64,000 nucleotides of DNA. Source: Ranitomeya imitator (lineage: Eukaryota). The translations under genes and the position numbers were made by a program. The notes under the pieces are model-generated. The model was not told the origin of the DNA. It saw nothing but the letters and a program-made list of their open reading frames with translations, and did not search any database. Positions 1 to 64,000 of the stretch are shown one piece after another. The stretch lies in assembly GCF_032444005.1 (NCBI RefSeq), contig NC_091287.1:452538001-452602000 (forward strand), in the 5' to 3' direction. Each line of letters opens with the position of its first letter. Position 1 is the stretch's first letter.

Positions 1-976
1 AGGAAATGGGCTACAGGTGCCGCATTCCCCAGGTAAAGCCACTTTTGAACCATAAACAGCGGCAGAGGCACCTGACCTGGGCTACAGAGAAGCAGCACTG
101 GACTGTTGCTAAGTGGTCCCAAGTACTTTTTTCTGATGAAAGCAAATTTTGCATGTCATTCGGAAATCAAGGTGCCAGAGTCTGGAGGAAGACTGGGGAG
201 AAGGAAATGCCAAAATGCCTGAAGTCCAGTGTCAAGTACCCACAGTCAGTGATGGTGTGGGGTGCCATGTCAGCTGCTGGTGTTGGTCCACTGTGTTTCA
301 TCAAGGGCAGGGTCAATGCAGCTAGCTATCAGGAGATTTTGGAGCACTTCATGCTTCCATCGGCTGAAATGCTTTATGGAGATGAAGATTTCATTTTTCA
401 GCACGACCTGGCACCTGCTCACAGTGCCAAAACCACTGGTAAATGGTTTACTGACCATGGTATTACTGTGCTCAATTGGCCTGCCAACTCTCCTGACCTG
501 AACCCCATAGAGAATCTGTGGGATATTGTGAAGAGAAAGTTGAGAGACGCAAGACCCAACACTCTGGATGAGCTTAAGGCCCCTATTGAAGCATCCTGGG
601 CCTCCATAACATCTCAGCAGTGTCACAGGCTGATTACCTCCATGCCACGCCGCATTGAAGCAGTCATTTCTGCCAAAGGATTCCCGACCAAGTATTGAGT
701 GCATAACTGAACATTATTATTTGTTGTTTTTTTTGTTTGTTATTAAAAAACACTTTTATTTGATTGGATGGGTGAAATATGCTAATTTATTGAGACAGGT
801 TTTTTGGGTTATCAGGAGTTGTATGCCAAAATCATCAGTATTAAAACAATAAAAGACCTGACAAATTTCAGTTGGTGGATAATGAATCTATAATATATGA
901 AAGTTTAATTGTAATCATTACATAATGGTAAATAATGAAATTTAACACTATATGCTAATTTTTTGAGAAGGACCTG
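1..976 (+). mobile_element. Tc1 (DD34E) DNA transposon, 3' part, cut by the window edge
   Basis: Transposase ORF 6-698. The right end ...ATATGCTAATTTTTTGAGAAGGACCTG ends at 976, followed by TA (977-978). An inner copy of the terminal motif (ATATGCTAATTTATTGAGACAGG) lies near 777-800, giving an IR/DR-type end. Confidence 0.93.
6..698 (+). CDS. Tc1 transposase catalytic domain (partial, open frame)
   Basis: Motifs VLFSDESKF, VMVWGAM, FQHDLAPAH and WPANSPDLNPIENLW. I count exactly 34 residues between the second D and the E. The N-terminus lies outside the window. Confidence 0.9.
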   Translation: MGYRCRIPQVKPLLNHKQRQRHLTWATEKQHWTVAKWSQVLFSDESKFCMSFGNQGARVWRKTGEKEMPKCLKSSVKYPQSVMVWGAMSAAGVGPLCFIKGRVNAASYQEILEHFMLPSAEMLYGDEDFIFQHDLAPAHSAKTTGKWFTDHGITVLNWPANSPDLNPIENLWDIVKRKLRDARPNTLDELKAPIEASWASITSQQCHRLITSMPRRIEAVISAKGFPTKY

Positions 977-1029
977 TATCTCAACATCAACTCTCCAGAT
1001 GAGAGAATGAATGAATGAAAAGCAGACCT

Positions 1030-1180
1030 TCATGGCCAAACTGATGCAAAGGAGCCACTATTGGGGACCACAAACAAGAAGAATAGACTTGTTTGGGCCA
1101 AACACCACAAGGACAAGACATTAGTTTATTGGAAATCTGTACTGTGGTCTGATGACTCAAACTCTGAGAATTTTGGCATC
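1030..1180 (+). mobile_element. Degenerate Tc1 transposase fragment
   Basis: Translates to NKKNRLVWAKHHKDKTLVYWKSVLWSDDSNSENFG, homologous to the RLVWAK...WKSVLWSDESKFEIF segment of the Tc1 at 17777-19386. Confidence 0.75.
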
Positions 1181-1821
1181 AACATCCAATTACAAGCAGA
1201 AAATGAAAACATAGGTCGTGTCACAGACAGTGATGTGTTAATTAAAATTTGGAATCCAACATATTATCCATTAGAATCAAGGGATTCATTGCAATACACA
1301 TTATGTATTGTATTGTGTAGAATTTAATCTATGCACAGTGCGTTATATAGGTTCCACATTTAGAAAATTGAAACAACATATTTTGGAACATCTTGCCAAT
1401 ATATATAAAAAGGATCCTACTCTGGTGCTGTGATGCATTTTGTCACCATACACAATGGTAACACTACATATTTAAGATTTTATGGCATGCGGTGAGTTGC
1501 ATGTCCTATCAAAAGAGGCAGCTGACAGAAACGCCTCACTTTAAGTGAAGCAATTTGGATATATTAACTCTTGACACAAAATATCCACAGAGCATGAATA
1601 TAAAAAATTATTTATTCTATATATACTGTATATATTGCTTTTGATTCAAATTTGATTAATGTTTGTATATAGATACAGTGTTTTTCACTTATTGGTTGAA
1701 TATACTTTTTTTTAATATCGTGTGTAATTGGTTCCATCCAACTTAAAACGAGAATCTCCTTATTCGTTCGATACACTATGAATAAGGGCATTTAACACAT
1801 TAGAAACGCGTCAGTGTTTTA

Positions 1822-2310
1822 GGGTAAGTTCACACAGGGCGCTTTTGTTGCTTTTTTTTTTCTGCAGCAAAACCTGATCTTCTTGGCAGGAAAGAAGCTG
1901 CATCAAAAACGCAGGGTTAGGTGCGTTTTTGGTGAGTTTTTTGTTGCGTATTTGGTACGTTTTTGGTGCATTTTTTGGGTGCATTTTTTTTCTCTTGTCC
2001 ATGCTAATGTCCTTGGATCTTCAGCAGCAAAAACACAGCAAATAATGATACCTGCGTTTTTGCTGCGTTTTTTTCAACACTCATTCAAATCAACGGGTGA
2101 AAAAACGCAGCAAAAACGCTGAAAGAAGTGACATTCTCTATGTCCAAAAAATGCAGCAAAGCACAAAATACTGATCAAACAAAAAAACAATGTGTGTGCA
2201 TGAGATTTCTGAAATCTCATAGGCTTTGCTGGTACTGTAAAAAGCAGCTGAAAATTAGCATAAAAAAGCAGCAAAAAAATGCAGCAAAAACGCCCTGTGC
2301 GAACTAACCC
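1822..2310. mobile_element. Harbinger/PIF-type MITE
   Basis: TIR GGGTAAGTTCACACAGGGCG versus CGCCCTGTGCGAACTAACCC. Flanks are TTA and TAA (TWA-type, one mismatch). The interior is palindromic. Confidence 0.75.
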
Positions 2311-2419
2311 TAAATCTTCTCTTGCATTCCTTAATTTTTAATGGATTACTGTTTTTATTTGTGCTGTCTAGATATTTGTATTTATCACAGACATATTATT
2401 TATTGTAAGAGCAGTGAAA

Positions 2420-2725
2420 TAATGGAGCCCCATGCCACATGATGCTGGAATGGATGCTTCACTAAAAAGATTCAAAGAGGGCCTGGTCACCTTTCTTGAA
2501 AAACATAATATTACAGGTTCTGGGTACTAGATTCTGTTATGGGATGTTGATCCAGAGAACTAGTCTGATTGCCGTATGTTGACTTCAGAAGGAATTTTTC
2601 CCCTAATATGGGGCAATTAGCATCTGACTCATGTGGTTTTTGCCTTCTTCTGCATCAACATGTTAGGGTATGTGTTGAACTCATACTTATGTCTACCTTC
2701 AACCATAAAAAGTGTGATACTGTAA
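2420..2725 (+). mobile_element. CR1-type LINE 3' end
   Basis: Decayed RT C-terminus (..SLKRFKEGLVTFLEKHNITGSGY*) followed by a 3' UTR ending CCTTCAACCATAAAAAGTGTGATACTGT. Family call from recalled frog CR1 tails. Confidence 0.6.
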
Positions 2726-3659
2726 AACAATTATTTTATTACATTTTACTTTTTTGAATTGTTAGGGGGTGTAAAGCTGTCAAAGAAAAGGGGGGTACTT
2801 TAGAAGGTTTAGCACATATTCCACGAGTTTCTTAACTGCTTATTTCCATATGTGTCCTTTGTGGTTTTGCTGCCTTTAGTCTGATTCTCTAATGTGCACA
2901 TTCCAAAAAGAACAAGGAAAACCACTGGATGAACATGTGTGTCCAAACCTTTGACCAGTACTGTATATACAAAGAAGTGAAAACGTGCGTTGGGGCAGCG
3001 GGGACGCCACACACACCAGTGTTTCATCCATGTAAGTGCTATCTTCTAATTTATTTATTCACTGCCAGACATGGAATTCTACAGGGACATAACTATTTGT
3101 GTACTACTGGCCTTACTTGTACTAGACTTTGTATGAACTTTTACCACTCTGTACTCCACATTTGTGTTGGCCATCCCTGCTTGGTTAGCAGTCACCTTGA
3201 TTATACTAGTTATTTGCATATTTTTTAATTATGTTGAAGAAAATCTGTTTTTATTGCCAATTTACACTGCTGTTCTCTGTGGTTTATACGGTACTGTATA
3301 TTTAAATGTCACTTTGGTAAATATCACTGATATAGCAAGTATAATATATTATATTACCATGTAAAAATCTATGAAAGTCATATTTCTACCTACATCTCAC
3401 TCATTTCCTCATGGGATTCATTAGTTCTAATTAGTTCTCTGATCTTCACATTACTTTATCTCTTGATACACTTTCATGCTTCTTTGAATAAACGACAGTG
3501 GCTTAAAGCCATTTCAAATATCAATATAAATCCTTTAAAAACCTAAAAAAGTGAAGACTTCCGTAACGTTATTTAATGTTTTTTTTATATAAATATGCAT
3601 AGCTTCAACTTAGAGATTACTGATGGAAATTACATCATAAAAGCCGCCATTATTCTTAC

Positions 3660-3701
3660 CTGTATATTCCAGGAGGGCCAATAGTATCCGCGTCTCTACC
3701 T
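3660..3701 (-). CDS. prex2: PREX2 coding exon, 42 nt: (E)VETRILLALLEYT(D)
   Basis: On the minus strand tcattttag|AGGTAGAG...TATACAG|gtaaga. Phase 1/1, in frame with exon 12535-12663. Matches recalled human EVKCRLLLALLEYSD. Confidence 0.9.
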
Positions 3702-5679
3702 CTAAAATGAATAAATGACAGTTGTTAAGTCAAGCAAGCCCTTGCATCAGATTAGTTAATCGTGGGATTGTTAGTGTGAACAATCCCACCAGCAACAAAA
3801 GAGGTAACACCGGCCAGTCGGGAAGCCAATTTAAAAAAAATAAAATAAACTAATGTTCTGCAAAGTGGAAGATCATCGAGGTGAGTTCGGCCAAGACAAA
3901 TGCAAGTAGTTTCAGCCAAAATGTTACAATCTGGCAAATCTCATGTTCTGTCTTATGTCGGCCATTCCATAAAATGTTCAAACAATGGTTGTCCAAATCG
4001 AAAAAATCGGCTCTTTTGGACGAATTTTATCTTACCCCTGTATTTTCTACAGTTCTCCTTGGTGTATTTATTCATCAAGCAGTTATGTTTCTCATCAACA
4101 TTCAAGATTGTAACCTCTGTAAACTTCTTGCACATTTGTTGAATCTCATGCAAATTAGATGACAGAATCAGCTAGATACCCTTTAATGACAGGCTAATCA
4201 AAAGCAACTTTTTAATGGTTCAGGGCATTTTTTTCCAATTTGAGATCTAGAGCTGTGGGAAATCAGCTAAAATGAGACAGCGGAAAGTAGATAACTGTTG
4301 CTTTAATCTCCCTTGGATTTCGGTAAAATAAACATACTCATAAATCTTCTAAAGAATCATTTCCTTACTACCAAAATGCATTACAGTAAGTGCTGACACG
4401 GCATTCTTCTTGGAATTACTCTAGTGTTATACGGTTGCATCCAGCAATGAAATCTCATTCTTCATATAAAGCAAATATTCTGTATTTCACAACAATGAAC
4501 CTTCAGAACGAGCCATGACAAAGCCCTCAAGGTTTGAAAGCGAAACATGATGGGACTTTATTCCATTGACAAATGGCCATTATGGCACTTAGTATTCTTG
4601 CCATGAATGCTACAAATGCATAACTTTATGGATTATAAAAGATTCTTTTGAATTACCATTCGTTTTTAATTACATAAATGTGTAAATGCCTAGTAAGACT
4701 CACAGTCTTTGAGGTCAAATGGAAATTGGAAAAATTGCTTGCATTTTTTCAGAATGAAAGAAATGGAGGCAAGAGTTGTCCTTCCCTGGTCTCTCCATCT
4801 AAAGTCTCAGTTATGTGCCTAACTTCATTACCTTTTTAAGGAGGATATTTCACCAAATTATTCATGTGGAACTGTTCACAAAATAACATATTGTTTGCAG
4901 ACCAGAAGGAATGCTTTTTTTTTTATTTTGTCTCTGTGTTGCAGAGATATTAGAAATCAAAATATTCGGCACCTAAACAGTTACTTTTTTAAAAGTCTGA
5001 GTGGGCATTAACAGAGAGATTTCTTTGGGAGCGTGTACTTCTTCCCCTTTCTGATGGTGACCAATCAGAACCAGGTAGCAAAACACGGCACCGCCGTAGC
5101 TTAGAACAGGCTCAGTGTGAGAAATGTGTTGACAAACAATACTGATGTGCAGTAGGGCTCTTTTTTTGTAACCTGGTTCAATTGGCTCCACTCACCAAGA
5201 AGAGCCACCTCTTTTGGATCCTGAATAGATGCCTTTTAAATATGTGTACACCCCAGGTAGACACATATTTAAAGTGAACTTGTCAGCAAGATTATGTTAA
5301 AAAAAACCTACAGACACTGTCATGTTGGAGTTGTTACACTGATGAAAATTATACTTGGGGTGACGGAATCCTTCTTGTGGTTCTTGTGTAGTCAGTGATA
5401 AAAGTTTTCAGTTAATGTTATGCCCGTGCTCCGGGGCAGGACAGTAGGCAGAGTCTTATCTTGGTGCTCTAGGCCAAAGAAACCAAGGAAAGACCAAGGA
5501 GAGAATTGCCCACAAACCGCCCCGAAGCACAAACATGTTCCTCATCATAAAGTCCGCGAGACAGATAGACTGTGTCTCTCTCTCTCTTCTAGATCAACCA
5601 CTAATACAGACACAGCCCCTTCCATAGACCCTGCCACAGCAGCACAGAGTATGGTCAGCGACCCAGGCCACAGAATCTC

Positions 5680-6275
5680 TTTCTCTGTCTGTCTCTCTTT
5701 GTCTCTCTCTCTCTGTCTCTCTTTGTTTCTCTCTGTCTGCGTATCTGTCTGTATGCCTCTCTCTGTGTGTCTCTCTGTGTCTGTCTCTCTCTGTCTGTCT
5801 TTATGTGTGTGTGTGTGTCTCTGTCTGTCTCCGTCTGTCTCAGACATGGGTCGCTGACATATTCTGTGCTGCTGTTGTGGAGTTGCTGGCACTCCGTGTT
5901 GCTGTATCATGGGTCGCTAACATACTCTGTGCTGCTGTAGTGGGGTCACTGATGTACTCTGTGCAGCTGTGGCAGGGACAAAGAGAAAGAGACAGACAGA
6001 GACAGACATAGAGTGACAGAGAGCGAGACAGAGACACACAGACAGAGAAACAGACACAGACAATATAGACAGAGACAGAGAGAAACAGAGACAGACACAG
6101 ACACATACAGAGAGAGATACACAGACAGACACAGAGACAGACAAAGAGACAGAGAGAGAAAGAGAGAGAAACATGGACAGAGTCATGTACATAGACAGAG
6201 AGACAGACACAGACAAATAGAGAGGGATACACAGAGCGACAAAGAGAGACAGACAGAAAGAAACAGAAAGAGAGA
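5680..6275. repeat. Mutually inverted (TC/TG)n and (AG/AC)n microsatellite tracts
   Basis: Pyrimidine-rich tract at about 5680-5840 and purine-rich tract at about 5975-6275, separated by short degenerate repeats whose reverse complement occurs at 5625-5670. Confidence 0.85.
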
Positions 6276-7951
6276 GATGCTGTGTGAAGAGACTTCCGAC
6301 CATGGGCAGTGCGCCTCTCTGAAGCCGGGACGTGTACACTAGAGATGAGCCAAAATTTCAATGTTCGGTTCGGCTCATGATCGCCGAATTTTCAATATTC
6401 GCCGATTTAATCATCGATGAATGTAGCCGAACATACACAGCACAAACGTCTGTGTTTTCCAAGCTGTGTGATAGCATGGGAAACACCGGCATATTGCTTC
6501 TGATTGGAGGTGAAATCATCCCCGCCAGTCAGAGAGCCGCAGTTCCCATGCTCAGCTGTGATTGGAGGTATAACGTTTACCTCCGGTCACTGGTGTCAGC
6601 TGATGGGACAACTGCTCCCATCATCCGACACCTGCTGCCGCTAATAACAGTGAGAGCAGGATCGGCGGATGGGAGTGTTCATCAGCCGCTCCTGTGCTGT
6701 ACATAAAAACCCGGCGTAAGTTCCCTTGTATTTTTGATAACCAGCCACGCAAAACTCACAGCTAGGGGCTGCAACCCTCAGCTGTCAGCTTCAGCAAGGT
6801 CGGTAATCAAGAATAGAAGGGTCCCCATGCCGTATTTTTAATTATTTAAATATATAATTAAACAAACAGCATGGGTCCCCCCATTTAAAAAAAAAAACAG
6901 CCTTGCTAAATCAAACAACTGAAGGCTGGTATTCTCAGGCTTGTAAGGAGCCATGGATATAGCCCCCCCAGCCTAAAAATAGCAGCCCTCAGCTACCCAG
7001 AAAAGGCACATCTATTGGATGCGCCAATTCTGGCGCTTTGTCTGCTTCTTCCCACTTGCCCTGCAGCGGTGGCAAGTATGGTTCATATTTGTGGGGTTGA
7101 TGTTACCTTTGTATTGTCAGGTTACATCAATCCCACGGATTACTAATGGAGAAGTGTCTATAAGACACCTATCCATTACTAATTCTATAGTTGCATGGTA
7201 AATAAAGACACAGCCAGAATAAAGACATTTAATTGAAAAAATGACACCGACTCTTTTAATAATCTTAATTAAACCATACTTATGACCTCGTCTAATTCCA
7301 TTGAAGCCCTCGTTCTCCTGTTCCCAGCCTGGCTGAACTGCTGTGACCTCGGAGAGATCCACGCTAGCATCGTGGAAAAAAGTCACTGAGTTCACCGCAG
7401 TTCAAGCACAGTGGCTTCACAGCAGATCCCCGTGAGAATTTCTCACCGTGATCTGCGGTGAAGTCACTGAGATTGAACTGCGATGACATTATTACTGACT
7501 TTTTCCTATGTTACTGAGGTCATGGCAGTTCAGCCCTGCTGGGAAAGCAGCCTCAGTGACCGGAGTTAACCTCGATGACATCATCGCTAGTCACTGAGGC
7601 TGTGCTCACAGCAGTTCATTCACCATTGCTTCTCAGCCTGGATGGTCGCATCTTGACAACGTCCAGGTTGAAAACTATTAGTCCCCCAGGCATGGATTAC
7701 GGCGTGGGACAGAACGACAAACAGGTATGGTATGTTAGGGGTCGAGTTCCCACCTCTACACAGGGGGAATCTCGAGCCATCTCCGCTGCGGTCTCCCATT
7801 CTTCTCCTGCCGCAGTGGAGTCTGCTCAGCAGAGGCATCGGTCTCAGTGTCTCGCTCAGTCTGGTACTGTGCAAAGGGTTACTGCTACCTTTTCAGCTTC
7901 TGCCATTGTAGCCAGTACTGGTCAGCAGTGAGCAGATGTCTTTGGGACTAA

Positions 7952-8924
7952 ATATAGCAAGAAAGTCTAGCACTCAACTTCAGTAACCGTAGAAACGATT
8001 TATTAGTAGCACTAGAAACTTTTTCCCCTCTGTCCAGTATTCTCAGGTAATGTCATCCTTTTTTTACCTAGGGGAACCCCACTCCTCAGCCGATGCTAAC
8101 GTCCTCTCCCCCCTTTCTCTCCCACAGCTTGCGGGTATTTTACCCGTTAGGTGGCCACTCCCCACCGTATCAGCCTTGCTCTCCAGGTACTGGTTTGAGT
8201 CTCGCCCCTTTTACCCACATGGGCATTTTCCATCTTGGTACTGATCTAATGTCATCCTGTATGTCTTTTCTACAGCTCTCACTATCTCCCCCATTAGCGC
8301 TAGTAGGGGTATCCTACCTATGTGAGTATCTAGGTGGTATCTCGTCTCTACACCATCCCATTTGATGTATTGTCACTCATATACTTCTCTGTTCCCTTTT
8401 ATATTAGGCGCAATATATAGGTATATTTTTCTCTGCTCCATCACCCTGGCCCTATCGGCCTTCATAGGCACGGTACGTGTGTCCTGTTCTTTCCTGGTTT
8501 TTTCAACTTTTTTCAACTTTCTTCGTCTCGTCCGCTGGCGGAGTCACGTTCTTTCACTATATTGACACTTAGCCTGGCTGTTTGCTACCGCTTCCTCTGC
8601 CTTTTAGTTATAAGTGAAGTATATGATTTCTTAATTTGACCTGCTTCATGTTAACCTTGTCTGTTTATCTTTATTTTTGTTTGTATTTCTTTGTATATAC
8701 TTTAGTTATTTTTGTACTGGATGTACTTTTGATTTCATTTTTTGTTATGATATTGTAGTGACTGATGAAAGTCCCAAGGGACTGAAACGTTTCTAGTGCT
8801 ACTAATAAATCGTTTCTACGGTTACTGAAGTTGAGTGCTAGACTTTCTTGCTATATATACTGATGGTTTGGGAACCTAAGTCTTAGCACCAGTTTGTAGC
8901 TGTGCACACGGTGTTTTCTTTCAC
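7952..8924 (+). mobile_element. Penelope-like retroelement fragment inserted in the solo LTR
   Basis: 14-bp direct duplication GTCTTTGGGACTAA (7938-7951, 8925-8938). 68-bp inverted repeat 7952-8019 versus 8789-8856. Hammerhead motif followed by AATAAA. No RT or GIY-YIG recognised. Confidence 0.75.
8754..8803 (+). ncRNA. Minimal hammerhead-ribozyme-like motif
   Basis: CTGATGA (8762-8768), A, hairpin AGTCCC-AA-GGGACT, GAAA, then palindromic AAACGTTT. This fits the Penelope pLTR minimal hammerhead pattern. Confidence 0.7.
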
Positions 8925-11900
8925 GTCTTTGGGACTAAGTCCTACTTTTTCCCTTCTGGGCATGCCCAGGGTAAGATCTCTCATTGGAGATCAAGGGTCA
9001 CATGCTCAGGTACTGCAGCAACTCCCATTGGTCCTCTAGGAGGGTCCTGAAGTTGCTCAAGTTCTGTGGCAGCCTCCCATTGGTCCTTCTGGGAAGGTCC
9101 TGAAGTTGCTGCAGCTATAAAAGGTTTGCATGACCACATGGCCATGTGCTAGTATCAATCTATGTTATGTGCTTTGCGCCAGTGTGGTCTTGTGTGTATG
9201 TATTTAGAGCCCCGGCTGAAATAAGCCCCTAGTATATCGGCACCTCCGGTGAGGAGTTTGTTTGTGTGCAAGACCTCTGACTGCTATCAACTCAGCAGTT
9301 AGCTGTGTACTCCTGTGAGTCTAACAGGGCACAGTGCTTTCTTTTGTTGGCGACTCTGTGAAGTAACAGAGTTCACTTATACCGCCATATAGTGCCATTT
9401 GCTAGCAGCAGGTTCCTCCTGCACGGTGGACCCCGGGCTGCAAACGCACCAATAACTTTATCTATTTACTCGGTGAGTTCCGCTAGCCCTAACATGGTAT
9501 ATTGTTGATTTTTTATTTTAGTTTTATTACAGGAGAACGAGGGCTTCAATGGAATTAGGCAAGGTCATAAGTATGTTTTAATTAAGATTATTAAAAGTGT
9601 CTGTGTCATTTTTTCAATTAAAGGACTTTATTCTGGCTGTGTCTTTACCATGTAACTGTAGGATTAATAATGGTTAGGAGTCATATTGATGCCTCTCCAT
9701 TACTAAACTCGGGGGTTGATGTCAACTGACAATACAAAGGAGACATCAACCCCACAAATATGAACCCCACTTGCCACCACTATAGGGCAAGTGGGAAGAG
9801 CCAGGCAGAGCACCAGAATAGGTGCACCTATAAGAGAAAGTTTTCAACCTGGACAGTGCAAAGATGCAACCATCCAGGCTGAGAACCACTGGTGAATGAG
9901 CTGCTGCGAGCGCAGCCTCAGTGACTAGCAGTGACATCACTGAGGCTCCGTTTCCAGCTGGGTTGAACTGCGGTCACCTCCCTCAGTGAGATCCCCGCTA
10001 GCACTGTGAGAAAGTTTTCAGCCTGGATGGTCGCATCTTGGCACCGTCCAGGTTGAAACCTGTTTATCCCCAAGACATGGATTACAGTGTGGGACAGAAC
10101 AACAAACAGGTATGGTATATTGTTGTTTTTTATTTTAGTTTTAATACAGAAGATCGAGGGCTCTGGTGGAATAGGCGTTTGGTGAGTGTAACTGTGTTTG
10201 TTATTTTTAAATAAAATGGAAGTGGGAAGAGAGAGGCTAAGTTGCAGAATTGGCGCATCTAAGAGATGTGCTTTTTCTGGGGTGGCTAAGAGCTGTTGCT
10301 TTTAGCCAGGGGGAGTATCCATGGCCCCTTCCTAGGCTTTTAATATCAGCCAGCAGCTGTCTGCATAGCCTTTGCGGGTTGTTAATTATAGGGGGACCCT
10401 ACGTAATTTTACTTTAGGTCCTCCATTTTAATAGCCAGTAAAGGCTAAGTACGGTATACAGTTGTGAGCTGATATTAATAGCCTGGGAAGCTCCATTGGT
10501 ATTACCCCCTTCCCAGGCTATAAACATCGGCCCCCCAGCCATCAGCTTTCCCTCTGCTGGTTACGAAAATTATGCGGAAGCCCACGCCATTTTTTTCAGA
10601 AAAATAAACTTTTATTAATTAAATACATTTACAGTAAGTTGCACACACACTGTGCCAATAGTATTTGTCACTGACATCTATATATCTACCAATTCTATTT
10701 GTACAGTGTGTAATCCATCTCTTCTATCCTGTCGGCTTCTGCTATGATTTTACCCTACTGCGGCTGCTAAATTGCCGTTTTTTCTTCTATCTATGTATGT
10801 AATATATATATATGTGTCACTGACATCTGTATGTCTATGTGTATGTATCTAATCTATCTATTCTATTCTAACCTGTCACGCTGTGATTTTACTGAAGGCG
10901 ACACATGAATTACTAGCATTTATTCTATCTTTCACCGAATGTTAACAACTTTTTCCGATTTTAAGAAAAATGCTTGTGTTACCAGTCACGAATCTGAATG
11001 TACCATATTCGTGCCAAATTTATGTTTGGCGATCGTTTTCTTAACATATTCGCTCATTTCTAGCGTACACCCAGCTTCAAAGGATCAATCATGAGAGTGA
11101 AAGGTGCCGCACGCATGCTTGAGGTAAGTATAGCGCTGGCGATGACACAGACGCTTGTAAGTTATGTTATCAAGACCACAGTGGCATGATAACATCTAAG
11201 TGGACTGACTAGTCTGAGAACACTAATGCCACCTTGACTAATCAAAGCCCTCATTTTCATATCATAAACGAACTTTAGAAATACGGTACTCTTTCTAAAT
11301 GTCTGTGTATGTGTGTGATGTAATACAGGGACTGTTAGGCAGGGAATTTATATATTCAGACACAACTGCTGGTGGTTCTGGGATCACGGGGGACCTGAAA
11401 ATTAATGTTTAGGTGCCAATTCCAAATAATGTAATACCTCTGCATTGGAGAGATAAAATTCAAAAAAAGAAACATTTCTCCCACAACAAAAAAAAACATT
11501 GTATTTTTTGCATTTTGCTCTGCAGCCACATATTAGATGTGTCCAGTTCAACATGAAACATTTGATGAAAGGTCCTCTTTAAGTCAACAGTGAAATGTAC
11601 GGTACCTTGGTGGCCCAAATAAATGTTTGTGCCTGATCATTAACGGTGTAAATAGGCCCTGTGATGAAAGGAGCACTGAACAAAAAAATGATTTTTGCTA
11701 GCGTTTACATACTTTATGTAGACATAAAAATTGTTGTTTATCAGTAGTACTTTGCCCAGTATAGACAACAATATAAAGAGTGTGTTAGAAACGATCATGC
11801 AATTCATTGTTCTTGCATAGGCCTCCCAACCATTGCCACTAAACATTAAATGAACGAGTGCTGAGAAATATGAACATCATCATTCGTTGTGGCAATTTAC

Positions 11901-12484
11901 CCACCTGTGTGAACCATAAAAGTCCTTTTAAATGGTCCGATAATGATTACCCATATCGAGTGCTCGTCAGCAATCTGGCATGCCATTGGCACTCGTTTAG
12001 CTCTGTTTATATGCTGCATGTGCCAACTACGATCAGTTGCCCCCATACAGTTGCACATTCTTGGCAGCACATTCTCTATTTACACAAAAGGATGTGTGGC
12101 TAATCAGCATTAATTTTGAATTGCATAAAAGAAGCGATTTGCCCAAATAAGCGAGCACTTTCCCTTTTATAAGCTGGTTGATACCATGTTTATTCTGGCA
12201 ATGATCGGGAAAGTGCCAACCTATAAACAGTTATTTGGCCAATCACTAGCATGTTAAAATGGGCCTTAAATACTTTTTTCCTGTGATGGACAGTTAAAAC
12301 AGATACAATGGGGAAAGTCAATTCAGAGATAAAGAGATTGGACAAAAAGGAAAGATTGGCCAATTTCTTACAAAGATATAGGACGCAGCATTGCAAAAGA
12401 GAAGAAAAATATACAAAATACAGCTGTCATCACATTAGGAACTGTCCAAATGGTGCCACTGTTTAATGGGAAAGATTTGATTTA

Positions 12485-15010
<2,526 letters not shown>

Positions 15011-15308
15011 GTATTGTAGAGTGTCCGTTTCTACAATTCCTTCAGTCTGTCAAACAAATGTATGGACAATCTTGTAACACATGGTTGGACCAATCCCAAC
15101 ATTCCCCAGAATAACTTGAGGCTCCCAGGCCCTGACGCAAAATATTTAGCATCGTTTTAAAGTTGATTCATGCATATCCCATTCACCCTTACTGTTTATG
15201 TGTTATTGACTGGATACAATAATGAAAGGTTTCAATTGGAAATCATTAAATAATGGTTTTTTTTTCTAGTTCATAAGAGACAAAATGATGCACTGTAGGT
15301 ATCGGCAC

Positions 15309-15399
15309 CTTGTAAACTTCGTCCAGGTGTGAAATATTTTGTTTGTTCAAATGCTCTGGCCACAGCCGGTCCTCTGAGAAGATTAGTTATCGATTCCAC
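15309..15399 (-). CDS. prex2: PREX2 coding exon, 91 nt: [30 protein letters not shown](E)
   Basis: ttcttctag|GTGGAATCG...TTACAAG|gtgccg. Phase 0/1. Matches recalled human [31 protein letters not shown]. Confidence 0.94.
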
Positions 15400-15972
15400 C
15401 TAGAAGAACACAAGGTTTTCAATGTAAACAAATAAGGAAGGAAAACTATAATCTTGTTTATTTGGAAAAATGTAGAAATGCTAATGGTTTACAATGCGTA
15501 TTGGTATTCATGGATATTTTCAACATTGTTTATAGTTATCTTGCAGAGCTATTACCAGGTCTGATCCCAATCACCTCACCCCCAAAAGACAAAGGGTTCT
15601 CCCTATTATGGCATATAGATGTCAAAGAAGGAGGTGTTCTATTCTGGTCTCACTCAATGGTCCAAAGTGAAGAGGTACTGACAAGCAGAAGCCCAAGCTC
15701 TGGAAGGTATTTGATGGATGACCATTCATTTGAACCCTCTTCATGTAGTTCCCTGCGGTGTCACAACCATTATCTGGCCGGATTATAATGGACTCTCTGC
15801 TGGACGTCTTCCCAGCCATTCCCAGATTATAGACAACCCATATAAGGGTCGGTTCACTAAATATCTCCATTGCTTTTTGATCACTATAATATTTTAGAGC
15901 AGCGGTCACAATACATTTTTACAAATGTTGTCTAATTTTTAGACAGTGCAAAGTTAGAATAGACAGTGTTAA

Positions 15973-16274
15973 AGGGAATCTGGTTTTGCTATTTACCTGA
16001 GAGTCAAACAATATAGGGCAGGAGACCCTGATTACAGGGATGTGTCACTTATTATAATGTGTATTGTAGTTTCAATACAATCAGTATTTAATCAGCAGGA
16101 GATTATCAAAACAGGACTACATCTCATGAGCCAGGCAGTCCAGCTCATTAACCTTATTCCCAGAATTGTTTGGTAGCTTGCTGACAATGCACAATATAGA
16201 CAAAAAGCTGTCAATCAGGGGTGTGGGCGTTATACACAGTCCAGAAGTCTTAGCTTTGTTACATCTACATCCCT
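15973..16274. mobile_element. T2/Kolobok-type MITE
   Basis: TTAA|AGGGAAT ... ATCCCT|TTAA. Confidence 0.65.
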
Positions 16275-16778
16275 TTAAATGTGTCATATTTATTAACTAT
16301 AAATAAGGTTAATTTGTGCCAGAAATTTGCTGTTAAGTATTGGTGTTTTTTTGACTTGTTCTGTCACATCTTGGGCTAGTACACTCTCTATTAAGCCTCA
16401 TCCCTTTGCAAAAAGGTCAAGCCCACTTGTCAGACAAGACGCTGAAAATGGTCTAAAATAATTTCATGCTGCAAGTAAAAAAAGACAATTTTTTTTTAAC
16501 GCAAATTGATCCAAAATTCTGCCAAATTCAGTTTAATTTAATGTTTTCCTATGGGCTTTTTTGGTTTCTTATATGCGATTCCATAACTCAGCCTTCTAAG
16601 AGCATTCTCTAAAGCTCCTTATTTATTGAAGAAAACAAGGCAGAAACCACAATAGAACCAAATATACAGTAGGTGACATTCGGTTTCTTATATTGGTGAT
16701 GCGGCTTCAGCCATGGTTTTTCATCACATGTAAACATTGCCATCTAAGAATAAATTTGTTACTGTCCATATTACTCAC

Positions 16779-16861
16779 CTGGCTGAAAAGATGTTCTAGG
16801 CAGCTGTGTAATTTGTCCTGCTTCTCATGAGAAATCCGTACGTTTAAGGGCATCTCATCTC
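16779..16861 (-). CDS. prex2: PREX2 coding exon, 83 nt: (G)[27 protein letters not shown]
   Basis: ctactttag|GAGATGAG...AGCCAG|gtgagt. Phase 1/0. Matches recalled human [28 protein letters not shown]. Confidence 0.95.
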
Positions 16862-16956
16862 CTAAAGTAGAAAAGTTTGAGATGCTGTAAAAACCCAATA
16901 ACAGCAATTCTATTTTTTTTAATTCTTATTTATTAACAGGCTTTCCTCATGAAGAC

Positions 16957-17115
16957 TAATAATAATAATAATAATAATAATTTTATTTATATAGCGCCAA
17001 CATATTCCGCAGCGCTTTACAAATTATAGAGGGGACTTGTACAGACCATAGACATTACAGCATAACAGAAATCACAGTTCAAAATAGATACCGAGAGGAG
17101 TGAGGGCCCTGCTAA
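16957..17115 (-). mobile_element. L2-type LINE 3' tail
   Basis: (TAA)8 followed by TTTTATTTATATAGCGCCAACATATTCCGCAGCGCTTTACA; the same tail ends the SINE at 35888. Confidence 0.7.
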
Positions 17116-17349
17116 AGACTTACAGTAATAAGAAAATACTGGCATACCAATGTATAAGTCCTCTTTTTCTCAGAAGAGGCAATTTGCATATTAAGTTTTT
17201 ATAGATACTAAAAAAAAAATAACCATCTATTACTTAATATAATATATTTAAAACACCCCATAAAAAGCACAAAAATGCAGTGTCATCAGTGGTAAATCCC
17301 ATTATGACAGAATATAGTATGAATTAAGAAAGTCTAACATCTCAAATCG

Positions 17350-17525
17350 AAGAGAACCATTACAATACCCACCACTAGCCAAAATTAGTGGACCATATGA
17401 TTCACACTGCCCAGTACCCCAACGTGCGTTTCAGGTATAGTTTCATCAGGTATTCACAAAACACATAGAAGGGTACTGGGCAGTGGTCCACTAATTATGT
17501 GTGGTTGGTATTATAATGGTTCTCT
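17350..17525 (-). mobile_element. Penelope-like inverted-repeat fragment with degenerate hammerhead motif
   Basis: Inverted arms at about 17353-17417 and 17470-17525. The minus strand between them reads CCTGATGAAACTATACCTGAAACGCACGTTGGGG (about 17415-17450). Confidence 0.6.
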
Positions 17526-17776
17526 TTGATCTGGGGTCTTTTGGCAATTTTGCTACTTTTGTGTTTCACTCCTTTTGGGGGCAGTTCCTAATTAGTGAGT
17601 CCATTTTATATTATTGATATTATTGTTTGGTGTCTTGATTCAAGGCATTCCTCTGTTGATATTATAGTCATGATCTCTACGAAAATTATTTTATCATACC
17701 TACTATCATCTATTATAATCATGGATTGTAAAAAAATTGTATTTTGTCTGTTTAGGTTAGTACTGTTATGCACGTA

Positions 17777-19386
17777 CAGTACAGACCAAAAGTTTGGACC
17801 CACCTTCTCATTTAAAGATTTTTCTGTATTTTCATGACTATGAAAATTGTACATTCACACTGAAGGCATCAAAACTATGAAATAACACATGTGGAATTAT
17901 ATACTTAACAAAAAAGTGTGAAACAACTGAAATGATGTCTTATATTCTGGGTTCTTCAAAGTAGCGACCTTTTGCTTTGATGACTGCTTTGCACACTCTT
18001 GGCATTCTCTTGATGAGCTTCAAGAGGTTGTGACCGGTAATGGTTTTCACTTCACAGGTGTGCCCTGTCAGGTTTAATAAGTGGGATTTCTTCCCTTATA
18101 AATGGGGTTGGGACCATCAGTTGTGTTGTGCAGATGTCTGGTGGATACACAGCTGATAGTCCTACTGAATAGACTGTTAGAATTTGTATTATGGCAAGAA
18201 AAAAGCAGCAAAGTAAAGAAAAACGAGTGGCCATCATTACTTTAAGAAATGACAGTCAGTCAGTCCGAAAAATTGGGAAAACTTTGATAGTGTCCCCAAG
18301 TGCAGTGGCAAAAACCATCAAGCACTACAAAGAAACTGGCTCACATGAGGACCGCCCCAGGAAAGGAAGACCAAGAGTCACCTCTGCTTCTGAGGATAAG
18401 TTTATCTGAGTCACCAGCCTCAGAAATCGTAGGTTAACAGCAGCTCAGAATAGAGACCAGGTCAATGTCACACAGAGCTCTAGCAGCAGACACATCCCTA
18501 CAACAACTGTTAAGAGGAGACTTTGTGCAGCAGGCCTTAATGGTAAAATAGCCGCTAGGAAACCACTGCTAAGGACAGGCAAAGAGCAGAAGAGACTTGT
18601 TTGAGCTAACAAACACAAGGAATGGACATTAGACCAGTGGAAATCTGTGCTTTGGTCTGATGAGTCCAAATTTGAGATCTTTAATTCCAACCAGCGTGTC
18701 TTTGTGCGACGCAGAAAAGGTGAATGGATGGACTCTACATGCCTGGTCCCTACTGTGAAGCATGGAGGAGGAGGTATGATGTGTGGGAGTGCTTTGCTGG
18801 TGACACTGCTGGGGATATATTCAAAATTGAAGGCATACTGAACCAGCTTGGCTACCACAGCATCTTGCAGCGGCATGCTATTCCATCTGGTTTGCATTTA
18901 GTTGGACCATCATTTATTTTTCAACAGGACAATGACTGTGTAAGGGCTATTTGACCAATAAGGAGAGTGATGGGCTGCTTCACCAGATGACCTGGCCTCC
19001 ACAGTCGCCAGACCTGAACCCAATTGAGATGGTTTGGGGTGAGCTGGACCGCAGAGTGAAGGCAAAAGGGCCAACAAGTGCTAAGCGTCTCTGGGAACTC
19101 CTTCAAGATTGTTGGAAGACCATTCCTGGTGACTACCTCTTGAAGCTCATCATGAGAATGGCAAGAGTGTGCAAAGCAGTCATCAAAGCAAAAGGTGGCT
19201 ACTTTGAAGAACCTAGAAAATAAGACATATTTTCAGTTGTTTCACACTTTTTTGTTAAGTATATAATTCCCCATGTGTTAATTCATAGTTTTGATGCCTT
19301 CAGGGTGAATTTACAATTTTCATAGTCATGAAAATACAGAAAAATCTTTAAATGAGAAGGTGTGTCAAAACTTTTGGTCTGTACTG
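17777..19386 (+). mobile_element. Near full-length Tc1 element, inactivated
   Basis: TA|CAGTACAGACCAAAAGTTTGG ... CTTTTGGTCTGTACTG|TA, with long TIRs. Transposase 18191-19223 (MARKKQ..., WSDESKFEIF, WPPQSPDLNPIEMVW) is broken by stops, a frameshift and a deletion after QQDND. Confidence 0.95.
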
Positions 19387-19925
19387 TACAACATTCACAC
19401 ACGGGTAAAGGGAGTAAGAGAGAGGGAAGAGAGCGAAGATATAGAGAGAAGTCATACCTACACCCAACTGCTCCATGTACAAACTAGTTAATCCCAATCT
19501 GCACAAGTAAAAAACACCATTTTGGACCTGACTCCCTAAAAGGCCGTGGGAGGTTTCTTGTGCCTCCCGAGGAACCAGAAGGGAGTCCGCAACACACTGC
19601 CAACATGGGGAGAGGAAGGTGTGCAGGTGGACAAGAAGACCCAGGGTGAGAAACTTAAAGCACATTCATGAAAATGGAGAAAGGGAACAATAAGGATATC
19701 CAAAAAATAAAATAAAACTAGAATAACCTCCCAGAAACCTAAAAGTGGTAAAAGGAAAAGCTGCTGGGAAGGTAGACAAACAAACACAGCAAGAATATAA
19801 GCAGTGTAAGTCTAGCAGGGTAAATCCTTTCACTAAAGGGCTGGAAGTACTTAGCACAAATTCACCTTGAAGTGTAGCCAGCAAAGAAGAGCAGTGAAGC
19901 GATAATGGATGAAACCCCATCCTTA

Positions 19926-20150
19926 GGCTATGTGACCACGCTCAGGATTTTTAGCTTTTTTTAGCTTTTTTTGGTGGTTATTATTGCATTGGGAAGCTCT
20001 GGAAAAAAAACCCAAAAAGTGAGAAAAACGTGCAAAATGGCGCAAAAACGCGATAAAAATGCAAAATAAACACGAGCGGATTTCCTGCGAAAGGAGTCTG
20101 GTTTTGATCAGGAAAATTCTGTGAACAATCCTGAACGTGGGCACATAGCC
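19926..20150. mobile_element. Harbinger/PIF-type MITE
   Basis: TTA|GGCTATGTGACCACGCTCAGGATT ... AATCCTGAACGTGGGCACATAGCC|TTA, a perfect 3-bp TSD. Confidence 0.88.
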
Positions 20151-20731
20151 TTAACGTGATAGGGCAAACAGAAATTGGGAGAGTGGAAAACACCTGGAAA
20201 GTTGCATATCGGAAAGGGAGAATAAAGGCAATAGGAACAATCAGCATTTGGACAGGGAAGAAAAAAGCAATAGTTCAACAGGCAGAAGAACTACGAAAGC
20301 AACAGATTCCACGATCAAATTACCAAACCGAGCCACGACAAGTACTTTTTATTATACCCTTACTGCATTATTGATATAGGTTATAATCTCAAAATGTATA
20401 CTATATTTTGCCATAGTCGGATTTACCACTGGTACACTGCCTTTTTGGATTTTTATGGGGTGTTTTTAATAGATTTTTTTTCCGTAATTGTGTGTTATTT
20501 GCTATTGTGTTCCTATTTCTAATAAAAAATTATACATTTGTAAATGGGTATTTTCTATTATTTGTTTGCTTTAAGAGCAATTTATAAGTACCGTAGTTTA
20601 TATTATTTGGTACTTTTTATTGCTTTCTATATTTTAGACATGGGTGTCAGACGCCAGCCCAGCCATAATGTGCTGATAAAGCAGAGGTGACGGAATAATG
20701 TTTTAAATCAAAATATTTTTGAGTCTACTTT

Positions 20732-20814
20732 CATCCTGCATTGAGCATGGGGTTGGACATGATGATGACCCTGGAGGTCCCTTCCCATTCTAACATTCTA
20801 TGAGTCTATGATTC
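20732..20814 (+). mobile_element. CR1 LINE 3' tail
   Basis: GGGGTTGGAC..GATGACCCTGGAGGTCCCTTCCCATTCTAACATTCTATGAGTCTATGATTC, with an (ATTCTATG)n-like terminus. Confidence 0.75.
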
Positions 20815-21082
20815 ACAGCAAAAAGTATACATCAAAATGGCTTCCTTACCATCATTTTGCCACAGTCCGAATCTTTATAAAATGGTACTGCTTTTACTTT
20901 TATGCAAATCTAACCCCGCGACACAGGTATAAAATACAAACCTTTTTGTTACATAATTCTTTTCAGCTATTGAGCAGGAAATGAAATACCCAAATATCAC
21001 CGGAATGATCTAAATTTGTAAAATTGCAGATTATCTAGAAATGATATCATAGAAACCGGTTCTTGAATTTTCTAAACGATCA

Positions 21083-21280
<198 letters not shown>

Positions 21281-21639
21281 TTAAAACCAGAAACGTGCAA
21301 TATTTTCTTAACTCATGTAAAGCAAAGTTTAACACGTTAAATTGCCGCACTTGCTGAAGAGTAATTGTCCATGTGACACTATCACTAGTATCAATATTTC
21401 TGTGCTTAAAGGAGTTGTCCACTTTCAGGAAAGTGGGCCCAAAACTGTTTAAAATACAAAGAATAAACTAAGCATGTATTCACCCTCCCTCGGTCCAGCG
21501 CCAGCTCTCCGCTGCTGATCTAGTCCTGGTGTTTTTTCTAACGTGGTGGCGTCACATCATCAGGGCGCGTCACTGCTATAGCCAGTCACTGAGCTCAGAG
21601 GGGCATGCTGGTATCCACAGCATAGCTGCTGAACACAGG

Positions 21640-21990
21640 CAATGAAAACTCTACTTTTATTTTTTGTCTGTAAATATTGTAGCTATAGATAGTACCGCAT
21701 TCATGTCTCTCCAGGCAAATGATACAGGCACAGATATTACTGCCTTCATGTCTCTCCAGGTGAATTAAACAGGCAAGGAAAACTCTGCTTTTATTTTTTC
21801 TCTGTAAATATTGTAGCTATAGATAGTACTGGCCCCATAGCGTGCTAGGCAAGTGATATCAAACCATCTTCATGTTTCTCCTGTAAATGATGAAGGCACA
21901 GATAGTACTGATTCCTTGTTTCCCTTGTAAATTATATAATTTTACATTGTATTACCACTATGTGTCTTCTGGTAAATTTTATAGACACAA
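21640..21990. repeat. Degenerate tandem repeat, about 45-bp subunits
   Basis: Recurring CTTCATGTCTCTCCAGG..AAATGAT..AGGCACAGAT..TACTG, and two copies of AAAACTCT.CTTTTATTTTTT.TCTGTAAATATTGTAGCTATAGATAGTAC. Confidence 0.6.
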
Positions 21991-22162
21991 AAAGTAAGCT
22001 ACCTAAAAGAAAGAATATTCATATGGCACTGCTTTGTTTTCACTAGTTGTAAATGATGTTGGCTTATGCTCATGTTTACACTTGCATTAGTTAGCTCTGG
22101 TGTAGGAGCAGAGAAATGCAATTCATGTGGAATATGAATCCTTTACAAATGGATTCAAACTA

Positions 22163-23742
22163 TACTGCTCAAAAAAATAAAGGGAACACACACTAAAATC
22201 CCACATCCTAGATATCAATGAATGAAAAATTCCAGTTGTAAATCTTTATTCATTACATAGTGGAATGTGTTGAGAACAATAAAACCAAAAAATTATCAAC
22301 GTAAATCACCACTAATATCTCACGAAGGTCTGGAGTTGGAATGATGCTCAAAATCAAAGTGGAAAATGAAGTTACGGGCTGATCCAACTTCAGTGGAAAT
22401 GCCTCAAGACAAGGAAATGATGCTCAGTAGTGTGTGTGGCCTCCACGTGCCTGTATGACCTTCCTACAATGCTTGGGTATACTCCTGATGAGATGGTGGA
22501 TGGTCTCCTGAGGGATCACCTCCCAGACCTGGACTAAAGCATCCGGCAACTCCTGGACAGTCTGTGGTGCAATGTGACGTTGGTGGATGGTGTGAGACAT
22601 GATGTCCCAGATGTGCTCAGTCGGATTCAGGTCTGGGGGATGGACAAGCCAGTCCATATCTTCAATGCCTTCATCTTGCAAGAACTGCTGACACACTTCA
22701 GCCACAAGAGGTCTGGCATTGTCCTGCATTAGGAGGAACCCAGGGCCAACCGCACCAGAATATGGTATCACAAGGGGTCTGAGGATCTCATCTCGTTACC
22801 TAATGGCAGTCAAGCTACCTCTGGCGAGCACATGGAGGGCTGTGCGGCCCTCCAAAGAAATGCCTCCCCACACCATTACTGACCGACTGCAAAAGCGGTC
22901 ATGCTGAAGGATGTTGCAGGCAGCAGATCGCTCTCCACAGCATCTCGAGACTCTGTCACATCTGTCACCTGTGCTCAGTGTGAACCTGCTTTCATCTGTG
23001 AAAAGCACAGGGTGCCAGTGGTGAATTTGCCAATCCTGGTGTTCTGTGGCAAATGCCAAGCGTCCTGCATGGTGTTGGGCTGTGAGCACAGCCCCCAACT
23101 GTGGACCTCGGGCATTCAGACCATCCTTATGGAGTCAGTTTCTAACCATTCTTGCAGACATATCCACATTTGTGGCCAGCTGGAGGCCATTTTCAGGGCT
23201 CTGGCAGTGCTCCTCCTGCTCCTCTTTGCACAAAGGCTGAGATAGCGGTCCTGCTGCTGGGTTGTTGCTCCTCTATGGCCCCCTCCACGTCTCCGGGTGT
23301 ACTGGCCTGTCTCCTGGTAGTGCCTCCAGTCTCTGGACACTACGCTGACAGAGACAGCAAACCTTCTTGCCACAGCTTGCATTTATGTTCTATCCTGGAT
23401 GAGCTGCACTACCTGAGCCACTTGTGTGGGTTGTAGAGTCCGTCTCATGCTACAAGTGTGAAAGCACGACCAATATTCAAAAGTGACCAAAACATCAGCC
23501 AGAAAGCATTGGTACTGAGATGTGGTTTGTGGTCCCCACCTGCAGAACCACTCCTTTATTGAGTGTGTCTTGATAATTGCCAATAATTTCCATCTGTTTT
23601 CTATTCCATTTGCACAACAGCATGTGAAATTGATTGTCAAACAGTGTTGCTTCCTAAGTGGACAGTTTGATTTCACAGAAGTTTGATTTACATGGAGTTA
23701 TATTCTGTTGTTTAAGTGTTCGCTTTATTTTTTTGAGCAGTG
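22163..23742 (-). mobile_element. Full-length decayed Tc1 element
   Basis: TA|(T)ACTGCTCAAAAAAATAAAGGGAACAC ... GTGTTCGCTTTATTTTTTTGAGCAGTG|TA. Minus-strand fragments VLFTDESRF, SVMVWGGIS, LMQDNARP and PDLNPTEHIW. Confidence 0.93.
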
Positions 23743-24794
23743 TATATTGGGGACCACGTGGTTTCTGGACGGAACAAGATGCACAACATGCTAGCCCTTC
23801 TATTATATTCAAGGAATGGACACATGACGAAAACCAGACTCCTTATAGTCAATGGGCCATGTCTGCCTCAGTTTGCTTCTTTTTGTTATGGATCTGTATT
23901 CCACATGAATCCTGTTTCAAAACAGAACTCAAAACGGAGGTGAACAGAATATTTTTTGCATCAGAGCATAATTTTGCAGCACTCACTTGGAGATGGCTAT
24001 GCCAAAGTTGACAGCATGCACTGCTGAGCTCAGTGACTGGGTTTAGAGGTGAGGTGCATTGTTGATGTGATGTCACCATTGTAGCCAAAATACTAGGTCT
24101 ATAGTAATGGCAATGAGCTGTCACTAGACCCAATGAGGGTGACTACCTGCTATGTTTGGTATTTTAGGCAATTTTACACAATGTAATGGGAGATGCCATT
24201 ATAGGCTAGAGAAGTGTAAGAGTATATGTAGCATAGGGGCGGTGTGCTACGTCTGCTGGGCAGAGGTAATCATATAAGAGGCAGGTGTTCCCATTAAAGA
24301 ATTCAATGCATAGGCTGTGGCCCTAAAAGATAACAAGGTTTGGCAAAGACCCACAGAGAGAATTAGACCTGAGCCTCCCCATGCTCGACAGTGAATAATT
24401 GGAGACTTGTAGAAGGTTTAGCAAGCATTAGAGCTATTGTCAGATGGAGGGTTTGCACTTTACCTAGGGATTGGGCTTCGATAGAGACCTACAATGGACG
24501 AACAAGAACTCAGGTCCCTTCAACAGAGAGGTCAGTATGTATGTATATATGCCATGAATGAGGAAAGACACACAGTCCAAAGAAGTAGTGCAACAGTAAC
24601 CATTAACCTTTATGGCCGTTAATGAAAGAGTCTTTGGCCCTGTGCCCTCCTATGAAGAGATTCTTGAGAATAGCAAAATTTGTTTTTCAGTACCCGGCGG
24701 TGGCAGGAACTTGTTCATGGCGGCCCCTCCTGCTATAATACTGCATTCGGGCAATATCTTACATAAGTACACATAGTGCTGCTTCCCCGTTTAA

Positions 24795-24989
24795 GGCCAC
24801 ATTCACACGTTCAGTATTTGGTGAATTTTTTACCTCAGTATTCGTAAGCCAAAACCAGGAGTAGGAACAATCAGAGGAAAAGTGTAATAGAAACACGTCA
24901 CCACTTCTGTATTTATCACCCACTCCTGGTTTTGGCTTACAAATACTGAGGTAAAATACTCACCAAACACTCGACGTTTGCACGTGACC
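24795..24989. mobile_element. Harbinger/PIF-type hairpin MITE
   Basis: TAA|GGCCAC ... GTGACC|TAA, with long internal inverted arms (CTCAGTATT.GTAAGCCAAAACCAGGAGT). Confidence 0.8.
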
Positions 24990-25239
24990 TAAATCATTCA
25001 CACAACACTGAGCCGTAATGGGGAACTACATAATGGAGAAAACAGTGAGGAAAAGCATTTGTAATAGTAATTTTATAGTTTCTAATCTATGGAGGAGGCA
25101 GATATTACTTTTTTGTATAAAATATGCTTATTCATACAACTGAAGAGGGCTGAATATATTAGATAGATTTTATGCCTACAGTATACAGCACACCCAGAAG
25201 CCTTGCCTCAGTCCTAGACTCAATAGAAGTAGGAATTAC

Positions 25240-25413
25240 CTGTAGGAGTCCCTGTTGCTGATGGTATCATGTCCCGAGTCCTCCTGCTCCTCTCCTGCAA
25301 CATTAAAGCAGACTCTCTTGCCGTTCTTCTCTCCCTTCTCATCGCCATCCAGTGCTATTACGTTTTCTGTTTTTCTCTCACATTTGGGAGAGCAAGTTAT
25401 TGAAGACAACAGT
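25240..25413 (-). CDS. prex2: PREX2 coding exon, 174 nt: [57 protein letters not shown](S)
   Basis: ctttatggcag|ACTGTTG...TCCTACAG|gtaatt. Phase 2/2. Matches recalled human LLSSITYSPKLERK...[27 protein letters not shown]. Confidence 0.95.
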
Positions 25414-25527
25414 CTGCCATAAAGACAAAAAATGTATAGTTTCTTAGGAAAGCTTCATTTTTTTTCTAAAGTGAATGAGTTTATTTTACTTTTTGGCACT
25501 GCCCAAATCTGTCTGCATGACCATAGC

Positions 25528-25703
25528 ATTCGGTATTTGGTCAGTATTTTACATCAGTATTTATAAGCCAAAACCAAGAGTGGAACAATTAGAGGAAAAG
25601 TATAATAGAAACATATGCACCACTTCTGCATTTATCACTCACTCCTGGTTTTGGCTTAGAAATATTGATGTCAAATACTGACCAAATACGTGTGAACGTG
25701 GCC
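25528..25703. mobile_element. Second copy of the 24795-24989 MITE family
   Basis: Same internal arms; the right end is GTGAACGTGGCC|TTA and the left end is eroded. Confidence 0.7.
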
Positions 25704-26026
25704 TTAGGACTAAATGGCTACATACATGATGAAGCTGTTTTCTTTACTGAGGGCCAAAGTGGTTGATTTATCAATACAATGGTGAAGCAGAAGACAAGAT
25801 CAACTAGATTTTTTCCTCTGTCAACTTATCTCACTGCAGAACCCTTATACACTGGGCGCCATCAGAACCTAGTGAATCCTACTTACTATATTGGGGTCCG
25901 TCCATCACATTTTTGTCATGTTGTCTAGTATTTGAGCAGACAACATAGTACAACAGAATAACACATTTTTGCCTGATAATTTTGGAGGAATCCAAAGCAT
26001 CCAATGTGAACAGAAACTTCCTCTTA

Positions 26027-26414
26027 GGGTATGTTTGCATGGGCACAAACTGGCAGCGCTCAGGACACAGCACTTGTCCGCTCCGTCCAAAGCGCTATCA
26101 GCTTTTGTACGCGCGGTGATTCCGCATGTGTTCATTGAACCATGTGGAATCACCGCATCCTATAGGTAGAACGGTGCTATTTATCTTGTGGAGACTGAGC
26201 ATCTCTACAAGATAAATAAACATGCTGCGGTCTATAAAGACGCACCACATGTGCGTATACACAGGGAAGCCGGAGGCGTCCCTGCACGCATAGTGGAGAT
26301 GGGATTTCATAAAATCCCATCCACTATGCTGTAACATCTGGCCACTGCAGATTGGACGCTGCAGATGTATGCAGTGTCCAATCCACAGCGTTTACTGACC
26401 TTGGAAATATACCC
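26027..26414. mobile_element. Harbinger/PIF-type MITE
   Basis: TTA|GGGTATGTTT ... GGAAATATACCC|TTA, with several internal hairpins such as GGGATTTCATAAAATCCC. Confidence 0.75.
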
Positions 26415-27235
26415 TTATACTTATGTGTGCAGAGTAGCCAACTATCCAGAAATTCCAGAACAGTCTGGAGACAGGGCACTTTATTCCTCTGACCGTCAAA
26501 AAAAAAAAAAAAAGTTAATTCATCTGTGATTTGTTGAAAGCTTAAGAAACTGATAAAGATTTTAATGACTTTTTTCAGTTCACAGTGAAGCACTTAACCC
26601 CTTAGTGACGGAGCCAATTTGCAGCTTAATGACCAGGCCAATTTTTGCAATTCTGAACACTGTCACTTTATGAGGTTATAGCTCTGGAATGGTTTAACGG
26701 ATCCCGGTGATTCTGAGAGTGTTTTTTCATGACATATTGTACTTCATGATAGTGGTAATATTTCTTCAATATTACTTGCATTTATTTATGAAAAAAGCAA
26801 ATATGGCGAAACATTTTACAATTTAGCAATTTTTAAACTTTGAATGTTTATGCTCTTAAATCAGGGAGATATGTCACACAAAATAGTTAATAAATAACAT
26901 TTCCCACATGTCTACTTTACATCAGCACAATTTTGGAAACAAAATTTTTTTGTTAGGAAGTTATAAGGGTTAAAAGTTGACAAGCGATTTCTCATTTTTA
27001 CAACACAATTTACAAAACCATTTTTTTAGGGATCATCTCACATTTAAAGTCACTTTGAGGGGTGTACATGACAGAAAATACCTAAAAGTGACACCATTCT
27101 AAAAACTACACCCCCCCCCCCCCCAAGGTGCTCAAAACCACATTCAAGAACTTTATTAACCCTTTACGTGCTTGTGGAAGGAAAAAAATAACATTTAACT
27201 TTTTTTTTTACAAACATCTTACTTCAGAACCAATT

Positions 27236-28990
27236 TTTTTTATTTTCACAAGTGTAAAAAGAGAAAATGAACCAAAAAAATTTGTTGTTCAAATTCTCCC
27301 GAATACGCCGATACCCCATATGTGGGGGTAAACCAATGTTTGGGCGCACAGCAGAGCTTGGAAGAGGAGTGCTGTTTGACTTTTTCAATGCAGAATTGGC
27401 TGGAATTGAGATCGGACGCCATGTTGCATTTGGAGAGCCCCTGATGTGCCTAAACAGTGGAAACCCCCCACAAGTGACACCAGTTTAGAAACTAGACCCC
27501 TTAAGGAACTTATCTAGATGTGTGGTGAGAACTTTGAACCCCCAAGTGCTTCACAGAAATTTATAACGTAGAGCCGTGAAAATAAAAAAATCTTAGTTTT
27601 TTCTACAAAAATGATATTTTTGCCCCCAAATTTTTATTTTCACAAGGGTAACAGGAGAAATTAGACCACCAAAGCAGTTGTGAAATTTTTCCTGAGTATG
27701 CTGATACCCCACATGTTGGGGTAAACCACTGTTTGTGAGCAGAGCATGGGAGGGAAGGAGCGACATTTGACTTTTTCAATGCAGAATTGGCTGAAATTGA
27801 GATCAGACGCCATATCGCATTTGGAGAGCCCCTGATGTGCCTAGACAGTAGAAGCCCCCCACAAGTGACACCATTTTGGAAACTAGACCCCCCAAGGAGC
27901 TTATCTAGATGTGGTGAGCACTAAAAACCCTCAAGTATTTCACAGAAGTTTATAATGTAGAGCCATGAAAATAAAAAAATCATATTTTTTCCACAAAAAT
28001 GATCTTTTTACACCCAAATTTTTACTTTCACAAAGGTAACAGGGGAAATGGACCATGATATTTGTTGTGCTATTTATCCTGAGTACACTGAAACCCCATA
28101 TGTGGGGGTAAACTACAGTTTGGGTGCATGGCAGAGCTCGTAAGGGAAGGAGCGCAGTTTTGGAATGCAGACTTTGATAGTATGGTCTGCGGGCATCATG
28201 TTGCATTTGCAGAGCCCTTGATGTGCTTAAACAGTAGAAACCCCCACAAGTGACCCCATTTTAGAAACTAGACCCCCAAGGAACTTGTCTAGATGTGTTG
28301 TGTGAACTTCACAGAAGTTTATAACGTAGAGCTGTGAAAATAAAAAATAATTTTTTTCCACAAGAATGATATATTAGCCCGTATTTTTTAAATTTTCACA
28401 AGGGAAACAGGAGAAATTGGACCCCAAAAGTTGTTGTTCAATTTGTCCTGAGTACGCTGATACTCCATATGTAGGGGGACCACTGTTTGGGCACACGTCG
28501 GGGCTTGGAAGGGAAGTAGTGATGTTTTGGAATGCAGACTTTGCTGGAATGGTCTGCAGCTGTCATGTTGCGCTTGCAGAGCCCTTGATGTTCCTAAAGA
28601 TTAGAAACCCCCCACAAGTGACCCCATTTTGGAAACCAGACCCCCCAATGAACTTGTCTAGATATGTTGTGTGAACTTTGAACCCCCAGTTTATAACGCA
28701 GAGCAGTGAAAATAAAAAAAATATTTTCTTTTCCACAAAAATGATTTTTTAGCCCCCAATTTTTTTTTATTTTCACAAGGGTAACAGGAGAAACTGGACC
28801 ACCAAAGTTGTTGTCCAATTTGTCCTGAGTACGATGATGCCCCATATGTGGGGGTAAACCACTGTTTGGGGGCATGGCCGAGCTCAGAAGGGAGGGAGCA
28901 CCATTTGACTTTTTGACCGCAAAATTGGCTGGAATTAATGGTGGAGCCATGTCGTTTTTGGAGACCCCCTGATGTACTTAAACAGTGGAA
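27236..28990. repeat. Internal tandem array of about five 370-400 bp units
   Basis: The anchor TTTTCACAAG.GTAACAGGAGAAA recurs near 27240, 27635, 28020, 28390 and 28765. Confidence 0.85.
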
Positions 28991-28999
28991 ACCCCCCAA

Positions 29000-29394
29000 T
29001 TCTAACTCCAACCCTAACCCCAACATACTCATAACCCTAATCCCAACCCTAACCATAACTCTAATCACACCCCTAACCCAACACACTCCTAACCCTAATC
29101 CCAACCATAACCATAATCACAACACTAACCCCAACAAACCCCTAACCCTAATCACAACCCTAACCCTATTCACAACCCTAACCCCAACACACCCCTAACC
29201 CTAATCCCAACCCTAACCATAACCCTAATCCAAAACCTAACCCTAATCCCAAACCTAACCCTAACCCAACCGTAACCTTAATCCCAACCCTAATCCTAAC
29301 CCTAACCCTAATCCTAACCCTAACCCTAATCCCAACTCTAACCCTAACCTTAATTTTAGCCCTAACCCCAACTTTAGTCCAACTCTAACCCTAA
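29000..29394 (-). repeat. Degenerate telomere-like (CCCTAA)n/(TTAGGG)n tract
   Basis: Many exact CCCTAA units mixed with CCCCAA, CCATAA, TCCTAA and TCCCAA variants. Confidence 0.9.
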
Positions 29395-29983
29395 TGGGAA
29401 AATGGCAATACATTTTCTTTATTTTATTATTTGTCCCTAACTAAAGGGGTGATAAAGTAGGGGTTTGCTATTTTTTTTCATTTTGATCACTGTGATAGGG
29501 TTTATCACAGTGACCGAAATAAACCAATAGGAAAAATGTTCCTATTGTTGCTGGGTGTCAGCTGGCAGATCTCGGTGGGTGCATCATGCATGCACCCGCC
29601 ATTTTCTTCCCAGGAGAAGATGGCAGCGCCCATGGGGGAGGGAAGTAGGAGGCCCGAGGAGCACTGGGAGATACCAGGGGGGATCGGAGAACCTATTTCT
29701 CTTTACTCTGATGTGTGATCACATCAAAGGAGAGAGAAATTAAATGGCACATCAGCCTTTTTTTTGTGGTCTCCGCTATACGGTTAATAAAGGCGATCGC
29801 AAAACCGGGGTAGGTAAAAACCGACCCGAATCATGTTCTCTGGGGTCTCGGTGACCTGAGAGAAAATCTCACTCTGGGGGCGCTATACACTTTTTGCACA
29901 GCACCATTAATTAACGGCGCTGTGGTTTAAGTACCCTTAACTACTGACGTTAAAAGGTGTATCGGCGGTCTTTAATGGGTTAA

Positions 29984-30320
29984 AGAGGTTGTTCGTGCTT
30001 TACTCTATGTAACAAAAGACATACTGAACACCAGTAGGATTCTCTGGTCGCTGCGGTGAAAGTGGGAGGTCATGTGACCACGAGAATGAAATATGCATAC
30101 TTCTGGACACATTCCGACTAGACGTGTGCATCCTCCCTAAATACAAGTAAATTTTGTAAGGCTGCGTATTTAAGGTCAAAATGAGGCCAGATGAATACAT
30201 ATTGCATACTTCCGCTCACATGACTGCCCGCTCTCTCTGCCGACACCGGAGAATCCTGACACCGTGTCACATAGAGTGACTGCAGAGTTTTATCAAAAGA
30301 CCAGACAACCCTCACAGCAG
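29984..30320. mobile_element. T2/Kolobok-type MITE sharing its TTAA with the piggyBac end
   Basis: TTAA|AGAGGTTGT ... GACAACCCTC; the right TSD is not preserved. Confidence 0.55.
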
Positions 30321-31350
30321 TTATGGGCTTTACTGTAGACATATAACACTTAAAGTTTTAATGACTTACTGTGATAATCCAATTTTCTGTAAACAAATGT
30401 AGGCAATCCATGATTTTTTTGAAAAAAAAAATATCAAGTTGGCAACACTGGATGTGTGCAATATCTAAGACATTAAATATTTATAGATTGTGCCACGCAG
30501 GGAAATTAGACATATGTAAGCCAGGAATACAGTAAGTACATTCTGCAATGTCAATGGCTGTGGTGTGAGACCAGTTATTAGAGAACTTATGACAGATCAG
30601 CTCTGGGGAATCTGTGCTCTGGAGCCCAAGAGATCTAATAAAAGTGAAAGTCTGCAATTGGCTCCCCTGTGTCCTCGCAGGCATATGTAGACAGGATGGC
30701 CTTATTCAAAGCCTTAGGACTTGAAATTAAATATTTCACATATTATTGTGAACTTGTTAATTAATCACTATGTCACGATTCTTCATTCCTTATAAACTAA
30801 TTTTGTATTAAAAACAAACGTCACCAGAATTATTTTTTTATGCATTGAATGTTAGTAGGCAGGTGCCCTTTAAACGTTCACATATAAAACGTGCTTGTGT
30901 TGCCAGTCCTCGAAGCTGTGAAGAATATGTGCTAAATCAACACTTCACACCCTGACTGCTGTGAACCTCAGTTTTCCTGTTTTCCCTTTGCAGATCCTTT
31001 AACTAGATCCTTTGGGGCTTTCCATTTCCTTAAAACAATTTGATCCAAGGTAATTGCCAGATACAGTAGATACAACTTACAAGCTGGCAACTAGTCTCAA
31101 CAATCCTGACTAACGCGCAGATATGACTAATACTATATGTATACATTTCATAATATATTTGTGTGTGTGCGTGTGTATATGTCTATTTATGAGCTAATAT
31201 GTCACACATTGCTAGATTCTGGATAAAAGGGAAATAATGTACAAAAAAATAAAGAGCTGTAGAGACATATTCATGTGTTGAAAAATAAAAAGACAAGGGA
31301 AGAACAAAAGAAAAATCAGTAATGGTACATAATGTCCTGTCTGATATTAA

Positions 31351-31651
31351 AGGGATTGTCTGCTCCAAATCGATAAGTCTGCAGTCACTGTGTGTAGCTG
31401 CAGACTTATGAATCCCGCCAGCGCATTTGCTAGTTTCTGAGCGGGGAGGGTATGTATGAGTTATACGTACTCCCGCCCGTGGGCGAGCCTTGCTTCCATA
31501 CACTTGTATAGTTGGCCACGCCGTCTACATGGTCACATCACTACACAGGGGGCGGCCTCGCTCAATACAAGTGTATGGAATGCGGTCACGCCCACTAGAT
31601 GGGCCCTGGCCAGGAGTATGAAAGCTTATCATTTTGGACCGGACAACCCCT
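31351..31651. mobile_element. T2/Kolobok-type MITE
   Basis: TTAA|AGGGATTGTC ... GACAACCCCT|TTAA. Confidence 0.8.
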
Positions 31652-31655
31652 TTAA

Positions 31656-32350
31656 TCCCTTAATGACCAGTGGTAATTTTGATTTTGCATTTTCATTTTT
31701 TTGCTCCCCTTCTTCCCAGAGTCATAGGTTTTTTATTTTTTAGTCAAAATGGCCATGTGAGGGTTTGTTTTATTATTACGATTCTCCAGGTCGTTACAAG
31801 TTGATAGACACCAAAGATGTCTAGGTTTTTTCTTATTTAAGTGGTGGAAAAAAATTCTAAAGTTTGTTTTAAAAAAAATGTAAAAAAATTTGTGCCATTT
31901 TCTGATACCCATAGCGTCTACATTTTTCATGATCTTGGGTTGGGTGAGGGCTAAATTTTTGTGTGCCAAGCTGACGTTTTTAATGATACCATTTCGGTGC
32001 AGATATGATCTTTTGATCGCCCATTATTGCACTTAATGCAATGTTGTGGCAACCCCCAAAAAAACTAATTCTGGCCTTTTGACATTTTTTTCTCATTACA
32101 CAGTTTAACAATCAGGTTAATTCTTTTTTATAGTGATAGGTGGGGTGATTCTGAACGCAGTAATACCAAATATCTGTAGGTTTAATTTTTTTTTTTACTT
32201 AGAAAGGGGGGTGATTTGAACTTTTATATATATATTTTTTTTTTTATATATTTTTTAAAACATTTTTTTTTACTTTTGGCATGCTTAAATAGTTTCCATG
32301 GGAGACTAGAAGCTGCCATAATCCGATTGGCTCTGCTACTTACAGGCAAT
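31656..32350. mobile_element. piggyBac-type non-autonomous fragment (left part)
   Basis: TTAA|TCCCTTAATGACC start, similar in style to the 26598 element; the right end was not found. Confidence 0.55.
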
Positions 32351-32370
32351 AATCAGATCACTTGCTATGA

Positions 32371-32421
32371 GCTCTGTCCACCTGACGAAGGCAGCGTGCC
32401 GAAACACGCGTTGGGGAGGAC
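32371..32421 (+). ncRNA. Hammerhead-ribozyme-like motif in a Penelope-like fragment (about 32350-32570)
   Basis: GTCCAC CTGACGA A GGCA-GCG-TGCC GAAAC ACGCGT TGGGGAGGAC: conserved core, stem II hairpin, palindromic ACGCGT, and possible GTCC/GGAC stem I. Confidence 0.65.
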
Positions 32422-32577
32422 GCCATCCAGGAAAGAGAAACCTCTATTATTTTAGTGAGTATTACTTCTCCATTGTTGGATTTATTTTATGCAATTATCT
32501 ACAGTCTCTCTCTATACAATTGGATTCAAGTCAGGACTTTAACTATGCCATTCCAGTCTTAATTTTGTTTTTCTTAA

Positions 32578-33774
32578 CCCTGCTGTTCTGTTCAGGTCAT
32601 AGTGACCCGAACAGACTTTTTGCGGCCCTGTAGATTTTTTTCTGTAAGTCTCTAAAACTTGAGACTCCTTGACTTTTCCTCATTTGGGGGGACCTACCTA
32701 TGAGTATTTTTTTTTTTTCGTTTACTTTTTGCTACGCGCAAAAAGTTACACTTGTTGTGTTCGGGTCATAGCGACCCGACATCGTTTTTTACAGCTGTGA
32801 GTCCATATTTTCAGTGAAATAAAGGAGTTATGACCTCAGTTGGGTCTATTTATTGCATCTACTAATGTATATCAATTGATTTATTTCCTAAATTATTTCA
32901 ATGGGGTCATACACGCGCTCTACCGGGGGTATGCATTGAGATCTGTGCACCATAAAAATGGCTTTATATTGATTATTTTTGGTGCGCAGTCTATTCTAAA
33001 ATGTTGAGTGCATCCGGAGAGATCACTAGGTGTGCACTACACGTGTATATTATGCGCAGAACGGACTGCTCAGAACGCGCTGTCTAAGTCGTTGTTTTTT
33101 TTTGAAAAGCTGAGCTGTAAAGTCTTGCAAATAATTTTTTTTTGCTAAGTAAGTCTGTCTTCCTGGCTTATCTGCTTGTTTTCAGAAGGGTTCTTATCTT
33201 CTCTGCTCTTATCAGTACACATATGCTAGCCCAGACATGTTACCTTTCAGTTTCTTTGGAGAGCAGCTGTGTGCTTCTACCCCCATGGCCTCTTCCGGCA
33301 TCAAAAGAAAAAGATGCAGCTATTGCCCTTCTACTTGTGACAACAAGACGAGTATAACATGTTCTGGCTGTAAAACATTTCTATGTAAAAATCATGTGTA
33401 TTGTTTTTCATGCAAGAATCCGTAAATTTATATGATCATGTAAATATATTCACATTGTAATGTTTATTATCTTTAATTTTTTATCACAAAATGTTTGATT
33501 TGATTGTTTTGTTTTTTTTACAAAATATGTGTAGTTTTCTATTTTCGTTTTGCTCTTTGGATGGATCTGTTTTTTCAGAATAAAAACAAAAAAAAAAGAT
33601 TTCTAGTTCATTTTTCTTTTTTTTTTTACTACCAAACATGTTCACAAACAGTCTAGTAAGCAAAAAGTATAAAAAAAATGGAGTTAGATTGTCTAAAATC
33701 AAGGTTTAATAAGCCGGGTCATAGTGACCCGGAACACTACAAGTGTATAAGTAAATGCGACCAAAACAGCAGGG
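32578..33774 (+). mobile_element. Internally deleted piggyBac transposon retaining the transposase C-terminal Cys-rich domain
   Basis: TTAA|CCCTGCTGTT ... AACAGCAGGG|TTAA. Three palindromic GGTCATAG(T/C)GACC motifs near 32594, 32763 and 33717. ORF 33237-33425 encodes KRKRCSYCPSTCDNKTSITCSGCKTFLCKNH. Confidence 0.85.
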
Positions 33775-33778
33775 TTAA

Positions 33779-34697
33779 GCCATTCAGACGTGAACTTGCT
33801 GCTGTGTTTTGGATCATTATCCTGCAGCATAACCCAAGTTCGCTTCAGCTTGAGGTCATGAACAAATAGTTGGACAGGATTTTTTGGTAAACAGCAGAAT
33901 TCATGGTTCCATTTACCACAGCAAGTCTTCTAGGTCCTAAAGCAGCAAAACAGCCCCAGACCATCCCACTACCACCACCATATTTTTCTGTTGGTATGAT
34001 GATCCTTTCCTGAAATGCTGTGTTACAATGGGACATACACCTTCCAAAAAGTTCAAATTTTATTTCATAAGTGCACAGAGTAGTCTCCTAAAAGTCTTGG
34101 TGACCATCAAGATGTTTTCTGGCAAAACTGAGACAAACCTTTATGTTCTTATTGCTCAGCAGTGGTTTCTTTCTTATGGTGGAGTCATGAACAGTGACGT
34201 TAACTGAGGCAAGTGAAGCCTGCAGTTCTTTGGATGTTGTTGTGGGGTCTTTTTTAACCTCTTGTCTAGTCATTAATGTGCTCTTGGGGTAATTTTGGTC
34301 TGCCAGCCACACCTGGGAAAGTTTACCACTGTTCCGTGTTTTTGCATTTGTGTATAATGGCTCTCACTGTGGTTCATTGGAGTCCTTTTTGACCTTTTTC
34401 AGACTTATAAATATCAAATTCTTTGTTTTCATTTGTTCTAGAATTTCTTTGGATCGCCCCATATTTTCTAGCTTTTGAGGATCTTTTAGTCTACTTCATT
34501 TTGTCAGGCAGGTCCTATTTAAGTGTTGTTTTTTTTTTTATTGAGAACAGGTATAGCAGTAATCAGGCCTGGTTGTGGCTAGGGAATTTGGAGTCAGCTT
34601 CCCAAAGATATGATAAACAACAGTTAATTTATGCTTTAAAGAGGTGGGGGGATCAATTTTTAGCACAGGGCCCTGTAGGTTTGGATTTCTTTTTTCC
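33779..34697 (-). mobile_element. Deleted Tc1 fragment
   Basis: Minus-strand EKYGGGSGMVWGCFAALGPRRLAVVNGTMNSAVYQKIL and DPTTTSKELQASLASVNVTVHDSTIRK; truncated at a TTAA where a T2-MITE fragment begins. Confidence 0.8.
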
Positions 34698-35446
34698 TTA
34701 AAGGGACTCTGTCACCTGAATTTGGAGGGAACAATCTTCAGCCATAGGGGCGGGGTTTTCGGGTGTTTGATTCACCCTTTCCTTACCCGCCGGCTGCATG
34801 CTGGCTGCAATATTGGATTGAAGTTCATTCTCTGTCCTCCGTAGTACATGCCTGCACAAGGCAAGCTGGGTAACTACACCGCGGTGTACAGTGTCTCTTT
34901 AATGTTCAACTCACAGCAATACCCAGTACACGATATTATCCGGATCACAGCCATGAACCTTATTCTCCAGTTTGCAGCCAATAAACATGCCAGTCCACCT
35001 CCTGAGACCAGTTGCCGTGGGTGAATGCACTGCTGTGTACGCATTGGGTGCCAGGCCCTTCAGCTCCCTTAGCTGTTTGGCTTCACTTGCCTGTTTTGCC
35101 TCACACAGGTGGAGCTCTGCTGAGCCTTCTGCTCTGTACTCCTTCAAACACCAGACTGGCACTGACTCTGAACCTGAAACCTTCAACCATATGGAAAACC
35201 CGGCCAGGAATGAAATGGACTGCACCACTACCACACTGTAGTCCATTTCAAAACACAAAAGCCCAGAACAGTGTTCTTAAATCTGCCTTCGACAAATAGT
35301 TTGCCCAAGACTAACACTTACTACGCCGGTGACTGCATTGCACTCCCATGGCCTCAATACACCTCCGTGTGGATCCTGGAGGGGAACACAAAGTGACCCC
35401 TACATGTGACACCGGTCACTGCCTCACCATACACATATATACATAC

Positions 35447-35872
35447 TGTGAGGAGTTGACTCACCCCGCTCCTCCCAGAAGTAGACATAGGAACAATTCT
35501 TGTGGTAAATCAACTGCTAGCTTATTATGGAACAGCATAAACCATAGCAGCAAAGTAAACTCAGACCACCATGTGTCTTCAGGTCTACCTGGAGCCACAT
35601 CTGGAGTCTCTCCTCTGAAAACCACAACCAGAGAAGAAAAAACAGTGGGTGTGCAGTTAACATCCCAGACACACCCTTGAGGTGGCAATAAGGTGAGTAG
35701 GAGTCCCGTCCATCTCTTACCTACTCACTTACAAACCCGTTCCATAACATGGCTAATTAACTCCTTCAGCATATAGCATGCTGGAGAGAAATTTATGGGT
35801 TTCTAGATGACAGATGAAAGCAATCTTCATGACACATATCTCCCCTCACGTAAAGTGTCAGTGACCCTCACA
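35447..35872. mobile_element. Solo LTR, 426 bp
   Basis: Termini TGTGAGG ... CCTCACA with 4-bp TSD ATAC (35443-35446, 35873-35876). Confidence 0.7.
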
Positions 35873-35887
35873 ATACATATACTTATA

Positions 35888-36139
35888 TATAATAATAATA
35901 ATCTTTATTTTTATATAGCGCTAACATATTCCGCAGCGCTTTACAGTTTGCACACATTATCATTACTGTCCCCGATGGGGCTCACAATCTAGAATCCCTA
36001 TCAAATGCCTTTGCAAATGTCTTTGCACTGTGGGAGGAAACCCACGCAAACACGGAGAGAACATACAAACTCTTTGTCAGATGTTGTCCTGGGTGGGATT
36101 AGAACCCAGGACCCCAGCGCTGCAAGGCTGCAGTGCTAT
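35888..36139 (-). mobile_element. tRNA-derived SINE with L2-type tail, cut by the gap
   Basis: The minus strand reads TAGCACTGCAGCCTTGCAGCGCTGGGGTCCTGGGTTCTAATCCC (B-box-like head) and ends in the L2-type tail with (TTA)n. Confidence 0.8.
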
Positions 36140-36349
36140 NNNNNNNNNNNNNNNNNNNNNNNNNNNNNNNNNNNNNNNNNNNNNNNNNNNNNNNNNNNNN
36201 NNNNNNNNNNNNNNNNNNNNNNNNNNNNNNNNNNNNNNNNNNNNNNNNNNNNNNNNNNNNNNNNNNNNNNNNNNNNNNNNNNNNNNNNNNNNNNNNNNNN
36301 NNNNNNNNNNNNNNNNNNNNNNNNNNNNNNNNNNNNNNNNNNNNNNNNN
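36140..36349. other. Assembly gap, 210 N
   Basis: Run of N in the sequence. Confidence 1.
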
Positions 36350-37448
36350 TACATCAATTGTTGCACAGCCATCCTACATTTAATAGTATATACGGAGTGG
36401 ACAGGACACGGTAATCTATTCTAATTATGGCATGCACATATATTGTAACGAGGTTCTGTCCGTGGCCACCTGGTATCTGTAAAAATGGCTACCATGGACA
36501 GGCTTAGTCATTCTGTTTACCAGATCCAAGGGGTTGCCCTGGCTTTCCCCCTTTAATCCCTGTACGTACAGAGATCTCGACTGCACATCTGTATTACAGT
36601 TTATGGTCACCTCTTGACTTCATTAGTCGACTCAGATGTAATATTACATATTTCACTGGTCATGTGGATGTGCCAGCAGTTGTGAGCTAAATGAGCAGAT
36701 ATTTTATACTAACGCTTACTAAGGGGCTCTGTAAAACTATAGTGCCTCTATTAGACTCCATAAGGACGGAAACACCTTCTTCTAAAAGTAAAGCTAAAGT
36801 AATTCAAATTACATGAAATCTTTCACCATTAAAATGCATTTTAATCAGCAGGCACCATGTTATAGAGCAGGTAGGGCGGAGTAGACCGATATATAGTTTT
36901 GTAAGAAAAGATTCAGTATAACCTGTTTTTCACCATTTAATCCTCTGCTCTTTTCTGGATTCTCGCTCCTGTGGGTGGTCCTATCAGTGATTGACAGTTG
37001 TCTCTCAATACACACTTATACATAGACAGCTGTCAGTCACTGGACCACACACGGCCCGAGAATCCTAGAAAGAGCAAAAGGATTAAATTATGAAAAACGG
37101 GTTATACTGAATATTTTCTCACAAAACTACTGTATATACTCGTGTATAAGCCGAGTTTCTCAGCACATTCATAGGCATGGAGAGAGGTGAATATTTATTC
37201 CCTTAATGAGCACAGGAGCTGCTGGCACCGGAATGAGATGCTGCAAGGGAAGGTAAGTAGGATGGTTTTTTTATGCCTTTCTCACGGGGGGCCATATGTT
37301 GTGAATTCTGTGGCCAAGCTCCCTCCTGTGGTCGAGAGTGGTACTTCGGCTGGTTCTGTCTATGAGCTTCCTTTGGTGGATGAGAGTGGTACTGCGGCTT
37401 CTGAGTTTCCTTCCTCAGGTGATGAGGTTAAGTCGTTAGGTGCTGCTC

Positions 37449-37487
37449 TATTTAACTCCACCTGGTGCTTTGATCCTGGCCTCCAGT
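37449..37487 (+). promoter_or_regulatory. LTR TATA box and predicted transcription start (self-primer)
   Basis: TATTTAA at 37449-37455. GGCCTCCAGT at 37478-37487 is the exact reverse complement of ACTGGAGGCC at 38117-38126, just after the LTR. Confidence 0.7.
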
Positions 37488-38254
37488 CAATGTTCTAGTA
37501 TTGGTCTTGCTTCCTCCTGGATCGTTCCTGTGGCCTGTCTATCCTGCATAAGCTAAGTTTTGCTTGTGTTATTTTTGTTTGCTATTTTTTCTGTCCAGCT
37601 TGCTATATTGGTTTTTCTTGCTTGCTGGAAGCTCTGAGACGCAGAGGGAGCACCTCCGTACCGTTAGTCGATGCGGAGGGTCTTTTTGCCCCTCTGCGTG
37701 GTTGTTTGTAGGTTTTTGTGTTGACCGCAAAGCTATCTTTCCTATCCTCAGTCTATTCAGTAAGTCGGGCCTCACTTTGCTAAATCTATTTCATCTCTGT
37801 GTTTGTATTTTCATCTTTACTCACAGTCATTATATGTGGGGGGCTGCCTTTTCCTTTGGGGAATTTCTCTGAGGCAAGGTAGGCTTATTTTTCTATCTTC
37901 AGGGCTAGTTAGTTTCTCAGGCTGTGCCGAGTTGCATAGGGAGCGTTAGGCGCAATCCACGGCTACCTCTAGTGTGGTGTGATAGGATTAGGGATTGCGG
38001 TCAGCAGAGTTCCCACGTCTCAGAGCTCATCCTATGTTTTTGGTAATTGTCATGTCACTTTGTGTGCTCTGAACTTCAATGTCCATTGTGGTTCTGAATT
38101 ACCTGTTCATAACAGTACTGGAGGCCCAAAGTACTAATGCTTCTCAATAGAGGGAAAAGAGAAGTTCTGAGACCATTTTTTTTTTCTTTGCACTGTGTTC
38201 TGTCTTTCTTTTCCCCTTTACATCAGGGTGGTTCAGAACACAGGTGTGGACATG

Positions 38255-41200
38255 GACATTCAAGGTCTGTACTCTTTGATGGATAATCTCGCTATAAATG
38301 TACAGAATATTCAAGATTTAGTGGTTCAGAATCCTATGTTAGAACCTAAAATTCCTATTCCTGAGTTATTTTCTGGAGATAGAGCTAAGTTTTTGAATTT
38401 TAAAAATAATTGTAAACTATTTCTGGCTTTGAAACCCCGCTCCTCTGGTGACCCAGTTCAACAAGTTAAGATCATTATTTCTTTATTACGTGGCGACCCT
38501 CAAGACTGGGCATTTTCCCTTGCGCCAGGAGATCCTGCATTATGTAATATTGATGCGTTTTTTCTGGCGCTCGGATTGCTGTACGACGAACCTAATTCAG
38601 TGGATCAGGCAGAGAAAAATTAGCTGGCTCTGTGTCAGGGTCAGGATGAGATAGAGATTTATTGTCAGAAGTTTAGGAAGTGGTCCGTGCTCACTCAATG
38701 GAATGAATGTGCGCTGGCAGCTATTTTCAGAAAGGGTCTCTCTGAAGCCCTTAAGGATGTCATGGTGGGATTTCCTATGCCTGCTGGTCTGAATGAGTCT
38801 ATGTCTTTGGCCATTCAGATCGGTCGACGCTTGCGTGAGCGTAAATCTGTGCACCATTTGGCGGTATTATCTGAGCATAAACCTGAGCCTATGCAGTGCG
38901 ATAGGACTTTGACCAGAGCTGAAAGGCAAGAACACAGACGTCAGAATGGGCTGTGTTTCTACTGTGGTGATTCCACTCATGCTATCTCCGATTGTCCTAA
39001 GCGCACTAAGCGGTTCGCTAGGTCTGCCACCATTGGTACGGTACAGTCGAAATTTCTTTTGTCCGTTACTTTGATCTGCTCTTTGTCTTCCTATTCTGTC
39101 ATGGCATTTGTGGATTCAGGCGCTGCCCTGAATTTGATGGACTTGGAGTTTGCTAGGCGCTGTGGGTTTGTCTTGGAGCCCTTGCAGTGTCCTATTCCAT
39201 TGAGAGGAATTGATGCTACGCCTTTGGCCAAGAATAAGCCTCAGTATTGGACCCAGCTGACCATGTGCATGACTCCTGCGCACCAGGAGGATATTCGCTT
39301 TCTGGTGTTGCATAATCTGCATGATGTGGTCGTGTTGGGGTTGCCATGGCTACAAGTCCATAACCCAGTATTAGATTGGAAATCAATGTCTGTGTCCAGC
39401 TGGGGTTGTCAGGGGGTACATGGTGATGTTCCATTTGTGTCTATTTCATCATCCACCCCTTCTGAGGTCCCAGAGTTCTTGTCTGATTACCGGGATGTAT
39501 TCGATGAGCCCAAGTCCAATGCCCTACCTCCGCATAGGGATTGTGATTGTGCTATCGATTTGATTCCTGGTAGTAAGTTTTCTAAGGGTCGACTGTTTAA
39601 TTTATCTGTACCTGAGCACGCCGCTATGCGGAGTTACGTGAAGGAGTCTTTGGAGAAGGGTCATATTCGCCCGTCATCGTCGCCATTGGGAGCGGGGTTC
39701 TTTTTTGTGGCCAAGAAGGATGGTTCGCTGAGACCTTGTATTGATTACCGCCTTCTAAATAAAATTACGGTCAAATTTCAGTACCCCTTGCCGCTGCTGT
39801 CTGATTTGTTTGCTCGGATTAAGGGGGCTAGTTGGTTCACCAAGATAGATCTTCGTGGTGCGTATAATCTTCTGCGTATTAAACGGGGCGATGAATGGAA
39901 AACAGCATTTAATACGCCCGAAGGCCATTTTGAGTACCTGGTTATGCCATTCGGACTTTCTAATGCTCCATCAGTGTTTCAGTCCTTAATGCATGACATC
40001 TTCCGAGAGTACCTGGATAAATTCCTGATTGTATACTTGGACGATATTTTGGTCTTCTCGGATGATTGGGAGTCTCATGTGAAGCAGGTCAGAATGGTGT
40101 TCCAGGTCCTGCGTGCTAATTCTTTGTTTGTGAAGGGGTCAAAGTGTCTCTTTGGTGTTCAGAAGATTTCATTTTTGGGGTTCATTTTTTCTCCTTCTAC
40201 TATCGAGATGGACTCTGTTAAAGTTCAGGCCATTTTTGATTGGACTCAGCCAACATCTCTGAAGAGTCTGCAGAAGTTCCTGGGCTTTGCTAATTTTTAT
40301 CGTCGCTTCATCGCTAATTTTTCTAGTATTGCTAAACCATTGACTGATTTAACCAAGAAGGGTGCTGATGTGGTCAATTGGTCTTCTGCTGCTGTGGAAG
40401 CTTTTCAGGAGTTGAAGCGTCGTTTTTCTTCTGCCCCTGTGTTGTGCCAACCAGATGTTTCGCTTCCGTTCCAGGTCGAGTTTGATGCTTCTGAAATTGG
40501 AGCAGGGGCTGTTTTGTCGCAGAGAAGTTCTGATTGCTCGGTGATGAAACCATGCGCCTTCTTTTCCAGGAAATTTTCGCCTGCTGAGCGAAATTATGAT
40601 GTTGGCAATCGAGAGTTGCTAGCCATGAAGTGGGCATTCGAGGAGTGGCGTCATTGGCTTGAAGGAGCTAAGCATCGCGTGGTGGTCTTGACTGATCACA
40701 AAAACTTGACTTATCTCGAGTCTGCCAAACGGTTGAATTCTAGACAGGCTCGTTGGTCGCTGTTTTTCTCCCGTTTTGACTTTGTGGTTTCGTACCTTCC
40801 GGGCTCTAAAAATGTGAAGGCGGATGCCCTGTCTAGGAGTTTTGTGCCCGATTCTCCGGGTTTGCCTGAGCCGGCGGGTATTCTCAAAGAGGGGGTAATT
40901 TTGTCTGCCATCTCCCCTGATTTGCGGCGGGTGCTGCAAAAATTTCAGGCTAATAGACCTGACCTTTGCCCAGCGGAGAAACTGTTTGTCCCTGATAGGT
41001 GGACGAATAAAGTTATCTCTGAGGTTCATTGTTCGGTGTTGGCTGGTCATCCTGGAATCTTTGGTACCAGAGAGTTGGTGGCTAGATCCTTTTGGTGGCC
41101 GTCTCTGTCGCGGGATGTGCGTTCTTTTGTGCAGTCCTGTGGGATTTGTGCTCGGGCTAAGCCCTGCTGTTCTCGTGCCAATGGGTTGCTTTTGCCCTTG

Positions 41201-42514
41201 CCGGTCCCGAAGAGGCCTTGGACACATATCTTTATGGATTTTATTTCGGATCTCCCCGTCTCTCAAAGAATGTCGGTCATTTGGGTGGTTTGTGATCGCT
41301 TCTCTAAGATGGTCCATTTGGTGCCCTTGTCTAAATTGCCTTCCTCCTCTGATTTGGTGCCGTTGTTTTTCCAGCATGTGGTTCGTTTACATGGCATTCC
41401 AGAGAACATCGTTTCTGACAGAGGTTCCCAGTTTGTTTTGAGGTTTTGGCGAGCCTTTTGTGCTAGGATGGGCATTGATTTGTCTTTTTCCTCGGCTTTC
41501 CATCCTCAGACAAATGGCCAGACTGAACGAACCAATCAGACCTTGGAAACATATCTGAGATGTTTTGTTTCTGCTGATCAGGATGATTGGGTGTCCTTTT
41601 TGCCTTTGGCGGAGTTCGCCCTTAATAATCGGGCCAGCTCGGCTACTTTGGTTTCGCCGTTTTTCTGCAATTCTGGATTCCACCCTCGTTTCTCTTCAGG
41701 GCAGGTTGAGTCTTCGGACTGTCCTGGTGTGGATACTGTGGTGGATAGGTTGCAGCAGATTTGGACTCATGTAGTGGACAATCTGACTTTGTCCCAGGAG
41801 AAGGCTCAACGTTTCGCTAACCGCAGGTACTGTGTGGGTCCCCGACTTCGTGTTGGTGATTTGGTTTGGTTGTCATCTCGTTATATTCCTATGAAGGTTT
41901 CCTCTCCTAAATTTAAGCCTCGTTTCATTGGTCCATATAGGATTTCTGAGGTTCTTAATCCTGTGTCTTTTCGTTTGACTCTTCCAGCTTCTTTTTCCAT
42001 CCATAACGTGTTCCATAGGTCATTGTTGAGGAGATACGTGGCACCTGTGGTTCCATCTATTGATCCTCCTGCTCCGGTTTTGGTTGAAGGGGAATTGGAG
42101 TATATAGTGGAGAAGATTTTGGATTCTCGTGTTTCGAGACGGAAACTCCAGTATCTGGTTAAGTGGAAAGGTTATGGTCAGGAAGATAATTCCTGGGTCT
42201 TTGCCTCTGATGTCCATGCTGCCGATCTGATTCGTGCCTTTCATGTGGCTCATCCTGGTCGGCCTGGGGGCTCTGGTGAGGGTTCGGTGACCCCTCCTCA
42301 AGGGGGGGGTACTGTTCTGAATTTTGTGGCCAAGCTCCCTCCTGTGGTCGAGAGTGGTACTTCGGCTGGTTCTGTCTATGAGCTTCCTTTGGTGGATGAG
42401 AGTGGTACTGCGGCTTCTGAGTTTCCTTCCTCAGGTGATGAGGTTAAGTCGTTAGGTGCTGCTCTATTTAACTCCACCTGGTGCTTTGATCCTGGCCTCC
42501 AGTCAATGTTCTAG
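38255..42514 (+). CDS. Chromovirus gag-pol polyprotein, one frame with a single premature TAG at 38621-38623
   Basis: Gag (ELFSGDRAKF), CCHC knuckle CFYCGDSTHAISDC, protease FVDSGA, RT VYLDD, RNase H, integrase H..H/C..C plus D,D,E, and chromodomain EYIVEKILDSR..YLVKWKGYGQEDNSWV. ORFs 38195-38623 and 38687-42514 share a frame. Confidence 0.93.
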
Positions 42515-43104
42515 TATTGGTCTTGCTTCCTCCTGGATCGTTCCTGTGGCCTGTCTATCCTGCATAAGCTAAGTTTTGCTTGTGTTATTTTTGTTTGCTA
42601 TTTTTTCTGTCCAGCTTGCTATATTGGTTTTTCTTGCTTGCTGGAAGCTCTGAGACGCAGAGGGAGCACCTCCGTACCGTTAGTCGGTGCGGAGGGTCTT
42701 TTTGCCCCTCTGCGTGGTTGTTTGTAGGTTTTTGTGTTGACCGCAAAGCTATCTTTCCTATACTCGGTCTATTCAGTAAGTCGGGCCTCACTTTGCTAAA
42801 TCTATTTCATCTCTGTGTTTGTATTTTCATCTTTACTCACAGTCATTATATGTGGGGGGCTGCCTTTTCCTTTGGGGAATTTCTCTGAGGCAAGGTAGGC
42901 TAATTTTTCTATCTTCAGGGCTAGTTAGTTTATCAGGCAATCCACGGCTACCTCTAGTGTGGTGTGATAGGATTAGGGATTGCGGTCAGCAGAGTTCCCA
43001 CGTCTCAGAGCTCGTCCTATGTTTTTGGTAATTGTCATGTCACTTTGTGTGCTCTGAACTTCAATGTCCATTGTGGTACTGAATTACCTGTTCATAACAG
43101 CCAT

Positions 43105-46100
43105 ACACACAAGGATGGCGATGAGGAACCATGCATACAAGGATGGGAATAAGGAACCAAGCATACAAGGATGGGAACAAGGAGCCATGCATACAAGGAT
43201 GGGAATAAGGAACCAAGCATACAAGGATGGGAATAAGGAGCCATGCATACAAGGATGGGAACAAGGAGCCATGCATACAAGGATGGGGATAAGGAACCAT
43301 GCATACAAGGATGGTAATAAGGAGCCATGCATACAAGGATGGGAATAAGGAGCCATGCAGACAAGGATGGGAACAAGGAGCCATGCAGACAAGGATGGGA
43401 ACAAGGAGCCATGCATACAAGGATGGGGATAAGGAGCCATGCAGACAAGGATGGGAATAAGGAGCTATGCAGACAAGGATGGGGATAAGGAGCCATGCAT
43501 ACAAGGATGGGAATAAGGAGCCATGCAGACAAGGATGGGAACAAGGAGCCATGCATACAAGGATGGGGATAAGGAGCCATGCATATAAGGATGGGGATAA
43601 GGAGCCATGCAGACAAGGATGGGAATAAGGAGCCATGCAGACAAAGATGGGAATAAGGAGCCATGCACACAAGGATTGGAATAAGGAGCCATGCAAACAA
43701 GGATGGGGATAAGGAGCCATGCAGACAAGGATGGGAATAAGGAGCCATGCAGACAAGGATGGGGATAAGGGGCCATGCAGACAAGGATGGGAATAAGGAG
43801 CCATGCAGACAAGGATGGTGATAAGGGGCCATGCAGACAAGGATGGTGATAAGGGGCCATGCAGACAAGGATGGGAATAAGGAACCATGCATACAAGGAT
43901 GGGAATAAGGAGCCATGCATACAAGGATGGGAACAAGGAGCTATGCATACAAGGATGGGGATAAGGAACCATGCATACAAGGATGGGAATAAGGAGCCAT
44001 GCAGACAAGGATGGGAACAAGGAGCCATGCATACAAGGATGGGGATAAGGAGCCATGCAGACAAGGATGGGAATAAGGAGCCATGCAGACAAGGATGGGG
44101 ATAAGGAGCCATGCAGACAAGGATTGGAATAAGGAGCCATGCATACACGGATGGGGATAAGGAGCCATGCAGACAAGGATGGGGATAAGGGGCCATGCAG
44201 ACAAGGATGGGAATAAGGAGCCATGCAGACAAGGATGGGGATAAGGGGCCATGCAGACAAAGATGGGAATAAGGAGCCATGCAGACAAGGATGGGGATAA
44301 GGAGCCATGCAGACAAGGATGGGAATAAGGAGCCATGCATACAAGGATGGGAATAAGGAGCCATGCATACCAGGATGGGAATAAGGAGCCATGCAGACAA
44401 GGATGGGGATAAGGAGAAATGCATACCAGGATGGGAATAAGGAGCCATGCAGACAAGGATGGGGATAAGGAGCCATGCATACCAGTATGGGAATAAGGAG
44501 CCATGCTGACAAGGATGGGGATATGTTGCCATGCAGACAAGGATAGGGATAAGGAGCCATGCAGACAAGGATGGGAATAAGGAGCCATGCATACAAGGAT
44601 GGGGATGAGTAGCCATGCATACAAGGATGAGGATAAGTAGCCATGCAAACAAGATTGGGAATAAGGAGCCATGCATACAAGGAAGGGAATAAAGAGCCAT
44701 ACATACAAGGATGGGGATGAAGAACCATGCAGACAAGAATGGGAATAAGTAGCCATGCAGACAAGGATGGGAATAAGCAGCCATGCATACAAGGATGGGG
44801 ATAAGAATGGGAATAAGGAGCCATGCATACAAGGATGGGAATAAGGAGCCATGCATACCAGGATGGGAATAAGGAGCCATGCAGACAAGGATGGGGATAA
44901 GGAGAAATGCATACCAGGATGGGAATAAGGAGCCATGCAGACAAGGATGGGGATAAGGAGCCATGCATACCAGTATGGGAATAAGGAGCCATGCTGACAA
45001 GGATGGGGATATGTTGCCATGCAGACAAGGATAGGGATAAGGAGCCATGCAGACAAGGATGGGAATAAGGAGCCATGCATACAAGGATGGGGATGAGTAG
45101 CCATGCATACAAGGATGAGGATAAGTAGCCATGCAAACAAGATTGGGAATAAGGAGCCATGCATACAAGGAAGGGAATAAAGAGCCATACATACAAGGAT
45201 GGGGATGAAGAACCATGCAGACAAGAATGGGAATAAGTAGCCATGCAGACAAGGATGGGAATAAGCAGCCATGCATACAAGGATGGGGATAAGAATGGGA
45301 ATAAGGAGCCATGCATACAAGGATGGGAATAAGGAGCCATGCAGACAAGGATGGGAATAAGGAGCCATGAAAACAAGGATGGGAATATGGAGCCATGCAG
45401 ACAAAGATGGGGATAAGGAGCCATTCATGCAAGGATAGGAATAAGGAGCTATGGATGCAAGGATGGGAATAAGTAGCCATGCATACAAGGATGGGGATAA
45501 TGAGCCATGCATACAAGGATGGGAATAAGGAGCCATGCAGACAAAGATGGGGATAAGGAGCCATTCATGCAAGGATGGGAATAAGGAGCTATGCATGCAA
45601 GGATGGGAATAAGGAGCCATGCAGACAAGGATGGGGATAAGGAGCCATGCATACAAGGATGGGAATAAGGAGCCATGCATACAAGGATGGGAATAAAGAG
45701 CCATGCAGACAAGGATGGGGATAAGGAGCCATGAAAACAAGGAAGGGAATATGGAGCCATGCAGACAAAGATGGGGATAAGGAGCCATTCATGAAAGGAT
45801 GGGAATAAGGAGCTATGCATACAAGGATAGGGATAAGGAGCCATGCATACAAGGATGGGGATAAGGAGCCATGCAGACAAGGATGGGGATAAGGAGCCAT
45901 GAAAACAAGGATGGGAATATGGAGCCACGCAGACAAAGATGGGGATAAGGACCATTCATGCAAGGATGGGAATAAGGAGCTATGCATGCAAGGATGGGAA
46001 TAAGTAGCCATGCATACAAGGATGGGGATAAGGAGCCATGCATACAAGGATGGGAATAAGGAGCCATGCATACAAGGATGGGAATAAGGAGCCATGCAGA

Positions 46101-47305
46101 CAAGGATGGGAATAAGGAGCCATGAAAACAAGGATGGGAATATGGAGCCATGCAGACAAAGATGGGGATAAGGAGCCATTCATGCAAGGATGGGAATAAG
46201 GAGCTATGCATGCAAGGATGGGAATAAGTAGCCATGCATACAAGGATGGGGATAATGAGCCATGCATACAAGGATGGGAATAAGGAGCCATGCAGACAAA
46301 GATGGGGATAAGGAGCCATTCATGCAAGGATGGGAATAAGGAGATATGCATGCAAGGATGGGAATAAGGAGCCATGCAGACAAGGATGGGGATAAGGAGC
46401 CATGAAAACAAGGATGGGAATATGGAGCCATGCAGACAAAGATGGGGATATGGAGCCATTCATGCAAGGATGGGAATAAAGAGCTATGCATGCAAGGATG
46501 GGAATAAGTAGGCATGCATACAAGGATGGGGATAAGGAGCCATGCATACAAGGATGGGAATAAGGAGCCATGCATACAAGGATGGGGATAAGGAGCCATG
46601 CATACAAGGATGGGGATAAGGAGCTATGCATGCAAGGATGGGAATAAGTAGCCATGCATACAAGGATGGGGATAAGGAGCCATGCATACAAGGATGGGGA
46701 TAAGGAGCTATGCAGACAAGGATGGGGATAAGGAGCCATGAAAACAAGGATGGGAATATGGAGCCATGCAGACAAAGATGGGGATAAGGAGCCATTCATG
46801 CAAGGATGGGAATAAGGAGCTATGCATGCAAGGATGGGAATAAGGAGCCATGCAGACAAGGATGGGGATAAGGAGCCATGAAAACAAGGATGGGAATATG
46901 GAGCCATGCAGACAAAGATGGGGAAAAGGAGCCATTCATGCAAGGATGGGAATAAGGAGCTATGCATGCAAGGATGGGAATAAGGAGCCATGCAGACAAG
47001 AATGGGGATAAGGAGCCATGCATACAAGGATGGGAATAAGGAGCCATGCATACAAGGATGGGGATAAGGAGCCATGCATACAAGGACGGGGATAAGGAGC
47101 CATGCAGACAAAGATGGGGATAAGGAGCCATGCATGCAAGGATGGGAATAAGGAGCCATGCATACAAGGATGGGCCTAAGGAGCCATGCATACAAGGATG
47201 GGGATATGTTTCCATGCAGACAAGGATGGGAATAAGGAGCCATGCATACAAGGGTGGCAATAAGTAGCCATGCATAACAGAATGGGGATTGGGGGACAAT
47301 GCATA
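43105..47305. repeat. 28-bp minisatellite array 1, about 150 units
   Basis: Consensus GG(A/G)ATAAGGAGCCATGCA(G/T)ACAAGGATG, with variant units arranged in higher-order patterns. Confidence 0.97.
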
Positions 47306-47594
47306 CCCAGCTTATACTCGAGTCAATAAGTTTTCCCAGTTTTTCAAGGCAAAATTAGGTGCCTCGGCTTATATTTCGGTCTGCTTATACACAAGTGTAT
47401 ATGGTATAAATAAATATTTTCAGCTCCCCCAGTCTATTACATGATAGTTGCAGATTGGACAGCATTTTCATGGTGACAGGTTCCATTTAAAAGAAATTTA
47501 TCAGCCCAAAATGACTGCTCAAACCAAATACAGGCGTTCGGTGCACCCTTGGTGTGGCCAAACAGTTTGGTGCACCTTTTACCCTTTTACCAAT

Positions 47595-50500
47595 TATTTA
47601 TTCCCTTAATGAGCGCAGGAGCTGCTGGCACCTGAATGAGATGCTGCATGTGAAGGTAAGTAGGATGGTTTTTTTCTGCCTTTCTCATGGGGGGCCATAC
47701 ACACAAGGATGGGGATGATGAACCATGCAGACAAGGATGGGAATAAGGAGCCATGCAGACAAGGATGGGAACAAGGAGCCATGCATACAAGGATGGGAAT
47801 AAGCAGCCATGCAGACAAGGATTTGGAAAAGCAGCCATGCAGACAAGGATGGGGATAAGGAGCCATGCAGACAAGGATTGGAATAAGGAGCCATGCAGAC
47901 AAGGATGGGGATAAGGAGCCATGCAGACAAGGATTGGAATAAAGAGCCATGCAGACAAGGATGGGAATAAGGAGCCATTCATGCAAGGATGGGAATAAGG
48001 AGGTATGCATGCAAGGATGGGAATAAGTAGCCATGCATACAAGGATGGGGATGAGGAGCCATGCATACAAGGATGGCAATAAGGAGCCATGCAGACGAGG
48101 ATGGGAATAAGGAGCCATGCAGACAAGGATGGGGATAAGGAGCCATGAAAACAAGGATGGGAATATGGAGCCATGCAGACAAAGATGGGGATAAGGACCA
48201 TTCATGCAAGAATGGGAATAAGGAGCTATGCATGTGTCACGATATGGTATGAAATATCATAAGTTTAGTTGCTCGTCAGCTCATGAGGTGGGCTAAACCC
48301 CCCCTTCACTAGCTGACTCTACTTGTTTCTCTCTGGGCTACGGACTGTATGCTAGAAGGGGGTTTAATTGCCCTGGGGTCGTAAATTCCAGGCTCAGAGG
48401 AAAGTCCCTCACCCCTCCCACCTTCACTAGTCAGAACTGGTAAAGTGGCTCCAAAATTCATGAAAGATCCTTTGTTTGGTTTTGGTACGATATTATGCAC
48501 CATGTTTACGGTAAGAACACGAAAATATATATTCGTATTCCCACTCGGTGTAGGTACCCATCCCTTGAAACTCGGGCTTCTAACTCCGTCTGGTAAAGAA
48601 GTAGGGTTTTCTCTGTAAATATGTATCCCAGATAGGACATATTTGATCTCATTAGAATGCTCACGTTAACCCGAGATGATTGATGGGTTTGTTAGAACTA
48701 TGACGTGTTTTGTAGTGAAGTTATAGAAATTAGCGAGAATAGTTTAAAGTTTAGGCAGAATGTAGAGAGAGGAGGGTCTGGATAAGTCAGCCTTTCTGTG
48801 ATGTCACAGCCTTAAGGGTTTAAGTGTCTGGCAGGCTCTGAGGAGGCACTCTTCTGCTGATGTCTCCTTCTGGACTGCTTGTCTTCTGAAGCCAGCAGCA
48901 CGTCCAAATGAGCTGGGACATATGGAAAAACTCCACTAGCCTGGATGCCTGTCATGCTTTAAACATGTGAGTGTTGCTTTTCTCATTTATTCCCTTTATG
49001 TTATAATTACCCATGTACATATTTGCAATTGTCTCATTTGTAACATCTTTATAAACTATTTTTGATAAAGCCCTGCCTAATTATTTTTAATGGGATATAC
49101 TATTATATGTTAGTTCTTCTCCATGCTCTAAAAACCGTACCCTAAGTCTTCTGAAGTGAAATACGCTACTGTTACTGTTGAGTTGGGTTAGCTTCGGACC
49201 CGTTTAATCGAAGCTGGTGGCAGCGAAAGTGTGCTGACTGTTGGATTATGCTGAAGCAACTGCGGGTTTGATAATTATTGTTCCTGCCTGAGTGGGAGTA
49301 GTTATCGCGTCGCTGCAGCGTGCCCAATAGCCAGTACATAGCAGGCAGCCTTTCTGGCGACTAATTACCCAGGGTGCAGTACCTAATCTGACCTGAGAGT
49401 AAGGGGGGCGCCAGAGAGCTGCAAGTGTTAAGGGGAACTGTAAGCGGGATATACATAAATCCCTGCAGTTCGTGGTATATAGAAAAGCAGTGGGATACCT
49501 AGAATAAGCCCCTGCTGTTAACTAAGAGGTCAATAGCCTTGTGTGTGGTTTTTCATCACATCGTGGAGTGGAGGGATAACTAAGATAAGCCCCCCTGCAC
49601 ATGTGATAGCCGTCTGTTGGTCTAAAGTCACCTCAATCCGTGACGTAGGGGTGACGGTCACGGTGTGAATCCTGACCCATTGGTGACAGTGGTCAGGGGA
49701 ATCGTGACAGCATGCAAGGATGGGAATAAGTAGCCATGCATACAAGGATGGGGATAAGGAGCCATGCATACAAGGACGGGGATAAGGAGCCATGCAGACA
49801 AAGATGGGAATAAGGAACCAAGCATACAAGGATGGGAATAAGGAGCCATTCATGCAAGGATGGGAATAAGGAGCCATGCAGACAAGAATGGGGATAAGGA
49901 GCCATGCATACAAGGACGGGGATAAGGAGCCATGCAGACAAAGATGGGGATAAGGAGCCATGCATGCAAGGATGGGAATAATGAGCCATGCAGACAAAGA
50001 TGGGGATAAGGAGCCATTCATGCAAGGATGGGAATAAGGAGCTATGGATGCAAGGATGGGAATAAGTAGCCATGCATACAAGGATGGGGATAATGAGCCA
50101 TGCATACAAGGATGGGAATAAGGAGCCATGCAGACAAAGATGGGGATAAGGAGCCATTCATGCAAGGATGGGAATAAGGAGCTATGCATGCAAGGATGGG
50201 AATAAGGAGCCATGCAGACAAGGATGGGGATAAGGAGCCATGCATACAAGGATGGGAATAAGGAGCCATGCATACAAGGATGGGAATAAAGAGCCATGCA
50301 GACAAGGATGGGGATAAGGAGCCATGAAAACAAGGAAGGGAATATGGAGCCATGCAGACAAAGATGGGGATAAGGAGCCATTCATGAAAGGATGGGAATA
50401 AGGAGCTATGCATACAAGGATAGGGATAAGGAGCCATGCATACAAGGATGGGGATAAGGAGCCATGCAGACAAGGATGGGGATAAGGAGCCATGAAAACA

Positions 50501-52187
50501 AGGATGGGAATATGGAGCCACGCAGACAAAGATGGGGATAAGGACCATTCATGCAAGGATGGGAATAAGGAGCTATGCATGCAAGGATGGGAATAAGTAG
50601 CCATGCATACAAGGATGGGGATAAGGAGCCATGCATACAAGGATGGGAATAAGGAGCCATGCATACAAGGATGGGAATAAGGAGCCATGCAGACAAGGAT
50701 GGGAATAAGGAGCCATGAAAACAAGGATGGGAATATGGAGCCATGCAGACAAAGATGGGGATAAGGAGCCATTCATGCAAGGATGGGAATAAGGAGCTAT
50801 GCATGCAAGGATGGGAATAAGTAGCCATGCATACAAGGATGGGGATAATGAGCCATGCATACAAGGATGGGAATAAGGAGCCATGCAGACAAAGATGGGG
50901 ATAAGGAGCCATTCATGCAAGGATGGGAATAAGGAGATATGCATGCAAGGATGGGAATAAGGAGCCATGCAGACAAGGATGGGGATAAGGAGCCATGAAA
51001 ACAAGGATGGGAATATGGAGCCATGCAGACAAAGATGGGGATATGGAGCCATTCATGCAAGGATGGGAATAAAGAGCTATGCATGCAAGGATGGGAATAA
51101 GTAGGCATGCATACAAGGATGGGGATAAGGAGCCATGCATACAAGGATGGGAATAAGGAGCCATGCATACAAGGATGGGGATAAGGAGCCATGCATACAA
51201 GGATGGGGATAAGGAGCTATGCATGCAAGGATGGGAATAAGTAGCCATGCATACAAGGATGGGGATAAGGAGCCATGCATACAAGGATGGGGATAAGGAG
51301 CTATGCAGACAAGGATGGGGATAAGGAGCCATGAAAACAAGGATGGGAATATGGAGCCATGCAGACAAAGATGGGGATAAGGAGCCATTCATGCAAGGAT
51401 GGGAATAAGGAGCTATGCATGCAAGGATGGGAATAAGGAGCCATGCAGACAAGGATGGGGATAAGGAGCCATGAAAACAAGGATGGGAATATGGAGCCAT
51501 GCAGACAAAGATGGGGAAAAGGAGCCATTCATGCAAGGATGGGAATAAGGAGCTATGCATGCAAGGATGGGAATAAGGAGCCATGCAGACAAGAATGGGG
51601 ATAAGGAGCCATGCATACAAGGATGGGAATAAGGAGCCATGCATACAAGGATGGGGATAAGGAGCCATGCATACAAGGACGGGGATAAGGAGCCATGCAG
51701 ACAAAGATGGGGATAAGGAGCCATGCATGCAAGGATGGGAATAAGGAGCCATGCATACAAGGATGGGCCTAAGGAGCCATGCATACAAGGATGGGGATAT
51801 GTTTCCATGCAGACAAGGATGGGAATAAGGAGCCATGCATACAAGGGTGGCAATAAGTAGCCATGCATAACAGAATGGGGATTGGGGGACAATGCATACC
51901 CAGCTTATACTCGAGTCAATAAGTTTTCCCAGTTTTTCAAGGCAAAATTAGGTGCCTCGGCTTATATTTCGGTCTGCTTATACACAAGTGTATATGGTAT
52001 AAATAAATATTTTCAGCTCCCCCAGTCTATTACATGATAGTTGCAGATTGGACAGCATTTTCATGGTGACAGGTTCCATTTAAAAGAAATTTATCAGCCC
52101 AAAATGACTGCTCAAACCAAATACAGGCGTTCGGTGCACCCTTGGTGTGGCCAAACAGTTTGGTGCACCTTTTACCCTTTTACCAAT
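47595..52187. repeat. Tandem macro-unit 2 (4593 bp): spacer, satellite, solo LTR, satellite, transposon ends
   Basis: About 45390-49700 recurs at +4593, as shown by identical ORF translations at 45449/50042, 47587/52180 and 48309/52902. The re-entry point TATTTATTCCCTTAATGAGC occurs at 37192, 47595, 52188 and 61521. Confidence 0.92.
48235..49709 (+). mobile_element. Solo LTR of the Gmr1-type element, 1475 bp
   Basis: TGTCACGAT...ATCGTGACA with TSD GCATG (48230-48234, 49710-49714). It matches the 3' LTR (59359-60833) at every diagnostic site I checked. Confidence 0.96.
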
Positions 52188-54518
52188 TATTTATTCCCTT
52201 AATGAGCGCAGGAGCTGCTGGCACCTGAATGAGATGCTGCATGTGAAGGTAAGTAGGATGGTTTTTTTCTGCCTTTCTCATGGGGGGCCATACACACAAG
52301 GATGGGGATGATGAACCATGCAGACAAGGATGGGAATAAGGAGCCATGCAGACAAGGATGGGAACAAGGAGCCATGCATACAAGGATGGGAATAAGCAGC
52401 CATGCAGACAAGGATTTGGAAAAGCAGCCATGCAGACAAGGATGGGGATAAGGAGCCATGCAGACAAGGATTGGAATAAGGAGCCATGCAGACAAGGATG
52501 GGGATAAGGAGCCATGCAGACAAGGATTGGAATAAAGAGCCATGCAGACAAGGATGGGAATAAGGAGCCATTCATGCAAGGATGGGAATAAGGAGGTATG
52601 CATGCAAGGATGGGAATAAGTAGCCATGCATACAAGGATGGGGATGAGGAGCCATGCATACAAGGATGGCAATAAGGAGCCATGCAGACGAGGATGGGAA
52701 TAAGGAGCCATGCAGACAAGGATGGGGATAAGGAGCCATGAAAACAAGGATGGGAATATGGAGCCATGCAGACAAAGATGGGGATAAGGACCATTCATGC
52801 AAGAATGGGAATAAGGAGCTATGCATGTGTCACGATATGGTATGAAATATCATAAGTTTAGTTGCTCGTCAGCTCATGAGGTGGGCTAAACCCCCCCTTC
52901 ACTAGCTGACTCTACTTGTTTCTCTCTGGGCTACGGACTGTATGCTAGAAGGGGGTTTAATTGCCCTGGGGTCGTAAATTCCAGGCTCAGAGGAAAGTCC
53001 CTCACCCCTCCCACCTTCACTAGTCAGAACTGGTAAAGTGGCTCCAAAATTCATGAAAGATCCTTTGTTTGGTTTTGGTACGATATTATGCACCATGTTT
53101 ACGGTAAGAACACGAAAATATATATTCGTATTCCCACTCGGTGTAGGTACCCATCCCTTGAAACTCGGGCTTCTAACTCCGTCTGGTAAAGAAGTAGGGT
53201 TTTCTCTGTAAATATGTATCCCAGATAGGACATATTTGATCTCATTAGAATGCTCACGTTAACCCGAGATGATTGATGGGTTTGTTAGAACTATGACGTG
53301 TTTTGTAGTGAAGTTATAGAAATTAGCGAGAATAGTTTAAAGTTTAGGCAGAATGTAGAGAGAGGAGGGTCTGGATAAGTCAGCCTTTCTGTGATGTCAC
53401 AGCCTTAAGGGTTTAAGTGTCTGGCAGGCTCTGAGGAGGCACTCTTCTGCTGATGTCTCCTTCTGGACTGCTTGTTTTCTGAAGCCAGCAGCACGTCCAA
53501 ATGAGCTGGGACATATGGAAAAACTCCACTAGCCTGGATGCCTGTCATGCTTTAAACATGTGAGTGTTGCTTTTCTCATTTATTCCCTTTATGTTATAAT
53601 TACCCATGTGCATATTTGCAATTGTCTCATTTGTAACATCTTTATAAACTATTTTTGATAAAGCCCTGCCTAATTATTTTTAATGGGATATACTATTATA
53701 TGTTAGTTCTTCTCCATGCTCTAAATACTATACCCTAAGTCTTCTGAAGTGAAATACGCTACTGTTACTGTTGAGTTGGGTTAGCTTCGGACCCGTTTAA
53801 TCGAAGCTGGTGGCAGCGAAAGTGTGCTGACTGTTGGATTATGCTGAAGCAACTGCGGGTTTGATAATTATTGTTCCTGCCTGAGTGGGAGTAGTTATCG
53901 CGTCGCTGCAGCGTGCCCAATAGCCAGTACATAGCAGGCAGCCTTTCTGGCGACTAATTACCCAGGGTGCAGTACCTAATCTGACCTGAGAGTAAGGGGG
54001 GCGCCAGAGAGCTGCAAGTGTTAAGGGGAACTGTAAGCGGGATATACATAAATCCCTGCAGTTCGTGGTATATAGAAAAGCAGTGGGATACCTAGAATAA
54101 GCCCCTGCTGTAAACTAAGAGGTCAATAGCCTTGTGTGTGGTTTTTCATCACATCGTGGAGTGGAGGGATAACTAAGATAAGTCCCCCTGCACATGTGAT
54201 AGCCATCTGTTGGCCTAAAGTCACCTCAATCCGTGACGTAGGAGTGACGGTCACGGTGTGAATCCTGACCCATTGGTGACAGCGGTCAGGGGAATCGTGA
54301 CAATTGGTGGCAAGGCGGTGGGATATCTTAGAGCATTAGTGATTTGGTTTGAGTAATCATTCCTCTCACTAAAAACTTGCAGAAAGTTCTTGCGAGGACT
54401 CTGCGCAAATAAGTTTGGAGAACGAACTCAGTGCTTTTTAGTTGTGAGACAATTGCGTACTGGTAATTATCCCTTCCCTTTCTCTTCGTTTTTCTATCCT
54501 ATCTTTTATTTGGCAACC

Positions 54519-56786
54519 ATGGCTGCGAAAGGGGAAGCCTGGTACAACCAGCAGAAGAAGGACTTTCTTGCTGGGATATGCACGTGCCATGGCCTGAACC
54601 CCCAGGGCAAGACCAAGGCTCAAATGGTCGCTGAACTGGTGCAATTTGAAGCAGACCAAGCCAGGCCACAGAGCCCAGAGGCCGCAGAAGCCAGCACAAG
54701 CGAACATGGTGCTGCAGCAGAGGTCCAACCACTGAATACGGGCCCTACTGACAACCAGGGGGGTGCAGACCTCCTCCTGCAGCTGGCTCTGCAACAATGC
54801 TCCGCAGATGACCTAGAGAGGCGTCTGCAGCTGATCCAGCAATACCAGGAGCCAGCCGAGCGAGAGGCCGAGCGGGAGGCTGAGAGAGCCGAGCGCCAAG
54901 CCCAGCGAGCACATGAACTGGAGATGCTCCGGCAGGGGGGGATGCCCTCCACCGCCCAGAGACGTGAGCCCACCAGCGCTCAGATACCTAAGCCCCGGCC
55001 CGATCACTTTCCTGTTATGGAGAAGGACGGGGACTTGGACACTTTTCTGCGGGCCTTTGAGAAAGCCTGCAGGCAGTACCAGCTACCTACAGATGAATGG
55101 GCCCGATACCTGACACCAGGGCTGAGAGGTAAAGCTCTGGAGGCGTTTGCTGCCCTCCCTCAAGAACAAGATGGTGACTATGAGGCCATCAAAAAGGCTC
55201 TGATAGCCAAGTACCAGCTTACACCCGAGGTGTACCGTAGAAAGTTCCGGACCCTCCAACGTGGCCCACACGACAGTTACAGTGATGTGGTGCATGGACT
55301 GGGGACCCACTTTGACCAGTGGACCCAAGGACTGTCAGTGACCACCTTTGCACAGCTGCGAGACCTGATGATCAAAGACCAGTTCTTTCATCTTTGCCCA
55401 GCTGAGGTGCGACAGTTCGTGATGGACAGAGAACCCAAAGACGTGACGAAAGCAGCACAGATTGCCGATGCCTATGAGGCCAACCGTAGATCGGAAGGGC
55501 GGAAGCCAATCACCACCAGCTGGAGAGGGGGTAAGCCTGCAACCAACGCCAGTACCCCTGCCAGCCAACACACCAGAGGTCCTGGCCCCGTGGCCAACAG
55601 CACCAGACCGACCACCGAACCTCGCACGTGTTACACCTGCCATCAGACTGGTCATATCAGTCTCTCCTGCCCAACCAAGCAGAAGAACACCCAAGCCAAG
55701 GCCCCAGGGCCTAATGCAGCAGTTCTTTTGGTGGGTGGTGTGGTTGGGAGGGTGTGTGACAACGTACAGCACGTCACTGTGGGAGGCCATGTTGCTACAG
55801 GCCTCAAGGACACCGGGGCTGAACGAACCCTCATCCGACCCGAACTGGCGGCCCCTGAAGAAATCATTCCGGGGAAAACCCTAACTGTCACTGGGATTGG
55901 GGGCATCAGCTGTCCCTTACCGATGGCCCGGGTTTTTATTGATTGGGGTGCCGGGAGCGGGGTGAAGGAAGTGGGGCTGTCTGATAATTTGCCCACTGAT
56001 GTTTTGTTGGGGACTGATTTGGGGAGGATGGTTGCATACTACGTCCCTGACACCCCTCCCCAATCTACTAATAAGGGTAAAGTTAACCCTGATGATGATG
56101 ATGATGATGGGAAATCGCATGTGTTACCTGACCATGCTTTATCTTGTAATGATGCATCGATTAACCATTTTTTCCCTAGGATTGATGGTGAAAATGTTGT
56201 ACCTGTGCCAGCTGAACCTGATCATGATTTTTCTGTGAAGGTTAATGTGTCCATAGGTACAGGCGTGCCCAGCCACGTCGCTCTGCGAAGTGAGACGGCT
56301 GAGGAACCCCTAACAGGGGCAAGTGTCGGTGCTACAAGAAATGGGGAGATGCATGGGAACCGTGAGGAAGGTGACGCCATGAAAGTGACCAGTGCCACCG
56401 AGGAAGGTAACTGGCCCATAAGTAGCACTGCCCCTGAAGTGTTGGGGGTGGATGGGGAGGTAGAGCCCATAGCAGCGCCGGCGGATGGGCCTTTAGAAAT
56501 CCCCGGGGAGACAGCCTACGTAGCTGCTGTCACCCGCAGTCAGAGTGCCCGGAACGCAGATAACTGTCGGCCTTCCGGACCCTCCTCAGTCATTACTGTG
56601 ACTGAACCAGAGGTGGACCCAGAGCAGGTCCAAGAGGGTTCCCGTGGGGAAGGGACCCTGACGTCGCTTCTGGCTTCCCCTAGCCAGGAGTTTCAGGCCG
56701 CTCTGCACACAGATGCGAGCCTAGAGAGTTTGAGACAACTTGCCGGGACGCCCTTCTCCGAGACTGATAAGGAGAAGGTGTTCTGA
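54519..56786 (+). CDS. Gmr1 gag (SCAN-like capsid, CCHC knuckle) plus protease, ending at a premature TGA
   Basis: FLRAFEKAC..EWARYLTPGLRGKALEAF..YRRKFR..DLMIKDQF, CYTCHQTGHISLSC, and LKDTGA. TGA at 56784-56786 sits in frame with the integrase that follows. Confidence 0.9.
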   Translation: MAAKGEAWYNQQKKDFLAGICTCHGLNPQGKTKAQMVAELVQFEADQARPQSPEAAEASTSEHGAAAEVQPLNTGPTDNQGGADLLLQLALQQCSADDLERRLQLIQQYQEPAEREAEREAERAERQAQRAHELEMLRQGGMPSTAQRREPTSAQIPKPRPDHFPVMEKDGDLDTFLRAFEKACRQYQLPTDEWARYLTPGLRGKALEAFAALPQEQDGDYEAIKKALIAKYQLTPEVYRRKFRTLQRGPHDSYSDVVHGLGTHFDQWTQGLSVTTFAQLRDLMIKDQFFHLCPAEVRQFVMDREPKDVTKAAQIADAYEANRRSEGRKPITTSWRGGKPATNASTPASQHTRGPGPVANSTRPTTEPRTCYTCHQTGHISLSCPTKQKNTQAKAPGPNAAVLLVGGVVGRVCDNVQHVTVGGHVATGLKDTGAERTLIRPELAAPEEIIPGKTLTVTGIGGISCPLPMARVFIDWGAGSGVKEVGLSDNLPTDVLLGTDLGRMVAYYVPDTPPQSTNKGKVNPDDDDDDGKSHVLPDHALSCNDASINHFFPRIDGENVVPVPAEPDHDFSVKVNVSIGTGVPSHVALRSETAEEPLTGASVGATRNGEMHGNREEGDAMKVTSATEEGNWPISSTAPEVLGVDGEVEPIAAPADGPLEIPGETAYVAAVTRSQSARNADNCRPSGPSSVITVTEPEVDPEQVQEGSRGEGTLTSLLASPSQEFQAALHTDASLESLRQLAGTPFSETDKEKVF

Positions 56787-56798
56787 GAACAAGGAAGG

Positions 56799-58010
56799 TT
56801 GTACCGGGAGACAGTACCCGGAGAATCACAAAAGGAGTGGTTGAGGGAAAGACAGCTGGTCGTCCCGCAGCAATTCCGGGGTGAGTTGTTGCGGATTGCC
56901 CATGAGATCCCGCTAGCTGGACACTTGGGGATCAGCAAAACTAAGGCCCGGCTGTCTCAACACTTCTATTGGCCTAAGATGGGGACAGATGTGTCAAACT
57001 ACTGCCGCTCCTGTATCACTTGTCAAAGAGTGGGGAAGGTGGGGCCTGCTCTTAAGGCTCCCCTGATCCCTTTGCCAGTGATAGAGGAGCCTTTCCAGAG
57101 GATCGCGGTGGACATTGTGGGCCCGCTGGCCGTCCCCAGCAGCTCTGGAAAGCAATATATCCTTACTGTGGTAGACTACGCTACCCGGTACCCAGAGGCA
57201 GTAGCTCTGTCGTCAACTAGGGCAGATAAGGTGGCGGGTGCCCTGTTGGCTATCTTTTCAAGTGTAGGATTTCCCAGGGAAATGCTTACTGATCAAGGGA
57301 CCCAATTTATGTCTCGCCTAATGGAGGCTCTCTGTAAGAAAATGCAGGTGAAGCACCTGGTATCGAGTGCGTATCACCCACAGACCAATGGCTTGTGTGA
57401 ATGCTTCAATGGTACCCTCAAACAGATGCTAAGCATGCTGGTTGAGACTCAAGGGCGTGACTGGGAGCGGTACCTCCCACACCTGCTGTTCGCTTACCGA
57501 GAGGTTCCGCAGGCCTCGACGGGGTTCTCCCCCTTCGAGCTCCTGTACGGCAGGCGAGTCCGGGGACCCCTTGGGTTGGTAAGAGAATCCTGGGAAGAGG
57601 AGCCGAACCCTTCTGAAGTGTCCATAGTGGAGCGGACCTACCACGTAGGTCAAAAGGTGTGGGTGCTGGTCCCCGTACCAACGGATAAGCTTCAGGCAGC
57701 CTGGGAGGGCCCGTACGTCGTCCACCAACAGCTCAACCCGGTCACGTACGTGGTCACGCTTGACCACGCTCGGGGTAGGCAAAAGGCCTTTCACGTCAAC
57801 ATGATGAAGGCTCATCACGAACGTGAACCTTTCATCCTACCGGTCTGCAGCTTACCCGAAGACGGGGAGGAAGACACCCTCCTGGACTTGCTGGCCCAAG
57901 CCAAGGCCAATGGGTCCATCGAGGATGTGGAGGTAAGCGGGTGCAGTTGCAAACCACACTGGAACCCTTCCGGGCCGTATTCTCCAACCGACCTGGGAGG
58001 ACTGAGTTAG
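56799..58010 (+). CDS. Gmr1 integrase, located upstream of RT
   Basis: AHEIPLAGH..CRSCITC zinc finger; core AVDIVGP, LTDQG and GLCEC. An apparent deletion near 57632 and a frameshift near 57935 are inferred from family architecture. Confidence 0.9.
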   Translation: MYRETVPGESQKEWLRERQLVVPQQFRGELLRIAHEIPLAGHLGISKTKARLSQHFYWPKMGTDVSNYCRSCITCQRVGKVGPALKAPLIPLPVIEEPFQRIAVDIVGPLAVPSSSGKQYILTVVDYATRYPEAVALSSTRADKVAGALLAIFSSVGFPREMLTDQGTQFMSRLMEALCKKMQVKHLVSSAYHPQTNGLCECFNGTLKQMLSMLVETQGRDWERYLPHLLFAYREVPQASTGFSPFELLYGRRVRGPLGLVRESWEEEPNPSEVSIVERTYHVGQKVWVLVPVPTDKLQAAWEGPYVVHQQLNPVTYVVTLDHARGRQKAFHVNMMKAHHEREPFILPVCSLPEDGEEDTLLDLLAQAKANGSIEDVEVSGCSCKPHWNPSGPYSPTDLGGLS

Positions 58011-59338
58011 CAGTCCACGAGGTGGACACCGGGAATCACGCCCCACTACGGCGAACACCCTATCGAATCTCTGACCAGGTGCAGCAGACTATGCGCCAAG
58101 AGATCGATGAGATGTTACAGCTGGGGGTGATTCGACGGTCAAAGAGCACGTGGGCATCACCTGTAGTTCTCGTGCCAAAGAAGGACCGGACCACCCGGTT
58201 CTGCGTGGACTACAGGGGGCTCAACGCCATCACAGCCTCGGATGCGCACCCAATGCCGCGCATGGAGGAGCTGCTTGAGAAGTTAGCTGGCGCAGATTAC
58301 CTAACAATAATGGATCTGAGTCGAGGATACTGGCAGATTCCCCTGAGCCCTGAGGCACAGGAAAAGTCCGCCTTTATCACACCCTTTGGACTGTATGAGT
58401 CCACGGTCATGCCCTTCGGCATGAAGAATGCCCCTGCCACTTTCCAGCGGATGGTCAACCTCCTGCTTCAGGGACTGGAGACGTACGCCGTGGCGTACTT
58501 GGATGACATTGCCATCTTCAGTCCCTCCTGGAAGGAACACCTGCAGCATCTCGAGGAGGTGCTCAGGCGAATTCACCAAGCAGGACTGACTATCAAGCCG
58601 GGAAAGTGTCAGATGGGCATGAGGGAGGTTCACTACCTGGGGCACCGGGTAGGCGGGAACACCCTGAAGCCAGAGCCTGACAAAGTGGGAGTGATCGTGA
58701 ACTGGCCCACTCCCGTGACCAAGAAACAGGTGATGTCCTTCTTGGGCACTGCAGGGTACTATAGGCGCTTCGTAAAGCACTATAGTAGCCTGGCAAAACC
58801 TTTGACGGACCTCACCAGGAAGAAGCTACCTCACATTGATGGCTGTGAGGGGGCCTTCCAGGCGTTGAAAACTGCACTGTGCAACGCCCCTGTGTTGAAA
58901 GCAGTCGACAGCAGTCGACCGTTCTTGGTGCAGACCGACGCCAGCGAGTTTGGCCTTGGTGCTGTACTCAGCCAGGTTGACTCGGAGGACCAAGAGCACC
59001 CCGTGTTATACCTGAGCCGGAAACTTTTGCCGAGGGAAGTGGCCTACTCCACCATCGAGAAGGAGTGCCTGGCTATAGTCTGGGCCCTGCAGCGCTTGCA
59101 GCCCTACTTGTACGGTCACACCTTCATTGTGGTGACCGACCACAACCCTCTGCGCTGGCTAAATGCCATGTGTGGAACCAACGGCAGGTTGCTACGCTGG
59201 AGCCTTGCCCTTCAGCAGTTTGACTTCACCATTGAACATAAAACGGGCAAAGAGCATGGGAATGCAGATGGACTCTCCTGCCAGGGTGAACCTACTGAGG
59301 TGCCCATGGAGGCATACCGTGGGGTACTGCCTCCCTAG
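57941..59338 (+). CDS. Gmr1 reverse transcriptase and RNase H
   Basis: RFCVDYRGLN, MPFGMKNAPATFQR, AYLDD, QTDAS, EKECLA and VTDHNPL. The frame is shifted relative to the integrase. Confidence 0.93.
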   Translation: MQLQTTLEPFRAVFSNRPGRTELAVHEVDTGNHAPLRRTPYRISDQVQQTMRQEIDEMLQLGVIRRSKSTWASPVVLVPKKDRTTRFCVDYRGLNAITASDAHPMPRMEELLEKLAGADYLTIMDLSRGYWQIPLSPEAQEKSAFITPFGLYESTVMPFGMKNAPATFQRMVNLLLQGLETYAVAYLDDIAIFSPSWKEHLQHLEEVLRRIHQAGLTIKPGKCQMGMREVHYLGHRVGGNTLKPEPDKVGVIVNWPTPVTKKQVMSFLGTAGYYRRFVKHYSSLAKPLTDLTRKKLPHIDGCEGAFQALKTALCNAPVLKAVDSSRPFLVQTDASEFGLGAVLSQVDSEDQEHPVLYLSRKLLPREVAYSTIEKECLAIVWALQRLQPYLYGHTFIVVTDHNPLRWLNAMCGTNGRLLRWSLALQQFDFTIEHKTGKEHGNADGLSCQGEPTEVPMEAYRGVLPP

Positions 59339-61621
59339 CGCACACCAAAAGGGGGAGGTGTCACGATATGGTATGAAATATCATAAGTTTAGTTGCTCGT
59401 CAGCTCATGAGGTGGGCTAAACCCCCCCTTCACTAGCTGACTCTACTTGTTTCTCTCTGGGCTACGGACTGTATGCTAGAAGGGGGTTTAATTGCCCTGG
59501 GGTCGTAAATTCCAGGCTCAGAGGAAAGTCCCTCACCCCTCCCACCTTCACTAGTCAGAACTGGTAAAGTGGCTCCAAAATTCATGAAAGATCCTTTGTT
59601 TGGTTTTGGTACGATATTATGCACCATGTTTACGGTAAGAACACGAAAATATATATTCGTATTCCCACTCGGTGTAGGTACCCATCCCTTGAAACTCGGG
59701 CTTCTAACTCCGTCTGGTAAAGAAGTAGGGTTTTCTCTGTAAATATGTATCCCAGATAGGACATATTTGATCTCATTAGAATGCTCACGTTAACCCGAGA
59801 TGATTGATGGGTTTGTTAGAACTATGACGTGTTTTGTAGTGAAGTTATAGAAATTAGCGAGAATAGTTTAAAGTTTAGGCAGAATGTAGAGAGAGGAGGG
59901 TCTGGATAAGTCAGCCTTTCTGTGATGTCACAGCCTTAAGGGTTTAAGTGTCTGGCAGGCTCTGAGGAGGCACTCTTCTGCTGATGTCTCCTTCTGGACT
60001 GCTTGTCTTCTGAAGCCAGCAGCACGTCCAAATGAGCTGGGACATATGGAAAAACTCCACTAGCCTGGATGCCTGTCATGCTTTAAACATGTGAGTGTTG
60101 CTTTTCTCATTTATTCCCTTTATGTTATAATTACCCATGTACATATTTGCAATTGTCTCATTTGTAACATCTTTATAAACTATTTTTGATAAAGCCCTGC
60201 CTAATTATTTTTAATGGGATATACTATTATATGTTAGTTCTTCTCCATGCTCTAAAAACCGTACCCTAAGTCTTCTGAAGTGAAATACGCTACTGTTACT
60301 GTTGAGTTGGGTTAGCTTCGGACCCGTTTAATCGAAGCTGGTGGCAGCGAAAGTGTGCTGACTGTTGGATTATGCTGAAGCAACTGCGGGTTTGATAATT
60401 ATTGTTCCTGCCTGAGTGGGAGTAGTTATCGCGTCGCTGCAGCGTGCCCAATAGCCAGTACATAGCAGGCAGCCTTTCTGGCGACTAATTACCCAGGGTG
60501 CAGTACCTAATCTGACCTGAGAGTAAGGGGGGCGCCAGAGAGCTGCAAGTGTTAAGGGGAACTGTAAGCGGGATATACATAAATCCCTGCAGTTCGTGGT
60601 ATATAGAAAAGCAGTGGGATACCTAGAATAAGCCCCTGCTGTTAACTAAGAGGTCAATAGCCTTGTGTGTGGTTTTTCATCACATCGTGGAGTGGAGGGA
60701 TAACTAAGATAAGCCCCCCTGCACATGTGATAGCCGTCTGTTGGTCTAAAGTCACCTCAATCCGTGACGTAGGGGTGACGGTCACGGTGTGAATCCTGAC
60801 CCATTGGTGACAGTGGTCAGGGGAATCGTGACAGCATGCAAGGATGGGAATAAGTAGCCATGCATACAAGGATGGGGATAAGGAGCCATGCATACAAGGA
60901 CGGGGATAAGGAGCCATGCAGACAAAGATGGGAATAAGGAACCAAGCATACAAGGATGGGAATAAGGAGCCATTCATGCAAGGATGGGAATAAGGAGCCA
61001 TGCAGACAAGAATGGGGATAAGGAGCCATGCATACAAGGACGGGGATAAGGAGCCATGCAGACAAAGATGGGGATAAGGAGCCATGCATGCAAGGATGGG
61101 AATAATGAGCCATGCATACAAGGATGGGGATATGTTGCCATGCAGACAAGGATGGGAATAAGGAGCCATGCATACAAGGATGGGAATAAGTAGCCATGCA
61201 TAACAGAATGGGGATTGGGGGACAATGCATACCCAGCTTATACTCGAGTCAATAAGTTTTCCCAGTTTTTCAAGGCAAAATAAGGTGCCTCGGCTTATAT
61301 TTTGGTCTGCTTATACACAAGTGTATATGGTATAAATAAATATTTTCAGCTCCCCCAGTCTATTACATGATACTTGCAGATTGGACAGCATTTTCATGGT
61401 GACAGGTTCCATTTAAAAGAAATTTATCAGCCCAAAATGACTGCTCAAACCAAATACAGGCGTTCGGTGCACCCTTGGTGTGGCCAAACAGTTTGGTGCA
61501 CCTTTTACCCTTTTACCAATTATTTATTCCCTTAATGAGCGCAGGAGCTGCTGGCACCGGAATGAGATGCTGCAAGGGAAGGTAAGTAGGATGGTTTTTT
61601 TCTGCCTTTCTCATGGGGGGC

Positions 61622-64000
61622 CATACACACAAGGATGGGGATGAGGAACCATGCAGACAAGGATGGGAATAAGGAGCCATGCAGACAAGGATGGGACTAA
61701 GCAGTAATGCAGACAAGGATTGGGATAAGCAGCCATGCAGACAAGGATGGGGATAAGGAGCCATGCACACAAGGATTGGAATAAGGAGCCATGCAGACAA
61801 GGATGGGGATAAGGAGCCATGCAGACAAGGATTGGAATAAGGAGCCATGCAGACAAGGATTGGGATAAGCAGCCATGCAGACAAGGATGGGGATAAGGAG
61901 CCATGCACACAAGGATTGGAATAAGGAGCCATGCAGACAAGGATGGGGATAAGGAGCCATGCAGACAAGGATTGGAATAAGGAGCCATGCAGACAAGGAT
62001 GGGAATAAGGAGCCATGCAGACAAGGATTGGAATAAGGAGCCATGCAGACAAGGATGGGGATAAGGAGCCATGCAGAAAAGGATTGGAATAAGGAGCCAT
62101 GCAGACAAGGATGGGGATAAGGAGCCATGCAGACAAGGATTGGAATAAGGAGCCATGCAGACAAGGATGGGAATAAGGAGCCATGCAGACAAGGATTGGA
62201 ATAAGGAGCCATGCAGACAAGGATGGGAATAAGGAGCCATGCAGACAAGGATGGGGATAAGGAGCCATGCAGAAAAGGATTGGAATAAGGAGCCATGCAG
62301 ACAAGGATTAGAATAAGGAGCCATGCAGACAAGGATGGGGATAAGGAGCCATGCAGACAAGGATGGGGATAAGGAGCCATGCAGACAAGGATTGGAATAA
62401 GGAGCCATGCAGACAAGGATGGGAATAAGGAGCCATGCAGACAAGGATTAGAATATGGAGCCATGCAGACAAGGATGGGGATAAGGAGCCATGCATACAA
62501 GGATGAGAATAAGGAGCCATGCAGACGATGGGAATAAGGAGCCATGCAGACAAGGATGGGGATAAGGAGCCATGCAGACAAGGATTGGAATAAGGAGCCA
62601 TGCAGACAAGGATGGGAATAAGGAGCCATGCAGACAAGGATTAGAATAAGGAGCCATGCAGACAAGGATGGGGATAAAGAGCCATGCATACAAGGATGAG
62701 AATAAGGAGCCGTCATACAGGGATGGTAATAAGGAGCCGTGCATACAAGGATGGGAATAAGGAGCCATGCAGACAATGATGGGAATAAGGAGCCATGCAT
62801 ACAAGGATGGGTATAAGGAGCCATGCAGACAAGGATTGGAATAAGGAGCCATGCAGACAAGGATGGGGATGAGGAGCCATGCATACAAGGATGGGAATAA
62901 GGAGCCATGCAGACAAGGATGGGAATAAGAAGCCATGCAGACAAGGATGGGGATAAGGAGCCATGCATACAAGGATGGGAATAAGGAGCCATGCATACCA
63001 GGATGGGAATAAGGAGCCATACAGACAAGGATGGGGATAAGGAGCCATGCATACCAGGATGGGAATAAGGAGCCATGCAGACAAGGATGGGGATAAGGAG
63101 CCATGCATACCAGGATGGGAATAAGGAGCCATGCATACAAGGATGGGGATAAGGAGCCATGCAGACAAGGATGGAGATATGTTGCCATGCAGACAAGGAT
63201 GGGGATAAGGAGCCATGCATACAAGGATGGGAATAAGAAGCCATGGAGACAAGGATGGGAATAAGGAGCCATGCAGACAAGGATGGGAATAAGGAACCAT
63301 GCAGACAAGGATGGGAATAAGGGGCCATGCATACAAGGATGGGAATAAGGAGCCATGCATACAAGGATGGGAATAAGGAGCCATGCATACAAGGATGGGA
63401 ATAAGAAGCCATGCAGACGAGGATGGGAATAAGGAGCCATGCATACAAGGATGGGAATAAGGAGCCATGCATACAAGGATGGGAATAAGGAGCCATGCAT
63501 ACAAGGATGGGAATAAGAAGCCATGCAGACGAGGATGGGAATAAGGAGCCATGCATACAAGGATGGGAATAAGAAGCCATGCAGACGAGGATGGGAATAA
63601 GGAGCCATGCATACAAGGATGGGATTAAAAAGCCATGCAGACAAGGATGGGAATAAGGAGCCATGCAGACAAGGATGGGAATAAGGAGCCATGCAGACAA
63701 GGATGGGAATAAGGAGCCATGCATACAAGGATGGGAATAAGGAGCCATGCATACAAGGATGGGAATAAGGAGCCATGCATACAAGGATGGGAATAAGAAG
63801 CCATGCAGACGAGGATGGGAATAAGGAGCCATGCATACAAGGATGGGAATAAGGAGCCATGCATACAAGGATGGGAATAAGGAGCCATGCATACAAGGAT
63901 GGGAATAAGAAGCCATGCAGACGAGGATGGGAATAAGGAGCCATGCATACAAGGATGGGAATAAGAAGCCATGCAGACGAGGATGGGAATAAGGAGCCAT
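61622..64000. repeat. 28-bp minisatellite array in macro-unit 4, running off the window
   Basis: Same 28-bp consensus; shorter arrays also occur at 47700-48234, 49710-51898, 52293-52827 and 60834-61230. Confidence 0.97.

What the first reader, a model, noticed from the sequence alone, without database searches (positions are those of the whole stretch)
48235..60838. The same retrotransposon insertion present twice in tandem: solo LTR and full provirus
Seen: the solo LTR and the 8-kb element share the TSD GCATG, the left flank and about 280 bp of right flank. After the solo LTR the sequence follows unit 3 (offset 11124) until 49992, then switches to unit 1 satellite (offset 4593) from about 49983-50030. 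Inference: one integration gave a solo-LTR allele by LTR-LTR recombination, and unequal crossover within the satellite then joined that allele to the full-length one. The equally serious alternative is that the assembler concatenated two haplotypes, which would still mean a live solo/full-length polymorphism in prex2.
Basis: partly seen in the sequence, partly recalled or inferred. Interest (0 to 1): 0.7.

Follow-up and report, generated by a model that had tools for sequence, protein, structure and literature searches.

The report
One retrotransposon insertion site copied twice
In this frog genome assembly one jumping-gene insertion appears twice in a row, once whole and once cut down to its end repeat, likely through two ordinary recent recombination events, although an assembly error that joined the two parental chromosomes is nearly as likely.

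Summary
A solo LTR (48235-49709) and an 8,006-bp Gmr1-like LTR retrotransposon (52828-60833) share the TSD GCATG. Both integration junctions occur twice in the genome, both times here. The solo equals the 3' LTR at all 1,475 bases plus 283 bp of flank. It differs from the 5' LTR at 11 sites, all at LTR position 649 or later, so it derives from this very element after that element had aged. The site lies in a four-unit tandem array of a satellite-filled element, inside a 61.5-kb prex2 intron. The solo unit is a hybrid: head of unit U2, tail of unit U0, joined in register over 10 exact bases. The copies differ at 1 of 4,603 bases. The best reading is a real, very recent 4.6-kb duplication plus LTR-LTR deletion, order unknown (0.5). 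A gap-free false duplication of a solo/full heterozygote is close behind (0.4). The reads that decide this were not available. A living solo/full polymorphism is forced only under the artefact reading. All mechanisms are known. Interest is low.

The parts
48235..49709 (+). Solo LTR A (1,475 bp, TG...CA), no PBS or PPT beside it
   Evidence: identical to C at 1475/1475, 11 differences from B
48230..48234 (+). Target-site duplication GCATG, left of solo
49710..49714 (+). Target-site duplication GCATG, right of solo
49710..49992 (+). 283 bp of right flank identical to 60834-61116
49983..49992 (+). Switch point: 10 exact bases shared by both registers, inside a ~200-bp in-register block about 86% alike
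   Evidence: 41-mer across it unique in genome
45390..49992 (+). Left copy of the duplicated segment (U0 tail, spacer, U2-type head, solo LTR, flank); 1 difference in 4,603 bp from its counterparts
49983..52827 (+). Second copy of U0 satellite tail, spacer and left flank
52828..54302 (+). 5' LTR B, followed by PBS; 8 changes rare or absent in other copies
54357..56786 (+). ORF1: gag with SCAN domain, then a protease-like part (by eye); ends at an in-frame stop
56787..58010 (+). Integrase frame (H2C2, rve, p58_C), upstream of RT; short deletion near 57630 relative to another copy
57827..59338 (+). RT and RNase H frame, out of frame with integrase (break near 57935); PPT follows
59359..60833 (+). 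3' LTR C, followed by TSD GCATG 60834-60838
37192..47597 (.). Array unit U0 (28-bp satellite 43099-47290, end of host element, 193 bp flank); holds a second LTR element at 37297-43099
47595..52190 (.). Array unit U1, the new hybrid: U2 head + solo + U0 tail
52188..61523 (.). Array unit U2, carrying the 8-kb element
61521..64000 (.). Array unit U3 (runs on to base 579 of L031, then unique flank)
25242..25412 (-). prex2 exon (residues 1051-1107) that bounds the 61.5-kb intron holding the locus; the exon before it lies about 23 kb beyond the window end

Best explanation
One Gmr1-like LTR retrotransposon insertion site is present twice, 4.6 kb apart, once as a solo LTR and once as the 8-kb element, likely because a recent unequal exchange in the surrounding satellite duplicated the site and recombination between the two LTRs likely deleted the interior of one copy. 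Shown: there is one target site. The 5' and 3' LTRs differ at 11 sites. The solo is the 3' LTR from position 649 on, and the first 648 bases are the same in all three LTRs. Unit U1 is U2 head plus U0 tail. The copies differ at 1 of 4,603 bases. Inferred: (1) the element integrated into one satellite unit of U2; (2) it aged in place; (3) an LTR-LTR crossover fell somewhere in the 648 identical bases; (4) an in-register exchange between the U2 right flank and the U0 satellite resolved at 49983-49992. Steps 3 and 4 are both very recent, about 3% (upper bound 16%) of the age implied by the LTR pair. Their order cannot be read from this sequence. The product is likely neutral intronic DNA.
For: [quoted passage not shown] The switch is not where a false overlap is easiest: U2 and U0 ends are in register over about 800 bp, with 6 differences over the ~450-bp spacer. 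The join instead uses a ~200-bp block about 86% alike with 10 exact bases. Base quality looks high: the satellite anchors are nearly all 28 bp or a multiple apart, with only one 27 and one 29 among the six arrays. The locus has duplicated this unit before, as the older spacers differ by 1.3-1.8%. The satellite also holds a 537-bp exact stretch repeated at offset 488. The family recombines between LTRs elsewhere. Of 27 other LTR hits, 5 are solos with a 5-bp TSD and 2 are shared middle LTRs. A five-LTR array on C5 has units 99.8-100% alike and no N in the three stretches read. No unplaced copy of the spacer or of either junction was found.
Against: It needs two recent events at one site. The artefact needs only one, and a heterozygous 6.5-kb indel is itself a known setting for false duplication. 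The duplicated segment neatly encloses the solo/full difference. PMC9516828 also reports false duplications joined without a gap by wrong gap filling. Near-identity of the copies is what either reading predicts. No read or contig was shown to cross the switch. All 20 runs listed are short-read-style contigs. The two DNA runs of the best sample differ from the assembly at 12 of 415 flank bases, so they are not this haplotype. The near-identical C5 array could itself be an assembler product.
Confidence: 0.5

Rival explanations
1. False heterotype duplication. The animal is heterozygous, solo on one chromosome and full-length on the other. The assembly kept both sides of the bubble in series and closed the join through the satellite. 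The only biology is a recent solo-LTR allele.
For: It needs only one recent biological event. The duplicated segment encloses the indel and ends in repeats on both sides. 61-92% of the false duplications left in long-read vertebrate assemblies were on the same scaffold, and some were joined without a gap (PMC9516828 passages). A recent solo/full pair with the same TSD and identical LTRs is on record in mouse (PMC8084528 passages).
Against: There is no N at the join. The join avoids the best overlap. The two haplotypes would have to be 0.02% apart, while another sample's flank differs by 2.9%; however, one other run matches the assembly at 620 of 620 laid bases, so near-identical haplotypes exist.
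Confidence: 0.4
2. One repair or replication event with successive template switches made both junctions at once: forward from the 5' LTR to the 3' LTR, then back from the right flank to the U0 satellite.
For: It explains why both junctions are equally young. The first 64 bases after the switch (49983-50046) match another register (offset -3838) exactly, so a third short switch is possible.
Against: One base change at 45437 explains the same detail more simply. There are no inserted bases. Two ordinary exchanges give the same product.
Confidence: 0.08
3. Two independent insertions hit matching satellite units, and one later became a solo LTR.
For: The target motif recurs in the satellite: the first 60 bases of the right flank also occur at 45984.
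Against: The solo carries all three changes that distinguish C from B and has 0 differences from C. The nearest other copy differs from it at 15 sites. Kilobases of flank are identical.
Confidence: 0.01

Closest known systems
Solo-LTR/full-length dimorphism by inter-LTR recombination, e.g. mouse Iap5-1solo and Iap5-1full (PMC8084528, passages read)
   Same: Same TSD around the solo and the full element; solo identical to a parent LTR; recent origin.
   Different: There the two forms are alleles in different animals. Here they stand in series on one assembled chromosome with 3.1 kb of host DNA between them.
HERV-K108 at 7p22.1, listed as provirus, tandem repeat and solo LTR (PMC3228705, table row read); shared-LTR tandems (bioRxiv 10.1101/158386, passages read)
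   Same: One integration gives an allelic series by LTR recombination.
   Different: Those tandems share a middle LTR and hold no host DNA. Here host flank and both TSDs are duplicated, so the duplicating exchange was outside the element.
False heterotype duplication in genome assemblies (PMC9516828, passages read)
   Same: Near-identical adjacent copies around a possible heterozygous indel, on the same scaffold.
   Different: No gap here; depth and read pairs could not be tested. The same paper reports a true allele-specific tandem duplication at haploid depth, so half depth alone does not decide.
Gmr1 clade of Ty3/Gypsy retrotransposons (PMC8220671 and PMC4131045, passages read)
   Same: Integrase upstream of RT; SCAN domain in gag; known from frogs.
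   Different: No phylogeny was run here; this copy is broken.
Unequal crossing over in tandem arrays that hold retrotransposons, maize P1-wr (PMC2686159, passages read)
   Same: Array expansion with LTR elements inside; a solo with identical TSDs read as intra-element recombination.
   Different: A gene array in a plant; the passages seen do not show solo and full forms of one site side by side.

Membership tests
Gmr1-like Ty3/Gypsy retrotransposon | Integrase upstream of reverse transcriptase | tested here: met
   rve in 56787-58010, RVT_1 and RNase H in 57827-59338; feature from PMC8220671
Gmr1-like Ty3/Gypsy retrotransposon | SCAN domain in gag (over half of frog Gmr elements) | tested here: met
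   PF02023, E 9.5e-11; PMC4131045
Gmr1-like Ty3/Gypsy retrotransposon | RT groups with Gmr1 in a tree | not tested
   Only Pfam hits were obtained
Endogenous retrovirus (provirus) | env gene and RT-before-integrase order | tested here: not met
   RT-RNase H frame ends at 59338 and the PPT follows; integrase comes first
Solo LTR from intra-element recombination | Whole LTR with the same TSD on both sides and no PBS or PPT | tested here: met
Solo LTR from intra-element recombination | Sequence explained by the parent 5' and 3' LTRs | tested here: met
   Equal to both over 1-648 and to the 3' LTR over 649-1475
Shared-LTR tandem element (K108 type) | Adjacent copies share an LTR, no host DNA between | tested here: not met
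   3,118 bp of host satellite and spacer lie between A and B
False heterotype duplication | Assembly gap between the copies | tested here: not met
   No N in 43000-64000; a filled gap cannot be seen
False heterotype duplication | Haploid read depth and no read support across the join | not testable with these tools
   Only contigs were served, and the DNA sample laid carries another haplotype
False heterotype duplication | Haplotype-specific k-mers in the copies | tested here: inconclusive
   One base (45437/50030) and the solo/full indel differ; no matching reads to count them
Tandem duplication by unequal exchange | Hybrid unit with an in-register junction in homologous sequence | tested here: met
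   U1 = U2 head + U0 tail by spacer alleles and registers
Tandem duplication by unequal exchange | Both copies on one DNA molecule | not testable with these tools
   Needs long reads of the assembled animal

The most novel reading that the evidence does not exclude
The arrangement is real and arose in one step: a single repair event switched template from 5' LTR to 3' LTR and then back into the upstream satellite, making a solo LTR without losing the parent element. The locus would be a natural snapshot of solo-LTR formation coupled to genome gain rather than loss, in a 6-Gb frog genome.
Probability: 0.08. Interest if true: 0.5.

Novelty: new member of a known kind. Interest (0 to 1): 0.2.

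Why it matters
If real, it is a tidy, datable case of LTR deletion and satellite-driven duplication acting on one site almost at once. Typing its alleles in a population would order the events. If false, it is a clean test case of a gap-free haplotype duplication and marks a recent solo-LTR allele. Neither changes what is known of these mechanisms. The site is deep in an intron, with no sign of an effect on prex2.

Tried and rejected
(1) Public reads. All 20 runs listed are contigs. Four were laid on the solo LTR with 30-bp flanks, but the family is so abundant that no listed piece spans the LTR and no allele private to this locus was listed. Four were laid on the last spacer and flank. There the unit end had contig depth 45 against 9.9 on the flank in X1, and 54-55 against 6.4 plus 5.2 in X2. 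That hints at several unit ends in that sample, but the tool states depth is no copy number and the sample has another haplotype, so it is not used as evidence. (2) The idea that the 5' LTR's right part came from another family copy is rejected. Its 899-903 variant is unique in the genome, and its best matches among 40 scored of 4,149 candidates are A and C. One of the three C-type changes is not private: the motif around position 1387 has 36 matches genome-wide. (3) One search's counts for minus-strand loci were invalid (not oriented) and were redone. (4) The inverted-repeat count (19 mismatches) was mis-registered; the match was read by eye. (5) No earlier scan note bore on this locus. (6) Six paper searches showed no listing that describes solo and full forms of one site in tandem with host flank. 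I saw listings and, for seven papers, passages only, with no supplements, so this is not proof of absence.

Full report
Observation. The window is G000:C6:452538001-452602000 of a 5.96-Gb genome. Three LTRs of 1,475 bp lie at 48235-49709 (A), 52828-54302 (B) and 59359-60833 (C). A has GCATG on both sides, B has it on the left and a PBS on the right, and C has a PPT on the left and GCATG on the right. A 5-bp TSD is the family norm: 5 of 27 other hits are solos with one, and 3 of 4 other elements with both ends in hand have one. A and C are identical over 48234-49992. The stretch 45390-48882 equals 49983-53475 but for one base. Each integration junction has two exact matches in the genome, both here.

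The element. It spans 52828-60833 (8,006 bp). Pfam finds SCAN in the first frame, integrase in the second, and RT with RNase H in the third. Integrase before RT is the mark of the Gmr1 clade (PMC8220671, passages), and SCAN was found in over half of frog Gmr elements (PMC4131045, passages). No env follows. The copy is broken by an in-frame stop at 56784-56786, a deletion near 57630 and a frame break near 57935. It is a retrotransposon, not a retroviral provirus; no tree was run.

Origin of the solo. B and C differ at 11 sites, all at LTR position 649 or later, and A follows C at all 11. Against 27 other copies, eight of the B bases occur in 0-1 copies and three of the C bases in 0-2. The B variant at 899-903 is unique in the genome, and B's right part matches A and C best. 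One C-type change is shared with other, more distant copies (36 matches). So the LTR pair most likely diverged in place, and the solo was made from this element afterwards. The crossover lies somewhere in the first 648 bases, where all three LTRs are the same. Two separate insertions are excluded.

The host. A 271-bp spacer occurs three times whole, with its last 81 bp at 37192 and its first 193 bp just past the window. This defines four tandem units: U0 37192-47597, U1 47595-52190, U2 52188-61523 and U3 61521 to L031:579. Each holds a 28-bp satellite and ends with the terminal inverted repeat of an element that starts near 37128 (read by eye, family name not tested). The U0, U2 and U3 spacers differ by 1.3-1.8%. 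U1 has the head alleles of U2 and the tail alleles of U0, so it is a hybrid. The switch lies at 49983-49992, ten exact bases inside a ~200-bp in-register block about 86% alike. The 41-mer across it is unique in the genome. The locus is in a 61.5-kb intron of prex2, on the opposite strand. The flanking exon is 100% identical to poison-frog PREX2 proteins.

Age. The copies differ at 1 of 4,603 bases (0.022%, upper 95% bound 0.12%), against 0.75% between B and C. Solo formation and duplication therefore fall in the last 3% (at most 16%) of the element's apparent age. This assumes the LTR differences are mutations in place and that rates are even, which the skew to positions 649 and later calls into question.

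Real or artefact. For real: there is no gap. The join avoids the far better overlap at the spacer. The satellite periods are clean. This unit has been duplicated before. LTR exchange is common in this family, including a five-LTR array with units 99.8-100% alike. For artefact: it needs one recent event instead of two, and the duplicated segment encloses the solo/full difference. False duplications in long-read assemblies were mostly on the same scaffold and sometimes gap-filled (PMC9516828, passages). Public data did not decide it. All 20 runs listed are contigs, the LTR signal is swamped by the family, and the DNA sample laid differs at 12 of 415 flank bases, while one other run matches at 620 of 620. 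The junction was not tested against reads. I put two ordinary exchanges at 0.5, artefact at 0.4 and one coupled event at 0.08.

Order and polymorphism. Solo first with a later exchange between alleles, duplication first with a later deletion, and a coupled event all give this sequence. A solo-only allele alive today is required only by the artefact reading.

Comparison and verdict. Solo/full dimorphism with shared TSDs is known (PMC8084528, passages). So are allelic series with tandems (PMC3228705, table row; bioRxiv 10.1101/158386, passages) and array expansion by unequal exchange (PMC2686159, passages). The side-by-side form with duplicated host flank did not appear in six searches (listings only), but it is a simple product of known steps. 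Verdict: new member of a known kind, or an assembly artefact; interest 0.2.

Noticed in passing
LTR pairs L003/L001, L008/L006, L017/L019: In 3 of 5 elements compared, 5'/3' LTR differences crowd beyond position 648 (11 of 11, 9 of 10, 10 of 11); the other two show no clear skew (2 of 4, 5 of 9). CpG counts (15 vs 23) do not explain it. Unexplained; conversion of the first half or faster change in the second half are options.
   Followed up: partly
G000:C5:404645012-404672905 (L051-L053): Five LTRs of this family at 6,720-bp spacing: a head-to-tail array of four units 99.8-100% alike, with no N in the stretches read.
   Followed up: partly
G000:C4:690782436-690797356 (L016, L023, L025): Two elements sharing a middle LTR, with matching outer 5-bp TSD; each LTR has its own changes. 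L011 is another middle LTR.
   Followed up: partly
L008 and L006 (G000:C4:285776822-285785026): The 5' and 3' LTRs of this element lack matching 5-bp flanks, as expected if two different insertions recombined.
   Followed up: no
window 37297-43099: A second, unrelated LTR retrotransposon sits at the start of unit U0. Its LTRs are about 800 bp, it is flanked by GCCATA on both sides, and it has one open frame of 1,296 codons at 38624-42514. Not classified.
   Followed up: no
window 37128-47405 and unit ends: The satellite lies inside an element with ~24-bp terminal inverted repeats flanked by TA (by eye); from recall this resembles frog Tc1/pogo-type MITEs. The array unit joins over a 3-bp overlap at 47595-47597.
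   Followed up: partly
window 44319-44855 and 63324-63608: Exact stretches repeated at offsets 488 and 392 inside the satellite: smaller recent duplications of the same kind.
   Followed up: no
window 36140-36349: The only N run (210 bases), 7 kb left of the satellite; mask and assembly gap cannot be told apart.
   Followed up: no
window 48205-49740, runs X17 and X18: Contigs laid on the LTR carry poly-T and what look like cDNA adapter ends (recalled), a hint that these are RNA libraries and that the family is transcribed. Locus not assignable.
   Followed up: no
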